Of a stretch of DNA of 48,912 bases, positions 1 through 48,912 are shown one piece after another. Position 1 is the stretch's first letter, and each line of letters begins with the position of its first letter. Below the pieces are notes generated by a model, which worked only from the letters and a program-made list of their open reading frames with translations, was not told where the DNA came from and made no database searches. The DNA lies in NCBI GenBank assembly GCA_964533425.1, contig CAZHJG010000002.1:1-48912 (forward strand), given 5' to 3'. Source of the stretch: an uncultured Candidatus Saccharibacteria bacterium (GTDB lineage Bacteria; Patescibacteriota; Saccharimonadia; Saccharimonadales; UBA4665). The position numbers and the translations under genes were made by a program.

Positions 1-2
1 GC

Positions 3-467
3 CCAACTTTATCATTCTCGGTTTCGCCAAACTCAGCCAATGTGGGTAGCTTTTTGCCAAATACCATCGTCACCAGCCCTAACATATCGTTCACCTATGC
101 TACCAACGGTGCTTCCGGGGGCGGCATTTACGTGATGGGTAAAAATTCCGGCTTCTTCAGCACCTCAAAAAGTTTCACCATATCAGCTGTGACTGGCGAC
201 TTGAGCTCCCTGAGCCAGGGCTTTGGTATTCAGGCAACCAACCCCAGCCAGACTTCAGGGGGACCGCTAACTACCGTCAGTCCTTATAATGGTAGCGGCA
301 ATAACGTTGGGGCAGAGTCCACCACCTTTGCTCAAATGTTTACAACCAGCGCATCGATTATTGGCGGTACGGCTACAGCAAATGTGCAAGTAAAAGCCCC
401 GCAAACCGCGCCGCCTGCTTCTGACTACAACGAAGTCTTTACTTTTATTGCCTCGGCTAGCTTTTAA
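3..467 (+). CDS. Secreted WxL-like surface protein, 5'-truncated by the window edge (C-terminal ~155 aa)
   Basis: The frame is open from base 3, with no stop before the GTG listed at 42, so the ORF runs off the left edge. It follows the layout of the C-terminal half of the paralogs at 1723 and 2848: PTLSFSVSPNS vs PTFTLSLSGST, and terminal DYNEVFTFIASASF vs DYTDTITVIGTGSF. Confidence 0.6.
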   Translation, partial: PTLSFSVSPNSANVGSFLPNTIVTSPNISFTYATNGASGGGIYVMGKNSGFFSTSKSFTISAVTGDLSSLSQGFGIQATNPSQTSGGPLTTVSPYNGSGNNVGAESTTFAQMFTTSASIIGGTATANVQVKAPQTAPPASDYNEVFTFIASASF

Positions 468-497
468 TAAACAAAAAGTTAACATGTTAAGTGTGTT

Positions 498-1589
498 ATG
501 AGTGCGCCACGTCCGTTATACTACATAGCCATGAAGCAGTGGAGACGTGCTATAAGCCTGTTGCTGGCAGTATCTATAGTTACTGGCTTGGCTAGTATGC
601 CGGGTACGGCTCACGCCGCTGGTAGCGGGATCAGTCTCACGACTTCTCCAGTTTCGCTTGATCTAATGGTGCAGTCCGGAACCAGTGTGACGCGCACCTT
701 GCTCGTCATGAATAATGGAACGACACCGGTAAAAATCACCATGCAACTGGATGAATTCAGCGCCAAGGGTACCGACGGCCAGGCCATTATTACCCAACCA
801 GCGCCCAACGATCCTTCTCCCGGCTGGGTCAGCTTTTCGCCGAAAAGCTTTATTGCCCAGCCAAGCGTCTGGATGCCTGTAAAAATGACCATCAACCTGC
901 CCAAAAATGCCCAACTGGGTTATTACTATGCTGCGGTCTTTGCGCCTGACATTGGCACCAAAGCCGGCAATCACACTAATGTCATTAAGGGTAGTAACGG
1001 TATTTTGGTGCTGGTGGACACCCAATCTGGCAATGAAAAGCGGACCGTTGATATTGCAAGTTTCACGAGCAGCAAAAAAATTTACGAATACTTACCAGCG
1101 TCATTTACCGTTAGCGTACATAATAATGGCAATATCTACCTGGCGCCCTATGGCAATATCTACATCAGCAAAAGCGCTGACTCCACCCACACTATCGATG
1201 TCCTGAAAGTGAACCCGAACGGTGGGAACGTGCTGCCAGATTCATATCGGAATTTTAGCGCGACCTGGAGCAATGGCTCACCGGCCTTTGTCAATAAAAC
1301 AATTGCCGGCCAGGCAGTCAGGGATAAATCAGGCCAACCGGTGCAACGCCTCAGCTGGGATTTCTCGCACGGCAAAAAACTTCGCTTTGGAAAATATTAC
1401 GCCAAACTAACGCTGATATATAACAATGGCAAGCAGACCATTCCGCTGACGAGTACAATTTCGTTTTGGGTATTGCCGTGGAAGATAATTGGCGGCTTCA
1501 TAATTGTATTGGCGGCGATCATTGCTGGCCTGTGGTTCGGGCGGGAACGTATTGGAAGGGCTTTGAAGGTTTTGGCTGGCAAAGCGTAA
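498..1589 (+). CDS. Membrane-anchored cell-surface protein with DUF916/DUF3324-like (CscA-type) architecture
   Basis: 363-aa ORF. The signal peptide reads best from the Met at 531 (MKQWRRAISLLLAVSIVTGLASMPGTAHA). It has two beta-rich halves, then a C-terminal TM helix (IIGGFIIVLAAIIAGLWF) and a basic tail (GRERIGR). The family call rests on architecture and loose motif resemblance only. Confidence 0.6.
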   Translation: MSAPRPLYYIAMKQWRRAISLLLAVSIVTGLASMPGTAHAAGSGISLTTSPVSLDLMVQSGTSVTRTLLVMNNGTTPVKITMQLDEFSAKGTDGQAIITQPAPNDPSPGWVSFSPKSFIAQPSVWMPVKMTINLPKNAQLGYYYAAVFAPDIGTKAGNHTNVIKGSNGILVLVDTQSGNEKRTVDIASFTSSKKIYEYLPASFTVSVHNNGNIYLAPYGNIYISKSADSTHTIDVLKVNPNGGNVLPDSYRNFSATWSNGSPAFVNKTIAGQAVRDKSGQPVQRLSWDFSHGKKLRFGKYYAKLTLIYNNGKQTIPLTSTISFWVLPWKIIGGFIIVLAAIIAGLWFGRERIGRALKVLAGKA

Positions 1590-1655
1590 ATTTTCGCCAC
1601 CCTTGATAAACGTGGAAATAATCCACAGAAAAGACAAATAAAGCACCCAAAATAG

Positions 1656-1682
1656 TTGACTTCATCAAACTTATGCTAAAAT
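1656..1682 (+). promoter_or_regulatory. Candidate sigma70-type promoter for the WxL-like gene at 1723
   Basis: TTGACT (1656-1661), a 15-nt spacer, then TGcTAAAAT (extended -10, hexamer 1677-1682). An upstream AAAGACAAA motif is shared with the region before the paralog at 2848. Confidence 0.35.
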
Positions 1683-1722
1683 GTGGGCAGTACCTCGAGA
1701 AACATTAAGAAAACATTAAATT

Positions 1723-2742
1723 ATGAAAAAAATGACCCGGGTGAGAATACTGATACTTGCGCTGGCGCTAGTGCTGGCAAACTTTACGTTCGTCATTCCT
1801 AAAGTATTTGCTGGCACACTCACCAAAACCAATATTTTAGAAATTGGCGGGGCCAGTAATGCCAATCCAATGATTGTTAGTGACGGTCAGCAAGTAGCAA
1901 TTGACTTTAAAACCGTAGGTGCTGGTGCCACCACCGCATCGGTAAACTTCAACAACTTTAGTGGTGGCACAGTTAATACCACACAAAGTATTAGCAGTAC
2001 CGGCTGTACAACGTATTTCCCTAATGCCACATTGCTGCCGGGCGGCTCTCTGGCTGCCTCGGGTTCCGGCACTACCGTCAGTATTACTGGCATTACTGCG
2101 CTGTCGGCCACGACTGAATACTGTACAATTTTGACTTCCACGACCGCTGTTACTAATCCCAGTGGCGGTGGCGTATACAGCGCGCTAGTAACTGTCGGTT
2201 CAGATAGCCAGAACGCAGCATTTGATGTACTGGCTTCTGGTGCCAACGCTTACTCAATCACCGGTACTGTTGCACCAACCTTTACCTTGTCACTGAGCGG
2301 TTCGACTGACTCTTTCTCGGGCAACCTCTCAGCCTCTGCCCTTACCCTTTCAAGCGGTATCACTGCCACGGTGAATACCAACGCTCCCTCGGGGTGGAGC
2401 CTGTATGCCAAAGATAGCAATGCGGGGTTGACGTCGGCCTCGGCTGGCCACACCATCGCCTCAGTTTCGCCGGGCAGTAACATAACCATGAACGGCGGTG
2501 CGATCGGCACCGAAAAATACGCCCTAGGTGTCAGCGCTAATAACACCACCAACTATGCCTACAACAGCGGCACCACCGGTGGCGGACTCAGCAGCACAGC
2601 CTTCAACCAAATCGCTACCAGCGCCTCAGCCGCCAATGGAGTCACCCAGGTTCTACACGAACTGACGGATATCTCAGCCACCACCCAACCTGGCGCTGAC
2701 TATACAGACACTATCACCGTCATTGGTACTGGTTCCTTCTAA
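1723..2742 (+). CDS. Secreted WxL-like surface protein, tandem paralog 1
   Basis: 339 aa. Signal peptide MKKMTRVRILILALALVLANFTFVIPKVFA. It has a single W-x-L motif (PSGWSLYAKDS), a Ser/Thr/Gly-rich beta-type sequence, two Cys, and a C-terminal strand PGADYTDTITVIGTGSF. By eye about 80% identical to the next gene. Confidence 0.7.
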   Translation: MKKMTRVRILILALALVLANFTFVIPKVFAGTLTKTNILEIGGASNANPMIVSDGQQVAIDFKTVGAGATTASVNFNNFSGGTVNTTQSISSTGCTTYFPNATLLPGGSLAASGSGTTVSITGITALSATTEYCTILTSTTAVTNPSGGGVYSALVTVGSDSQNAAFDVLASGANAYSITGTVAPTFTLSLSGSTDSFSGNLSASALTLSSGITATVNTNAPSGWSLYAKDSNAGLTSASAGHTIASVSPGSNITMNGGAIGTEKYALGVSANNTTNYAYNSGTTGGGLSSTAFNQIATSASAANGVTQVLHELTDISATTQPGADYTDTITVIGTGSF

Positions 2743-2786
2743 ACCGCTTTTACAAACAAAAATAAACAGGAAAGACAAAATCGCGC

Positions 2787-2815
2787 TTGACTTTAAAACG
2801 GTTATACTAATAATT
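2787..2815 (+). promoter_or_regulatory. Candidate promoter for the WxL-like gene at 2848
   Basis: TTGACT (2787-2792), a 17-nt spacer, then ATAATT (2810-2815). The same AAAGACAAA...TTGACT arrangement occurs upstream of 1723. Confidence 0.3.
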
Positions 2816-2847
2816 AATTGCAGGATTAACTTAAAACAAAAACAAAT

Positions 2848-3870
2848 ATGAAAAAAAGTAAGTTCTCAAAAGCTAAGATTTATTTTTTGGTGTTGGCACT
2901 CGTACTTGCCAATGCCGTGGTTCTGCTACCAAAAGCTTCAGCCAGCACACTGACCAAGACGTCTATCCTTGAGCTGGGCGGAGCCAGTAATGCTAACCCC
3001 ATGATAGCCAGCGATGGCCAGTCGTTTGCACTAGATTTCAAAACCGTGGCTTCTGGCGCCACGTCAGTAACCGTTAATTTCAATAACTTCAGTGGTGGCT
3101 CTGTAAACGCTACCCAAAGCGTCTCCAGCACCGGCTGTACCACTTACTTCCCGAACGCCACATTATTACCTGGCTCGCTGACAGCAGCTGGCTCCAGCAA
3201 CACTATAACTATCAGCAACGTCACAGCTCTATCGGCCACCACCGAATACTGTACCGTCCTGACTTCCACGAGTGCTGTTACCAACCCGGCCTCACCTGGT
3301 GTCTATGGTGCACTAGTAACCGCAGGTTCAGACAGCCAGAGCGTGGGCTTTGACGTGCTTAATTCTGGCGACAACGCCTACTCCATCACTGGTACTGTTG
3401 GTCAGACCTTCACCTTGTCGCTTAGTGGCAACACCGACTCCTTCCCCGGTAATCTGTCCGCTTCCGCTCTAACCGTTTCCAACGGCATTACAGCCACAGT
3501 AAGCACCAACGCAAACTCCGGCTGGAGTTTGTATGCCAAAGATTCCAACGCCGGTCTAAACTCCACCAGCGCTGGCCACACGATCGCTACAGTGTCGCCA
3601 GGCAGCAACGTGACCATGAACGGTGGGGCAATCGGTAGTGAGAAGTACGCGTTAGGCGTCAGCGCTAACAACACCACCAACTATGCCTACAACGCCGGCA
3701 CCACTGGCGGTGGTTTGAGCAACACAGCCTTCAACCAAATCGCTACCAGCGCTTCCGCCGGCTCTGGTGTGACCCAAGTGCTGCACGAATTAGCTGATAT
3801 TTCTTCCACGACCCAGCCTGGCGCCGACTACACCGATACGGTTACTGTCATCGGTGCTGGCTCATTCTAG
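2848..3870 (+). CDS. Secreted WxL-like surface protein, tandem paralog 2
   Basis: 340 aa with a signal peptide. Long identical blocks are shared with 1723..2742 (GGASNANPMI, VNFNNFSGG, STGCTTYFPNATLLPG, SGWSLYAKDSNAGL, KYALGVSANNTTNYAYN, TQPGADYTDT). Ends in VIGAGSF. Confidence 0.7.
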   Translation: MKKSKFSKAKIYFLVLALVLANAVVLLPKASASTLTKTSILELGGASNANPMIASDGQSFALDFKTVASGATSVTVNFNNFSGGSVNATQSVSSTGCTTYFPNATLLPGSLTAAGSSNTITISNVTALSATTEYCTVLTSTSAVTNPASPGVYGALVTAGSDSQSVGFDVLNSGDNAYSITGTVGQTFTLSLSGNTDSFPGNLSASALTVSNGITATVSTNANSGWSLYAKDSNAGLNSTSAGHTIATVSPGSNVTMNGGAIGSEKYALGVSANNTTNYAYNAGTTGGGLSNTAFNQIATSASAGSGVTQVLHELADISSTTQPGADYTDTVTVIGAGSF

Positions 3871-3893
3871 AACGCATCCTATATACTGGTTAG

Positions 3894-4868
3894 GTGATAA
3901 TTGCCGCGAGACGGTTACGCTTGGGCGGGTTGGCTATGCTTCTGGCGCTGCTGTCGATGAGTGCCGCCTATGCGGCTGGTCCGACTTCGGCCTCAACAAC
4001 CTCAAACCTGTCTGTTTCTCCGGCCATTGAGCAGCTCAATTTGAGCCCAAATCAGGACACCGTATCTTTCCAAACCACAGTTGTTAATAACAGCTCTGCG
4101 CCGGCTACAATTCAGGTTCAAATGAGCGACTTCACGGCCCTGAACACCACCGGAAGCGTGTCATTCCTAGGCACCCATTACAAGAATAGCAATCTACATG
4201 GGCTGGCGCAGTCAATGCACGTTGCCAATCCTACGTTGGTGGTGGGTGCCAACTCCAACCAAACAGTGCCAATTACGATTACCAACGCCAGTCATTTGGC
4301 CCCCGGCGGGCATTATGGCGCAGTAATTTTTAAAATTCTGCCAACACCGACCTCTCTGCACGGTAGTGGGTTATCGACCAATGAGGAAGTATCTGTCCTA
4401 GTATTTCTCACTACGTCCAGTGGTCGCACTCAAACCATTTCCCTAAGTAATCCGCAACTTAATACTATAGCCACTAAATTTCCCAGCACGCTCAATCTTG
4501 ATTTTGCTAACACCGGTAACACGCAGACTACGCCTCACGGAATAGTCACGCTTACTAACAACCAAAATCAGGAATTAGCGCGGGGAATTATCAATGTTGA
4601 CTCGGGCCTGGTTCTGCCCGCTACTGACCGGTTGTACCAGGTTAACCTGATATACTCCAAGCACACTTTTACCCCCGGTTGGTATAAGCTTCATGTGACA
4701 TATCAAGCCGACGCCGGGCTGCGTCAAATCACTTACACGAAACGCTTCTTTTACCTGAGCCGTACGCTGTTATGGCTGACAGTACTGTTGGTCTTGCTCG
4801 CCCTCGCTACCAGCTCATATCTAGCCCATAGAGGCTACAAAAAGTATCGACTTCGACCCAAACCGTAA
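3894..4868 (+). CDS. Second membrane-anchored DUF916/DUF3324-like cell-surface protein
   Basis: 324 aa with a GTG start. Signal peptide (LAMLLALLSMSAAYAAGP), a two-domain beta-rich body, a C-terminal TM helix (LLWLTVLLVLLALATSSYL) and a basic tail (HRGYKKYRLRPKP). Same layout as 498..1589. Confidence 0.6.
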   Translation: MIIAARRLRLGGLAMLLALLSMSAAYAAGPTSASTTSNLSVSPAIEQLNLSPNQDTVSFQTTVVNNSSAPATIQVQMSDFTALNTTGSVSFLGTHYKNSNLHGLAQSMHVANPTLVVGANSNQTVPITITNASHLAPGGHYGAVIFKILPTPTSLHGSGLSTNEEVSVLVFLTTSSGRTQTISLSNPQLNTIATKFPSTLNLDFANTGNTQTTPHGIVTLTNNQNQELARGIINVDSGLVLPATDRLYQVNLIYSKHTFTPGWYKLHVTYQADAGLRQITYTKRFFYLSRTLLWLTVLLVLLALATSSYLAHRGYKKYRLRPKP

Positions 4869-4928
4869 GCGGCATTGTTCTCCCCTGTTAAATCTGCTAT
4901 AGTTTAAGGGGGAAAATAAGAAAGATTT

Positions 4929-7900
4929 ATGTTGAGTAAACGAGGCGTTGTGCTTGGCGTAGCCACTGTATCGCTGGGTTTACTTTTTTCTGTTTTTGGA
5001 CTGTTATTATCACCAGAGAAGACCGCGGCGGTCACCGGCATAAACCAGGAGGTCAGCTTCGAGGGTAAGATTGTCGACGGCTCAGGCTTGAACCTGGCCG
5101 ACAACACCTACAACATGGAATTTAAGATCTACACGGCGGCCGGTTCCTGTAACCCGACCACTGGTGTAGGCTGCACCCTAGGCTGGACGGAAGACTGGCT
5201 GGTTAGTGCCAGCCACGGCGTTACTACTTCCAGTGGTACGTTCGAAGTCAATCTAGACTCTATTGCGGCGAACAACTTCTCCGGCATCGACTTCAACACC
5301 AATCCACTTTATCTGTCGATCCAAGTTGGCAACACCTCATCTTGTACTCCGTCTGGCAACTTTACGGCAAACTGTGGTGGAGACGGGGAAATGAAGCCGT
5401 ACATCCTGCTGACTTCTTCGCCTTATGCCCTCAACTCTGGTTTACTCGGTGGCTTGGCGGCTTCTTCGTTCGGACAACTGGCCGCCAACGAAACCTTTAC
5501 TGGTACCAATACCTTTCAGCCGACCACTAATATCACCTCTGTTAAAATCCTTCAAAATTCCTCCGGCTCCTTTGGCCAAGACGTTTTTGATGTCCAAGGC
5601 TCTGGCGGTGCCAGCAACTTTATTCAGGTGACCAGTACGGCGGCCAACCAAGGCGCTGTAACTATTCAGTCTTTGGGATCAAATGCTCTAAACCTGAATT
5701 CCGGGTCCAACACTGTATCTGTTGGCGCCACGAATATTACCGGAACCGGAGCGCTCACCGTGGCGGCCGGTGGTTCAGCCACAAACCTCGACCTGGAAGG
5801 TGCCACCACCGGTTCGGTCAGCGTGGGCACGAGCGCTAACAACAAGACGGTCAACATCGGTGCGGTTGGCTCAACGGCCAACACTACCACGCTGAACCTG
5901 GCCAACTCAACCGGAGCCGCGCAAACTGTAAGTATTGGCTCGACGAATACGACCAGCTCCACCACCATAAAAGGCGGCACAGGCTCTGGCGCCGGCGGCA
6001 TAATTCTTAACCCCGGTGGTGCGTCTAACTCCGGCGTTGTCGTTATGCCCAGCGCGGACTCCACGGCGGTTTTCCAGATTCAAAACGCGTCCAGTAGCTC
6101 GTTGTTCAACGTTGATACCAACGGATTGAATATCGCCCTGAACGGTAATATAACCGTAAGCGGTGCTGGCAGCACACTGTTTTCGGACGGTTTCGAATCG
6201 GGCACCATGGGTGCTTGGACGAATACCGGCATGACGGTGCAAACTTCTACGGTGCATTCCGGTGCTGACGCTGCGCAAGCTGCTTATACCGCCGGTTCCA
6301 CTAAATTCGCCACCGGCAACTTGTCGAGCAGCTCGTCCTCTGTCTATTACCGGGCCTATGTCTACATTGCCGGCAACACCAATAGCAATGGTAACGACCT
6401 CATGCAGGTCATCGCTTCCGCCAACGCTTTCACGGTGTTTATCACTAACAGTGGCAGCGGCAACGTTGTTTGTTTATTCAACAGCGTGACGTCAGGTAGT
6501 ACCTGCGGCACGGCGACTATGTCCATTACCACTTGGCACGAGATGGAACTGCGCGTTAACACCGGAACCAGCGGTAGTTGGCAGCTCAGTATGGATGGCA
6601 TATTGGTAGCTAGCGCAAGCGGCGTCAACATGGGCTCATCAAATGCAACCTCGATCGAGATCGGTGAAGGCAACGCTGGCAAGAGCAGCCTGACCAGCAA
6701 CTACGATGATGTGCTCGTCACAGGCAACGTCGCATCGTTTACTGTGAACGGGCCTTCTACGCTGGGCGGCAGTGTGCTGGCCAAGCCTGTTTCCGACAGC
6801 ACAAGTGCTTTCCAGATTCAGACTAGTACCGGCAACAATCTACTAGCTGTCGACACCACTAATAGTCAGATCATTTTAGGCAAAGCAGGGACGCTAACCG
6901 CAAAGCTGGTCTTAGCAAGTAGCGGCTCAAGCAGCTTCACGGCCTCGATTCAAGCCAATGCTAGCCCTACCGCAAATATAAACTGGGTACTACCAGCCGC
7001 AGACAGCGCCGGCTGCTTGCAATCCAACGGCTCCGGCACCTTATCGATTGCAGCTTGTGGTGACACGCACGTCGACGATTTAACCGCGACCACTGCAACC
7101 TGGAATAAACCGACCAATGCCTTATTGCTGATCGTCGAATTGATTGGCGGCGGAGGTGGCGGCGGAGGTGGCGGCGGAGGTAGCAGCGGCACCACGGCCG
7201 CGACCGGCGGCGGTGCAGGCGGAGGTGGCGCTTACGTAACTAAAACTTTTGCGGCTTCAAATGTGGCCGCGGGAAACCAGACTATTACCGTTGGCGCTGC
7301 GACAGGTAACGCAGCCGGCGGCACGAACACTACGGGAACCAATGGCGGCGGCGGTAATAGCACCACTTTCTTAACAACGCCGATTCTAACGGCCTTCGGC
7401 GGCGGCGGCGGCTCCAGAGGCAACAACAGCGCCACCCTGTCCGGTGGTGGTGGCGGCGGCGGCTCCACCGGAGCCGGCTCTTCATCGGCATCTTCGGCGA
7501 CCGGCGGAGCAGGCGGATTGCCTGGTCTAACGGCTGCTGCAACCGGTGCCGCTGCTGGCGCCCCTGGTACACAGAACCCAGGCAACGGCGGAGGAGGTGG
7601 TGGTAATGGTGCTGCCGGCGGTAATGGCGGCTTAGCCAACTGGGGTGGCGGCGGTGGAGCCGGATCGAACCTTGGTGGTACAGCTGGTAACGCTGGCGGT
7701 AGCTCAGGGCACGGCGCGGCAGGCGGCGGTGCCGGCGGCAGCTGTGCGGCGACTTGCGCTGCGACAGCCGGTGGTGCCGGTGGTGCTGTTCCTTCTGGTG
7801 CTGCCGGTGGTGGCGGAACTGCAGGCGCTGCTGCTTCATGTGCTACTACAGGTTCAGGTGGTGCTGGAACGGCAAGTACTAGCATGTACGGCGGTGCTGG

Positions 7901-9407
7901 CGGTGGCGGTGGAGCGAGCATTGTCGCTGGCGCGGGCTGTACAGGTGGCGCAGGTGGTGCTCCTGGTGGCGGTGGAGGCGGGGGTGGCGCCTCAGGCTTG
8001 TCTTCGGCCGCTGGCGGAACAGGCGGCGCTGGGGCGCGAGGCGAGGCCAAGATTTGGACACTGCGGGGGGCAGGAGCCGACCTTGCAGAAATCTACTGCA
8101 CAAACGACGCACAGTTACAGTCGGGTGACACAGTTGCCATAGATCCTACACTCAAGGCGGGTGTCCAAAAAACAGCCAAGGCTTATGACAAGAACGCGGT
8201 AGGCATAATTTCAACTAATCCAGGTCTGGTTACCGGTAGCGTAGAAGACCAATGCGTCAAACCTGTGCTCGTAGCCTTATCTGGACGTGTGCCGGTTCAT
8301 GTCTCAATGGAAAACGGCCCAATCCAACCCGGCGATTACCTGACACCCTCCTCCACACCAGGGGTGGCCATGAAAGCTACTAAAGCAGGCCTAATAATCG
8401 GGCAAGCTCTAACAGGTGATGACGGCAGTATGCCCCCAGACGACCAATTCGTAGTGGCCTTCGTTAAGAACGGTGATTACAATGGCAGCGGAATCAACGA
8501 TGTCGTGCCACAGACTACTCCAGTCGATTCCTCCACTGATTCATCTGCAACTGCTGCGCCGGACGAAGAAATGCAAGCTCTGCGGTACTTCATGGGTTGG
8601 AAGAACCAAGCTGTCGATACCAGCGATCTGACATCGGATGGGCTATCCGAAGTCATGACCGACCGCATAAGCGCCGATGTTGACGTCATAACGCCTTCGG
8701 TAATCGCCGATAAAGTTGCCACCAATACCATCACCCCGTCAACCACCGGCAACATAACGATTGATCCAGGCCAAAACGGCAGCGTCTTCATCAAGAATAA
8801 GAACGGTGATAACAGCTTCAGCATCGACGCCGATGGCAACGCCCAATTTGGTGTTGACCTGAATGTGCTCGGAAAGATGGAGGTTGGCGGCGATTTAACT
8901 ATCAACGGCGATTCGCTGTTTGGTGGCAACGCCACCTTTGCCAAGATGGCTCAATTCCTTGGGGACACAACATTCAACGGCGATGTGAATGCCAACGGCC
9001 GCGTGACCTTCAACAATGATGCCGGCGGCATCGCTATTATTAAGGACGGTGACACTCGCGTTAACGTTAAATTTGGTAAAGAATATGCTCAATCGCCTAT
9101 CATCACTGCGTCACTGGTATCAGACCAGGTACGCTTAAGCGATGGTACCATCGAAGATCCGCAGCTCAAAGAACAACGTTTGTTTGACGCCGGCTACAAC
9201 TACTTAGTTTCCAATGTGACCACCAAAGGCTTTACAATAGTATTGAGCAAGAAGGCGGCGGAGGACATTCAGTTCAACTGGTCAGCTGTGGCAGTCAATA
9301 ACGCTAACACCTTCACGTCAAGCCAAAACGGTGCTCCATCGGGCGGTACAACCAACAATACCTCGACCAATGACAACTCACCTTCATCAACCTCATCAGG
9401 ACCGTAA
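4929..9407 (+). CDS. Giant (1492 aa) N-terminally anchored fibre-like surface protein with a lectin/LamG-like domain and a glycine-rich block
   Basis: SD AAGGGGGA lies upstream of the ATG. There is an N-terminal TM/signal anchor (VVLGVATVSLGLLFSVFGLLL). An N-terminal module (INQEVSFEGKIVDGSGLNLADNTYNMEFKIY...PYALNS) resembles those in tail-fibre-like proteins. A FESGTMGAWTN...YDDVLV segment looks concanavalin/LamG-like. A Gly/Ala-rich block of ~300 aa spans nt 7140-8050. A C-terminal module reads DLAEIY...VALSGRVPVHVSMENGPIQPGDYLTPS. Confidence 0.85.
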   Translation: MLSKRGVVLGVATVSLGLLFSVFGLLLSPEKTAAVTGINQEVSFEGKIVDGSGLNLADNTYNMEFKIYTAAGSCNPTTGVGCTLGWTEDWLVSASHGVTTSSGTFEVNLDSIAANNFSGIDFNTNPLYLSIQVGNTSSCTPSGNFTANCGGDGEMKPYILLTSSPYALNSGLLGGLAASSFGQLAANETFTGTNTFQPTTNITSVKILQNSSGSFGQDVFDVQGSGGASNFIQVTSTAANQGAVTIQSLGSNALNLNSGSNTVSVGATNITGTGALTVAAGGSATNLDLEGATTGSVSVGTSANNKTVNIGAVGSTANTTTLNLANSTGAAQTVSIGSTNTTSSTTIKGGTGSGAGGIILNPGGASNSGVVVMPSADSTAVFQIQNASSSSLFNVDTNGLNIALNGNITVSGAGSTLFSDGFESGTMGAWTNTGMTVQTSTVHSGADAAQAAYTAGSTKFATGNLSSSSSSVYYRAYVYIAGNTNSNGNDLMQVIASANAFTVFITNSGSGNVVCLFNSVTSGSTCGTATMSITTWHEMELRVNTGTSGSWQLSMDGILVASASGVNMGSSNATSIEIGEGNAGKSSLTSNYDDVLVTGNVASFTVNGPSTLGGSVLAKPVSDSTSAFQIQTSTGNNLLAVDTTNSQIILGKAGTLTAKLVLASSGSSSFTASIQANASPTANINWVLPAADSAGCLQSNGSGTLSIAACGDTHVDDLTATTATWNKPTNALLLIVELIGGGGGGGGGGGGSSGTTAATGGGAGGGGAYVTKTFAASNVAAGNQTITVGAATGNAAGGTNTTGTNGGGGNSTTFLTTPILTAFGGGGGSRGNNSATLSGGGGGGGSTGAGSSSASSATGGAGGLPGLTAAATGAAAGAPGTQNPGNGGGGGGNGAAGGNGGLANWGGGGGAGSNLGGTAGNAGGSSGHGAAGGGAGGSCAATCAATAGGAGGAVPSGAAGGGGTAGAAASCATTGSGGAGTASTSMYGGAGGGGGASIVAGAGCTGGAGGAPGGGGGGGGASGLSSAAGGTGGAGARGEAKIWTLRGAGADLAEIYCTNDAQLQSGDTVAIDPTLKAGVQKTAKAYDKNAVGIISTNPGLVTGSVEDQCVKPVLVALSGRVPVHVSMENGPIQPGDYLTPSSTPGVAMKATKAGLIIGQALTGDDGSMPPDDQFVVAFVKNGDYNGSGINDVVPQTTPVDSSTDSSATAAPDEEMQALRYFMGWKNQAVDTSDLTSDGLSEVMTDRISADVDVITPSVIADKVATNTITPSTTGNITIDPGQNGSVFIKNKNGDNSFSIDADGNAQFGVDLNVLGKMEVGGDLTINGDSLFGGNATFAKMAQFLGDTTFNGDVNANGRVTFNNDAGGIAIIKDGDTRVNVKFGKEYAQSPIITASLVSDQVRLSDGTIEDPQLKEQRLFDAGYNYLVSNVTTKGFTIVLSKKAAEDIQFNWSAVAVNNANTFTSSQNGAPSGGTTNNTSTNDNSPSSTSSGP
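7146..7181 (+). repeat. Perfect tandem repeat (GGCGGCGGAGGT)x3 encoding poly-Gly inside the giant gene
   Basis: Three identical 12-nt units at 7146-7157, 7158-7169 and 7170-7181, in frame. They mark the start of the GC-rich glycine block. Confidence 0.95.
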
Positions 9408-9410
9408 TAA

Positions 9411-9857
9411 GTGAAACAGAAGAAGTCAAAAGCCAAGCCAATCATGGATGTTATGCCCGCCAGGCAGGGTGCACGCACCGTTCAGCTACCTGAATTTCTG
9501 ACAGCAAAATTTCTAGGGATAGCTGCCGCAGTCGTAGTCGTTATCATAGTCATTGTTCTAGTGGTCAGCCACTATTCAAATAAATCGGCAGGCGGTCAAA
9601 AGCAGATAAATGACACCGTAGCCAAAGTAAGCAAACTTTTCCTTGTGCCGCAAGGCGAGCAGCCAACCCTGGCTATTATTAATGATGCTAGTAAGTACAA
9701 AAATATAACATTCTTTAAAGATGCTGCCAACGGCGACCGTTTGTTGATCTATGCGCAGGCCAGGGAAGCAATTCTCTACCGGCCAAGTATCAATAAAATC
9801 ATCGCTGTTGCTCCACTGAACCCGGGCACGGCTCCGACTACAACAAACACACGGTAA
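9411..9857 (+). CDS. Single-pass membrane protein, hypothetical
   Basis: 148 aa with a GTG start 1 nt after the giant gene's tandem stops. Basic N-terminus (KKSKAKPIMDVMPARQG), one TM helix (FLGIAAAVVVVIIVIVLVV) and a small C-terminal domain. Confidence 0.65.
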   Translation: MKQKKSKAKPIMDVMPARQGARTVQLPEFLTAKFLGIAAAVVVVIIVIVLVVSHYSNKSAGGQKQINDTVAKVSKLFLVPQGEQPTLAIINDASKYKNITFFKDAANGDRLLIYAQAREAILYRPSINKIIAVAPLNPGTAPTTTNTR

Positions 9858-10766
9858 TTAATGCAAGTTGTTGACGTACTTGTACACCATTGCTGATAAA
9901 TCCTTGATGTGTTTGTCGGCTGCCGGCCCGTCTTCGTTCAAAAGAATGCACAACGAGTAGTCTTTGTTGGGAACGTACACAATGCCACAGTCACTTTGAG
10001 TAATGTTACTAAAGGAACCAAGTTTACGAGCTACTAGCACATTGCTTGGTACGCCAGCCCGGATCCGGCTATTGTCATCGCTGTCCATAGTCAAGTAATT
10101 CAAGATAGATTGCGAGTCCTTTTCGTTCAAGAAACACGAGAAGTATAAGCATTGCAGCACGGAGTTATAGGAGCGTGAACTTATAAGCACCAGCGGCCCT
10201 TTATTGCTGTCACCGGCCTGCGTCTCGATGTCTAGATTATTCAGTGACTGGTCCGAAGCGGGTAGCAAGCCCTGCGTGGCATTAAAAATAGTGTAAGCGG
10301 CGGTATTATCCGACTCGCTGAGCGTAATCTTGGCCGCAGTATCTAAACGGACTTTTTGACCCGGCTTAAGATGCGCCAGGTTACCATACTTAGTGTCGTT
10401 GGAGTTGAGCGCACCACTTGGAACGGTAACTTCTTTACTTAACGAAATCTTGTTTTCCTCAACAGCCTTGTACAGATCCATAACGATAGGAATCTTCATA
10501 AGCGAAGCGCCAACCAGCTGATTGCTGTCGCCGTCACGGATTGTAGAACCCGTAAAGAGGTATTCGAAATAAAAGCTATGGTCAACGTTAGCCTTTGCCA
10601 AATAGCTCTTCACCTGATCTCTGAGTGGCTGGAAGTTGACGTCGTTATAGGCTGTTTTATCCTGAAAAAGACGGCTGGCAAGTAAGGGGTACTTATGTTC
10701 TTGCCTGTCAGCGCTCAAATCCGCGATTAAAAACACCGCCAGAACAATCGTGGCACACAGGAGCAC
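9858..10766 (-). CDS. Class A beta-lactamase-like serine hydrolase, membrane-anchored
   Basis: Shows an S-x-x-K motif (GASLMK), an SDN-type motif (SESDN) and a KTG-like motif (RKLGS), plus an N-terminal hydrophobic anchor. The start is uncertain. The listed GTG at 10766 lies ~35 nt from a strong SD (AAGGAGG). The in-frame upstream stretch ISKRLLYITSG has no canonical start codon. Confidence 0.7.
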   Translation of the reverse strand: MLLCATIVLAVFLIADLSADRQEHKYPLLASRLFQDKTAYNDVNFQPLRDQVKSYLAKANVDHSFYFEYLFTGSTIRDGDSNQLVGASLMKIPIVMDLYKAVEENKISLSKEVTVPSGALNSNDTKYGNLAHLKPGQKVRLDTAAKITLSESDNTAAYTIFNATQGLLPASDQSLNNLDIETQAGDSNKGPLVLISSRSYNSVLQCLYFSCFLNEKDSQSILNYLTMDSDDNSRIRAGVPSNVLVARKLGSFSNITQSDCGIVYVPNKDYSLCILLNEDGPAADKHIKDLSAMVYKYVNNLH

Positions 10767-11085
10767 ACCGCTAGTGATATACAGAAGTCTCTTGCTGATA
10801 GCCTCCTTATTTTACACAACGGGGAAGGTATGTTGAACGAGATTTTTTATTTTAAGGAAGCGCAAGGTGTTACTAACTGTAAGATATTTTACAGCACTTC
10901 ATATGCAAGGAGCCTATGCTGCAAGGGTATTAACAAATTGTCAAGACAAAGACCATTTGCCAAGACAAAAAAGGATAAAGTATGACAATTGAACAAATGT
11001 TGGGCAACCTCCATACCATGGCGCAAAACACTTCCACGCCGGTGGCAAAGGCCACTCGCGCCAAAAACAAAAAAGTAACGCGCGT

Positions 11086-11511
11086 TTAGGCGGTTGGCAC
11101 CGGTGAACCGGAGATATTGACGAGCCACTGCACGCCGAACTTATCGACGCACATGCCAAACGTGTCGCCCCAAACAGCTTTTTCGAGCGGCATGGTCACC
11201 GTGCCACCTGCTGAAAGCTTTTCAAAGTAACCGCTGAGCAACGCTTCATCATCACCACTGAGAGACATGTTAAAAGTGTTACCTGGCTTGTATTCCATGC
11301 GCTTGGGTGTATCTGACGCCATAAACGTTAGGCCGCCAGGGGCCTCCAGAACCGAATGCATAATCAAATTTTCCTCGCTAGGGTCTTGTGCGGCGTGTAA
11401 ATCCTTAAATGTACGCAGATCAAGCTCCCCACCAAACACCGATTTATAAAACTCCATCGCCTCCCGCGCATTATCCTTAAAACTTAAATATGGATTAAGT
11501 TGTACTGCCAT
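11086..11511 (-). CDS. VOC/glyoxalase-fold protein (PhnB/YjdN-like)
   Basis: I place the start at the Met at 11511, preceded by AAGGAGGG. The N-terminus MAVQLNPYLSFKDNAREAMEFYKSVFGG and the C-terminal FGVQWLVN are typical of this family. The 23 upstream codons of the listed ORF look spurious. Confidence 0.75.
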   Translation of the reverse strand: MAVQLNPYLSFKDNAREAMEFYKSVFGGELDLRTFKDLHAAQDPSEENLIMHSVLEAPGGLTFMASDTPKRMEYKPGNTFNMSLSGDDEALLSGYFEKLSAGGTVTMPLEKAVWGDTFGMCVDKFGVQWLVNISGSPVPTA

Positions 11512-11580
11512 AGACCCTCCTTTGCTTAATGTGATCAGTATAGTGCCCTGATTATAGTTCGACAGTAACAAAGCCGACAA

Positions 11581-11931
11581 TTATTTGCTATGCAGATAAT
11601 CCTGAAGAACTGCGGCATGATTAATTTTGGAGTCACGGGCAGCGTAGAGCAACGTAACGGTTTTGTGCTCATTGATTACTTTAAGCATGGCTGCCAGGGC
11701 TGGGTTCGTTTCGAGCTCTTTGCGGTACCGATGACTAAACTCTGCAAACTTACCAGAATCATGCTTAAACCACATGCGCAGCTCAGCTGACGGTGCTATA
11801 TCTTTTGCCCATTCATCCAGTAAAGCCTTTTCTTTACTAACACCGCGCGGCCAAAGCCGGTCCACCAATATCCTGAAGCCATCTTCTGGCTTTGGCTCAT
11901 CATAGATGCGTTTAATATGTACTTCAGTCAT
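11581..11931 (-). CDS. DUF488 family protein
   Basis: IKRIYDEPKPEDGFRILVDRLWPRGVSKEKA...WAKDIAPSAELRMWFKHD matches the DUF488 signature from memory. Confidence 0.75.
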   Translation of the reverse strand: MTEVHIKRIYDEPKPEDGFRILVDRLWPRGVSKEKALLDEWAKDIAPSAELRMWFKHDSGKFAEFSHRYRKELETNPALAAMLKVINEHKTVTLLYAARDSKINHAAVLQDYLHSK

Positions 11932-11969
11932 AAAGTTAGTATACCGCCATTGCAGAGGTTAGAACCAAA

Positions 11970-12488
11970 CTAATTAGTTTGGCGTACTAACTCAACGGCA
12001 TTCTTGCACATCTCAGGTAAATTATCTGCAATCTTAACGTCGGGACAATCCTGGTCAAATCGGCGTCTAATGTAACGAGCGTTACCAAAGCCGTCTTCTA
12101 TGCCAAGAGTGAGCCTGGCGCCCTCATACTCATGGCGCATTTTCCATTCGGCGAGCTCAAATCTTGAAGTTTGAGCATATGCACGTCCTGGGGTTTCCTC
12201 AGTCTGAGCTGCAAGCCAGAATCCGATGACACCAATTCGTCCAGCTTGACGTAAAAGGTATGTCTCCCAATCCACTTGTTTCTCATATACAAATGTTCCT
12301 TCGGGATAATCTCTACGGGGTGACGCCACGATTATCCCTGGATCTAAGCAATGAATTTGTGAAGCAGCCTCCGTTTGCCACTCGGGAGCACCTTGAATAG
12401 GGCCTGCCAAAAATATCACTGGACCATGTACTTCAACAATTTCAGGCGGTTGCAATAATAGACGTTCCGACATAAGCCAATCGTACAA
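11970..12488 (-). CDS. Nucleoside 2-deoxyribosyltransferase-like domain protein (tentative)
   Basis: 172 aa. The motifs VIFLAGPIQGAPEWQ ... WETYLL ... IGFWL ... SRFELAEW resemble the Nuc_deoxyri_tr2-type fold. Confidence 0.5.
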   Translation of the reverse strand: MYDWLMSERLLLQPPEIVEVHGPVIFLAGPIQGAPEWQTEAASQIHCLDPGIIVASPRRDYPEGTFVYEKQVDWETYLLRQAGRIGVIGFWLAAQTEETPGRAYAQTSRFELAEWKMRHEYEGARLTLGIEDGFGNARYIRRRFDQDCPDVKIADNLPEMCKNAVELVRQTN

Positions 12489-12520
12489 TATGAAAATGAG
12501 ATTTAATAATACTTAAGCTT

Positions 12521-12597
12521 TGGTACGCGCGAAGGGATTCGAACCCCCGACCTTTGGTACCGGAAACCAACGCTCTATCCAGCTGAGCTACGCGCGC
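12521..12597 (-). tRNA. tRNA-Arg (anticodon CCG), CCA encoded
   Basis: 77-nt cloverleaf folded by hand: acceptor GCGCGCG/CGCGCGT, D arm GCTC/GAGC, anticodon arm TTGGT-TTCCGGT-ACCAA, T arm GGGGG-TTCGAAT-CCCTT, then ACCA. Confidence 0.9.
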
Positions 12598-12682
12598 AAA
12601 TCGATCAAAAACTAAAGGTACGGTATGCCTACGCGCTAAACTTCTGCTAAATAGAGCGTTTAACTAAATATTGTCGACTTCG

Positions 12683-12711
12683 CCAACGCCAGCTGAGCTA
12701 CGCGCGCAAAT
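12683..12711 (-). repeat. Duplicated 5' fragment of the adjacent tRNA-Arg(CCG)
   Basis: CCAGCTGAGCTACGCGCGCAAAT occurs identically at 12579-12601 and 12689-12711, offset by 110 bp. The second copy is preceded by CCAACGC, matching the tRNA anticodon-stem side with the D-loop TCTAT deleted. No 3' half follows. Confidence 0.85.
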
Positions 12712-12752
12712 TAACTGAACCTTCTTCAGTTTATCATTCAGTAGGAATTGGG

Positions 12753-13349
12753 CTAGCGCTCATCAGCATTGAGCAGAATGCCGTTGCTGTCGTATGGTGA
12801 GGTCAAGCCAACTGGCATTACTGTGTGCTCGCCGCTCTTATGACGGGCAACGATGTTGAGGCTAGGCCCCCGCGCACTCTCGTAATTGTTCGTTACCTGC
12901 ACCACGGCAGAAGTGGTGGAGAAGGGATCGGCTGCATACGAACCCCCAGGCGAAGCCGTAAAAATGAAGTCACTATCAACTTTTGCGACCCGTTCTGGAA
13001 GAGGACTGACTACGATACCCTTCACGCCATTGCCACGCTCAAATAACTGGAACAATCGCCACTTATTACCAACCCTGGCTTTAACCGGGTCCTGCGTTTC
13101 ATTCGTAAACGTGGTACGGGCACCAGGATGGGCCCAGAAAACGTCATAATTTGGTTCTACGCCAACTGGTTTACGATGATGAATGCGTTCTTCAAGCGTA
13201 CGAACCGCTCGCTTAAGCGGAGAAGTATTAGCCGTAGCCGTCGGTGCGCTTACCAGGCCAAGAGTGGCTGTCAAAGCCAACACAGCTAGACGATTGTGAG
13301 AGGAGCCATACGAAATGGCTCGATCTTTGGATTGCGAGAATTCACTCAT
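12753..13349 (-). CDS. Secreted hypothetical protein
   Basis: 198 aa with a signal-like segment LAVLALTATLGLVSAPTATA. A consensus promoter lies directly upstream. Confidence 0.6.
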   Translation of the reverse strand: MSEFSQSKDRAISYGSSHNRLAVLALTATLGLVSAPTATANTSPLKRAVRTLEERIHHRKPVGVEPNYDVFWAHPGARTTFTNETQDPVKARVGNKWRLFQLFERGNGVKGIVVSPLPERVAKVDSDFIFTASPGGSYAADPFSTTSAVVQVTNNYESARGPSLNIVARHKSGEHTVMPVGLTSPYDSNGILLNADER

Positions 13350-13359
13350 AACAGATAGT

Positions 13360-13388
13360 AGTATATCTTATATTCGCACTTTTGTCAA
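13360..13388 (-). promoter_or_regulatory. Promoter for 12753..13349, giving a near-leaderless transcript
   Basis: On the minus strand: TTGACA (13388-13383), a 17-nt spacer, TATACT (13365-13360). The ATG at 13349 lies only ~10 nt past the -10 box. Confidence 0.5.
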
Positions 13389-13399
13389 TGCATGCAGGG

Positions 13400-13831
13400 C
13401 TACTTGGCGGGTGCTGTTTTAGGCGCAGACAATTCAGGTAATACCTGCCGGATCGAAAATGTAACGATAAACGCGGCGATCAAACTACCTACCAATAATA
13501 AGGGGAATAAGATACTAAATGATAAAAATATTGCCAGCAGGCTTAGGGGCACGCACTTCGCCAGATATAACTTTGTCCCCTGATGATGACTGCGCACATA
13601 CTGATTTCCAACCACGATCGCCGTTACATAGCTTAACAGGTTGCCAATACCCAAAAGAAGTATGGCGGCGAGAAATCCGTAGTCGGTACTGTCATTTGAT
13701 GGGTCGGATGATAGGTTGCCAGTGACCAGACCTATAAGCAGCGTCAACACTATGCCGCCAACGACGCCGACGGCTAGAGCCCACAACCAGATGTGGAGAA
13801 ACAACCGTGATCTGAGTGTTGCCTTGATCAT
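13400..13831 (-). CDS. Multi-pass membrane protein, hypothetical
   Basis: 143 aa with about four hydrophobic helices (e.g. LWALAVGVVGGIVLTLLIGLV, FLAAILLLGIGNLLSYVTAIVV). Confidence 0.6.
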   Translation of the reverse strand: MIKATLRSRLFLHIWLWALAVGVVGGIVLTLLIGLVTGNLSSDPSNDSTDYGFLAAILLLGIGNLLSYVTAIVVGNQYVRSHHQGTKLYLAKCVPLSLLAIFLSFSILFPLLLVGSLIAAFIVTFSIRQVLPELSAPKTAPAK

Positions 13832-13913
13832 ACATTTTCAGTATAACAATTCCACCCCTAAAGTGATACGTTGTCCAGATGAGCCCGGCTATGCTTGCGG
13901 TATCATGTGTACT

Positions 13914-14429
13914 ATGGCCAAGACCATTCTTATTGTAGAAAAAATACGGATTATCGGCGTCAATCCCTACGTTCTAGTCACTGCTAACAAGGCCGCGGCG
14001 CTTAAGCCAGACTGGCGCAAACCCATGCCGGTTAGCCTACAAATTAATGGCGATGAGAGCCTTGAGTGGCGCACCAATATGATGCCGACCGGCGAAGGCA
14101 CCTTCTGCTTATACCTGCACGGCGAAATGCGCAAAGCTTCCAAAACCGAGGTAGGTGATACGGTGACTGTGAAAGTTTGGTTTAACGAGACATATCGAAA
14201 TGGTCCTCAAGATCCCATACCAGACTGGTTCCGTAAACCACTGGCCAAAAGCCCCACCGCCACCGCCAACTGGGAAAAGCTAACACCCAGCCGACAGAAG
14301 GAGATCCTGCGCTACCTGGCTAACCTTAAGTCTGACGAAGCCAAGCAGCGCAACCTGGCTCGCTTAATGCGATCCCTCGGAGGCGAGCCAACTCGTTTTA
14401 TGGGCCGTCACTGGGAAAATGGTAAATAA
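13914..14429 (+). CDS. DUF1905 / YdeI-OmpD-associated family protein
   Basis: I place the start at the Met at 13914 (MAKTILIVEKIRIIGVNPYVLV). The C-terminus reads W.KLTPSRQKEILRYLANLKSDEAKQRNLARLM, as in YdeI-type proteins. The listed 13716 extension overlaps the opposite-strand membrane gene and is rejected. Confidence 0.7.
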   Translation: MAKTILIVEKIRIIGVNPYVLVTANKAAALKPDWRKPMPVSLQINGDESLEWRTNMMPTGEGTFCLYLHGEMRKASKTEVGDTVTVKVWFNETYRNGPQDPIPDWFRKPLAKSPTATANWEKLTPSRQKEILRYLANLKSDEAKQRNLARLMRSLGGEPTRFMGRHWENGK

Positions 14430-14457
14430 TTGACAACAAATTCGATGAATTTATAAT
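14430..14457 (+). promoter_or_regulatory. Consensus sigma70-type promoter for the neprosin-like gene
   Basis: TTGACA (14430-14435), a 16-nt spacer, TATAAT (14452-14457), within the AATTGACAA context seen at other promoters here. No obvious SD lies before the ATG at 14487. Confidence 0.6.
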
Positions 14458-14486
14458 TACAAATAGCACCAAATATAAATAAACAC

Positions 14487-15428
14487 ATGAAAACTAAAAA
14501 ATTGAACCAAATAGGATTCTCCCACGATCTAGTTTTAGTGCTCTTCCTCCTGATTTTCGCGATAGCCGGCGTCGGCTACATTGTAGCTAGTCACGCCGAT
14601 AGCCCGGCCGTGCCCAAGAGCGTAAAGGCCTATAGCGAAGCCAAGCAGAGCGTCTTCGACCCACATAAACCAACTTCGGCTGCGATAGCTAGTGCTGGCC
14701 CGGCGCTTTCCAAACAATTTACGGCGGCTGGGTATAGGGCGCCAGCCGGGTATCATTATGTTCAGGGCTTTGAAAACACCCGTGCTTCAGGTGTATCAGC
14801 TTACATCACGGTAGGTGACCCGACACTGGGTTCGGCCGCCGGCGCCCATTACGCGCCGCACTCATTGGCTCAAATAGGTATTGTTGGACCAACCGGTCAA
14901 GATGACGTGGAATTTGGCTGGAACGTGGACCCGAACAATCACGACTACAAGGCCCACCTCTTCGTATACGATGCCATAAAAGGCTGGAACGGCGGTCAAG
15001 GCTGCTACAACGGTTGTGGCTACGTTCAGGTTAGCAATAAGGTTGCACCCGGTGACATGGTGTACCCAGGGACACGTCGGCAATTTGCCATCATCCATCA
15101 GACTAATAGATGGTGGGTAATCTATAACGGCACCAAAATGGGTTATTATCCGGATTCTGTCTGGAAAAGACACAATGTTACCCTCACATACGGCGTGCGC
15201 GAAGGTGCCTGGGGCGAGGTGTATGAAGATAATGGCTACTGCACGCAAATGGGCCGTGGCGTCTTCCCATCCAACCCACGTACGGCAACTATTAGCGGCT
15301 TCAAAGTGTATGGCGCCGCCGTACAGTCCAACTTTTTGCCAGTCCTTGCCAGTAACCCAACAGCCTGGAACTTCAACTCCGCCACTACTACCTCATTCAA
15401 CTTCGGCGGGCCCGGCTACTGTAGATAA
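14487..15428 (+). CDS. Secreted neprosin-like (former DUF239) domain protein, putative glutamic peptidase
   Basis: Signal anchor LVLVLFLLIFAIAGVGYIVA. The motif series SLAQIGIVG..DVEFGWNVDP...HLFVY...GCYNGCGYVQVS...NRWWVIYNGTKMGYYPDSVW...GAWGEVY follows the neprosin pattern (GW.V.P, GCYN..C.G[FY]VQ, WWL...GYWP, WGGEV). Confidence 0.65.
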   Translation: MKTKKLNQIGFSHDLVLVLFLLIFAIAGVGYIVASHADSPAVPKSVKAYSEAKQSVFDPHKPTSAAIASAGPALSKQFTAAGYRAPAGYHYVQGFENTRASGVSAYITVGDPTLGSAAGAHYAPHSLAQIGIVGPTGQDDVEFGWNVDPNNHDYKAHLFVYDAIKGWNGGQGCYNGCGYVQVSNKVAPGDMVYPGTRRQFAIIHQTNRWWVIYNGTKMGYYPDSVWKRHNVTLTYGVREGAWGEVYEDNGYCTQMGRGVFPSNPRTATISGFKVYGAAVQSNFLPVLASNPTAWNFNSATTTSFNFGGPGYCR

Positions 15429-15538
15429 CTATTAATTGGTACAGTAGGGCCGACATTCCTCAAACCCTCAAGCCCGGGTTGAGAGTCTTATCGAGCTCCT
15501 GATGGAGCTGAGAGGACGAGAAGATAGAACGAAACTTG

Positions 15539-15811
15539 CTACGGCGATTGGACGCTTGGATCCTCGGGGCCGCTAGTAAGTACTTGGCCTAGTGCAGATT
15601 GCCTAAATACACTTTCGGCTTCTTCCCAAGGGATATTGTTCTCAAGAGCTATTATGAGGGTTGCAAATTTTGGTGTGTATACAGGTGCTGCTGTACCAGA
15701 TTGTACTACCCAATCTGGCCGCTCAAAACCAGCGGCTAAACGCATTGCATAGTCAAAATCCCCCTCCGCAGGATGCCGATCTGATTTCGGGGCTCTATTA
15801 TGTCCAAACAT
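15539..15811 (-). CDS. Hypothetical protein
   Basis: 90-aa ORF with no recognisable motif. Coding status is uncertain. Confidence 0.4.
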   Translation of the reverse strand: MFGHNRAPKSDRHPAEGDFDYAMRLAAGFERPDWVVQSGTAAPVYTPKFATLIIALENNIPWEEAESVFRQSALGQVLTSGPEDPSVQSP

Positions 15812-15882
15812 ACTTTGCTTACTTTACCATAGCATTAGCCAGGGTTTGAACAAGACCGCTTTGCTAGTATTAATTAACAGAT

Positions 15883-15959
15883 TGGTACGCCCTGCAGGAT
15901 TCGAACCTGCGACCTCCTGTTCCGAAGACAGGCGCTCTAATCCGCTGAGCTAAGGGCGC
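15883..15959 (-). tRNA. tRNA-Arg (anticodon TCG), CCA encoded
   Basis: 77 nt: acceptor GCGCCCT/AGGGCGT, D arm GCTC/GAGC, anticodon arm CCTGT-CTTCGGA-ACAGG, T arm GCAGG-TTCGAAT-CCTGC, then ACCA. Confidence 0.9.
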
Positions 15960-16183
15960 AAATATCCGGTGGATATTTGCGTAGACACGAGGGAACCGTC
16001 CTTAGTGAAACTACGCATTACTGTAGACGCGAGCCCCAGCTTTCGCTGGGGTAAACTCTGAATGCTAGAAATCTATGTGAAGATCTCGCATCTACGGAAA
16101 CGCTTACATCTTACCAAAGAAGAGCAGCCCAAACTAGGGTTTGTTTTACTTGTGACGCTAAATGAGAAATAATTAAGCATAAG

Positions 16184-16672
16184 ATGAATCGACTGATTGC
16201 CTCCATGGATCGTAAGCAGGGAATCGCCAAGCATGGTTTTCAGCCGTGGTCTATACCTGAGGATGAAGCGCGATTCACGGAACTGACTAAGTCTGAGGGC
16301 GGCATTTGCTTAATCGGCAGCACGACGTTCAAAACTTTTCAAAAGGGGCCGCTGGCCAGTCGGCAAAACTACGTATTAACACATGATAAAACACCGATTG
16401 AAGGTGTTACACTTGTTCACAACCTTGAAGCGTTTTTTAAAGAATTCGTGAACAATAATATCTGGGTGATTGGCGGTGCGAACGTCTTTGCTCAGGTGAT
16501 GGAGCTGGATCAAGCCGACGAGCTGCTACTTACCCGCGTCGAAGCCGACTTTAACTGCAGCCAGTTCTTCCCCGACTTTTCTAAAGGGTATCAACTGCAG
16601 GAACAGAGTGAACTGCTCGAGCAAAACGGTTTTATATTTTCGTACGCTACGTATGTGAAAACTGCGGTCTGA
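16184..16672 (+). CDS. folA: Dihydrofolate reductase
   Basis: 162 aa. LIASMDRKQGIAKHGFQPWSIPEDEARF, CLIGSTTFKTF, VIGGANVFAQ and LLLTRVEADF match the DHFR layout. Confidence 0.85.
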   Translation: MNRLIASMDRKQGIAKHGFQPWSIPEDEARFTELTKSEGGICLIGSTTFKTFQKGPLASRQNYVLTHDKTPIEGVTLVHNLEAFFKEFVNNNIWVIGGANVFAQVMELDQADELLLTRVEADFNCSQFFPDFSKGYQLQEQSELLEQNGFIFSYATYVKTAV

Positions 16673-16681
16673 CAGGCTGGT

Positions 16682-16837
16682 TTACATAATGTCGGATTGC
16701 TCCTGATCGGCTCCCGGAAGCCCTGAAGTGCCATCTCTCAGCTGGTCGACATCCGTCACCCCCAGCTTGCGAGCTGCCAGCCTGATGCGGTTGGAGCTGT
16801 GATTTGAGTGGAAGAGATCAACGTTCTTATCTGCCAT
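16682..16837 (-). CDS. Small ORF (51 aa) with a strong SD, hypothetical
   Basis: Not in the ORF track because it is under 60 aa. GGATAGGAGGAAAC precedes the ATG at 16837. Translation: MADKNVDLFHSNHSSNRIRLAARKLGVTDVDQLRDGTSGLPGADQEQSDIM. Confidence 0.35.
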   Translation of the reverse strand: MADKNVDLFHSNHSSNRIRLAARKLGVTDVDQLRDGTSGLPGADQEQSDIM

Positions 16838-17013
16838 GTTTCCTCCTATCCGCCATGTATTCTAGTAAACCAGAGGTGCGGACGCAGTGTGATAGTTAAC
16901 TGTATTCTGAGTAACTTCTTACATGACGAAATTTTCACATGTTAGAAAGTTCATAGTGACGGGCATTTATAGTCCATATGCTTAGTGTTGGATAGCATAT
17001 TAAGGAGGGAGCT

Positions 17014-17106
17014 ATGTCTGACGCCATCACCATACGTTGTCGACCGATCAGCCGGTCATATTTCGACTTCGACCATGGCTTTGGTCAAACAGTGGCCGAG
17101 TATTAA
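17014..17106 (+). CDS. Small ORF (30 aa) with a strong SD, hypothetical
   Basis: TAAGGAGGGAGCT precedes the ATG at 17014. Translation: MSDAITIRCRPISRSYFDFDHGFGQTVAEY. It ends 38 nt before the DUF2267 gene. Confidence 0.25.
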   Translation: MSDAITIRCRPISRSYFDFDHGFGQTVAEY

Positions 17107-17144
17107 GCGTTAGCTTTAAGCTTTCAGAGTGAAGGGGGTTCGCT

Positions 17145-17510
17145 ATGGGATTTCGTGAGCTTATTAAAAAAGTTCAGATCTACTCGGGTTTTTCCGATAG
17201 TGAATCCAAGGATGCTTTGGAAATGATGGTGGAGAGCTTGGCGGTGCATTTGGACGAAATGGAGCGCAAGGATTTTGCCAGTCACCTGCCGGAAGAATTG
17301 GAAAACATCGCTTTGTCTGTGTACCCGACCGATAAAAATAGCCGCCAGGACATTCTAGACCAGTTTATGGAGATGGAACGCATCGACGCCTCCCAAGCTC
17401 GTAAGCAGATTAGTGCGGCCTGGAAGGCGCTCACAGAAGTTATTGGCGAAGTGAGGATTAATCGTATTAAGAAGCAGCTACCACAATCTTCGCTGGCCTT
17501 TTTCAGCTAG
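17145..17510 (+). CDS. DUF2267-like protein
   Basis: 121 aa with SD GAAGGGGG. FRELIKKVQIYSGFSDSESKDALEMMVESLAVHLDEMERKDFASHLPEEL resembles the DUF2267 repeat. Confidence 0.6.
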   Translation: MGFRELIKKVQIYSGFSDSESKDALEMMVESLAVHLDEMERKDFASHLPEELENIALSVYPTDKNSRQDILDQFMEMERIDASQARKQISAAWKALTEVIGEVRINRIKKQLPQSSLAFFS

Positions 17511-17563
17511 AAGGTTAGCCTACGGAAATTTACAGTAGATCAAAACTGACCTTTGCATCTGCT

Positions 17564-17769
17564 GGGTCATCCCAGCCCCAGCCGGAGCCTGTACTGAACT
17601 TGATTCAGTACTGGGGTAAACTCCAGCTGGAATTTATGCCTCTTGTCATTCCAGCGCAGGCTGGAATCCAAACCAATAAAGCTGTGGCCTAATAAGGCCA
17701 CTTATTAATAGATTGGATCCCAAACTAATCCCCGATCAAGTCGAGGACATGATTTGGGATGACACAGGA
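17564..17769 (-). repeat. 206-bp modular palindromic intergenic repeat, copy A (inverted relative to copy B)
   Basis: The reverse complement matches 29555-29760 at 205 of 206 positions (the difference is GACATGATTT vs GACATAATTT). Termini are GTCATCCCA / TGGGATGAC. It contains at least five nested hairpins. Confidence 0.95.
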
Positions 17770-17828
17770 AAAGTCGTGAGACTATGCTTGCGCTTCCCCA
17801 TTAGCGTAAGCATAATAGAACCATTACT

Positions 17829-19607
17829 ATGAGCAAATTCAAGAAAAATGTGGGGGCCGTAGTACAAAAGGATGGCGTAAGCTTTCGCGTTTGGGCGCCG
17901 TTTGCTGTTGAGGTTGCGGTAACCGGTACGTTTAATAACTGGGGTGAAACGGCCCTGGCAAGCGAAGACGATGGTTATTGGGCTGGAATAGTGTCGGGAG
18001 CCACAGCTGGACACGAGTATAAGTACGTTATTCATACCAGTAATTCCAAACTGCTCAAAAATGATCCCCGAGCGCTCCAGCTGACCACTACGGCCGGCAA
18101 CTCCGTCGTTGTCGATACGCATTTTGACTGGGAGCATGATGACTTCCAGCCACTACCTCCGAACCAACAGGTAGTGTATGAGTTACACGTTGGTACCTTC
18201 AATCGTCCCGACTCAGCGACAACCGGGAATTTTGAGGGTGTTGGCGCCAAACTTGACTACCTGGCCGAACTCGGCATCACGACAATCGAGCTTATGCCAA
18301 TCGGCGCCATGTCGATGACCCATGAGTGGTGGGGGTATACGCCAGACTTTATTTATTCCGTAGAAACACTATACGGTGGGCGTCATCAATTACTGGAATT
18401 TGTGAAGGCTGCGCATAAACGGGGTATCGCGGTTGTGCTCGATGTAGTTTATAACCATCTGGGGCCGGATAATAACCTTGATTTGTGGCAATTTGATGGC
18501 TGGAGCGAAAACGGCAAAGGTGGTATCTACTTCTATAATGACTGGCGCTCCACGACACCCTGGGCTGAAACACGACCAGATTATGGGCGCCCTGAAGTGC
18601 GGCAATTCATTCTCGACAACGCCACGTATTGGCTGCATGATTGTCGCCTTGATGGCCTGCGCGTAGACTCGACCATTTTCATTCGAAATGCCGAAGGGCA
18701 TAATGACGAACCGGCTACGGATATACCCGAGGCTTGGACATTATTGCAGCAAATAAACGAGCGAGCGCGCAAAATAAGCCCGGAAAAGCTAACCATTGCT
18801 GAAGATATTGGCGCTAATAATTATCTGACAAAATCGGCTTCGGACGGTGGCGCCGGCTTTGCCGCTCAGTGGGGTGTGACTTTTCCGCACGCACTCCGCG
18901 CCGCGCTCGATGCCATTCACGATTCGGACCGTAATCTCGGACTTATTCTGGAAGAGCTTAGCCGGTCATTTAATGGCGACGCCTTCCAGCGGGTTGTGTA
19001 CAGTGATTCGCACGATAGCGCCGCAAACGGTGCTGCCCGACTCGGCGAGGAAATTTCACCCGGACATTCGGACGACATTTACGCTCGGCAGCGCTCTCTG
19101 CTGGCGGCGGCCATTATTTTTACGGCGCCCGGTATCCCGATGTTGCTCATGGGGCAGGAGTTTATGCAAGGTGGCAGCTTCAGTGATTGGCAAGGCTTGG
19201 ACTGGAGCAAAGCGAAGCGTCATGAAGGCATTGTCACTGCCTACCAGCACCTTATCGCGCTGCGCCGGAACAGCTATGGCAACAGCGCTGGTTTACAGGG
19301 GCAAAGCGTCAATACTTTACATGTTAACCATCAAGATAAAGTATTGGCATATCATCGGTGGAGCTGGGGCGGTCCGGGCGACGATGTGGTAACTATCATC
19401 AATTCCAGTAACAGGCAGTTTGATGACTACCAACTGTCACTCCCTAAAGACGGCATTTGGAAAGTACGTTTTAATAGCACCTGGAAGGGCTATAGTCCCG
19501 ATTTTGACGACGTCACTATTCCGGAAGTTGAAGTTAAAAACGGCACGGCGCAAGTAACCTTGCCTCCATACGCAGCGCTCATTTTGTCCCAGGACAAGCC
19601 GGCATAG
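17829..19607 (+). CDS. GH13 alpha-glucan branching/debranching-type enzyme (CBM48 + catalytic domain; GlgB/TreZ-like)
   Basis: VSFRVWAP...YKYVI (CBM48-like), YELHVGTF, GITTIELMPI, GIAVVLDVVYNHLGPD, LDGLRVDS, IAEDIG, YSDSHD. Confidence 0.85.
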   Translation: MSKFKKNVGAVVQKDGVSFRVWAPFAVEVAVTGTFNNWGETALASEDDGYWAGIVSGATAGHEYKYVIHTSNSKLLKNDPRALQLTTTAGNSVVVDTHFDWEHDDFQPLPPNQQVVYELHVGTFNRPDSATTGNFEGVGAKLDYLAELGITTIELMPIGAMSMTHEWWGYTPDFIYSVETLYGGRHQLLEFVKAAHKRGIAVVLDVVYNHLGPDNNLDLWQFDGWSENGKGGIYFYNDWRSTTPWAETRPDYGRPEVRQFILDNATYWLHDCRLDGLRVDSTIFIRNAEGHNDEPATDIPEAWTLLQQINERARKISPEKLTIAEDIGANNYLTKSASDGGAGFAAQWGVTFPHALRAALDAIHDSDRNLGLILEELSRSFNGDAFQRVVYSDSHDSAANGAARLGEEISPGHSDDIYARQRSLLAAAIIFTAPGIPMLLMGQEFMQGGSFSDWQGLDWSKAKRHEGIVTAYQHLIALRRNSYGNSAGLQGQSVNTLHVNHQDKVLAYHRWSWGGPGDDVVTIINSSNRQFDDYQLSLPKDGIWKVRFNSTWKGYSPDFDDVTIPEVEVKNGTAQVTLPPYAALILSQDKPA

Positions 19608-19650
19608 CCGACGCGCAAAGCAGAGCTGTGAGAAGTACGGCGGGCCTGAT

Positions 19651-21345
19651 ATGCTTAAAGCTATGAAAGATCAGAATCCGTTTGACCCAGTGACTGGCGC
19701 TACCGTCCGCTGGCCCGAAGGCGCCATCGTATATCAGATTTATCCGCGGAGTTTCTTTGACTCTAACGATGACGGAATCGGCGACATCGCGGGCATTACC
19801 GAAAAACTTGACTACCTCAAAGATCTAGGTGTGAATGCTCTCTGGCTGTCGCCGTTTTACCCCTCGCCAATGGCAGATTTCGGTTACGATATTGCTGACT
19901 ATCGGGATGTTGACCCAATCTTCGGCAAACTTTCCGATATGGACGTGTTGCTGGCCGAAGCCCGTATGCGTGACATAAAAATCATGGTTGATTTGGTGCC
20001 GAATCATACATCTGACGAGCACGAATGGTTTCGCCAATCTCGCCAATCCCAAGAAGACCCATATTCTGATTGGTACGTCTGGCGTGATCCCAAAGGCCAT
20101 GACAAAAAGGGCCAGCCCATCCCGCCAAACAACTGGGCTAGCATGCTGGACGGTGAACCGACGTGGGAATGGGAACCAGCCCGGCAGCAGTTTTATCTAC
20201 ATACCTTTGACATAAAGCAACCAGATTTAAACTGGGCCAACCCGGAGGTGCGCGAAGCCATCAAAGACGTCATGCGTTACTGGCTAGACAAGGGCGTTGA
20301 CGGCTTCCGAGTTGATGCTGTACCGTTCATTGCCAAAGATCCACTGTTGCGTGACGATCCAGTCAACCCACACTACAAAAAAGGACGCGATCCCGGCTAC
20401 GCTGCCCGGACGCATACCTACAGTTCGGGCTGGCCACAAATGTACGCCTACTTAGCCGAACTGGCAGCCGTCCTTAAAGAAGACAAATATGTCCACTCGC
20501 ACCGCTTCATGGTTACTGAAGCGTATCCGGAAACAGCTAATCCGATAGAAGAGTACTTGGAATTTTATGAAGGCATGGACCCAGAAGTTGCTGCGCCCTT
20601 TATTTTCGAAGGTATGTGGTTGGAGTGGAGTGCCAAAGCCTGGCGGACTTTTCTGACGGAACTCCATATGGCTATGGATGACTTCAGCCCGCTCTGCATT
20701 CCCAGCTACGCGTTTGGCAACCATGATCAGCCACGTATTGCCAGCCGTTTTGGCGAAGCTAAGGCTCGGGCTGCCGCCGTACTTCTGCTGACGCTGCCAG
20801 GCATGGCTTTCATCTATAATGGTGACGAGTTAGGTATGATTGACGGTAACATTCCGCCGGAAATGGTGATGGATCCAGCGGCGGGGCAGGGCGGCCCGGG
20901 TCGTGACCCGGAACGAACACCGCTCCATTGGTCGGCTGGCCCAAACGCCGGTTTTTCCAGGGCCAAGACTACTTGGTTACCGCTCGCCGACAACTACAAA
21001 ACCCACAATGTAGAGACCGAATTACAGGATCCGAATTCTTTCCTGACGCTTTATCGTCGGTTGGGTGAACTGCGCAACACGTCGTCGGCGCTACGTACCG
21101 GAGCAGTCGAATTGGTAGATACAACGAGCACAAATGTACTTGGTTTATTGCGGCGGAGCGACAGTGACGCGTATGTGACATTTATTAACTTCTCAGCTAA
21201 GTCAGCTAACTTTAGTGTGAAGGCATCGATTACGCCCGGTAGTTTTGTGTTGTCGTCGGAGTCGGGGACTAAAAGACGGGCGTTTCGGCAGGGTAAGCTA
21301 AGTCTGCGGCCGCATGAAGCAGTTATTTTTAAAGTGCGCAGCTAA
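19651..21345 (+). CDS. GH13 alpha-glucosidase / oligo-1,6-glucosidase family enzyme
   Basis: YQIYPRSFFDSNDDGIGDIAGI, LSPFYPSPMADFGYDIADY, MVDLVPNHTSDEHEWF, GVDGFRVDAV, FGNHDQPR. Confidence 0.9.
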   Translation: MLKAMKDQNPFDPVTGATVRWPEGAIVYQIYPRSFFDSNDDGIGDIAGITEKLDYLKDLGVNALWLSPFYPSPMADFGYDIADYRDVDPIFGKLSDMDVLLAEARMRDIKIMVDLVPNHTSDEHEWFRQSRQSQEDPYSDWYVWRDPKGHDKKGQPIPPNNWASMLDGEPTWEWEPARQQFYLHTFDIKQPDLNWANPEVREAIKDVMRYWLDKGVDGFRVDAVPFIAKDPLLRDDPVNPHYKKGRDPGYAARTHTYSSGWPQMYAYLAELAAVLKEDKYVHSHRFMVTEAYPETANPIEEYLEFYEGMDPEVAAPFIFEGMWLEWSAKAWRTFLTELHMAMDDFSPLCIPSYAFGNHDQPRIASRFGEAKARAAAVLLLTLPGMAFIYNGDELGMIDGNIPPEMVMDPAAGQGGPGRDPERTPLHWSAGPNAGFSRAKTTWLPLADNYKTHNVETELQDPNSFLTLYRRLGELRNTSSALRTGAVELVDTTSTNVLGLLRRSDSDAYVTFINFSAKSANFSVKASITPGSFVLSSESGTKRRAFRQGKLSLRPHEAVIFKVRS

Positions 21346-21543
21346 GTCCAAAACCAGCCAATCTTCAGGTGAGCAGCGTAAACTTGGGATAGTACTTGGG
21401 CTCCGCCAGTTCTGATCCGCCGGGCCATCGGCTTCGTAGGCATCATAAGTCCCAGCAAAGTGGTCAAAACTCGCCTTTACTGCGTCCTGCTGCTCATGAT
21501 TCTCAGGGTGTTCGTTAGGTGGTTGCTCAGTCATACAAAACAC
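21298..21543 (-). CDS. Hypothetical acidic protein (doubtful)
   Basis: 81-aa ORF. Its 3' end overlaps the convergent glucosidase gene by 48 nt. No motif recognised. Confidence 0.3.
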   Translation of the reverse strand: MFCMTEQPPNEHPENHEQQDAVKASFDHFAGTYDAYEADGPADQNWRSPSTIPSLRCSPEDWLVLDLAAHFKNNCFMRPQT

Positions 21544-21816
21544 TACTACAAATTAATCAAACTTAGCTTGCAATTGTAATGATAGTCAGCCGCGGCGTCG
21601 TGAAACGCGGCGTGCTGTGCGACGGGCTACCCGCCGTGATGCTCCAAACATGCCAACCCCCTATATTACTAGTGCTTTCATCATAAGGTGCGACCAAAAC
21701 GTGTACTATGAAGTTACTTACATGAGCGTTTTGCTTGCAGTTTAAATGAAAAAAACCGTCGTTAACGCACCCCGGCTGGATAGCTTGCGCCATCCGTGAA
21801 TACATGCCCAACCATG

Positions 21817-22170
21817 CTAGTTTCGGTTTAAGCCACCTTTAGATTTAAGGATTACGTCACCGACAACAGTGGTTGCCTCCAAGCACGCAAGTAAGGCTAG
21901 TCCTCCGCCCAATAATTTGAGGGCTGGATCGGCAACGCGTCTCGGTGCGGACTCTCCAGCAACCAAGCCTGAAAGTTTAAATACTCCAAAAGATGCTCCA
22001 GCAAGTACGGCCGAGATCCCAACGGAGTCCGATGTTGTTATGTCTGGAGCGGCTCTCCGAGCTAATAGCGCAAACTCTTCCAAATAGTAACCAACACTCG
22101 AGCCAAACTCACTAATAGGCGAAGGTGGTAGATGGGTGAACTCAGCAAATTTACTGTCCAATTGAGTCAT
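21817..22170 (-). CDS. Hypothetical protein with two hydrophobic segments
   Basis: 117-aa ORF with hydrophobic segments GISAVLAGASFGVFKLSGLVAG and LLGGGLALLACLEATTVVG. Confidence 0.45.
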   Translation of the reverse strand: MTQLDSKFAEFTHLPPSPISEFGSSVGYYLEEFALLARRAAPDITTSDSVGISAVLAGASFGVFKLSGLVAGESAPRRVADPALKLLGGGLALLACLEATTVVGDVILKSKGGLNRN

Positions 22171-22286
22171 AAGTGAGCACTATTATTTATGTACTCCAAA
22201 AAATATGCAAGCTTAACATAGTAAAACTACTGCTTAGAAGAATGATACAAGACAATGCCTATAATTTTGGAGAGTCGCAGTCATTG

Positions 22287-22601
22287 CTATTTCAACTTAT
22301 CTGGGATGGCAAGAGCTAAAGCAACACAGTGTTTACAAAAGATCTGATGGTTTTTGGGATTTCCAGCGCAATGCCACGCCAAGCCTTCTGGCGTAACAAA
22401 TAATTGGGTGCGACGACGCGAGCCTGCGCCTTCTGCGATCGTTCCGTTAAGTCCGCCTATCCAGGCTTCTGCTTTTGTGGGTTCCAGTTCAATAAACTCT
22501 ATAGCCCCACGCCTATAAATTGCCTCTCCATATCTAAAGTTTGAAGGTAGAGACAACCGCTTTATCTCGTCAAGACTTAATAATTCAATAAGCTTGGACA
22601 T
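22287..22601 (-). CDS. Small protein with a degenerate SWIM-type zinc-finger motif
   Basis: I place the start at the Met at 22601 (MSKLIELL), because the listed first 13 codons lie inside the tRNA-Lys terminator hairpin. WHCAGNPKNHQIFCKHCVALALA resembles C-x-C-xn-C-x-H with the first Cys pair degenerate. Confidence 0.5.
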   Translation of the reverse strand: MSKLIELLSLDEIKRLSLPSNFRYGEAIYRRGAIEFIELEPTKAEAWIGGLNGTIAEGAGSRRRTQLFVTPEGLAWHCAGNPKNHQIFCKHCVALALAIPDKLK

Positions 22602-22610
22602 AGCTTTAAT

Positions 22611-22638
22611 ATAACAAAAGACCTCTATTAAAGAGGTC
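22611..22638 (-). terminator. Rho-independent terminator after tRNA-Lys
   Basis: Minus strand: GACCTCT-TTAAT-AGAGGTC followed by TTTTGTTAT. It lies 17 nt past the tRNA 3' end. Confidence 0.6.
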
Positions 22639-22654
22639 ATAATGCTTAGGATTC

Positions 22655-22731
22655 TGGAGGGCCATCTGGGACTCGAACCCAGGACACCCTGCTTAAGAGG
22701 CAGGTGCTCTAACCGGCTGAGCTAATGGCCC
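22655..22731 (-). tRNA. tRNA-Lys (anticodon CTT), CCA encoded
   Basis: 77 nt: acceptor GGGCCAT/ATGGCCC, D arm GCTC/GAGC, anticodon arm CCTGC-CTCTTAA-GCAGG, T arm CTGGG-TTCGAGT-CCCAG, then TCCA. Confidence 0.9.
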
Positions 22732-23004
22732 AAATCGTCCCGGTGGGACGATTTGTCGAGACTAACGAAGTGTCGTTAGTACAACTAAATCGGTCGTAAT
22801 CGTTCCTGAAATGTACTGAAAGCACCGGACATATATTGTGTATACACAAGTACGGTGTCGAAGCTACGCCCCACTTGTCATGAAGACATATAAACTCAAA
22901 GTACCACAAAACTTTACCAAATTACCTCTGTTTTTGCAAGAATGATAGCCACGATAATCAGATATGCTATGATGTGCCTATATTTAGCATAAGGATTATA
23001 AATC

Positions 23005-23397
23005 ATGAACAATCAAAAAGTAGTGCAGTTTGACGCTTCGGCGGGAAGCTATTTTCTGGTATTTGTAGTCACACTCATCATGACCTACATTCCATTTTTT
23101 GGCTGGGCCTTCGCCTTTAACTATATGAGCGAGTGGCTGGCTGACAACTCACTGGTGTATGGCAAAAAAGTTACGTACAAAGCTGGGTATGGCGAAACAT
23201 TGAAATTTATCTTCGTAAATACCCTACTGGTTATCATCACACTTGGTATCTACAGCTTCTGGTTCGCGCCGAAAAGTTATCGCTATGTGGCAGATCACAT
23301 TAGCGAAGTAGGTGCGTTGCCGGCAACAGCTGCGCCAGCAGCGCCCACTCCGGCCGCTGCTGCTGCTCCAAAGCCACCGGCGCCGATGGTGCAATAA
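23005..23397 (+). CDS. Membrane protein with an Ala/Pro-rich tail, hypothetical
   Basis: 130 aa with two TM helices (SYFLVFVVTLIMTYIPFFGWAFAF and FIFVNTLLVIITLGIYSFWF). The tail reads PATAAPAAPTPAAAAAPKPPAP. Confidence 0.65.
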   Translation: MNNQKVVQFDASAGSYFLVFVVTLIMTYIPFFGWAFAFNYMSEWLADNSLVYGKKVTYKAGYGETLKFIFVNTLLVIITLGIYSFWFAPKSYRYVADHISEVGALPATAAPAAPTPAAAAAPKPPAPMVQ

Positions 23398-23437
23398 GCT
23401 CACTAGCTGCCCAGCTCACTCTGTTACAATAGAGGCA

Positions 23438-24250
23438 ATGAAATTACTGAACGGCAGTGAATTGGCTGGATTTATTAAAGAACGTCAGGCGCACCAGGTA
23501 CGGGGTTTGCGGCAGGCACATGGCGTGCAACCCAAGCTGGCAATTGTAGTGACCATCGACAATCCGGTTATTGATGTTTATATTCGTCTCAAAGAACAAT
23601 ATGGGGCAGACATATTGGTAGAGGTGGAAGTGCACCGGGTCAGGCAAACAGAGGTAGCGGAATTACTTAACAAGTTAAATAAAGATGAGACAGTTCACGG
23701 AATTATCGTTCAGCTGCCGCTAGAAAATCCTGAGCAAACCGACGAAATCGTAAACCTTGTAACCCCGGAAAAAGACGTTGATGCGCTTGGCCAAAAGGCT
23801 CAGTTTGAGCCGGCCACTCCCATGGCCATTTTGTGGTTGCTTTCGGGTTATAACGTCGAGCTATCTGGCCGAAAAGTACTGCTCGTAGGCCGCGGTAAAC
23901 TGGTCGGTGCACCGCTTGAAAAGATTCTTAAGGACTCGGAAGTGGACGTCGATGTCGCCGATCGCAGCACGCCCGATCTGGCCACCAAAACCCGCGAAGC
24001 TGATATTATTATCACTGCTACCGGCAGCCCGGCCATTTTATATCCCGACATGATAAAAGAAGGCGCGGTGGTCGTTGATGCCGGCGTGGCCAGCGAGGAC
24101 GGCAAGACCGTAGGTGACGTCGCCGAAGAAGTGTACGAGCGCCAGGATCTGACTATTACCCCTCAGAAGGGCGGCGTGGGACCTCTAACAGTTTGCGCCC
24201 TGTTTGAAAATGTCATCCGAGCAGCTCAAGCGGAGGTTTCCGGTGTATAA
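23438..24250 (+). CDS. folD: Bifunctional methylenetetrahydrofolate dehydrogenase/cyclohydrolase
   Basis: I place the start at the Met at 23438 (MKLLNGSELAGFI). Motifs: VHGIIVQLPL, PEKDVDAL, ATPMAI, LLVGRGKLVG, ADIIITATG, GAVVVDAGV, GGVGPLTV. The listed 23312 extension overlaps the previous gene and looks non-coding. Confidence 0.9.
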   Translation: MKLLNGSELAGFIKERQAHQVRGLRQAHGVQPKLAIVVTIDNPVIDVYIRLKEQYGADILVEVEVHRVRQTEVAELLNKLNKDETVHGIIVQLPLENPEQTDEIVNLVTPEKDVDALGQKAQFEPATPMAILWLLSGYNVELSGRKVLLVGRGKLVGAPLEKILKDSEVDVDVADRSTPDLATKTREADIIITATGSPAILYPDMIKEGAVVVDAGVASEDGKTVGDVAEEVYERQDLTITPQKGGVGPLTVCALFENVIRAAQAEVSGV

Positions 24251-24815
24251 AACGGATCGAAAAAGTCTGCATCGGGCGCTGCTCTGGGAAGGTTTTGAGC
24301 TGGTTGATACGCAATTTGCGGGAGGCCAGTCTGCCAATAACAAGCTGCTGCTCGACTACGATAAAGTTAAGCAAAACAAGCGTTTATACTCGTGGGTGCT
24401 TGGAGGATTATGCAATGTTATCGAGCCGTACAAACCTGACTTTGTGGCCGGGATGCCCAATGGGGCAACCGGCTATGCAGAAGCGGTTGGCACAAGACTT
24501 GGGATCGAAGTAGTTCGACTTGCTAAAGTGGAAAAGACTAAGCAAATAGTCTTTGCCTCTGAAGAGGACCGAGAGACGGCTGAGCTTGGTGAGCACGGGG
24601 TAGCAGTGGAAGACGTTATGAATCGGCGAACGACGCTGAAAAAGGGCATTGACCTCTTGGGCGACAAAGTTTTTCTGGCAGTCGGTATCTTTGATCGCGG
24701 TATGCCTGGCGAGTGTCTTGACCTTGGCGTTCCCATCGAAAGCTTGGCTCAAGAACCAATTCCGGCCATGCTACCACGCCGGCACGAATTGAGGCGTTTC
24801 GCGAGAGACGCATGA
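24243..24815 (+). CDS. Phosphoribosyltransferase-family protein (OPRT-like)
   Basis: The PRPP-loop-like motif HGVAVEDVMNRRTT follows FVAGMPNGATGYAEAVG. My preferred start is the GTG at 24243, since GGAGG lies at 24232-24236 with a 6-nt spacer. That start overlaps folD by 8 nt. Alternatives are ATG 24210 or TTG 24204. Confidence 0.65.
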   Translation: MYKTDRKSLHRALLWEGFELVDTQFAGGQSANNKLLLDYDKVKQNKRLYSWVLGGLCNVIEPYKPDFVAGMPNGATGYAEAVGTRLGIEVVRLAKVEKTKQIVFASEEDRETAELGEHGVAVEDVMNRRTTLKKGIDLLGDKVFLAVGIFDRGMPGECLDLGVPIESLAQEPIPAMLPRRHELRRFARDA

Positions 24816-25459
24816 AAATTGGGGTCTTTGACTCGGGTGTTGGCGGTCTGTCAGTGGCCAACGCCATTAGAGTAGCCTTGCCGGAACACGAAGTTATCCT
24901 GAAGGAAGACACCGAGCACGTGCCCTACGGCATCCGTCAGCCTGAAGAAGTCCTGGGCCTTGTGCTGCCAATCTTCCAAGAGCTAGTTAATGAGGGCTGC
25001 CAGCTAATTGTTATTGCTTGTAACACCGTATCAACGACGCTGATCAAGACGCTGAGGGAGCATTTTGACGTCCCGCTGATTGGTCTGGAGCCCATGATTA
25101 AGCCTGCCGCGAAGCTTACAGGTAGTCACGTCATTGCCGTCTGCGCCACGCCGGCTACGCTGAGGAGTAGCCGGTATGAGTGGCTGAAAGCAAAATATGC
25201 CCAAGGCATTACGATCCTGGAACCGGACTGTAGCGACTGGGCATACATGATTGAACACGATCAAATTGATCGGCAAAAAATCGCGGAGCGGGTGAACGAC
25301 GTGCTGCAGCAGGGTGCTGATGTCATCGTGCTCGGCTGCACGCACTATCACTGGATTGAGCAGGAGATCACGGAGCTGGCTGTTGGGAAAGCCCATGTCT
25401 TGCAACCCGAGCAGGCGGTGATCAAGAAGCTGTGGCGAGAGCTTGCACGGCTTGCTTGA
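24812..25459 (+). CDS. murI: Glutamate racemase (short form, 215 aa)
   Basis: KIGVFDSGVGGLSV, IACNTVS, LGCTHYHW. An ATGA start/stop overlap joins it to the upstream gene. Confidence 0.85.
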   Translation: MKIGVFDSGVGGLSVANAIRVALPEHEVILKEDTEHVPYGIRQPEEVLGLVLPIFQELVNEGCQLIVIACNTVSTTLIKTLREHFDVPLIGLEPMIKPAAKLTGSHVIAVCATPATLRSSRYEWLKAKYAQGITILEPDCSDWAYMIEHDQIDRQKIAERVNDVLQQGADVIVLGCTHYHWIEQEITELAVGKAHVLQPEQAVIKKLWRELARLA

Positions 25460-26726
25460 ACTGTTCGCCTCGGTCTTTGTAGTCTTTGAACATATCGAAG
25501 CTGGCGCAAGCGGTGGAGAGCAAAACGACATCGCCACTCTGTGCCACCTGCCGAGCTTTGGCAACGATTTCGGTCATATTACTTCCGCCAGGCTCAAAAT
25601 TGGTAAATTCGGCTTGCTCCAAAGCTGTTTGAATCCGTCCGGCCTGCTCGCCAATCAGGAGTACGCGCCTGACGTTTGAGCCGGCCACCGCTTTTGCCAG
25701 TTCATCGTAATTAGCGCCTTTGTCGGAACCGCCCAGAATCATGACCTTTGGCGCTTCGAAAGCTTGCATGGCCACAACCGCTGTTTCGGGCGTGGTACCG
25801 AAGCTGTCATCGTAGTAGCGCACTCCGTCAACCTCGCCCACAAGCTGGAGCCGGTGCTCCAAGCCGCTGAAGCTGGTGAGCACCTGGCGCAGCGCTGTCA
25901 CATCCTGCGTGACCTGCCAGACTGCCGTCACAGCTGCGCAGACATTTTGCCAATTATGGGCGCCGAGCAGCTTGAGCTCGTCAACCCGGCAAATCTCTTG
26001 ACCGCTTATGCTAATAGCATCGTTGTCAATAATGGCTCCCGGCGGAGCAAAGTAGGGCAGTTTCTGACCGGCGCCGTGACTGGCGATCAGCCGGGATAGT
26101 TCGTTTTCGGCAAAGTAAATTGCTACGTCTTCGGCCGTTTGGCGGGCGAAAAGGTTCGATTTAGCCGTCGTGTAATCGTTGATGTCCGGGTGCCAGTTGA
26201 GGTGCTCGGGCACCACCATGAGGCAGACGCCAATTGGGGGCGAATAGTCTATATCGCTGAGCTGAAAACTGGACAGTTCTAACACGACCCAAGAATCGGG
26301 CTGTAATTCCGTTAAAAAACTCAATGGCGGAATGCCGATATTGCCGCCCAAACGAACATGCTGGCCGGCTGCTTCCAGCATTTTGGCGACTAAGGTCGAA
26401 GTGGTGCCCTTGCCCTTAGTGCCGGTAACACCGATTATTTGTTTGGTCGGACAAACCCGAAAAAATTCATTAATATGGGTGGTAATTTTGGCTTCCAGGC
26501 CAGGATTTTTCTCTAGAATTATTGCCGCCCTCAGACCTGCGGTCCGCACAACTAAGTCGAAGCGGTCGAGGTTATCAATGTACTGTTCGCCGAGCACAGC
26601 TTGCGCACTAGGCGGTATCTCCAGCGCAGTATTTTGATCGCAAATGGTCAGCTCATGACCCTGTGCTGCAAAGTAGTCATAGGATGCCCGGCCGTCAACG
26701 TCGTAACCAACAATGGCGATTTTCAT
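25422..26726 (-). CDS. murD: UDP-N-acetylmuramoylalanine--D-glutamate ligase
   Basis: GVTGTKGKGTTSTL, LGGNIG, VVLELSSFQL, GLEHRLQLV, YDDSFGTTPETA, ILGGSDKG. Its 3' end overlaps the convergent murI by 38 nt. Confidence 0.92.
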   Translation of the reverse strand: MKIAIVGYDVDGRASYDYFAAQGHELTICDQNTALEIPPSAQAVLGEQYIDNLDRFDLVVRTAGLRAAIILEKNPGLEAKITTHINEFFRVCPTKQIIGVTGTKGKGTTSTLVAKMLEAAGQHVRLGGNIGIPPLSFLTELQPDSWVVLELSSFQLSDIDYSPPIGVCLMVVPEHLNWHPDINDYTTAKSNLFARQTAEDVAIYFAENELSRLIASHGAGQKLPYFAPPGAIIDNDAISISGQEICRVDELKLLGAHNWQNVCAAVTAVWQVTQDVTALRQVLTSFSGLEHRLQLVGEVDGVRYYDDSFGTTPETAVVAMQAFEAPKVMILGGSDKGANYDELAKAVAGSNVRRVLLIGEQAGRIQTALEQAEFTNFEPGGSNMTEIVAKARQVAQSGDVVLLSTACASFDMFKDYKDRGEQFKQAVQALATAS

Positions 26727-26787
26727 ATTAATAGTATACTGGCAGCCGCCATTGTCTCAATCACATTGTCACTCGTCGTCCTCCCAT

Positions 26788-26885
26788 TGTCATCCCAAAC
26801 TTGATTTGGGATCCAATCTATTAAGGAGTGGCCTTTAGAGGCCACAGCTTTATTAGGTTTGGATTCCAGCTTGCGCTGGAATGAC
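26788..26885 (+). repeat. 98-bp short variant of the palindromic repeat family, copy C
   Basis: TGTCATCCCAAA-CTTGA-TTTGGGATCCAATCTATTAA..GTGGCC-TTTAGA-GGCCACAGCTTTATTAGGTTTGGATTCCAGC-TTGC-GCTGGAATGAC. Collinear with modules 1-3 of copy B but lacking the inner hairpin and module 4. Confidence 0.9.
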
Positions 26886-26957
26886 GCTAGAAAATGGAAA
26901 TCTGAGGGAGAATAAACGGAATCCCAAAACGAATTCAGGATGATGTGTGAGTGGATC

Positions 26958-27323
26958 TTAGCCCAAGGTTTTCTTAACGACTTCGGCCACCTGGCGCGGT
27001 GTCATATCGGCCTTCAAAATAACAGCGCTAACACCAAGCGATTTAACTTCGTCGGGAATTTCCTGCTCGCCCATATTCGTCAGGATGATAACCTTGATGT
27101 TCTTGCCCCAAGCCTGTTTGCGCAGCTCGGTCAGCATTTGATCACCGGTCATTTCTGGCATCATGAGATCGAGCAGGATGATGTCCGGCTTCATGTTCTC
27201 GCACAGCTCCAGCCCGAGTTTGCCATTTTCGGCCGTTTGGACCTCATAATTTTCGGCCTCGAACTTGAAACGATACATCTGGCTGATGGTCTGGTCGTCT
27301 TCTATGATGGCGATTTTGGGCAT
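26958..27323 (-). CDS. Stand-alone CheY-like receiver domain (response regulator without an output domain)
   Basis: I place the start at the Met at 27323, preceded by AAGGAG. Motifs: MPKIAIIEDD, IILLDLMMPEMTG, VIILTN, ILKAD. The listed upstream 63 codons overlap the divergent promoter region. Confidence 0.85.
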   Translation of the reverse strand: MPKIAIIEDDQTISQMYRFKFEAENYEVQTAENGKLGLELCENMKPDIILLDLMMPEMTGDQMLTELRKQAWGKNIKVIILTNMGEQEIPDEVKSLGVSAVILKADMTPRQVAEVVKKTLG

Positions 27324-27383
27324 AGGGCTCCTTGGTGATCTGCTATAGTTGAGAACAAGTCTTATTATAACGAACAGATCATA

Positions 27384-28271
27384 ATGCATAATACCCTTTT
27401 TATTGCCATTACTGCTGGGCTCGGTGGCATGCTCGGCTGGGGCTTTGCAGACTTTTTTGCTAAATTGACCATTGACCGTATTGGCGATTTGAAAACTTTG
27501 ATCTGGGGACACAGCTTTGGCGCGCTATTTTTCATCATAACGGCGCTTGCGGGACTGGCTACTCATCATTCAGTACCTCTGCCCGCACATCTCTCTGCTT
27601 GGCTCGGCCTGGCTTTCTTTGGCGTTTTACAGATGATTGTTTACTGGCTGGTATATAAAGGCTTTGGCAAAGGACAGCTGGCAGTATTGAATCCGGTGTT
27701 TGCCTCGTTCCCAGGCATCGTCGCCATCGTGTCGATTCTGTTTCTTGGTGAGGCCCTACATCCGGCGCTGGGCCTTGGCTTACTGGCGATGTTTGCCGGC
27801 ATCATGCTATTGAACCTTGATCTACAGGGGTTACGCTCGCGACGGCTTAAGGTCGCACCTGGCCTAAAAGAAGTAGCTCTGGCGGCCTTATTGGCGGCCT
27901 TCTGGACGCTTGGCTGGAACAAGCTGGTGAAGGGCCAAAACCCGCTCAGCTATGCATTGGTGATGTACGTTTTTATGAGTTTGAGCGCTGTTCTGGCAGG
28001 TTTAGTGACTAAGGTACAGTTTGGCGGAGTGGAGAAGAGTTTATGGAAGTTTCTGGCGCTAATCGGTGCTGGAGAGACAATTGCCTACCTAGCCATCACT
28101 TGGGGTTATAGCGCGACAACCAAGACGAGCATAGTGGCGATGATTAGTGGCTCCTTTTCGCTGCCGACGATTTTGCTGGCTCATACTTTTCTTAAAGAAA
28201 GACTCAGCCGATTGCAGATTGCTGGTGTAATCGCTACGATTACTGGTATTGTGATCATTTCTCTGGCGTAA
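27384..28271 (+). CDS. DMT-superfamily (EamA-like) transporter
   Basis: 295 aa with about 10 TM helices arranged as two similar halves. Confidence 0.8.
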   Translation: MHNTLFIAITAGLGGMLGWGFADFFAKLTIDRIGDLKTLIWGHSFGALFFIITALAGLATHHSVPLPAHLSAWLGLAFFGVLQMIVYWLVYKGFGKGQLAVLNPVFASFPGIVAIVSILFLGEALHPALGLGLLAMFAGIMLLNLDLQGLRSRRLKVAPGLKEVALAALLAAFWTLGWNKLVKGQNPLSYALVMYVFMSLSAVLAGLVTKVQFGGVEKSLWKFLALIGAGETIAYLAITWGYSATTKTSIVAMISGSFSLPTILLAHTFLKERLSRLQIAGVIATITGIVIISLA

Positions 28272-28361
28272 ATTCAAAAGCAAACATTAAATTTTTATTA
28301 AATCAATTTTGGTGTTTTAGCAGGGGTTTGCTAAGATAAATTACGTCACCCCAAAACAAAT

Positions 28362-29507
28362 ATGCCAGAACTCACCGCCATCGAAGAAGACATCCTCAAA
28401 AAGGCTCAATTTTTAGGTTACAAGACGCCTTTCTTCTTTACGATGCGCAGCATTCTCAAGAAGAATTATCAGCTATTTACGCATCTCTTTGACGACGCAG
28501 AGGTTTATTATGCATTAAAAGCCAATTCTGACCCCAAAATCCTCACCTATCTGAACGAGCTGGGCTGCGGGTTTGAAGCGGCTTCGGCCTACGAGATTGA
28601 ATTACTTCTGAACGCTGGCGTTGATCCAAGCCGAATTATTTACGGGACGTCTATCAAGCCGGCGGAGCACATCAAGCTGTCGCATAAGGTGGGTGTTGAT
28701 CGTTTTGCCGCCGACTCCAAAGAAGAGATTGAAAAAATTGCTAAGTATGCGCCGGGGGCTAAGGTTTTTGTGCGTACTATCGTTGACGACGCGGGCAGTG
28801 TGTTCATGATGTCCGAGCGCTTTGGCGCACCGGCCGAAACGGTCAAAGAACTGATTCTATATGCCAAGAAACTGAAACTGAAGACCTATGGCATTAGCTT
28901 CTACGTCGGTTCGCAGGCCGCTAACGCCGATATGTGGGCTCGCGGCGTGGCCAGAGTTAAGCCGATCATCGAGTCACTTTACAAAGAAGGCGTGACGCTT
29001 GAGATCCTGAACATCGGTGGCGGTTTTCCGGTACATTACGACAATCACAAGGACGCGCCGGAACTCAGAGAGATTGTTATCAATATCCATAACGCCTTGC
29101 ATGAGTTGCCATACATTCCAAAAGTGATTATGGAGCCAGGCCGTGGTCTGGTGGCCTCATCGACGGTATTGGTAACTGAGATCATTGCGCGTAATGATCG
29201 TGGAGACAAACCATGGCTGTGTCTCGATGCCGGCATTTATAACGCATTGTATGAGGCTATGATTCATCAGGGCGCAACCCGCTTCCCCGTCTACCCGCTT
29301 AATCCACCAACCGAGCCGGCCGAAACGCTATTTTATACCCTAGCCGGGCCGTCAGGTGACAGTTTGGACATCATCGCCCGTGATGTTGAATTACCATCTT
29401 ATCTTGATGTTGGCGACAAGCTACTGTTTGAACATGCCGGTGCTTACACCATTGTTATGGCCAGCCGCTTTAATGGTTTCCCGGCCCCACCGCTTTATAT
29501 TAAGTAG
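28362..29507 (+). CDS. Alanine-racemase-fold (type III) PLP-dependent decarboxylase, ornithine/lysine decarboxylase-like
   Basis: YYALKANSDP (PLP lysine), NIGGGFPV, MEPGRGLVA, CLDAGIYNAL. At 381 aa it is closer to ODC-type than LysA-type length. Confidence 0.8.
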   Translation: MPELTAIEEDILKKAQFLGYKTPFFFTMRSILKKNYQLFTHLFDDAEVYYALKANSDPKILTYLNELGCGFEAASAYEIELLLNAGVDPSRIIYGTSIKPAEHIKLSHKVGVDRFAADSKEEIEKIAKYAPGAKVFVRTIVDDAGSVFMMSERFGAPAETVKELILYAKKLKLKTYGISFYVGSQAANADMWARGVARVKPIIESLYKEGVTLEILNIGGGFPVHYDNHKDAPELREIVINIHNALHELPYIPKVIMEPGRGLVASSTVLVTEIIARNDRGDKPWLCLDAGIYNALYEAMIHQGATRFPVYPLNPPTEPAETLFYTLAGPSGDSLDIIARDVELPSYLDVGDKLLFEHAGAYTIVMASRFNGFPAPPLYIK

Positions 29508-29554
29508 TTTGTGAACTCGTTTGCGATTTTGATGCCGATAGATAAGCTATCGTC

Positions 29555-29760
29555 TCCTGTGTCATCCCAAATTATGTCCTCGACTTGATCGGGGATTAGT
29601 TTGGGATCCAATCTATTAATAAGTGGCCTTATTAGGCCACAGCTTTATTGGTTTGGATTCCAGCCTGCGCTGGAATGACAAGAGGCATAAATTCCAGCTG
29701 GAGTTTACCCCAGTACTGAATCAAGTTCAGTACAGGCTCCGGCTGGGGCTGGGATGACCC
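29555..29760 (+). repeat. 206-bp modular palindromic intergenic repeat, copy B
   Basis: Matches copy A at 205/206 positions. Modules: ATCCCAAA...TTTGGGAT enclosing TCCTCGA-CTTGA-TCGGGGA; GTGGCC-TTATTA-GGCCAC; ATTCCAGC-CTGC-GCTGGAAT; CCAGCTGGAG...CTCCGGCTGG enclosing GTACTGAA-TCAAG-TTCAGTAC. Confidence 0.95.
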
Positions 29761-29840
29761 GAGTTAACGCTGCACTAACTACTCTTGACAAATACCCGTA
29801 AAAGGCTTACGGTTAAGAGTAGTTAAAGACTGGAACAAAA

Positions 29841-30674
29841 ATGCAAAAAATTAACGTCTTTCAGAAACTGGTGGTAGCTTACTTTTTGGCCACAGTCGTG
29901 CTGTGGGCCTGGTTGTTCATCACGCACCATAAGAGTGGCAACGCCAATTACTGGTACTCCTTCTTGTTCGGACTGACGCCGCTTTTCGGCGGTCTTTATG
30001 GCATGTTCACAGCGCAGATCTGGGGCGGGCTGAAGAGTGCGCTGGGCAGGGCGGTATTTTTCTTCTCGCTCGGCTTGTTTTTGTGGGGCTTTGGCGAGAG
30101 CATCTGGTCGTACTATAACTTCTTTAGGCATGTGGCGGCGCCGTATCCTTCGTTGGCCGACATCGGCTTTGCGCCGAGTATCTTCTTCTGGGTGTTGGGT
30201 ATGGCCTTTATGGCCCGGGCTACCGGTGCAATTTTTGTTTTGCGCAAATCACACTGGGCCAAAGCGCTGGCGCTGGCCGTACCCCTCATCCTACTCATTC
30301 CTTCTTACTACGTACAGGTAAAATTGGCGCGCGGCGGTACCTTGATACCAGAACACGAAACGACACTTAAAACCGTGCTGGACATTGCCTATCCGTTTGG
30401 CGATTTCCTAGCGCTGACATTTGCGGTGGTAGTCTTTGCGCTGTCGCATCGCTATCTGGGTGGCTTGTACCGCCGAGCGGTGCTGTGTTTACTGGCCGGT
30501 TTGGCGATCATGTACTGTGCCGACTCAGTTTTTTCCTATACCACGACAAAGAATACGTACTACAACGCTGACTGGGGAGACTTACTACTCGCCCTCGGCC
30601 TGTTTCTGATGACTTTCGGCATCCTGGCCTACGCAACCAAACCGGCACTTCAGCCACTTGAGAAGGTGGAATGA
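29841..30674 (+). CDS. Polytopic membrane protein (about 7-8 TM), hypothetical; possible sensor partner of the downstream kinase
   Basis: 277 aa, hydrophobic throughout, with no soluble domain. It is followed closely by a small gene and a soluble GAF histidine kinase. Confidence 0.7.
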   Translation: MQKINVFQKLVVAYFLATVVLWAWLFITHHKSGNANYWYSFLFGLTPLFGGLYGMFTAQIWGGLKSALGRAVFFFSLGLFLWGFGESIWSYYNFFRHVAAPYPSLADIGFAPSIFFWVLGMAFMARATGAIFVLRKSHWAKALALAVPLILLIPSYYVQVKLARGGTLIPEHETTLKTVLDIAYPFGDFLALTFAVVVFALSHRYLGGLYRRAVLCLLAGLAIMYCADSVFSYTTTKNTYYNADWGDLLLALGLFLMTFGILAYATKPALQPLEKVE

Positions 30675-30675
30675 C

Positions 30676-30954
30676 ATGGATGTATATGCCCAGATAGTCG
30701 TGAAAATTATCAAGGCCCAAGAGGCAATCATTGGTCCAGTGGCAGTTGAGCAGGCCCAGCGAGTGCCGCATCTGAAAATTGACTGGCCGAGTACTCAGGT
30801 AAGTATCGACGGCGACGAAGCCGCCGCGGTTAATGCTTTGGTTAAGGTGTACCAGGAGTTGTTTGGGCAGATTTCGAAAGAGGTTTCCAAAGAGGCCGCC
30901 ACTCCGTTACTCGGGCAACTTCCGGCTGATCACCTGCCCGAGGCCCTCAAATAA
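30676..30954 (+). CDS. Small cytoplasmic hypothetical protein
   Basis: I place the start at the ATG at 30676, 6 nt after AAGGTGG. 92 aa, beginning MDVYAQIVVKIIKAQEAIIGPVAVEQA. Confidence 0.55.
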   Translation: MDVYAQIVVKIIKAQEAIIGPVAVEQAQRVPHLKIDWPSTQVSIDGDEAAAVNALVKVYQELFGQISKEVSKEAATPLLGQLPADHLPEALK

Positions 30955-30975
30955 TGAGCCGAAAGGTGGGTTAGT

Positions 30976-32430
30976 ATGCCTGAAGGTGTCAAAGAGGCCG
31001 AAGAAACGCTGGCTGCCAAGACCGCTAAATTACCCTTTCAGAAGCGTCGCCAGCTGGAACGTGACCTGGAGCACATCACCCAGGAAATGTACCGGCGCAA
31101 TCGTGAGCTGGCCGAGACTAACAAGACGCTGTCGCTGCTCAGAACAATCGATGCGATGGTGCTGGAATCGCATGCCTCGCTGAAGATGGTCTGCGAACAC
31201 ATCACCGAGGCTATTACCCAAGTTACTGATTATGCCTTTGTTGGTTTGTTGACGCGTTCTTCGGGTGGCCATGATAAATTGACGCTCAATGGCTGGAGCG
31301 GCAATTCCTGGCTGGGGAAGCCTGAAGCCTCCCTGGGGTTCAGCCGCCCGATTCACATTGAGCTGGAGCATCCCTGGTTCTCCGGGTTATTGGACACCAA
31401 GATAATTTCGCTGGAAGGTCTGTCTGAAGAAATGTTGGCTGATTTTCTGCGATGTCCGATAAGTGACATTAAGCGTATCAGACGCCAGGTGCCGTTGAAG
31501 TCACTGTACGTGATGAAGCTGCTGGCTCGCCGCCGCTTGGTGGGGATATTGGTGGTCGGATTTTTGAATCCGGCGGATCAGCTCAGCGCGTCCGACACCC
31601 AGCTCATGGATCGTTTATGCGATAGCATTGGAGTAGCGCTGGACAACAAATTGCTGTTTGAGGAAAATCAGTCTGTGCTGCGTCAGCTTCGGGAGTCCAA
31701 CGCCAAGTTGCGTGAGCTCGATGAAGCCAAGGATGACTTCATCAGCATGGCTTCGCACCAGTTGCGCACACCGTTGACCAGCGTAAAAGGCTACCTGAGC
31801 ATGATTCTGGAGGGTGATGTTGGTAAGATTACGCCCACGCAGCGGACCATGCTCAACCAGGCGTTTTTCAGTTCGCAGCGCATGGTGTATCTGATTGCCG
31901 ATCTCCTGAACGTGTCGCGTATCAAAACCGGAAAGTTCTTAATTGAACCATCGCCGGTTGATCTGTCGGCCGTGGTGGAAGAGGAAATCGGTCAACTACA
32001 GGAGATCGCCAAAACCCACTCTCTGAAATTAAAATACAAAAAACCAGCGAAATTCCCGGAGCTGATGCTCGACGAAACCAAAACGCTCCAAGTCATCATG
32101 AATTTTATCGACAACGCCATTTACTACACGCCGGGCGGCGGAACAATTACCGTTTCGTTGGAAGATAAGCCTTCGGTGGTTGAACTGCGAGTTACCGATG
32201 ACGGCATTGGTGTGCCGCGGAGCGAACAGGCGCATTTATTTACCAAGTTTTACCGCGCCGGTAATGCACGCAAAGCCCGCCCATACGGCACGGGACTCGG
32301 TCTGTTCATGGCAAAAAAGGTGATGGTAGCTCAAGGCGGCTCGCTTATTTTTGAAAGTAAAGAGAATAAGGGCAGCACCTTCGGCTTCGTCCTGAGCAAA
32401 ACCAAGTTGGCGGTTAAGCCTGCTGCGTAA
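30976..32430 (+). CDS. Soluble sensor histidine kinase (coiled coil + GAF-like + HisKA + HATPase_c)
   Basis: H box SMASHQLRTPLTSVKGYLSM, N box NFIDNAIYYTP, DDGIGV, GTGLGLFMAKKV. No TM segment. SD AAGGTGG. Confidence 0.9.
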   Translation: MPEGVKEAEETLAAKTAKLPFQKRRQLERDLEHITQEMYRRNRELAETNKTLSLLRTIDAMVLESHASLKMVCEHITEAITQVTDYAFVGLLTRSSGGHDKLTLNGWSGNSWLGKPEASLGFSRPIHIELEHPWFSGLLDTKIISLEGLSEEMLADFLRCPISDIKRIRRQVPLKSLYVMKLLARRRLVGILVVGFLNPADQLSASDTQLMDRLCDSIGVALDNKLLFEENQSVLRQLRESNAKLRELDEAKDDFISMASHQLRTPLTSVKGYLSMILEGDVGKITPTQRTMLNQAFFSSQRMVYLIADLLNVSRIKTGKFLIEPSPVDLSAVVEEEIGQLQEIAKTHSLKLKYKKPAKFPELMLDETKTLQVIMNFIDNAIYYTPGGGTITVSLEDKPSVVELRVTDDGIGVPRSEQAHLFTKFYRAGNARKARPYGTGLGLFMAKKVMVAQGGSLIFESKENKGSTFGFVLSKTKLAVKPAA

Positions 32431-32571
32431 GAAATTTCGCTGACGTCAAACGCTATATTGCGCCACTCTTAATAGTGAAAAGCAAAAACTCCCGACTGTG
32501 TGGTTATGACCCCTGTTACGACCGTGCGGTTCACTATACCAATTACTAACTATTCAGAGAGGCAGGTGGAG

Positions 32572-33528
32572 ATGAAACACTTTATAAATATTAAACGCTC
32601 GGTGCGCCGGGCTGTAATTGCTGCGACGGCTTTAGCAACCATTGCCGGCACGGCGATCATTGGCCTGGGAACCAGTTCCGCGATGACATTTAATAATGGC
32701 GGCGCCGGCTGTAGTGTTGAAGGGCTTATGCCGCTACGAAGCGCGTTTAACGTCAGCGGCAGCATTGCGACAACCATGGTACAGGTGGATGGTCCAGCCA
32801 GTTGCCGCGAAACTGTTACCTTATCTTCATGGAATGCGCCGCAAGGAAGTGCCAATTTACGACCGTTTCAAAACCAGCAATTCTTTACTAGCCGGACCTT
32901 TGTGTTAGGCCCAGGTCAGCACAGTCTTTCAGTGAGAGTTAATAATAGCTGTAGCTTCCAGGTTGATGTGCTGCTGGGTTCGAACCCCAGAAGCGCGGCC
33001 GGCGATGCTAACTTCAGCCCGGATCAGGTAATCGGCTTCTTGCTGGTGAGCGGCGCTGCTTGCCCAGCTCCTACACCTGCCCCGACTCCTCCGGCTCCTA
33101 CTCCGGCGCCAACTCCGCCAGCAACCACGACTACTACCAATAATGTCTGTAGCGGCAGCACTAGCAATACGTCAAACGGTGCAGCTTCCCAAGGCGGTAA
33201 TTGCAGCACCAATACTACAATCGTTCAGGCTCAGGCGACTCAGAACACCGGTGGCAGCGGTGGCAGCGGTGGCGGCTCGTCAAGCTCCAGCGCTACTAGC
33301 AGCGCTTCGGCTGGCCCGGCCTCAGCGACGGTAAGTGCTAGTGCTCCGGCTGCCACAGCGACCGAAACGGCCACCACCCCGGTAGCCACCACGACTGCTG
33401 CTCCAACCTCACTGGTTAATACCGGCCCTGGCAGCATAGCCGCCGTCGCCGCTATCTTCGGCCTAGTGACTGTAGCAGGTACGCTGTTGTATCACCACCT
33501 GCTCAAGCGACGCGTTGAAGCTTTGTAA
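32572..33528 (+). CDS. Surface protein with a PT-rich linker and a C-terminal LVNTG-type sorting signal
   Basis: I place the start at the Met at 32572 (MKHFINIKRSVRRAVIAATALATIAGTAIIGLGTSSA). The linker reads PAPTPAPTPPAPTPAPTPP. The C-terminus reads PTSLVNTGPGSIAAVAAIFGLVTVAGTLLYHHLLKRRVEAL. Confidence 0.8.
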   Translation: MKHFINIKRSVRRAVIAATALATIAGTAIIGLGTSSAMTFNNGGAGCSVEGLMPLRSAFNVSGSIATTMVQVDGPASCRETVTLSSWNAPQGSANLRPFQNQQFFTSRTFVLGPGQHSLSVRVNNSCSFQVDVLLGSNPRSAAGDANFSPDQVIGFLLVSGAACPAPTPAPTPPAPTPAPTPPATTTTTNNVCSGSTSNTSNGAASQGGNCSTNTTIVQAQATQNTGGSGGSGGGSSSSSATSSASAGPASATVSASAPAATATETATTPVATTTAAPTSLVNTGPGSIAAVAAIFGLVTVAGTLLYHHLLKRRVEAL

Positions 33529-33596
33529 GTTTACTGAGTCAATAAAGCAAATTAAAAACCTTCTAGAGTACTGCTTAAGGTTAGTTCAAATAGTAA

Positions 33597-33625
33597 TTGA
33601 CAAAATGCCAATTCCTTGCTAAAAT
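33597..33625 (+). promoter_or_regulatory. Promoter (AATTGACAAAA type) for the 770-aa gene
   Basis: TTGACA (33597-33602), a 17-nt spacer ending in TGC, then TAAAAT (33620-33625). Confidence 0.55.
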
Positions 33626-33650
33626 ATGTCCAAATTAAGTTTGGAAGGTT

Positions 33651-35963
33651 GTGGCATACAACACTATGAGCGAAAAGCTTGACGTAAACTTGGCATTTGA
33701 CTACGAAGAACGGCACAGGGTTGAAGAAGAAGCCCGGAAGGCAGCCGAAGCAGCCGCTGAAGCTGAGCGCCAAGCCGCTGAAGAGGCTGCAGAAGCAGAA
33801 CGTCTTGAAGCTGAGCGCCGCGCCGCTCAAAAGGAGTGGGAAAGCTACGATATTCGTCAAGGCGACTTTCGCCCAAAGGATGATAAGCGTCGTGGCAACT
33901 TGGTAGACGATCGTATTCGTGGCGTTAAAGTTGACCGCCACACCTATTTACAGAACCGTTTGACCGAGGCTGAATATCCAGACTCAGAAGTCTCATCTTA
34001 CGCTGACTATGACATTGCTAAGCTAGCCGACAAACTAAACTCCATGCAAGAAGGCATAGCCAAGTTACCAACAGAAGGCAAGATCAAGTCCGGCAATAAA
34101 GAAAGTGCTGAAGAATACCTGGCAACAGACATACGGGCGCTGGCTCAAGTTGATGCTAACGAAGCGCGACTAGCCCTCCAAACTAAGCTGAGTGAAATGA
34201 AAATTTCTGAGCTGGCGAAGCAAGTTGCTCAAGCCCGACACGAGAATAATGGTGCGTTGGCTGAAAACGCCACTAAAATACTGAACCAAAAAATACAGGA
34301 GCGCAATGAAACGTTTAAGAGTCAGCGTGATAGCGAGCATAACGAAACGCGTGCTAATAACCTTAAGCAGCAAGTGGAAAAACTTATCGCTAAAGAAGAA
34401 GCCCGTAAGGCAGCCGAAGCCGCCGCTGAAGCTGAGCGCCAAGCCGCTGAATCAGAAACCCTAAATGATAGCCAGTCAGATGCTGTACCAGATGCTCAGC
34501 TTTCCCTTGATCATGATATAGCTTCAGAGCCTCATGCCGAGCCAACTGCAGCTGACCCCGTAACGAAACCTGAGGCTTCGGACGACAGTCAACCGGATGC
34601 CGTGTCGAAGGAACAGCTTTCTTTTGATGATCTGCCTTTCATACCCGAAGAAGTTGAAGTCCTTACTGGAGTTGTCGTCGATGAACCTGTTGCTGAATCA
34701 GGCAAAGCAGAACCCAAGTCAGATGATGATCAAGCACGTTTCTTCGAAACAGCAGAGCCGGCAATTGACTCCGACGCCGAAGAGGAACCTGATGCTCCTA
34801 AGCTTGATAATGCTGACGCGGCGCAGGCCGAAGCTGAAAGCAAAACCGACCCTGAACAGATCTCATACAAAATTGACAGCCTTGATAAGCGACGCCGATT
34901 AGTGGAGCGATTTACTGCTGATCAGCACGGCGAATTGAGTGTTGATCTTAAAGACTTATGGCCTTTAGGTAAACGGGTGCGTGAAGTATTGCTGAAGACC
35001 GAAAACGGAGTGCTCTACGTCCGTGAGAACAGATTGTTTAATGTAACTCCAGGTCAGGAGAAATCATTGGCCTATGAGGAAAAGACCGGTGACTTCCCTA
35101 TTATTAATTTGACTAATTCTTGGGCAGTTGTTCCCGGTACCATATCCATTCCCCCTATTACAGAAATTCTCGTCAGTAAGACTGAGGTGCTGTCGAGCGA
35201 TTCTGTTCTCACTGAGGCTACTCCCCTCGACGATGAGGACCCCTTTAAATATCCTCGTGTGGTTGCCGCACAGATATTAAAGGATAAAGAAAAGGAAAAA
35301 AATAGTCGCAGACTAAAGATGAGGCAAGATAAGCCGAAGCCACCGACCGATGATCCATCAAAGCCTGCCGCCAAGCCGAACTGGGACACAATCAGTCAGG
35401 AAGCGGTCGACCAGTCTCGTCGTCAACGGAACGTTCGTAACGTCTGGAAGACTATCTCAGGCAAGGTTACAAACTTCAGCCCGCGCGAATTCTATGGCAA
35501 TAATGAAAAGGGCACCAAACGCGCTCTAACCACGGCCCTTGGCGGCCTGGCAACCGTTGCCGCCACGCTTGGTATCGTTGGACCCGAATCCTTTAATGGC
35601 ATGAAAAACTCCATGCGGCGGCCTGTGTTAACTCAACCTGATAGGAAGCAAACTTCCACGCACACTAACCACTCATCTGCCGCCAGCTCAGGTCTCAATA
35701 TAAGCATGTCCCGCAGTAGTCGTAAACCATATCAGACCATTCACGTTCGTAAATCCCATCGTGCTTCATACGACAATGCTGCTCAGACCGGGAGCAATCA
35801 CTCGACTGGCACAACTGTTCCAGGCAGTCATGACGGACTGAACATTACCATGTCACGTAGTAGCGTAACCCCTGGTGAGCATAAGCGTGTGGCTACCTCG
35901 ATGGTGGAACCAAATCAGATTCCGGAACACATTTTGCGCGAGCTGATCAAAAAGAGCGCGTAA
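33651..35963 (+). CDS. Large acidic coiled-coil protein with a C-terminal TM segment, hypothetical
   Basis: 770 aa. The start is ambiguous (GTG 33651 or ATG 33666). EEARKAAEAAAEAERQAAE occurs twice, encoded by 59-nt direct repeats at 33724-33782 and 34393-34451 (57/59 identical). Other duplicated pairs are DSQSDAV/DSQPDAV and GLNISMSRSS/GLNITMSRSS. One TM helix (ALTTALGGLATVAATLGIVG). Confidence 0.8.
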   Translation: MAYNTMSEKLDVNLAFDYEERHRVEEEARKAAEAAAEAERQAAEEAAEAERLEAERRAAQKEWESYDIRQGDFRPKDDKRRGNLVDDRIRGVKVDRHTYLQNRLTEAEYPDSEVSSYADYDIAKLADKLNSMQEGIAKLPTEGKIKSGNKESAEEYLATDIRALAQVDANEARLALQTKLSEMKISELAKQVAQARHENNGALAENATKILNQKIQERNETFKSQRDSEHNETRANNLKQQVEKLIAKEEARKAAEAAAEAERQAAESETLNDSQSDAVPDAQLSLDHDIASEPHAEPTAADPVTKPEASDDSQPDAVSKEQLSFDDLPFIPEEVEVLTGVVVDEPVAESGKAEPKSDDDQARFFETAEPAIDSDAEEEPDAPKLDNADAAQAEAESKTDPEQISYKIDSLDKRRRLVERFTADQHGELSVDLKDLWPLGKRVREVLLKTENGVLYVRENRLFNVTPGQEKSLAYEEKTGDFPIINLTNSWAVVPGTISIPPITEILVSKTEVLSSDSVLTEATPLDDEDPFKYPRVVAAQILKDKEKEKNSRRLKMRQDKPKPPTDDPSKPAAKPNWDTISQEAVDQSRRQRNVRNVWKTISGKVTNFSPREFYGNNEKGTKRALTTALGGLATVAATLGIVGPESFNGMKNSMRRPVLTQPDRKQTSTHTNHSSAASSGLNISMSRSSRKPYQTIHVRKSHRASYDNAAQTGSNHSTGTTVPGSHDGLNITMSRSSVTPGEHKRVATSMVEPNQIPEHILRELIKKSA

Positions 35964-35987
35964 ACTAAAATATATTCAAGACAGTAA

Positions 35988-36016
35988 TTGACAAAAGAAC
36001 AAGTTTGGTGTAATAT
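35988..36016 (+). promoter_or_regulatory. Promoter (AATTGACAAAA type) for the vWA-MoxR operon, near-leaderless
   Basis: TTGACA (35988-35993), a 17-nt spacer, TAATAT (36011-36016). The ATG at 36027 lies 10 nt after the -10 box. The TTG listed as the ORF start is the -35 box itself. Confidence 0.55.
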
Positions 36017-36026
36017 AAAGATAATT

Positions 36027-36983
36027 ATGTTACCTGAAGTTTCACCAGAATTTGTCTACGTTGCTGCCACGACGCTTGGTGTCTTAGCTGGCGCCGGCAT
36101 GGAACATCTTGCTGTTGAGCAAGCCGCACAGCAAGAAGAAGATCACTATTATCCTGCATTGCAGATTGCATTGCAGGAAGAAGCCGCGGAAACTCAGGCT
36201 AAAGAAGTTTCAAAAATTTCTCGCCGTCAGATGTTAGGACAATGGCTCAGCCGAAGCGCGATCCGCTCTGTTTTGCCTATTACCGTGGCTGTCGGGTTTG
36301 GGCTGGTGGCACATTCCTTTACTTCTACGGAGAAGCCACAAAAGAAAACGGCAATTGAGATTAGTGTTGACGATTCTGGCGCCACCCGTCCGGTTATTGG
36401 ACAAATACGGGAAGTAGTCGCTCAGTTTAATAATACTGACGCTGAAGCTATTGTTGGCAACACAGGTCAAGTTATCTCTATGTCATCTCGCAAGTTCGGT
36501 CCGTTTACCGAAACAACTGATGGCGCTCCTGCCGGAGAAGCTCCCTTAAGTCAGCAAGTCAGTCTGGCGCTCAACCGTGTTGCCGAAAGTAACACCAAAA
36601 ATGGCAAAGACGATGGCAGGATTGTTCTTGTTACTAATGGTAATCGCGTGGGTAGCATCAAGGCTCTGGCGGAGCAGGCAAAACTGCAACATACAGCTAT
36701 CTATCCAGTTAACGTGGAACGAAAAGGTACGCCACACAGTCTGATTGATCAACTGAAGCAGTTAGCCGATGAGACCGGCGGCCAGTTCAGAGATGCTAAT
36801 AGCCAGAACTTTGAGAGGGTGGCTAAAGACGTCAAAGCGACAACTGCGCCCGAGCAAGCCCCAACCCCGCAACCCGATCGCTGGCCGGAACGCTTCAGCG
36901 GCATTCTAGCCCTGTTCGGCGCTGGATTGGTTTATAAGAATCGTAAACGCATGCCTACGGGTAGGAATGCGAAAGGAGAATAA
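36027..36983 (+). CDS. Membrane-anchored protein with a degenerate vWA-like domain
   Basis: N-terminal TM (FVYVAATTLGVLAGAG), a second TM (VLPITVAVGFGLVAH) and a C-terminal TM (FSGILALFGAGLVY). A MIDAS-like but degenerate motif reads ISVDDSGAT. IVLVTNGN replaces the usual LLTDG. Ends 2 nt before the MoxR gene. Confidence 0.6.
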   Translation: MLPEVSPEFVYVAATTLGVLAGAGMEHLAVEQAAQQEEDHYYPALQIALQEEAAETQAKEVSKISRRQMLGQWLSRSAIRSVLPITVAVGFGLVAHSFTSTEKPQKKTAIEISVDDSGATRPVIGQIREVVAQFNNTDAEAIVGNTGQVISMSSRKFGPFTETTDGAPAGEAPLSQQVSLALNRVAESNTKNGKDDGRIVLVTNGNRVGSIKALAEQAKLQHTAIYPVNVERKGTPHSLIDQLKQLADETGGQFRDANSQNFERVAKDVKATTAPEQAPTPQPDRWPERFSGILALFGAGLVYKNRKRMPTGRNAKGE

Positions 36984-36985
36984 GT

Positions 36986-38005
36986 ATGGCAGTTATATAT
37001 GAAGCAGTTGAGCAAATGGCAAGCACTAACCAGGTTCTTGGCTACTATGAAGACGGTATGCGTGAGCTAGGTAAGCTCTTATATGGAGAGGAACACGCAA
37101 AACAGGCTATACTTATCGGTCCTGTCATTATGCGCGCAGCGTTACTTTCGGGCATTCCAGCCGGTGGTAAATCTACTTTGATGCAAAATGCTTGGAGGCT
37201 GTATGACGGGCTTGACGATGATAACGTTGCTCGAATTCCTGGCCAGCACGACTTACAGGCTACTCAGCTGGTAGGCGGTCAGATCGGTACTAAAAAAATA
37301 GTCGCCGGCCGCAGCGAGGAAAGTAAGGTTGTTGTGGAAGGTATGGTTAAAGAGAAGACTCAAGGTCTCGTTATTGAAGAAATGAACCGTACCAATCCAG
37401 AGGCCGTGAACTCACTTTTGCCCGTTCTGGAAGATCGGCGCCTGGAAACTACGGCTGGACACATCGAAGTGCCTGGTCTGATATATACGGTTGCCGCTAT
37501 GAACCCATCTGAATCTAAGCAGTCAACTTTTCCGATTTCTGATGCTATGGCCTCTCGTTTTACTTTAGGCGCTGTGCTTGGTGTAAAGGGTAATCGTGAG
37601 GAGCGCATCTATAAAGCTGGTAAAATTCGCGAACACAAGAAGAACCCGAACACTAAGCCGGAAAATATTCAGCCCGTCTACAAAGTATCGGCCTTATCGG
37701 GACTTCAAAACTATGTTCAGGAAACTCGGATTGGCGAAACAATGACCGGCAAAATTGATGAAATTACCGTTGATGCTAACGACGTGCTTGAGAGCCACGG
37801 TATCCATGAGACCGACAATCGTTTGTCCCTTCACCTCGAGGCTAATGCTAAAGCATTGGGTAGTTTCCGGAATGAAGAACACATTATTCGCGAAGAAGAT
37901 GTTGTAGACGCCATCTATCTAGCATTGGCGGGCCGCTTTGGGGCCAAGAAGCAGACCAATGGCATAAACTTGGATAGTTTGGCTTACGATATTGCAAAAT
38001 TCTAG
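36986..38005 (+). CDS. MoxR-like AAA+ ATPase
   Basis: Walker A GIPAGGKST, Walker B-like LVIEEMNR, SLLPVLEDRRLET, YTVAAMNPSE, SDAMASRF. The order and spacing match the MoxR/AAA_3 pattern. Confidence 0.8.
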   Translation: MAVIYEAVEQMASTNQVLGYYEDGMRELGKLLYGEEHAKQAILIGPVIMRAALLSGIPAGGKSTLMQNAWRLYDGLDDDNVARIPGQHDLQATQLVGGQIGTKKIVAGRSEESKVVVEGMVKEKTQGLVIEEMNRTNPEAVNSLLPVLEDRRLETTAGHIEVPGLIYTVAAMNPSESKQSTFPISDAMASRFTLGAVLGVKGNREERIYKAGKIREHKKNPNTKPENIQPVYKVSALSGLQNYVQETRIGETMTGKIDEITVDANDVLESHGIHETDNRLSLHLEANAKALGSFRNEEHIIREEDVVDAIYLALAGRFGAKKQTNGINLDSLAYDIAKF

Positions 38006-38028
38006 CTGAGTATAACAGGCAAATTCAA

Positions 38029-38877
38029 ATGTCACTTTTACCTGAAACAGAAAACGCGCTCTTAGAGTATGGCGCGAGCCAGGAGTACATGTTTGGTTTG
38101 CATGAAGCAAGCGAGCCACGAGCAGGTACGCACGGTAGAAATATCGGTGAAGTTGCTTATGACCCAGTCCGTCATAATCCCTTGGCGATAAATCCTCTTT
38201 CTATATGGGAGCAAGTTTTGGACGCACCTCACGTTAAGCTTAATATCCCAGAGCGCCCGTTAAACGCTAATATTGTTATTCATCAGCCTGCTTCAGAGGG
38301 TCGGGACAATATATACCATTATGGGGAGTATCGACGCTTGCTGGCCCGGCGGCTAGGGTTGGCTATTGCTGATGCCCTGCCGGGAATTACTGATAGAACT
38401 TGGACCTACGCAGTTGGTGAAGCAGCTGATGAAGTCACTGATTCGGATGTTGAAATAATTGTTAGTACCGGCGATGTTCATGAGGAAAGTGATCAAATTG
38501 CGGAAATTTGCAAAAGCGGACTAACTTTCGTCATTGGTGGTCACTTGGCACTTCCTTTACACGAGCAAGATAAAAGTAATTTTCCTTCTACCGTAGCCGT
38601 CAAAGCTAATGTGCCAGCAGACCGTGCAATCATTCCTAATGGTTTGGTGGTACGAAGTGGTGTGAAAATCGGTGAAGTGAACACCACTGTAACTGAGGAC
38701 GTAGCAGACAACAGCGCATTGTTAGAGCGTCAACATCAACGTGTTGTGAGTCGGTTGGAAGAAACGGGTATTTCAGTCGCTTCGATAGTGCTGGATCGTA
38801 GTACGGCGATCGGTTTTGATAGCGGGAAGGCTGATAGTGCTTTAGCTCGGGCTGTTCGCCAAGTCATTCCGAAATAG
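38029..38877 (+). CDS. Hypothetical protein in the DUF58 position of a MoxR operon
   Basis: 282 aa, cytoplasmic. GTHGRNIGEVAYDPVRHNPLAINP is only loosely reminiscent of the DUF58 G.H.S..G...F...R.Y motif. The call is based mainly on gene order. Confidence 0.5.
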   Translation: MSLLPETENALLEYGASQEYMFGLHEASEPRAGTHGRNIGEVAYDPVRHNPLAINPLSIWEQVLDAPHVKLNIPERPLNANIVIHQPASEGRDNIYHYGEYRRLLARRLGLAIADALPGITDRTWTYAVGEAADEVTDSDVEIIVSTGDVHEESDQIAEICKSGLTFVIGGHLALPLHEQDKSNFPSTVAVKANVPADRAIIPNGLVVRSGVKIGEVNTTVTEDVADNSALLERQHQRVVSRLEETGISVASIVLDRSTAIGFDSGKADSALARAVRQVIPK

Positions 38878-38917
38878 AGCAGCGCGTAAGCTTAAGCAAG
38901 TTTGTTATAGTATATAA

Positions 38918-38946
38918 TTGACAAAAAATGAAGAGAGTGATATACT
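38918..38946 (+). promoter_or_regulatory. Promoter (AATTGACAAAA type) for the Gly-rich / LVNTG gene pair
   Basis: TTGACA (38918-38923), a 17-nt spacer, TATACT (38941-38946). It leaves a leader of ~120 nt. Confidence 0.55.
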
Positions 38947-39005
38947 CAAAAAGATAAAACCATACAGAGGTCGAATACGAATCTCCGCATGAGTAAGAAG
39001 GTAAG

Positions 39006-39043
39006 AAAAGGCGAGGGTGGTAGTACCTCCGTCTTTTATTTTT
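39006..39043 (+). promoter_or_regulatory. Terminator-like hairpin plus T-tract inside the 5' leader of 39075 (possible attenuator)
   Basis: AAAAGGCGAGGG (39006-39017) pairs with CCTCCGTCTTTT (39026-39037) with one mismatch and wobbles. The loop is TGGTAGTA. TTTTATTTTT follows, about 30 nt before SD AGAGGAG and the ATG. Confidence 0.35.
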
Positions 39044-39074
39044 ACCAAGGTATTAAAGGAGTTAGAGGAGCAAT

Positions 39075-40544
39075 ATGTCAAAAGAAGGACAATCAACGCC
39101 AGTCATGGATGAACAGCTTCAGGCTGAAGCGCAGCAGCAGAGTCATGCCAGGCACCATTTGCTTTGGCGTCTCGCACCTTATGTAGCGGCTGGAGTCGCT
39201 GCAGCGGGCGCTGTTGAACTAGTTAATTTTAGTAATAGTGGCAGTCACAGTGTCGCAACTGCGGCTGGTGGCAACGTTCCAAATTTGGTAAACAGCCCGA
39301 ATCAGGCACTCGCTAACTGTGAAAATCTACACTTTGGCCAGTCAGCTGCAAACGCCTCAAACTACAATTCAGACGCCTTCTTCCCCAATACTACCGTAGC
39401 TACTCCTGAAGACGCTAAGCAGTACGTACTGAACCTGTTTAGCAAAGATGGCCCTCTGGCCGGGGATACTCAGATGGAATCTCTGGGTGCTGCAATGTCG
39501 ACCGTTGTTGAAGCCGCGCATCAGGGCGGTTTCGAAAATACAAATTATGACTATATTGATCACTTTAATAAGGCACTTGGCCGCTACAAAGGTAATGGTG
39601 GTCGTGACCGCGCAGTCAGCGACTGCAAGGAAGCCTTCAACACGTTGATCCAGGATGTTGGTTACAACGACAACTGGGCTAACTCCGGCGAAACTGTTAC
39701 CGAATTTGCCGCTGTACGCGATAAGCAAAGCAATGACGTCGCCGCCACCACCATGTTCCGCGGTATCGTCAAACAAGGCGTAACCTTGAAAGGTGTCGAA
39801 TTCAAACTCCGCACGACTTCCAAGGGCGAAAACGGCTACCTCAGTGTACTCATTTCCACGAATTCTGAAGGGGTTGAAAATGGCACCATCTTTATTAAAG
39901 GTCTAACGGTGCAGCAGTTCAACGGCAAGAGCCAAACCAATCACGGTAAGAACCCGGCCAAAAAACAGCACGAGCTTCACCAGGCTAACACTGGCTCACA
40001 AGTTGCCAGCGGTCTCGGCGGTGTTATTGTTCGGCGCAGCTCCAATGGGCAGCTCACGCTCAGCTCCGCTGGCGGCGGTTCCGGCGTAGGCGCTGGTACT
40101 GGCACCGGTCACGTGAAGGGTGGCGGTGGCGCTCTGCGCGGCCGTGGTGGCCAAGGCGTTAAAGGTGGTAGCGGTGGTGGTACCGGCTCTGGCTCAACCG
40201 AAGGTTCGCACGGTTCTACTTCCGGTAGCGGTGGCCAAGGTACTGGCGGTTCTGGTTCGGCTGGCGGTGGCGGTAACGCTGGCGGCGGCTCTGGTAACAA
40301 CGAAGGCAATAACGGCAGTGGTGCTGGAAGTAATGGCAATGGTGGCGGCAGCGGCGGTGGCGAAACCACTCCTAACACTGGAACCACACCTCCACCGGAA
40401 ACTAACACCACACCTCCACCGGAAACCAATACTACGCCTCCACCTGAGACTAATACGACACCCTCACCTCCGACCACAACCGGCAGCAAGGGCTCACCTC
40501 AACCAGTTCCATGTAATGCGGCAAACCCACAACCGGGTTGCTAG
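39075..40544 (+). CDS. N-terminally anchored secreted protein with Gly-rich and TTPPPETN-repeat C-terminal region
   Basis: 489 aa with SD AGAGGAG. TM helix LAPYVAAGVAAAGAVELV, a globular middle, GSG-rich low complexity and three TTPPPETN units. Ends PCNAANPQPGC. Confidence 0.8.
   Translation: MSKEGQSTPVMDEQLQAEAQQQSHARHHLLWRLAPYVAAGVAAAGAVELVNFSNSGSHSVATAAGGNVPNLVNSPNQALANCENLHFGQSAANASNYNSDAFFPNTTVATPEDAKQYVLNLFSKDGPLAGDTQMESLGAAMSTVVEAAHQGGFENTNYDYIDHFNKALGRYKGNGGRDRAVSDCKEAFNTLIQDVGYNDNWANSGETVTEFAAVRDKQSNDVAATTMFRGIVKQGVTLKGVEFKLRTTSKGENGYLSVLISTNSEGVENGTIFIKGLTVQQFNGKSQTNHGKNPAKKQHELHQANTGSQVASGLGGVIVRRSSNGQLTLSSAGGGSGVGAGTGTGHVKGGGGALRGRGGQGVKGGSGGGTGSGSTEGSHGSTSGSGGQGTGGSGSAGGGGNAGGGSGNNEGNNGSGAGSNGNGGGSGGGETTPNTGTTPPPETNTTPPPETNTTPPPETNTTPSPPTTTGSKGSPQPVPCNAANPQPGC
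40383..40454 (+). repeat. Three imperfect 24-nt in-frame tandem repeats (TTPPPETN)
   Basis: ACCACACCTCCACCGGAAACTAAC / ACCACACCTCCACCGGAAACCAAT / ACTACGCCTCCACCTGAGACTAAT. Confidence 0.9.
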
Positions 40545-40568
40545 AACTAAATGACTAAGGAGATAATC

Positions 40569-41747
40569 ATGAATAAGCAGAATATTTTCAAAAAAATATC
40601 GCTGACGTTTGCTTCAGTCGTGATGGGTTTGCTGATCAGCACCGCTACAGCACACGCTATCCCGTACACGGGTGACACTACGCAGGCCTCGCCTGTACCA
40701 GCGTTCAACGTCTTTACCGGCGACATCCCGGCTCCGGCTCCTCCCGGTGGCGAGCAGAACTTTTTCCAGGGCCGCGTACCGGTCAATGGCGATCTGAGCG
40801 ACGCCCACACCCAGTATGTTGACCCAGTCAGCACTACTTGTACTGACGGCGAAGTCATGCAGATGCGCGTCTACGTTCACAACGGCGCCAGCGCTGCTAA
40901 TAACGACAACGGCAATGGCCCGAGCGTGGCTCACGGCACTAAAGTTGCCGTTAACCTGAACAACGGTTCGGCTAAGACCGCTTTCAACCCATCAGCTACC
41001 ATCAGCGCCAGCAACGCTGCCAGCGTCAGCGATGGCTTGAGCATCAATTGTAATGGTCAAAAGGTTGAACTGCAGTACATCAAGGGCTCGGCCGAGCAGT
41101 ACACGCTGAGCAATGGCTTTGAGTCATTAAGCGACAGCGTTGTAACTAATGGCGCCTTGATTCACAGCGAAAAGGTCCCTGGTGATGTCTGGGGCTGCTG
41201 GCAGGAACGCGTCTACGTGCTCTTGGCCGTCAAGGTCGTCAAGCCAACGACGCCTCCACCGCCCGCGCAGTCGACTGCTACTTGTGATCTGTTTACGATC
41301 ACTGCCAGTGAAGATCGTAAAGTTACCGTGAATCACTTCAACTTCACCGCTGTTAACGCCAACTTCAAGAACGTCGTTGTTAACTGGGGTGACAACCACA
41401 GTGACACCTTCACCGACTCCAACAGTGTTGTCGGCCAGACGCATCAACTGCCTGGCTCGCCCGACACCTTTGATATCTCGGCGCTCGTCAGCTTTACTGC
41501 TAACGGCAAAACTTTAACCTCAGGTGGCCCTGGTACCGTTTGTTCTGAGCAGGTTTCGTTCACCCCGAACCAACCCCCGAACATCACGCCTCCACCGTCC
41601 ACGCCTCCAACCACGACTGTGGTAAGCACGCCTCCGAGCGAGCTGGTTAACACTGGTGCCGGTAGCGTCGTCGGCTTGTTTGCCGCCGCAACTGCTGGTG
41701 GTGCAGCCATCTACCGTCGCATACTTCGCCGCCGCTTCAACCAGTAA
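40569..41747 (+). CDS. Secreted surface protein with a C-terminal LVNTG-type sorting signal
   Basis: I place the start at the ATG at 40569, 7 nt after AAGGAG. Signal peptide MNKQNIFKKISLTFASVVMGLLISTATAHA. The C-terminus reads PPSELVNTGAGSVVGLFAAATAGGAAIYRRILRRRFNQ. Confidence 0.85.
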   Translation: MNKQNIFKKISLTFASVVMGLLISTATAHAIPYTGDTTQASPVPAFNVFTGDIPAPAPPGGEQNFFQGRVPVNGDLSDAHTQYVDPVSTTCTDGEVMQMRVYVHNGASAANNDNGNGPSVAHGTKVAVNLNNGSAKTAFNPSATISASNAASVSDGLSINCNGQKVELQYIKGSAEQYTLSNGFESLSDSVVTNGALIHSEKVPGDVWGCWQERVYVLLAVKVVKPTTPPPPAQSTATCDLFTITASEDRKVTVNHFNFTAVNANFKNVVVNWGDNHSDTFTDSNSVVGQTHQLPGSPDTFDISALVSFTANGKTLTSGGPGTVCSEQVSFTPNQPPNITPPPSTPPTTTVVSTPPSELVNTGAGSVVGLFAAATAGGAAIYRRILRRRFNQ

Positions 41748-41850
41748 GCTGTGGATAAGCACTAGCGCAAACTCGTATTTTGTGCTACGGTAAAGGTAAG
41801 TTTGAGAACAAGAGCACTGACTGACCGCTCTGGACACGAAAAATAGTGAT

Positions 41851-41880
41851 ATCCCCTCGATGCGAGCGAGGGGATTTTCA
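41851..41880 (+). terminator. Rho-independent terminator closing the 39075-41747 unit
   Basis: ATCCCCTCG-ATGCGAG-CGAGGGGAT followed by TTTTCA. Confidence 0.7.
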
Positions 41881-41992
41881 TGTGCAGGCTTCTCTTTTTA
41901 CCTCTGTTATGGTATGATATTCCGAGCCATTTCGCTAACGCAGGCAATTGCCAATGGTACATGGAAAATGGCTAATAGAAGCGTTAACGCGT

Positions 41993-42067
<75 letters not shown>

Positions 42068-42105
42068 AATATCAAGATTACATTCCTAGCGCCTACATTA
42101 TCCTT

Positions 42106-42516
42106 ATGATCAAACACCCTACCCTTGGCATCGAGTTCAACTTAATGGGTTATGTAGTTCCCGGCAGCTATAAAGATACTGACCCGAGTTATGCATACCT
42201 GGTTACAAAAGTATTAGACATCGCTTCCAACGAAGGATTCTGGCTAGCCGTTCCTGAAATTAAAGGTCTTGATGATAAACCTTTGTTCGATAGGATGGAC
42301 GAACTTGGCTACGGTGACCGTCGCGTCGCGCTAATGTATGATCATGAAGTTCCCGCCGTCCTTGGCATGTGCCGAATCGCTTTAGCGAACCTGCTGGACA
42401 AAAATCTTGACCCCGATGCATACGAGGAGAGCTATAGACACTTACCGTCCCCCGCAACCATGAAAATCCTTATCGGCTCGCTCGAAGAGTACGAACGTTT
42501 ACGGCGAGACGACTAG
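42106..42516 (+). CDS. Hypothetical protein
   Basis: This is the 136-aa remainder of the listed 41860 ORF after removing the part that overlaps tRNA-Glu. It starts MIKHPTLGIEF. No SD and no recognised motif. Confidence 0.4.
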   Translation: MIKHPTLGIEFNLMGYVVPGSYKDTDPSYAYLVTKVLDIASNEGFWLAVPEIKGLDDKPLFDRMDELGYGDRRVALMYDHEVPAVLGMCRIALANLLDKNLDPDAYEESYRHLPSPATMKILIGSLEEYERLRRDD

Positions 42517-42759
42517 ACCCCGCTGTTTACAGGTGTAGCCTCTAACGGCAGCACGCTTCTCAATAGGTCGTGCCACTGATTGAATTCCGATAAAATATGA
42601 TTCCAATTCGAAGTTAGGTAATTCACCAAGCGTATTTTATATAAGTGCGAAGCTAAATTTACAGCATTAAGAACATATCTTATCCGAAACTCCAAAATAT
42701 TTACTTGCAAAATAAAGGGGATATGGTTACTGTTGAGGTACTAAGTGGAGGCTCATCTG

Positions 42760-43104
42760 ATGACTGCCGGCAAAGCTTTCTTGTACCTCGTATACGGCGT
42801 GATTGTGGCTGGACTGGTGATTGCTATCATTGCTTCGTTTGGCAAATCAGCGCCGGCGCCGCAACAACCCCAATCGAACACCTCTTCCCAGCAACAAGCA
42901 AATAGTCAAAGTAAAGCAAAGACCACCCCCAATGCTGCGACTCCGGGCCAGTCAGCAACGCCTAAGCCGACCTCAACTCCTAGTAACACGCCAAGTCAGC
43001 TCAATAACACTGGGCCTGGCGATGTGGCAGGTCTCTTCATCCTGGTAAGTATCGTGGGGCTGTTTGGCTATCGCCGCTTTATTGTGAGAGGTTCCACCGC
43101 TTGA
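42760..43104 (+). CDS. Small Ser/Thr/Pro/Gln-rich surface protein with a C-terminal LNNTG-type sorting signal
   Basis: The ATG at 42760 lies 9 nt after GGAGG. N-terminal anchor FLYLVYGVIVAGLVIAIIASF. The C-terminus reads PSQLNNTGPGDVAGLFILVSIVGLFGYRRFIVRGSTA. Confidence 0.7.
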   Translation: MTAGKAFLYLVYGVIVAGLVIAIIASFGKSAPAPQQPQSNTSSQQQANSQSKAKTTPNAATPGQSATPKPTSTPSNTPSQLNNTGPGDVAGLFILVSIVGLFGYRRFIVRGSTA

Positions 43105-43246
43105 ACTTGAAACTGCTGGCTCTCTGGCTGGCCAGTTTTATCAGCCAGTCAAACGAAAGTAAGCGAAAGTAAAAAACGCCATTTGTAATGCCTGGACAAA
43201 GGGCTATACTGATCGTAAGCATTAATTTCTAAACGGGTGGGCGGTA

Positions 43247-44680
43247 GTGTCCAAAGCACAGGCAACGACGAGCGCGTCACTGGCGGCGCATAAGCGGACT
43301 AAGATAATTGCTACGGTCGGACCGGCCACGGATAGCTACGAAGCGATTCATGCACTCATCGCATCCGGTGTTGATGGTTTACGGTTGAACTTCAGCCATG
43401 GTACGCACGAGGAGCGCTCACGGCAGATTAAATGGATTCGAAAAGCTAGCAAAGAACTTGGCAAGCCAGTGGCTATTATTCAGGATCTGCAAGGGCCGAA
43501 AATCCGGCTTGGGGATTTTGACGGCATTGTGAATGTTAAACAGGGGCAGACACTGAGTTTTGCCTACCAGGCTGAGTATACGACTACAGGCCATTTACCA
43601 ACACAATACGATCTGGCAACTAAGGTAAAGCGCGGTGAACGGTTGTACTTATTTGATGGCAAAATCCGGGCTCTGGTCACCAGTGTCCGGGACGGCGTGG
43701 TGCATGCTCAAGCTGAAAACGAGGGAATTCTGGTGCGCCGCAAAGGCCTGAATTTGCCGGATACCGACTTCGGTGGCGACATCATTACGGCCAAGGATCG
43801 GGCCGATCTGGTGTACGGATCAACGCAGGATATTGATTACGTGGCCATGAGCTTCGTGCAGACGGCTGATGACATCGCAAACTTACGCAAATTGCTGAGT
43901 AGCATGAACAGCGACGCGAGAATTATTGCCAAGATCGAAACCAAGGCGGCGGTCGATAACATGGAGAGCATTATCCTGGCCTCAGACGTAGTCATGGTGG
44001 CTCGCGGCGACCTGGCCGTGGAAACTCCCACCGAAAGTGTACCAATTGTGCAGCGCCAAATTATTGGTCTAGGCTTGCGCTATGCCACGCCGACAATCGT
44101 AGCCACGCAAATGCTGGGTAGTATGACTGAGACCGCCGAGCCTTCGCGGGCTGAGGTGTCCGACATCGCCACCGCCGTGTTGATCGGCGCCGACTGCGTC
44201 ATGCTGAGCGACGAAACGGCTAGTGGCAAGTATCCGCTCGAGGCAGTTGAAATAATGTGCCGTGTCATCCACTATACCGAAGCGCACTCTCCTCTGAAGG
44301 TCAGCTTCCCTGGTAATGAAGAGCACAGTCGCCAGGTAGCCATCAGCAATGCCATTTTAAGCTTGGCTGAAAGCATTGCCGCCAAAGCCATCATTGCCGA
44401 GACCAAATCCGGAGCGACGGCGCTGCAAATAGCGTCTCTCCGCTCCAGCATTCCACTCATCGCCGTCACCAGCGACGATCGCACCGCGCAGCAACTGGCC
44501 ATCGTATACAGCGCCAAGAGCTATGTCCGCCCGGTTGACCCGCTGGCGGCCATCAAACTAACCGACTGGCTGCATAAAAATAAAGTCCTGCACCCGGGCG
44601 ACATCGTTGTAACTGCTTCTGGTCGCTATCCGGGCGTGGTTGGAACTACTGATACTATCAAAGTCCGTGTTCTGGAATAA
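43247..44680 (+). CDS. pyk: Pyruvate kinase
   Basis: GTG start. RTKIIATVGPAT, LRLNFSHG, IAKIETKAAVDN, MVARGDLAVE, ATQMLGSM. Confidence 0.93.
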   Translation: MSKAQATTSASLAAHKRTKIIATVGPATDSYEAIHALIASGVDGLRLNFSHGTHEERSRQIKWIRKASKELGKPVAIIQDLQGPKIRLGDFDGIVNVKQGQTLSFAYQAEYTTTGHLPTQYDLATKVKRGERLYLFDGKIRALVTSVRDGVVHAQAENEGILVRRKGLNLPDTDFGGDIITAKDRADLVYGSTQDIDYVAMSFVQTADDIANLRKLLSSMNSDARIIAKIETKAAVDNMESIILASDVVMVARGDLAVETPTESVPIVQRQIIGLGLRYATPTIVATQMLGSMTETAEPSRAEVSDIATAVLIGADCVMLSDETASGKYPLEAVEIMCRVIHYTEAHSPLKVSFPGNEEHSRQVAISNAILSLAESIAAKAIIAETKSGATALQIASLRSSIPLIAVTSDDRTAQQLAIVYSAKSYVRPVDPLAAIKLTDWLHKNKVLHPGDIVVTASGRYPGVVGTTDTIKVRVLE

Positions 44681-44683
44681 AAT

Positions 44684-45052
44684 TTATAAAGACCAAGCTT
44701 GGTCGACGACCCGCTGGCCCTCGCCTTGATTGAACATATCGATTGGTAACTGGTGGTTCTCTAAGATGGGATTGGCGCCGAATAGAACTCCCCGAGCAGC
44801 TGCAGCCGTGCGATGCCTGTAGATGAGCGCCATCATCACTTCAGTCAGACCTCGTAAGGCGGTCTCGGCGGCTTCGTCTGGCGTCCGCGTACCTTCGGCA
44901 TACTCCCTGATGCGCCGGGGGTCCCTCTCCCCGATCGCATAAGCCGTGTTTCCTTGGCCAAGCATCGTCTGGAGATAATCAGTAGCATTATCTATAGGCA
45001 GCTTCTTCACAATTCTCTTGAGTTGTTCAGGGCGGCTTTCTAATTGGCTCAT
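44684..45052 (-). CDS. Hypothetical protein with a DUF2384-like (Xre/MbcA/ParS antitoxin toxin-binding) C-terminus, tentative
   Basis: 122 aa. The C-terminus LFGANPILENHQLPIDMFNQGEGQRVVDQAW loosely follows the DUF2384 pattern. No toxin gene is adjacent. Its stop lies 3 nt from the convergent pyk stop. Confidence 0.4.
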   Translation of the reverse strand: MSQLESRPEQLKRIVKKLPIDNATDYLQTMLGQGNTAYAIGERDPRRIREYAEGTRTPDEAAETALRGLTEVMMALIYRHRTAAAARGVLFGANPILENHQLPIDMFNQGEGQRVVDQAWSL

Positions 45053-45153
45053 AGTCGTCTCCTTAGCAATAATTGCACGTATAATACAATGTTACACTAT
45101 TCTGAGCAAGGCCATGAGCCCTGACTTTTACCCCTGGCTTACAAACCTTCCAC

Positions 45154-45239
45154 TGTCATTCTCGGCTTGACTGGGATCCAGAAAAAAAGAAAAACACTAC
45201 TGTGTACTGTCTGGATTCCCGATCAAGCCGGAAATGACA
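45154..45239. repeat. 86-bp long-hairpin member of the GTCAT palindromic repeat family, copy D
   Basis: The arm TGTCATTCTCGGCTTGACTGGGATCCAG pairs with CTGGATTCCCGATCAAGCCGGAAATGACA across an A-rich spacer. It shares the GTCAT termini and the GATCAAG/GGGAT motifs with copies A-C. Confidence 0.8.
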
Positions 45240-45323
45240 CAGTTTTGCTAGTCAGGCTATGTGCTGTTCATATGTACAGGCATAAGCAGTATCTGTTATA
45301 CTGGGCGTAAAGACAGAGGTGGG

Positions 45324-46610
45324 ATGTTTACTAAACAAACAATTCGCGATATTGATTTGGAGGGTAAGACCGTACTCCTGCGGGCTGATTATAATGTGCC
45401 GCTGGAAGGCGGCAAAATTGCTGATGATTACCGCATTAAACAATCGTTACCGACAATAAAATACCTGCTCGAGAAAAACGTCCGCTTGATCATCTGCTCA
45501 CATCTTGGTCGCCCCAAAGGTCCTAAAGACCTGGAGAACAGCTTATTCCCCGTGGCTAAGCGCTTACAGCAATTGCTTGATCGGAGCGTAGAATTTGCCA
45601 CCGATTGTGTAGGCGAGCCAGCCCAAAAAGCGGCCAGCGGACTCAAGCATGGGCACGTTTTACTCCTGGAAAATCTGCGCTTTCACCCCGAGGAAGAAGC
45701 TAATGATGATAACTTCGCCAAAGAATTGGCGAACCTGGCGGACATCTTCGTGCAGGACGGCTTTGGTGTAGTGCACCGTGCGCATGCCAGTACCTCGGCC
45801 ATTACGCATCATCTGCCGAGCGTAGCCGGATTTTTGCTCGAGAAGGAAGTTGACACTATCACACGTGTCATGGAAGAGCCGGAACGGCCACTGATGGCTA
45901 TAATCGGTGGAGCTAAGATTGCTGACAAACTGGAAATACTACATCGCTTTATTGAAATAGCTGATTTCGTGGCCGTCGGCGGCGCCATGGCCAACACCTT
46001 TGTGGCTGCCCGTGGCGTAGATGTCGCCGAAAGTTTATACGATAAAGCCGATTTGCCCTTGGCTCGTGACATTATGCGTAAAGCCGGCCGCGAGGCGCAA
46101 AAACGGCGCTTTATTTTTGCCATACCTCACGACGGTGTGGTGGCCCACAGGATTGATAAGACGGTACCTACCCGCATCGTCGACTGGACGACCCACGTCA
46201 TCGCCGACATCGAGAACTATCCGCGCCGCGTCCCGCCAGCCGCCAGCCATATCCACGTCCACGAACGCATTCTCGACATTGGTCCGTTCAGCGGTTCATT
46301 CATCGCCGGTGGCGCGCAGTTGGCCAACACCGTAGTGTGGAATGGCACGATGGGGGTAACCGAAACTGAAGGGCTGCAGGGCCCTATCGGCCCATATTCG
46401 CATGGCACAGAGTTGGTTATCGAAGCACTTCTGGGAGAATTCGGCCACAAACCCTTCACTGTTGTCGGAGGCGGTGACACTGTGGGCTATGTAGAAGAAC
46501 GCAAGCTAGTCGGGGCCTTCGGACACGTTTCCACCGGAGGTGGAGCCAGCTTAGAACTGATGAGTGGCCGTAAGTTACCAGGAGTCGAAGCCTTACTTGA
46601 TAAGAAATAG
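45324..46610 (+). CDS. pgk: Phosphoglycerate kinase (428 aa, with an internal insertion)
   Basis: I place the start at the Met at 45324 (MFTKQTIRDIDLEGKTVLLRADYNVPL). Motifs: SHLGRPKG, LLENLRFHPEEE, GGAKIADK, GGAMANTF, GGGDT, STGGGASLE. Confidence 0.93.
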   Translation: MFTKQTIRDIDLEGKTVLLRADYNVPLEGGKIADDYRIKQSLPTIKYLLEKNVRLIICSHLGRPKGPKDLENSLFPVAKRLQQLLDRSVEFATDCVGEPAQKAASGLKHGHVLLLENLRFHPEEEANDDNFAKELANLADIFVQDGFGVVHRAHASTSAITHHLPSVAGFLLEKEVDTITRVMEEPERPLMAIIGGAKIADKLEILHRFIEIADFVAVGGAMANTFVAARGVDVAESLYDKADLPLARDIMRKAGREAQKRRFIFAIPHDGVVAHRIDKTVPTRIVDWTTHVIADIENYPRRVPPAASHIHVHERILDIGPFSGSFIAGGAQLANTVVWNGTMGVTETEGLQGPIGPYSHGTELVIEALLGEFGHKPFTVVGGGDTVGYVEERKLVGAFGHVSTGGGASLELMSGRKLPGVEALLDKK

Positions 46611-46631
46611 GGTACAATAACCGTAAGAACT

Positions 46632-47432
46632 ATGAGTTCAGTCAAACGCTCCCTCATCGTCGCCAACTGGAAAATGCACCTCGATGTGCAAGCTGCCAGT
46701 TTGCTCGTGCACCGTCTGGACAAAGCCATCAAAGTCCACCGCGAGATCGAGGTAGTTTTGGCCCCCAGTTTGCTGGCGTTGCAGCCGATCAGCCTGGAAA
46801 TCGATCGCCGGAAGTTTCGCCTAGCCGCTCAAAATGCCTACCATAAGGATGAAGGCGCCTTCACCGGTGAAGTCAGCTTTACCATGCTACGCGAACTGGT
46901 GCATTACGTCATTGTTGGCCACTCCGAGCGACGTATTTACTTCAATGAGACGCTAGAAGTGGTTCGCGATAAAGTACAGGCCGCCATCCGTAACGGCATT
47001 ACGCCAATTCTCTGTGTAGGCGAGACCAAACAGGAACGTTCCATAGGTGAAGCCCGCCAGGTACTGCACGATCAGTTAACGACAGCATTGGCTAATTTGA
47101 CCCCCGATGAAGTCGAGCAAGTTGTCATCGCCTACGAGCCAGTATGGGCAATTAGCACATTTGACGGTGAAGTGGCCAAGCCCGGCGACATTCAGCAGAT
47201 GTTTGAACTTATTCGCCACGAAGTAAGCGAGCTATACGGCCCAGCCGCGGCCGAAAACCTACGCCTGTTGTACGGTGGCAGTGTGAATGCCGATACGGTT
47301 AGTGCGTACTTATCTATTCCAGGTTGTGACGGTACGCTCGTCGGTGCCGCCAGCCTAAATTATCAGCAGTTTGCGGCTATTGTCGACACCGCCTATCGTT
47401 TATCACACACCGACGAAAAACATCATGAGTGA
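46632..47432 (+). CDS. tpiA: Triosephosphate isomerase
   Basis: VANWKMH, VGHSERR, AYEPVWAIST, LYGGSV. Confidence 0.93.
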   Translation: MSSVKRSLIVANWKMHLDVQAASLLVHRLDKAIKVHREIEVVLAPSLLALQPISLEIDRRKFRLAAQNAYHKDEGAFTGEVSFTMLRELVHYVIVGHSERRIYFNETLEVVRDKVQAAIRNGITPILCVGETKQERSIGEARQVLHDQLTTALANLTPDEVEQVVIAYEPVWAISTFDGEVAKPGDIQQMFELIRHEVSELYGPAAAENLRLLYGGSVNADTVSAYLSIPGCDGTLVGAASLNYQQFAAIVDTAYRLSHTDEKHHE

Positions 47433-48819
47433 AGCCAAAAAACCAGCCAAAGCCAGTAGTAAACGTATTATTGATGTGGCCCAGCCCGGAAAATCGGCGC
47501 CAGCTGCGACTTCAAAGCCAGTACTCATCACTAACCGCCCAATTTTGAAAGACCCAATGGTTGTTGAGGGTAGCAAAGAAGCGACTGAGGAGCCTGTGGC
47601 CGACGAGGTCAAAAAACTAAGCTCGACCACCCGAATTAAACTGCAACCACTCGACACAGATACGGAGGCGAAGGCTGATGAGGCGGAGACCAAAACCGCT
47701 GAATCTGAAACTACATCTGCACTTGAAACCACTGCCGAAAAGACCGATCTCCCTGCTGAGAAACCGGCGGAAGCAGTCGCTGATACAGCAAAGGCGACAG
47801 CTGAGCCTGATGCTCCGAAAGAGAAAGAACCTGACACTGATAAGGCCCTGGCGCCTAACCAAGACGCTGCCGAAAACAAGACCACTCCAGATGCTAAGCC
47901 GGCAGCTACCAAAACTACAGATAGCGAGACTGAAAAAACTGACGAAGTGGCTACTGAGGAAGGTGCAGAAGCCGATAACACTACACCCGACGCGGCCGAC
48001 GCCAAAGCCGCCGAGGAAGCTGCCAAGCACGACGCAGCCATTCAGGCGCTGGCCGACAGCAAAAAGTTTTACCTGCCGGTTAATGCCGTCGAAAAACGTC
48101 GTACCAAGCGGTTCGTCCTCCTCGGCGTACTGCTTAGCTTGCTGCTGGTTGTGGCCTGGGTGGACATTGCCGCCGACGCTAGCCTAGTCAAGCTGGGCAG
48201 CAAGGTACCGCATACTCATCTGTTTGGCCAGCAAAATATGACAGCTACAGTCATATCCCCTCCCGCTAAACCGACAGCTACATATAAAGCCTTTTCGAGC
48301 CCGGCCAGCCTGCTAACGTTCCACTACCCAGCCGCTTGGCAATTTTCAAATCACGGCAGCGCTACCGTTGACAACGTAAACCTTGATCCTCATAAATTGC
48401 CAACAACTGCAGATTTTAGTAATGGCTCAGTGGAAGTGCTGTTTGGCGAACACGTTTACGCCGGCAAGGATGCGCCACATACCGTTAAAGTAGTACGCTA
48501 CCAGAAACTAGCGCACTCCATAAATGGCGCGGTTTATCTACGTGACCTTGTATATCAAGACGCTGATGGAACTATCAATGTCACGTCCTCACTCAGCAAT
48601 GACAACACGACCAAGGTCGGCCAGACGCTGCAAACCACTAACGAAACGTTTACCGATACCGACGGCGCGACTAAAGTGCAGTTCTTCACCGACGTTATCA
48701 AGGTAGCTGGCACCAAAGTTGGCTTTAGCTCAATACAGCAGGCACAGGCGTATCTAAACTCCTCGACATACCAACAGGCGCGCAGCATTCTGCTGTCAGT
48801 CACACCTACAAAGAGCTAA
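47425..48819 (+). CDS. Membrane-anchored protein with a long acidic low-complexity N-terminal region, hypothetical
   Basis: I place the start at the ATG at 47425, which overlaps the tpiA stop by 8 nt. N-terminus MSEAKKPAKASSKRIIDVAQPGKSAP, then a ~200-aa A/E/T/K/D-rich segment, a TM helix (FVLLGVLLSLLLVVAWVDIAA) and a ~210-aa extracytoplasmic domain. Confidence 0.75.
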   Translation: MSEAKKPAKASSKRIIDVAQPGKSAPAATSKPVLITNRPILKDPMVVEGSKEATEEPVADEVKKLSSTTRIKLQPLDTDTEAKADEAETKTAESETTSALETTAEKTDLPAEKPAEAVADTAKATAEPDAPKEKEPDTDKALAPNQDAAENKTTPDAKPAATKTTDSETEKTDEVATEEGAEADNTTPDAADAKAAEEAAKHDAAIQALADSKKFYLPVNAVEKRRTKRFVLLGVLLSLLLVVAWVDIAADASLVKLGSKVPHTHLFGQQNMTATVISPPAKPTATYKAFSSPASLLTFHYPAAWQFSNHGSATVDNVNLDPHKLPTTADFSNGSVEVLFGEHVYAGKDAPHTVKVVRYQKLAHSINGAVYLRDLVYQDADGTINVTSSLSNDNTTKVGQTLQTTNETFTDTDGATKVQFFTDVIKVAGTKVGFSSIQQAQAYLNSSTYQQARSILLSVTPTKS

Positions 48820-48862
48820 TCCATGGCAGGCGTCTCGGTTTTCGTTTGCTAGAATGGCATAA

Positions 48863-48912
48863 GTGGTAGAACGCTTACTGGAGGGGCTAAATCCCGAGCA
48901 AAGACGGGCGGT
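48863..48912 (+). CDS. 5' end of a UvrD/PcrA-type helicase gene (runs off the window)
   Basis: The GTG at 48863 gives VVERLLEGLNPEQRRAV. LNPEQR.AV is the classic N-terminal motif of UvrD/Rep/PcrA helicases. Only 16 codons are visible. Confidence 0.45.
   Translation, partial: MVERLLEGLNPEQRRA

Follow-up and report, generated by a model that had tools for sequence, protein, structure and literature searches.

Does a saccharibacterium carry a surface system of the WxL/WxLIP (csc) kind? The question is raised by the genes at the beginning of the window (the whole 48,912-nucleotide stretch of DNA analysed), in which a sequence-only reading had seen a possible divergent csc/WxL locus. The open reading frame listing establishes a same-strand (+) cluster of seven genes (A partial, B–G), spanning positions 1–9857 with intergenic distances of 3–133 bp:

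A, 1/3–467, + strand: 3′ end of an A-type subunit gene, encoding just the C-terminal domain; ends in FIASASF
B, 498–1589, + strand: 363 aa, WxLIP-like; leader, two Ig-like halves, transmembrane (TM) helix, basic tail
C, 1723–2742, + strand: 339 aa, secreted two-domain subunit; leader; ends in VIGTGSF
D, 2848–3870, + strand: 340 aa, tandem paralogue of C; ends in VIGAGSF
E, 3894–4868, + strand: 324 aa, WxLIP-like; leader, DUF916-like and second Ig-like domain, TM helix, basic tail
F, 4929–9407, + strand: 1492 aa, giant surface protein
G, 9411–9857, + strand: 148 aa, small single-pass membrane protein

The one-strand order claimed for A–F agreed with this listing, and G is an additional gene that the reading had not listed. 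Gene A runs past the window start, its 5′ end lying outside; an exact-sequence look-up of B, aimed at the DNA upstream of the window, gave no match. Hydrophobic segments establish a leader and/or an anchor in all full-length products, including an N-terminal leader in C, D and F, so the claim that every product has a signal peptide or anchor held for these; the leader of A falls outside the window and is uncheckable because the gene is truncated. No LPXTG motif was found in any of the seven products, promoter and terminator scans over the locus showed background level only, and an NCBIfam search with products A–F gave no match. The genomic setting consists of chromosomal housekeeping genes and is not a prophage. 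The 338 homologues of C, all hypothetical proteins, are from Saccharimonadales, in agreement with the placement of the organism in Saccharibacteria.

B and E resemble the Firmicute WxLIPs

The C-terminal TM helix and basic tail claimed for the two anchors are present in both, with the helix at residues 320–338 in B, which also has an N-terminal leader, and at residues 285–303 in E, where it is followed by the basic tail RGYKKYRLRPKP. The signal peptide, C-terminal TM helix and size (320–380 aa) of WxLIPs are matched by B (363 aa) and E (324 aa).

Pfam PF06030 matched residues 48–147 of E over 100 of 121 profile positions with an E value of 2e-5 (25.0 bits, below the 27.3 cut-off). It also matched 21 of 29 relatives (best 1.1e-7). 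A precomputed PF06030 match is carried by many relatives, and one, from Ca. Mycosynbacter amalyticus, bears the NCBI name "DUF916 domain-containing protein"; B itself gave no direct Pfam match. The hhalign comparison showed that the B/E family aligns with six Enterococcus WxLIPs at 97.3% probability (E 2.4e-11, 283 columns), the E-type alone at 95.9% (218 columns) and the B-type alone at 90.5% (E 1.4e-6, 158 columns), and that B-type and E-type align with each other at 99.9%. PF11797 (DUF3324) matched an Enterococcus WxLIP at 2.6e-48 as a positive control and gave no direct match to B or E. The hhalign family alignment passes through the second domain, the E-type covering template positions 66–296 and the B-type alignment ending after the first domain. 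These profile comparisons indicate that B and E are true homologues of the Firmicute WxLIP (DUF916 + DUF3324 + TM helix), and of the DUF916/DUF3324-like identity proposed for them, the DUF916 half was confirmed by PF06030 on E and its relatives and by the family hhalign result.

The WxLIP motif NQIDKxxxYFDLK is missing from the B/E family, in which the aligned place reads SPAIEQxxL, and R246 of E is near-invariant, Arg being present in 109 of 117 B/E proteins. A tblastn search of plasmids with a relative gave weak matches to annotated DUF916 genes only (12/12). PDB sequence searches with the B/E profile and a bridging relative yielded nothing above noise, the matches being antibody light chains, designed Pizza proteins and TM helices.

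A, C and D form a family of secreted, pilin-like proteins

C consists of an N-terminal Ig-like domain (residues 31–175) with two invariant Cys and a conserved C-terminal pilin-like domain (176–339). C and D share 78% protein identity (87% in the C-terminal domain) and ~72% DNA identity, and are an old tandem duplicate; ongoing gene conversion between them was rejected, as they share no long identical tracts. A was matched by the C-family HMM at E 1e-10 and is, by this profile match, a genuine, distant paralogue of both; full-length A-type genes encode 340–357 aa and are the first gene in most related loci. The termini VIGTGSF, VIGAGSF and IASASF are present in C, D and A as the reading had claimed, and the family terminus is invariantly aromatic, with Phe or Tyr as the last residue in 102 of 102 members.

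Mean identity is 55% in the C-terminal domain, 49% in the N-terminal domain and 70% in the last 20 residues. Matches to the C-terminal domain (hereafter the client domain, A, C and D being the candidate clients of B and E) always extend to the last residue. Many genomes match the family by this domain only, and it also ends large multi-Ig proteins such as P0370 (936 aa, with TIG repeats) and P0388 (784 aa). In its extreme C-terminal position, its higher conservation relative to the N-terminal domain, its being the sole match in many genomes and its place at the end of large multi-Ig proteins, the client domain has the habits of an anchoring module. Taken by itself, it falls into 510 clusters at 50% identity. 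Single-domain "small" client proteins were considered and rejected, since the short database entries look like fragments.

The defining feature of a WxL domain (PMC9772566) is a pair of Trp-x-Leu motifs carried by adjacent strands; the conserved residues ahead of the first motif are Asp at W1-8 and Arg at W1-6. Compared with these two motifs, C and D have one each (GWSLY, i.e. W-S-L, at residue 225 in C and 226 in D), whereas A contains no Trp and hence no GWSLY; the claim of one W-x-L motif in each small protein was therefore right for C and D and wrong for A. The positions before the client motif are an invariant T-N and not D/R, and the C-terminal strand reads T-I-T-V-I-G in clients versus T-L-T-W-E-L in WxL proteins. 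Pfam WxL (PF13731) gave no match to A, C or D at E ≤ 1 and matched none of 102 family members (0/42 relatives and 0/60 more distant ones), while Enterococcus small WxL proteins, as positive controls, were matched at 7e-58 and 1.6e-49. Alignment of the client family with 10 Enterococcus WxL domains by hhalign gave 0.1% probability, and C-family HMMs found nothing among real WxL genes even at E ≤ 10. Like a WxL domain, the client domain always sits at the C-terminus of secreted proteins and is found in small and large forms. No sequence test identifies A, C or D as WxL proteins, and the "WxL-like" identity given to them was contradicted by the PF13731 and hhalign results and by the presence of at most one W-x-L; they are a new family of secreted, pilin-like proteins.

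Structure prediction gave confident models for full-length C (AF2 pLDDT 90) and for its isolated C-terminal domain (pLDDT 94.6, pTM 0.88), which indicate the fold class. The best PDB fold matches of the client domain were the chaperone-usher pilins CfaB and CsuA/B, which are weak (E 8e-3 to 0.4, TM 0.4–0.54), and the WxLIP–WxL complex 9i25 was absent from its best 50 PDB fold matches. The Foldseek check suggested by the sequence-only reading gave weak pilin matches as the best of these 50. The top Foldseek matches of full-length C were MSCRAMM (E about 1e-6), integrin and transglutaminase, with 9i25_C at rank 31 (TM 0.17–0.21); membership of the MSCRAMM, integrin or transglutaminase families was rejected because a TM of ~0.2 reflects generic tandem Ig-like domains. 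A BFVD fold search with the client domain found nothing significant, the PHROGs database held no match for C or E, and a PDB sequence search with the C profile returned noise only.

F, G and conservation of the cluster

Behind an N-terminal hydrophobic segment, F has a conserved N-terminal module (residues ~15–360), followed by a variable beta-rich stalk and a Gly/Ala-rich tract of ~330 aa (~720–1050). Among 37 F-type proteins (600–2263 aa), conservation is confined to the first ~350 residues, which establishes the layout of a conserved base and a variable tip. The reading had likened F to a phage fibre in the large-protein slot of a csc locus. The first likeness proved to rest on weak matches (phrog_6427 at 8.6e-7, Peptidase_G2 at 0.19, and H_lectin in the C-terminal region at 1.3e-4, 22.5 bits against a cut-off of 24). 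As for the second, F has no C-family domain and lacks the partner-type C-terminal domain of real large WxL proteins. Gly_rich_2 also matched F (1.3e-3). A prophage or tail-fibre origin of the locus was rejected on the basis of the null PHROGs (C, E) and BFVD results, the housekeeping context and synteny in 80 genomes. G, which begins 3 bp after F, has a basic N-terminus, a TM helix (26–44) and an external domain of ~90 aa; in at least 15 related loci, too, F is followed by a G-type ORF. Its family matches are weak (SAG1386/EF1546 surface-associated protein, E 0.012).

Conservation of the gene order in relatives, a check which the reading had called for, was clear: a B/E-type gene lies within 3 kb of C-type genes in 66 of the 67 Saccharibacteria loci with enough flank. 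An A-type gene is found upstream in 40 of 70 loci and the F-type N-terminal module downstream in 25 of 52, F and G being tied to the set in about half of loci. The usual order is A, C (one to three copies), B, E, F, G, whereas here B lies between A and C. Relatives of the WxLIP type number more than 1200. Such an arrangement lies far outside chance expectation, and the cluster is conserved across Saccharibacteria.

Relation to known surface systems

WxL/WxLIP (csc) clusters are known from Lactobacillales and Bacillales (Siezen 2006, PMC1534035; Hassan and Williamson 2022/2023, PMC9772566, PMC10599100). The prediction for WxLIP is that a strand of its own completes the WxL sandwich (PMC10599100), and the PDB contains the complex 9i25, on which literature searches found no paper. 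Enterococcus WxL loci run from a small WxL gene through WxLIP to a giant protein, with an LPXTG protein present. The present locus resembles such clusters in its small secreted proteins, membrane-anchored two-Ig protein and giant protein adjoining the WxLIP gene, and B/E resemble WxLIP in leader, two Ig-like domains, C-terminal TM helix, basic character and length (~320–365 aa), although they lack NQIDKxxxYFDLK. It differs in that it belongs to a saccharibacterium and not a Firmicute, that there are two WxLIP paralogues per locus instead of one, and that the clients are non-WxL by sequence, with at most one W-x-L and an invariant terminal Phe/Tyr. In addition, F has its conserved N-terminal module instead of a client-type C-terminal domain, and G stands in the place of the LPXTG-anchored CscD of the csc cluster (Siezen 2006). 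Of the components by which Hassan et al. recognise a WxL cluster, at least one WxLIP is present (B and E), but in place of at least two WxL proteins there are three clients, none of them WxL by profile or motif. The idea of a divergent csc/WxL system consequently survives in its WxLIP homologues and its Enterococcus-like gene logic, but not in its small proteins or in F.

Chaperone-usher pili (CFA/I CfaB, Csu CsuA/B–CsuC, type 1 and P) are similar in that pilins are the best, weak fold matches of the client domain, that the partner has two Ig-like domains, as in PapD-like chaperones, and that the subunit C-terminus is strictly conserved. Unlike in these pili, an outer membrane and an usher are lacking here, and the partners B/E are membrane-anchored and homologous to WxLIP, their likeness to PapD lying in the two-Ig layout. 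No large beta-barrel gene for an outer-membrane usher was found in or near the locus, and Saccharibacteria are described as monoderm. The two tandem Ig-like domains of the C model recall the MSCRAMM adhesins (ClfB, FnBPA and SdrG N2–N3), from which C differs in the TM of only ~0.2, the lack of LPXTG and the lack of sequence similarity.

By published descriptions, the closest likeness within Saccharibacteria noted here is the Ca. Southlakia epibionticum ML1 cluster SEML1_0625–0628, which appears only in supplementary tables without discussion (Wang et al. 2023, Cell, Table S1/S2; PMC10633639). It combines a DUF916-like protein with a small neighbour of predicted WxL-like/CsuE-like fold, a giant surface protein and a further small protein that is Ig-like. 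It differs in that the small protein has 188 aa and a single domain, the giant protein consists of RCC1 and FN3 repeats, and there is a single DUF916 gene. All of its genes were non-essential in co-culture Tn-seq (PMC10633639), so an essential host-attachment role is unsupported for that relative.

A possible surface complex and its alternatives

The locus probably encodes a non-covalent apparatus for display or attachment at the cell surface, and we consider it slightly better than an even call that this is a complex on the WxL/WxLIP (csc) principle with a different client family. B and E would be exported and held in the cytoplasmic membrane by their C-terminal helix, with two Ig-like domains outside. 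A, C and D would be secreted, and their aromatic-ended pilin-like domain would be captured by B or E, probably by beta-strand addition, by analogy with what has been predicted and crystallised for WxLIP–WxL. The more variable N-terminal Ig-like domain of the client would then point outward. F would form a long fibre held by the conserved module at its N-terminus, perhaps together with G and E, its variable distal end possibly binding sugar, and the cell would use the assembly to attach to a host cell or substrate. We infer the physical contact between B/E and clients, the pairing of anchors with clients and the attachment role from these observations. Counted in its favour were the WxLIP homology of B and E, the like layout of real WxL loci, the WxLIP–WxL mechanism, the anchoring-module traits of the client domain, the linkage in 66 of 67 loci, the conserved base and variable remainder of F and the chromosomal housekeeping context. 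Counted against the complex were the lack of a detectable sequence relation between the client family and WxL, the absence of 9i25 from the best 50 client-domain folds, the failure of PF11797 to match B/E directly, the missing NQIDKxxxYFDLK motif and the non-essential SEML1_0625–0628, whose dispensability in laboratory co-culture calls for caution on the attachment role.

The pilin-like folds might instead point to a donor-strand pilus or fibre of a monoderm, modelled on chaperone-usher, TasA or archaeal bundling pilins, which we regard as unlikely. C and D as major and A as minor subunits would polymerise head to tail by strand exchange, B/E would be membrane-tethered PapD-like chaperones or assembly platforms capping the subunits, and F would be a tip or base fibre; the B/E Arg kept in 109/117 proteins may grip the invariant C-terminal carboxylate. 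The remark in the sequence-only reading that the two-beta-domain anchored proteins could be assembly platforms for the Phe-terminated subunits would agree with the pilin-like fold. The best client folds are all donor-strand pilins (CfaB, E 8e-3, probability 0.99; CsuA/B, TM up to 0.54; further CS17, the FimH pilin domain, PapE, FimG and TasA), FimH is also matched by the full-length C model, the terminal aromatic is invariant (102/102), and the operon is pilus-like, with a multi-copy major and a minor subunit. In S. epibionticum, too, the nearest ECOD domain picked by published domain parsing is the Caf1M chaperone for the first domain of the DUF916 protein and CsuE for its WxL-like neighbour (PMC10633639). 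However, these fold matches are weak (E ≥ 8e-3, TM 0.4–0.54) and beta-sandwiches match easily; the isolated client domain is modelled confidently as complete without a donated strand; the locus contains no usher, sortase or other polymerase candidate; and no N-terminal extension with a clear alternating pattern is evident. The more specific proposal that Saccharibacteria, which are without an outer membrane, use donor-strand complementation to build a filament on their surface, with B/E as platform, C/D as major and A as minor subunits and F as adhesive tip, seems to us improbable; if true, it would recast Firmicute WxL/WxLIP as relatives of chaperone-usher systems and not as simple wall-binding proteins.

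Equally improbable in our judgement is that A, C and D carry genuine WxL domains that have diverged strongly, the locus being a distant orthologue of Firmicute csc/WxL and binding peptidoglycan via the C-terminal domains. In favour of it are the WxLIP-homologous partners and the likewise C-terminal place of the domain, with small and large forms. The single W-x-L sits within one of the strands in the client-domain model; the one local alignment given by hhalign, which is not significant, sets GWSLY on the first WxL motif GWKLS; and the best AlphaFold-DB match of the S. epibionticum DUF916 neighbour is a "WxL domain-containing protein" (PMC10633639). Against it stand PF13731 (0/102), hhalign (0.1%), the empty C-family HMM searches, the missing second motif and conserved Asp/Arg before the first, the lack of Trp in A, the absence of 9i25 from the best 50 client-domain folds, and an invariant terminal Phe without counterpart in the Enterococcus WxL sequences compared. 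The acidic, Thr/Ser/Ala/Gly-rich composition of C/D and their multiple paralogous copies would also suit the main protein of an S-layer-like coat, with B/E as its membrane anchors and F an unrelated co-transcribed adhesin, and the N-terminal domain of C resembles the coat-forming BslA (TM 0.58 to target) in a family widespread in the class. This is the least probable of these readings, since neither lattice formation nor high abundance is evidenced, F and G are tied to the set in about half of loci, and literature searches found no paper naming a Saccharibacteria S-layer protein.

Saccharibacteria and other Patescibacteria live on host bacteria, a lifestyle to which only type IV pili, a type IV secretion system and some scattered adhesins have been linked so far. 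The locus, a cluster previously undescribed for epibiotic Saccharibacteria, would be a second apparatus of the cell surface, and it is conserved widely within the class. Because its anchors and client docking domain are conserved while the outward-facing domains and the giant fibre vary, this modular locus is a candidate for recognition of a host or substrate that lends itself to testing. The WxLIP family reaches beyond Firmicutes to Saccharibacteria and, per automatic annotation, to Streptomyces, and the locus suggests that WxLIP can pair with a non-WxL, pilin-like client, which bears on WxLIP in the pathogens Enterococcus and Listeria. A second DUF916 cluster type, on a related CPR-type metagenome contig, is without C-family or WxL proteins; WxLIP-type proteins evidently partner several client families.

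The pI is ~10 for B and E versus ~4.8–4.9 for A, C and D, a charge complementarity that was counted for the complex.

A seven-gene cluster encoding secreted and membrane-anchored proteins

The ORF listing showed seven consecutive plus-strand genes at the start of the window, designated A to G, with intergenic gaps of 3–133 bp.

Genes of the cluster
3–467, plus strand: A, partial, cut by the window start
498–1589, plus strand: B, 363 aa
1723–2742, plus strand: C, 339 aa
2848–3870, plus strand: D, 340 aa
3894–4868, plus strand: E, 324 aa
4929–9407, plus strand: F, 1492 aa
9411–9857, plus strand: G, 148 aa

A hydropathy scan showed N-terminal leaders in C, D and F, a leader and a C-terminal helix in B, a C-terminal helix followed by a basic tail in E, and a single membrane helix in G. 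The motif scan found one copy of GWSLY in C and one in D, no tryptophan in the partial product of A, and no LPXTG motif in any of the seven products; the three small proteins A, C and D (hereafter the clients) end in IASASF, VIGTGSF and VIGAGSF, respectively. The cluster and its termini were thus described correctly by the sequence-only reading, except that G was missing from its list and that A lacks the W-x-L motif assigned to it. Promoter-like hexamers are present in the B–C gap (1594–1622) and the C–D gap (2787–2814, TTGACT-16-AATAAT, 10/12); with the regional hexamer total at background level, they give only a slight indication that C and D might be transcribed from promoters of their own.

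The gene set recurs across Saccharibacteria

C has 338 homologues (E ≤ 0.001), every one an unnamed protein encoded in a metagenome bin of Saccharimonadales or Patescibacteria. When each species was represented by one genome, a scan gave 80 loci, titled nearly all Saccharibacteria or Saccharimonadia, and HMMs from alignments were run against the ORFs of all related loci. The results showed a typical one-strand order of A-type, one to three C-type, B-type, E-type, F-type and G-type genes, the A-type product being a weakly C-like protein of 340–357 aa; the window departs from this order in that B lies between A and C. Among loci with enough flank, a B/E-type gene lay no more than 3 kb from the C-type genes in 66 of 67, an A-type gene upstream in 40 of 70, and an F-type module downstream in 25 of 52. 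An exhaustive profile search with the client C-terminal domain returned 510 clusters at 50% identity, and the B/E profile search returned 1261 proteins. The gene set is a major conserved trait of the class.

The remaining window carries ordinary chromosomal genes (amylases, Mur ligase, histidine kinase, pyruvate kinase and four tRNAs), on which ground a prophage origin of the locus was rejected. Two loci of complete Saccharibacteria type (L055 and L083) come from bins titled 'uncultured Pseudomonadales bacterium', a title that probably reflects mislabelling or contamination; L055 contains, in addition, a 722-aa B-type ORF with the appearance of two fused anchors.

B and E are homologues of the WxL-interacting protein

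The membrane proteins B and E (the anchors) had been described as DUF916/DUF3324-like, the architecture of the WxL-interacting protein (WxLIP). E matched Pfam PF06030 (WxLIP_PGBD, formerly DUF916) over positions 21–120 of the 121-position model, with an E-value of 2e-5 and 25.0 bits, slightly below the cut-off of 27.3 bits, and 21 of 29 relatives were also matched (best 1.1e-7). Many B/E relatives carry a precomputed PF06030 match, and the one in the culturable Ca. Mycosynbacter amalyticus is named 'DUF916 domain-containing protein' by NCBI. Against an alignment of six Enterococcus WxLIP proteins, which together with ten WxL domains from annotated loci formed the comparison set, hhalign aligned the B/E family with 97.3% probability (E 2.4e-11) over 283 columns, spanning both Ig-like domains and entering the membrane helix. 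E-type proteins alone gave 95.9% over 218 columns and B-type proteins alone 90.5% over 158 columns, the latter in the first domain only; the two types matched each other with 99.9%. The B/E HMM also directly matched a Streptomyces DUF916 protein (6.5e-17) and Enterococcus WxLIPs (1.8e-9 to 8e-6). The DUF916 part of the description is supported by these results; for the DUF3324 part, the hhalign alignment runs through the second domain, but PF11797 (DUF3324) gave no match to B/E or their relatives. Since the WxLIP motif NQIDKxxxYFDLK is likewise absent from B/E, the profile evidence indicates that B and E are divergent members of the WxLIP family.

Sixteen positions are kept in at least 90% of 117 B/E sequences, among them a second-domain Arg (R246 of E, 109/117), which one might speculate to be the acceptor of the client terminal carboxylate. 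The anchors are basic (pI ~10), whereas the clients are acidic (pI 4.8–4.9).

A permissive tblastn search with a relative against 72,556 plasmids returned 12 records from Enterococcus or Streptomyces, with all matches on genes annotated as DUF916 or DUF916 plus DUF3324. One such gene lies on a plasmid of Streptomyces sp. ADI95-16 (L087, 5677–6630), and five other Streptomyces plasmids likewise have one, with no adjoining WxL or C-family gene. With the saccharibacterial B/E profile, Streptomyces DUF916 (6.5e-17) outscored the Enterococcus WxLIPs (1.8e-9 or weaker). Actinobacteria are the growth hosts of cultured Saccharibacteria, so a possible exchange between the lineages of host and epibiont merits attention. 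Another kind of cluster, on an ENA metagenome scaffold (L001, 1593–9002), contains two WxLIP-type genes and five further secreted proteins (PKD, Vgb_lyase/DUF11 and unassigned) and no C-family or WxL protein; therefore, anchors of WxLIP type apparently have several families of clients in this lineage.

F is conserved at its N-terminal base and variable beyond it

The 37 F-type proteins compared (600–2263 aa) have no more than their first ~350 residues in common, showing that F joins a conserved base to a remainder that varies. The latter includes in the window a Gly/Ala-rich tract of ~330 residues, which matched Gly_rich_2 (1.3e-3). Other family matches of F were phrog_6427 (8.6e-7), a phage family of which the function is not known, Peptidase_G2 (0.19) and a terminal H-type lectin (1.3e-4; 22.5 bits, cut-off 24), and all four matches are weak. 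The sequence-only reading had called F a giant phage-fibre-like protein: giant it is, and its phage-fibre likeness comes down to these weak matches. The C-family HMM found no client-type C-terminal domain in F, whereas genuine large WxL proteins have one.

The Gly/Ala-rich tract raises the local G+C to ~0.60 at 7080–8080 and yields long Pro-rich antisense ORFs (e.g. 7232–8050, minus strand, 272 aa), which are spurious. G, a small single-pass membrane protein located 3′ of F in at least 15 related loci, occupies the position held in csc clusters by CscD, a small anchored protein. Its weak match to the SAG1386/EF1546 surface-associated family of streptococci and enterococci (NCBIfam, E 0.012) covers mostly the membrane helix and is probably meaningless.

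The clients lack WxL sequence signatures and have a C-terminal domain with weak fold similarity to pilins

A, C and D had been proposed to be WxL-like. Pfam WxL matched none of them, nor any of 42 close and 60 distant relatives, while Enterococcus proteins used as positive control gave 7e-58 and 1.6e-49. The hhalign probability between the clients and the WxL alignment was 0.1%, equal to mismatched controls, and the C-family HMMs gave no match to the Enterococcus loci with the threshold relaxed to E ≤ 10. WxL domains are defined by two W-x-L motifs on adjacent strands, the first being preceded by conserved Asp and Arg residues (PMC9772566); C and D contain one W-x-L only, with an invariant Thr-Asn ahead of it, and A contains none. 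None of the sequence tests thus places A, C and D among the WxL proteins.

An AlphaFold2 model of full-length C, from a 42-sequence alignment, showed two all-beta domains (pLDDT 90). The whole model matched two-Ig-domain adhesins (MSCRAMMs, integrin legs, FimH) with TM ~0.2, which means little more than 'two Ig-like domains'. For the C-terminal client domain alone (C residues 176–339; pLDDT 94.6, pTM 0.88), the best PDB matches fall into one consistent group, pilins assembled by donor-strand complementation: CfaB of CFA/I pili (E 8e-3, probability 0.99), CsuA/B and CsuE of archaic Csu pili (TM to target up to 0.54), CS17, the FimH pilin domain, FimG and PapE, with TasA further down the list. 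With such weak scores, the matches point to a fold class, not to membership. The solved WxLIP–WxL complex, PDB 9i25, was absent among the best 50 matches. Structure-based annotation of the Ca. Southlakia epibionticum cluster SEML1_0625–0628, a candidate relative with putative orthology to the window locus, gave the neighbour of its DUF916 protein a best AlphaFold-DB match to a 'WxL domain-containing protein' and an ECOD assignment to CsuE; in the DUF916 protein itself, the first domain was assigned to a domain of the Caf1M chaperone (PMC10633639). This annotation points independently in the same direction as the pilin matches; therefore, the WxL-like and the Csu-pilin-like fold may be one thing seen from two sides.

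The client domain always lies at the extreme protein end, and is the sole recognisable part in many genomes. It is the most conserved part (mean pairwise identity 55%, compared to 49% in the N-terminal domain, with the final 20 residues reaching 70%), and all 102 sequences checked terminate in [G/A]-x-G-x-[F/Y] (97 Phe, 5 Tyr), whereas the Enterococcus WxL proteins compared have variable tails beyond the last motif. Some large proteins have TIG or Big_5 repeats followed by the client domain, in parallel to the 'large WxL' design.

A possible display mechanism

WxLIP is predicted to order a hairpin into the strand completing the WxL sandwich (PMC10599100). As the anchors are homologous to WxLIP and the clients analogous to WxL, membrane-tethered B and E may capture A, C and D at their C-terminal domains through addition of a strand, so that the variable N-terminal domains would be displayed outward; F would be held via its conserved N-terminal module and would present a variable, possibly glycan-binding tip. 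We regard this mechanism as a whole as moderately probable. The main rival, in which B and E would serve as chaperone-like platforms and the clients would polymerise into a filament, is rather unlikely. Slightly more doubtful, given the profile and motif results, is a reading of the clients as genuine WxL domains of extreme divergence, and a coat layer formed by the clients is less probable still. In Tn-seq of the S. epibionticum cluster, all four genes were non-essential and disruption of one gave a growth advantage (PMC10633639), which would argue against an essential attachment role; steady co-culture is blind to host finding.

The WxL system has been described almost wholly in Lactobacillales and Bacillales (PMC10599100). 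Searches of the literature gave no publication that discusses it for Saccharibacteria, its existing traces there being automatic names and rows of one supplementary table. Some saccharibacterial proteins bear the UniProt name 'WxL domain-containing' (e.g. A0A563CGG3). The anchor family is known, while the client family, the two-anchor arrangement and the phylum for a WxL/WxLIP-type system are new; F also differs in design from the giant protein of WxL clusters.

Other features of the window

A same-strand gene run at 33651–41747 resembles MoxR/VWA-type operons and encodes, in order, 770-aa and 331-aa proteins, a MoxR-type AAA ATPase (36986–38005), and 282-aa, 489-aa and 398-aa proteins. In a Pfam scan of its 770-, 331-, 339- and 489-aa products, the 770-aa and 331-aa proteins had no match. 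Directly adjoining G in convergent orientation is a gene for a beta-lactamase-family protein (9858–10766, minus strand; PF13354, 1.7e-26) with an N-terminal hydrophobic segment.

Follow-up and report, generated by a model that had tools for sequence, protein, structure and literature searches.

A vWA-MoxR-DUF58 gene trio accompanied by two surface-protein genes in Saccharibacteria

Introduction

The defining feature of MRP operons is a MoxR gene that adjoins DUF58 and vWA or transglutaminase genes (PMC12067865; PMC6803598), and the MoxR-DUF58-vWA combination is a known, poorly understood envelope trio. The roles reported for these operons, which include moxR1-Rv1480-Rv1481 of Mycobacterium tuberculosis and RL3499-3502 of Rhizobium leguminosarum, are envelope- or secretion-related. 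As cited in PMC5700661 and PMC12067865, M. tuberculosis MoxR1 is required for RipA export and the orthologous R. leguminosarum operon affects envelope integrity. The Bat (Bacteroides aerotolerance) operon and Borrelia bb0170-bb0176 combine MoxR and DUF58 with a TM-vWA-TM protein; experimental mapping of the BatA-like protein BB0173 gave three TM helices, with the vWA domain in the periplasm (PMC5700661). The Bifidobacterium PFNA cluster (pkb2-fn3-aaa-atp-duf58-tgm) encodes a kinase, an FN3 surface protein, MoxR, DUF58 and a transglutaminase (PMC6803598). In the actinobacterial Esr pathway, a surface β-propeller sensor acts through MoxR-vWA on a kinase and an FHA protein (PMC13622651).

Here we describe a locus in a 48,912-nt stretch (the window) of a Candidatus Saccharimonadales (Saccharibacteria, CPR) chromosome, where genes B to F very probably form a lineage-wide five-gene cassette of two transcription units. 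Genes B, C and D place the same three protein types side by side as the MRP operons, in the order vWA-MoxR-DUF58 instead of MoxR-DUF58-vWA. The cassette is therefore a variation on a known theme rather than a new kind of system. The undescribed envelope system proposed in a preliminary description of this DNA survives only as a combination: within the literature searched, the trio together with two dedicated surface proteins seems undescribed. On the best reading, the cassette is a form of the MRP/Bat-like MoxR-DUF58-vWA envelope module that is specific to Saccharibacteria and is coupled to a pair of surface proteins. It may have a bearing on the way in which episymbiont Saccharibacteria build or sense their cell surface.

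Results and discussion

Conservation of the cassette

Six same-strand ORFs (A to F) are present in the window, as had been claimed (Table 1; in the ORF list, B spans 35988-36983). A gene-neighbourhood comparison recovered the full, colinear set B-C-D-E-F from 11 independent loci of Saccharibacteria (the window, L001, L002, L006, L007, L012, L016, L019, L020, L021 and L022), with the same order and short spacers in each of them. Six partial contigs agree with this order, and no counter-example to the linkage was seen. The cassette is intact despite changed flanks in L002 (RCC1, polysaccharide lyase), L016 (PKD proteins), L020 (resolvase, relaxase) and L022; the last locus is so diverged that HMMs no longer detect B-E, yet the five genes are together. 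The identity of D across the cassette loci drops to approximately 25-30%. The wider region (from THF dehydrogenase, Mur ligase and a response regulator to pyruvate kinase, PGK and TIM) is likewise syntenic in L001, L019 and L021, so that part of the adjacency reflects general synteny. The proposed co-occurrence of six genes holds for B-F but not for A, which is missing from most related loci: the conserved unit is five genes. Relatives with the MoxR-vWA pair but without its neighbours had been named as a sign of chance adjacency; the loci found favour the linkage of E and F and disfavour A as a core member.

Table 1. Features of the locus and its surroundings in window coordinates.
Feature	Position	Strand	Basis or description
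Response regulator with a free-standing receiver domain (from MPKIAIIEDD, 121 aa)	26958..27323	-	Pfam Response_reg, E 3.7e-21
Histidine kinase (HisKA + HATPase_c)	30976..32430	+	Pfam; usually next to the cassette on its 5´ side
LVNTG-sorted low-complexity surface protein, 342-aa ORF	32500..33528	+	Probable start ATG 32572
Promoter pA	33597..33625	+	TTGACA-17-TAAAAT, TG-extended
A, 770-aa accessory protein	33651..35963	+	No family; ORF, repeat and motif analysis
Promoter pB	35988..36016	+	TTGACA-17-TAATAT; overlaps the TTG called mechanically as the start of ORF B
B, membrane vWA protein, 318 aa	36027..36983	+	Alignment, Pfam VWA of orthologues, hydropathy
C, MoxR-type AAA+ ATPase, 339 aa	36986..38005	+	Scores exceed Pfam gathering for AAA_5 (40.5 bits) and AAA_3 (33.1 bits)
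D, cytoplasmic divergent DUF58-family protein, 282 aa	38029..38877	+	Family-level PF01882 matches
Promoter pE	38918..38946	+	TTGACA-17-TATACT, extended -10, TGATATACT
Leader hairpin and U-run	about 39000..39050	+	Inside the E leader of ~122 nt; terminator- or attenuator-like
E, type-II membrane-anchored protein, 489 aa	39075..40544	+	Orthologous in all cassettes
F, secreted protein with an LVNTG sortase anchor, ORF of 398 aa (392 aa in the gene call)	40551..41747	+	Alignment, AF2
Intrinsic-terminator-like hairpin closing the cluster	41851..41880	+	5´ of tRNA-Glu (41993-42067)

The vWA-MoxR-DUF58 trio

The TTG at 35988 is the -35 hexamer of pB itself, and in the orthologues of B the start falls where the window has ATG 36027, which gives a protein of 318 aa and suggests that the unit 1 mRNA is probably leaderless. 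B comprises an N-terminal hydrophobic segment, a TM, the vWA domain, a C-terminal TM and a basic tail that ends in KGE. Its earlier description as a triple-TM protein requires qualification: hydropathy gives one strong TM, while the N-terminal hydrophobic segment is weak and the C-terminal one is short. From hydropathy and the positive-inside rule alone, the vWA domain is predicted to face the outside of the cell between two TM segments. The vWA assignment stands at the family level. The window copy falls below the Pfam VWA threshold (E 0.022), whereas the orthologue in L017 passes it (33.2 bits against a gathering threshold of 23.8, E 7.8e-8) and a second orthologue reaches E 1.2e-4. The MIDAS is degenerate, as had been noted, and reads DDSGAT and TNG in the alignment.

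C starts 2 nt past the stop of B, and its identification as a MoxR-like ATPase was confirmed by two Pfam models (Table 1). The invariant motifs are Walker A (GxPGxGKS), Walker B (EE), sensor-1 N173 and R191 (SRF), and the best solved relative in a PDB search is 2R44, matched over the full length with E 6.3e-14. Judged by its sequence, C is a cytoplasmic AAA+ ATPase of the MoxR-proper type that keeps the catalytic motifs. The family of D comprises 210 representative clusters; for 201, E is below 1e-10. The proposal that D occupies the DUF58 position is supported by the family, in which 25 of 140 members match PF01882 (best E 1.9e-6), but not by the window copy, which has no DUF58 match in Pfam. 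The AF2 model of D (pLDDT 93.4) has an alpha/beta fold, and a Foldseek search of the PDB returned no significant or function-specific fold match.

The surface proteins E and F

E has a conserved juxtamembrane domain of ~230 aa that contains a Cys pair, followed by a Gly-rich and TTPPPETN stalk and a C-terminal Cys-x(n)-Cys end. We regard it as highly probable that the juxtamembrane domain is globular and that the Gly/Thr-Pro stalk is long and disordered. The TTPPPETN repeat reported earlier is a 24-nt unit present in 3.3 copies (40383-40462). No family was found for E in Pfam, NCBIfam or PDB searches.

F is the best-conserved cassette gene. Its product carries a Sec signal, an N-terminal β-sandwich domain of ~200 aa, a PKD/Ig-like domain and the LVNTG anchor; the sorting signal was correctly recognized, with LVNTG followed by a hydrophobic stretch and a basic tail at the end. 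The matches to PKD_4 are weak, and Foldseek with the AF2 model (pLDDT 90.2) returned only generic Ig/FN3 tandems, with no specific functional match. Homologues of F form at least 152 clusters; counting source names more specific than 'bacterium', all taxon-naming records are Saccharibacteria or Patescibacteria, except for one 'Verrucomicrobiae bacterium' MAG. The N-domain of the window F is 69% identical to those of L001, L007 and L019 but 37% identical to that of L008; for C, D and E, the identity between L008 and the window is 72-76%. This conflict between the phylogeny of F and those of B-E means that F can be exchanged independently.

Promoters, leader and terminator

The 11-mer AATTGACAAAA has exactly three copies in the window (33595, 35986 and 38916), each of which forms the -35 of a sigma-70-like promoter with 17-nt spacing and a score of 10-11 of 12. 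With one mismatch allowed, 6 matches were found against 1.2 expected, a number reached in 0 of 100 shuffles. The three promoters lie where they had been reported. A pB orthologue is kept in L001, L007, L010, L012, L019, L020 and L021, with the ATG 7-10 nt past the -10 hexamer; all 11 loci that were compared (the window and ten others) carry pE in the spacer between D and E. In all likelihood, unit 1 (B-C-D) is transcribed from pB and unit 2 (E-F) from the strong pE, with its extended -10 and a structured leader. Since E and F have their own promoter, co-regulation of the two units may fail.

The leader of ~120 nt with a terminator-like hairpin was found as described (Table 1). The leader as a whole shows no significant excess of stability over shuffles (z between -1.5 and -1.6), and an Rfam search of it gave no family match. 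L008, the closest relative, has the hairpin and T-run too; in the other loci, the E leader contains a hairpin rich in G+C that lacks the U-run. The proposed closing terminator is a hairpin of 9 pairs, 6 of them G-C, at 41851-41875, followed by TTTTC.

Comparison with described systems

The closest structure of C, 2R44, accords with the MRP type. In comparison with the MRP operons, all three trio proteins are highly divergent, the MIDAS of B is degenerate, the surface-protein genes E and F are always carried and a His kinase gene usually lies 5´. The MoxR, DUF58 and TM-vWA-TM proteins are shared with the Bat operon and Borrelia bb0170-bb0176, and the predicted layout of B (TM-vWA-TM, basic C-tail) resembles that of BB0173. 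However, B has no match to the BatA N-terminal domain and has lost the MIDAS that BB0173 keeps. The cassette has a single vWA protein instead of BatA and BatB, lacks the BatC (TPR), BatD and BatE/SH3 genes, and belongs to a monoderm-like CPR cell with sortase-anchored partners. PFNA likewise joins a kinase, an FN3/Ig-like β-sandwich surface protein, an MRP-type MoxR and DUF58 in a conserved, fast-evolving, lineage-specific cluster (PMC6803598; PMC12067865). It occurs in a different phylum with a different gene order and a Ser/Thr instead of a His kinase, its transglutaminase corresponds to the vWA membrane protein and E, and its FN3 protein resembles F at the domain-type level only. Ternary MoxR-vWA systems and threat sensing of the Esr type (Kaur et al. 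2020; PMC13622651) share a MoxR-vWA pair, a cell-surface protein and a kinase with the cassette. The cassette lacks an Esr-type β-propeller sensor, FHA protein, Ser/Thr kinase-phosphatase pair and effector, and differs further in its DUF58 protein, a C below the bpMoxR threshold and the absence of a PADLOC match.

Proposed function and alternatives

On an even balance of probability, the best explanation as a whole is an MRP/Bat-like module coupled to the E-F surface proteins. In line with proposals for other MRP/Bat-type modules, we suggest more tentatively, with somewhat less than even confidence, that the trio serves the E-F complex as a chaperone or assembly device driven by ATP. A hexamer of C, with D as adaptor, would act on cytoplasmic segments of B, and the outward vWA domain of B would be a metal-independent docking module for E and/or F. 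In this way, the trio would control the folding, placement or activity of the surface complex, and the neighbouring kinase may tune expression or activity. The maturation or insertion of surface proteins by the ATPase/vWA pair, as suggested in the preliminary description, may be one of several readings. Counted against the mechanism are the window copies of B and D below Pfam thresholds, the discordant F tree and the separate E-F promoter; the degenerate MIDAS of B also removes the usual vWA binding mode.

A less likely possibility, to which we give about half the weight of the whole MRP/Bat-like explanation, is surface-sensing signal transduction. E and F would work outside the cell as sensors or ligand binders, B would pass their state on through the membrane, and MoxR and DUF58 would form an ATP-dependent threshold or reset device that feeds the histidine kinase and stand-alone receivers, in parallel to PFNA and Esr. 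A kinase lies 5´ of the cassette in most loci (directly 5´ of B in L001, L006, L007, L010, L012, L014, L017, L019, L020 and L022), and the core of the window kinase is 56-70% identical to those in L001, L006, L014, L019, L020 and L022. In L021 and L016, no kinase adjoins the cassette. The response regulators nearby consist of a receiver alone, and their output must therefore pass through protein contacts: one to three single-domain regulators occur near the cassette in L001, L006, L017, L019, L020 and L021, and the window regulator, a context gene outside the cassette, has no output domain. Precedents are PFNA, where the kinase phosphorylates MoxR (PMC6803598), and Esr, which senses TM7 epibionts (PMC13622651), and F consists of Ig/FN3-like domains, as in receptor ectodomains. 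However, the precedents use a Ser/Thr kinase and an FHA protein rather than a His kinase, no FHA, phosphatase or effector gene was found at the cassette, and the kinase may simply regulate cassette transcription or belong to the syntenic block.

It is improbable that B-C-D is a general chaperone module of the MRP type, for stress or the envelope, and that E and F are unrelated surface proteins kept adjacent by conserved gene order in small Saccharibacteria genomes. The separate promoters, the disagreement of the F tree with those of B-E and the wider synteny in L001, L019 and L021 are consistent with such uncoupled neighbours; the five genes in every complete locus, including those whose flanks on either side are wholly different (L002, L016, L020 and L022), the persistence of the linkage in L022 and the constant presence of pE in the D-E spacer argue for coupling. 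A ternary MoxR-vWA system for NTP-dependent conflict or defence, a role proposed for such pairs (Kaur et al. 2020, as cited in PMC13622651 and PMC12067865) and mentioned in the preliminary description, is highly improbable and found no support; the weak match of C to PF20030 bpMoxR (19.5 bits, gathering 27) is set against PADLOC matches for 0 of the 6 proteins, no β-propeller, VMAP or effector domain, a fixed core-genome position instead of a variable island, and a DUF58 and a TM-vWA protein that indicate the MRP/Bat type.

Accessory genes upstream of the cassette

Protein A comprises a charged helical N-terminal part, a central globular region, a TM and a tail of 125 aa with two GLNI(S/T)MSRSS motifs. 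The 59-nt direct repeat reported earlier lies within the N-terminal part, in copies at 33724-33782 and 34393-34451 that are 97% identical. Two other descriptions of A need correction: the protein is only mildly acidic (pI 5.2; D+E 17.9% against K+R 14.2%), and hydropathy places its TM at residues 625-644 with ~125 residues beyond it, so the TM is not C-terminal. In agreement with the earlier view that A has no recognizable family, Pfam, NCBIfam and PADLOC searches gave no match. The sole relative found is a 767-aa protein at the same position in L002/L003, which is colinear (22% identity, E 0.017), shares the TM and C-terminal motifs and, in L002, follows a pA-like promoter. A is missing from the loci outside the window and the L002/L003 lineage; it is a lineage-specific accessory of the window and this one other lineage. 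The 342-aa LVNTG protein between the kinase and A is, with high confidence, also an accessory or insert specific to the lineage of the window; its similarity to surface proteins in L002 is confined to the C-terminal anchor region.

Organization and linkage of the cassette

Genes B to F form a cassette that encodes a membrane vWA protein (B), a MoxR ATPase (C), a DUF58-like protein (D) and two surface proteins (E and F). Together with gene A, they account for the six same-strand ORFs that the preliminary description had placed at 33597-41880, all of which appear in the ORF listing.

Positions of the six ORFs in the window
ORF	Position	Strand	Feature
A	33651-35963	+	770-aa ORF
B	35988-36983 as ORF; start corrected to ATG 36027	+	318 aa after correction
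C	36986-38005	+	ORF, MoxR-type AAA+ ATPase
D	38029-38877	+	ORF, DUF58-like
E	39075-40544	+	ORF, type-II anchored
F	40551-41747	+	ORF, LVNTG sorting signal

Gene neighbourhoods around homologues of C, D or F were compared in every contig that could be reached, with orthology assigned by BLAST or HMM; pattern scans of genomes and metagenomes gave few loci (3 and 2, respectively). Eleven independent loci have the complete cassette in colinear order, namely the window and the related Saccharibacteria loci L001, L002, L006, L007, L012, L016, L019, L020, L021 and L022. L003 repeats L002, and L013 is the same contig as L007. Six contigs that end within the cassette (L008, L010, L014, L015, L017 and L018) agree with this order. 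At none of the loci examined does either part of the cassette, the B-C-D trio or E-F, occur without the other. The co-occurrence of all six genes, put forward at the outset as a point to check, therefore holds for B to F, which are intact in the 11 loci, and fails for A, which is missing from most of them.

The identity of D falls to 25–30% across these loci, and the flanking genes vary. RCC1 and polysaccharide lyase genes flank the cassette in L002, PKD-repeat proteins lie on both sides in L016, resolvase and relaxase genes are found in L020, and different neighbours occupy both sides in L022. These differences argue against mere inherited synteny. The window and L001 (a 326-kb contig) are syntenic upstream over genes for THF dehydrogenase, a Mur ligase, a receiver protein, EamA, ornithine decarboxylase, a membrane protein, a small protein and a histidine kinase, and downstream of the cassette over pyruvate kinase, PGK and TIM. 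In L020 (15177-17978), the cassette and an extra PKD protein are followed at once by genes for a serine recombinase of the resolvase kind and for a relaxase-like protein, and this copy may sit at the edge of a mobile element.

A deeply diverged copy was observed at L022:5541-9973, on an 804-kb Saccharibacteria contig, as four genes upstream of an F orthologue that is 53% identical to F. These B to E genes lie below the reach of the HMMs built here, yet their sizes, order and motifs are kept, including the Walker A motif, SRF, the DUF58 SDF motif, the TM-vWA-TM arrangement and a Gly-rich and Thr/Pro-rich stalk that ends in repeats. Because such copies are too diverged for the HMMs, the family counts probably understate how widespread the cassette is.

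Related loci in the species-genome collection are labelled Candidatus Saccharimonadales or Saccharibacteria. F homologues with a taxon below 'bacterium' are likewise assigned to Saccharimonadales, Saccharimonadia, Saccharibacteria or Patescibacteria, with the exception of one 'Verrucomicrobiae bacterium' MAG. MAGs with that Verrucomicrobiae-type label also carry close C homologues and locus L013.

The MoxR ATPase

C passes the Pfam gathering thresholds of both AAA_5 (40.5 bits; gathering 22) and AAA_3 (33.1 bits; gathering 27). The Walker A residues Gly56, Pro58, Gly61, Lys62 and Ser63 are invariant across 10 homologues, as are the sensor-1 residue Asn173 and the Arg finger Arg191 in the SRF motif. 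The acidic pair of the Walker B motif is EE rather than DE, and in the same homologues Glu131 is nearly invariant and Glu132 invariant. The nearest solved structure, 2R44, which the profile matches along its full length (residues 19-337, E 6.3e-14), was deposited as 'Uncharacterized protein', and we take it to be a MoxR-proper (MRP) structure from Cytophaga. By family matches and preserved ATPase motifs, C is classed as a MoxR-type AAA+ ATPase, as had been recognized at the outset.

The membrane vWA protein

The stop codon of B and the start of C are separated by 2 nt. In B, an N-terminal hydrophobic segment and a TM precede the vWA domain, which is followed by a short TM and a strongly basic tail that ends in KGE. 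The earlier reading of a triple-TM protein needs correction, as only one of the three hydrophobic segments is a strong TM by hydropathy. Hydropathy and the basic C-terminal tail fit a predicted TM-vWA-TM topology with the vWA domain outside, and the positive-inside rule would place this domain outside the cell. Experiments have demonstrated the same topology for BB0173, a BatA-like protein from Borrelia (PMC5700661).

The window copy of B scores 15.4 bits against Pfam VWA (PF00092), under the threshold of 23.8, and orthologues score 33.2 bits in L017 (E 7.8e-8, above 23.8) and 22.7 bits in L021 (E 1.2e-4). Searched against PDB sequences, the B profile returns only vWA matches, at E ~0.8. B is thus assigned as a vWA protein that becomes visible at the family level only. 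A functional MIDAS (DxSxS...T...D) is absent from the window copy, which reads DDSGA-T and TNG. The degeneration noticed earlier in this copy extends to nearly all orthologues, in which DxSG(A/x)T replaces DxSxS and TNG or TYG replaces TDG; the sites include DRSGAT, DHSFMT and DRAGSI, as well as TYG, TNG and ADG, and TDG is kept only in L017.

The divergent DUF58-like protein

D starts 23 nt 3´ of C. The window copy has no Pfam match of its own, PF01882 (DUF58) included, and a DUF7234 match was discarded as noise. An exhaustive HMMER search collected 210 representative clusters of the D family, of which 201 lie below E 1e-10 and all are ~270–295 aa in length; the word-indexed protein search under-reported the families, with 10 for C and 5 for D. 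Among 140 members of the D family, 25 match PF01882 (best E 1.9e-6). The preliminary placement of D at a DUF58 position is thus supported for the family, and the window copy itself shows no match. An AlphaFold2 model on the family alignment has an alpha/beta fold (pLDDT 93.4), for which Foldseek against the PDB returned generic Rossmann-like matches only, none under E 1e-3, and the D profile matched nothing among PDB sequences. The DUF58 membership of the D family accordingly derives from sequence. An hhalign comparison of the D and B families, made to see if DUF58 could be a cryptic form of vWA, gave no significant result. Residues 164-172 of window D read GLTFVIGGH against the family consensus GLTFVISDF, and the closest relative reads VVSGF; the window sub-lineage is read as having lost Ser-Asp from the motif that is most conserved in the family.

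The surface proteins

E is a type-II anchored protein with a conserved domain of ~230 residues, a Gly-rich and Thr/Pro-rich stalk and a C-terminal Cys pair. The anchor and the TTPPPETN repeat (a 24-nt unit present 3.3 times) are both as first described. The domain itself has no match in Pfam, NCBIfam or the PDB. Its conserved Cys82 and Cys184 (window numbering) are both absent from the L020 orthologue (L020:11007-12656), and this joint loss points to a disulfide with a structural role and away from a catalytic Cys.

F consists of a signal peptide, a conserved N-domain (~200 residues, three of them invariant Cys), a PKD-like domain, a Pro/Thr linker and LVNTG. The second domain gives weak Pfam PKD matches, and precomputed PKD matches exist in many homologues. 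The C-terminus reads LVNTG-AGSVVGLFAAATAGGAAIY-RRILRRRFNQ, and an N-terminal hydrophobic signal is present. With the motif, the hydrophobic segment, the basic tail and the N-terminal signal all in place, F has the features of an LPXTG-type sorting signal and is a predicted sortase substrate, which agrees with the initial designation as an LVNTG-sorted protein. The sorting motif L(V/P)(N/S)TG is kept in 7/7 orthologues. The F model (pLDDT 90.2) shows two beta-sandwich domains, for which Foldseek against the PDB and BFVD found generic Ig/FN3 tandems only.

F is the best-conserved gene of the cassette and has two N-domain types, which contain either HAIPYTGD... or SCYQYNANGF...NNICG with an extra Cys pair. 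The N-domain of window F (40551-41747) is 69% identical to those of L001 (13349-14521), L007 and L019 (12199-13350) and 37% identical to that of L008 (4166-5335), although C, D and E of L008 are 72–76% identical to those of the window. This contradiction suggests that F alleles are exchanged between lineages, independently of B to E.

A sortase gene lies near the L019 cassette, together with TatA and TatC, 2–3 kb downstream. In the window, two more small low-complexity LVNTG/LNNTG proteins flank the cluster (32500-33528 and 42745-43104), so that sortase substrates are dense in this region. A pilus-assembly reading was dropped, as the cassette has neither a pilin motif nor a dedicated sortase.

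The accessory protein A

A has the expected 770 aa. It had been characterized as acidic with a C-terminal TM, and proves to be only mildly acidic (pI 5.2), with the TM at 625-644 preceding a 125-aa tail. The internal 59-nt repeats are two copies at 33724-33782 and 34393-34451 with 97% identity. No family in Pfam, NCBIfam or PADLOC matches A, and an NCBIfam XopAH match is noise (18 bits against a cutoff of 220). Among the loci examined, A is confined to the window and L002/L003, where it occupies the same position, and is therefore best regarded as an accessory rather than a core member. The two counterparts show weak colinear similarity (E 0.017), with the TM and C-terminal motifs common to both. 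In L002, A lies just 18 nt from B and pB, the promoter ahead of B, is missing; A and B are thus probably co-transcribed there.

Promoters, leaders and terminator

The 48.9-kb window contains three exact copies of the element AATTGACAAAA, which lie at 33595, 35986 and 38916. If one mismatch is tolerated, six matches are found against 1.2 expected, and 0/100 shuffles reached six. Every copy is the -35 element of a 17-nt-spaced promoter that matches 10–11 of the 12 consensus positions, which accords with the shared promoter reported earlier ahead of three units (pA, pB and pE, ahead of A, B and E). The terminator noted at 41851 was also recovered: a 9-bp stem with six G-C pairs, followed by a T-run, spans 41851-41875, ~100 nt 3´ of F and just ahead of tRNA-Glu (41993-42067).

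The TTG taken as the 'start' of B is in fact part of pB, as its -35 hexamer, and the orthologues begin at the position of ATG 36027, hence the corrected length of B. This ATG follows the -10 hexamer by 7–10 nt across loci (~10 nt in the window, 35988-36030; L001:9030-9086; L007, L010, L012, L019 and L020), a distance that implies a leaderless or nearly leaderless B mRNA. In most loci, pB lies within a strongly conserved block, CCATAAAAGGTAATTGACAAAA, which outside the window is directly 3´ of the kinase stop codon. Within the promoter spacer of this block, TACAT-N5-ATGTA forms an inverted repeat and a possible operator. The CCATAAAAGG part of the conserved block is missing from the window.

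The spacer between D and E contains a near-consensus promoter in all 11 loci examined, mostly with a TG-extended -10 element (TTGACA-17-TGATATACT or a variant), followed by a structured leader of 58–137 nt. In the window, the leader is ~122 nt long and comprises a hairpin and then UUUUAUUUUU, much as the ~120-nt leader with a terminator-like hairpin had been described. The leaders start with an A-rich, (C/G)ATAAAA(A)GG-like stretch (window 38953-39075; L001, L002, L007, L008, L012, L017 and L019-L021), and every one compared contains a G+C-rich hairpin, which is followed by a U-run only in the window and L008. Their sequence is not conserved, and an Rfam search of the E leader matched no family. 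No riboswitch or attenuator is claimed, because the stability relative to shuffled sequences is modest and variable (z -0.1 to -3.4).

The histidine kinase neighbourhood

A histidine kinase gene lies directly upstream of B in 10 loci. Extra genes separate the two in the window and L002, and the kinase does not adjoin the cassette in L021 and L016. One to three receiver-only response regulators are encoded near the cassette. The window kinase contains HisKA/HATPase_c domains. In most other loci, the upstream kinase has a fused HisKA_7TM sensor and 715–752 aa; in the window (29841-30954 and 30976-32430) and L001, a kinase of 484–498 aa follows a 277-aa multi-TM protein and a 98-aa protein. By BLAST, neither of these proteins resembles the 7TM domain that the kinase carries elsewhere, and a 'split kinase' is at most a possibility here.

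Comparison with known systems

In the MRP arrangement, the MoxR gene stands beside a DUF58 gene and a gene for a membrane vWA protein or a transglutaminase (PMC12067865; PMC6803598). The cassette is alike in that the DUF58 gene (D) and the vWA membrane protein gene (B) adjoin the MoxR gene (C), and by sequence its gene content is that which defines an MRP/Bat-type module. The roles reported for MRP-type operons concern mainly the envelope, as with the export of RipA in M. tuberculosis, the integrity of the envelope in Rhizobium and the Bat loci of Bacteroides and spirochaetes (PMC12067865, PMC5700661).

Identity with three particular systems was rejected. The Bat operon has BatB, BatC (TPR), BatD and BatE, whereas no cassette or flank encodes such domains and B has no Pfam match to the BatA N-terminal domain (PF07584). 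The PFNA cluster shares MoxR and DUF58 with the cassette, but contains the Ser/Thr kinase Pkb2 and a transglutaminase, in contrast to the neighbouring His kinase and the lack of a transglutaminase here. No cassette protein has a Pfam match to FN3 or transglutaminase, and F would resemble the FN3 protein of PFNA (Ig/FN3-like) by its modelled structure only. The MoxR-vWA-beta-propeller ternary systems comprise bpMoxR, a VMAP/propeller partner and an effector, whereas the cassette has neither a propeller nor an effector, C scores 19.5 bits against PF20030 (bpMoxR; threshold 27) and PADLOC finds no match among the six proteins.

Compared with these systems, the cassette appears new in having two dedicated surface proteins fixed to the trio, one of them without a known family, and in its vWA-MoxR-DUF58 gene order, general MIDAS loss, His-kinase neighbourhood and Saccharibacteria-only range. 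In the full-text literature, no paper was found that describes a MoxR or vWA module belonging to Saccharibacteria themselves, and the main text of the Saccharibacteria Tn-seq paper makes no mention of such a module (PMC10633639). As far as the searched literature reaches, the term 'undescribed' thus stands for the whole, and the trio itself is the known MRP arrangement.

Possible functions of the cassette

MoxR-DUF58-vWA operons are widespread, and for most of them the client is still to be found. A trio fixed to two specific surface proteins class-wide provides an unusually clear candidate client pair. What the data establish is the parts list, the gene order, the conservation of the genes as a unit and of two promoters, and the presence of intact ATPase motifs, and we place high confidence in the identity and linkage of the parts; the contacts and function of the cassette are all matters that we infer. 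In the proposed mechanism, a MoxR hexamer (C) with a DUF58 adaptor (D) would act on the cytoplasmic N-segment and the conserved basic tail of B, and the outward, MIDAS-less vWA domain of B would dock E and/or F. The putative outcome is that the trio assembles, positions or activates an E-F surface complex. We put this mechanism forward tentatively.

The main rival, which we judge rather unlikely, is signalling, in which E and F would sense, B-C-D would transduce, and the kinase and receiver-only regulators would belong to the pathway. It has precedents in PFNA, which combines a kinase, an FN3 surface protein, MoxR and DUF58 (PMC6803598), and in the actinobacterial Esr pathway, which senses TM7 epibionts via MoxR-vWA (PMC13622651). 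It is improbable that B-C-D and E-F are adjacent with no functional link, as their separate promoters and the swapping of F independently of B to E (69% vs 37% N-domain identity) might suggest. A defence system, in line with the link to conflict systems raised at the outset, is very unlikely, since PADLOC matches, an effector and a propeller are all absent.

Saccharibacteria are ultrasmall episymbionts that rely on contact between their surface and their actinobacterial hosts, yet few of the proteins on that surface are annotated. The cassette is a conserved kinase-adjacent surface module of these bacteria and includes one of their best-conserved wall-anchored proteins. A bolder proposal, which we regard as speculative and distinctly improbable, extends the action of the trio on E-F to a Saccharibacteria-wide host-contact apparatus. 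F, the most conserved protein, with at least two exchangeable N-domain types, would touch the host cell as a ligand or receptor anchored in the wall, partnered by E as a stalk tethered to the membrane. Placed under the 7TM histidine kinase and the receiver-only regulators, the trio would be an ATP-driven, integrin-like inside-out/outside-in switch that arms or reads contact. If true, this would mirror the Esr MoxR-vWA pathway by which actinobacterial hosts sense these epibionts. If the cassette occurs in cultivable strains, its role is directly testable with existing natural competence and Tn-seq (PMC10633639).

Other genes in the window

A 218-aa ORF (41860-42516) overlaps tRNA-Glu(UUC) (41993-42067) on the same strand; the 5´ part of this ORF is therefore probably not coding. 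At 498-9407, five same-strand genes encode proteins of 363, 339, 340, 324 and 1492 aa. These proteins match no Pfam family, apart from a near-threshold match of the 324-aa protein to PF06030, the WxL-interacting peptidoglycan-binding domain (25 bits vs 27.3). The five genes may constitute a WxL-type cell-surface complex cluster, which, if true, would be unusual outside Firmicutes.
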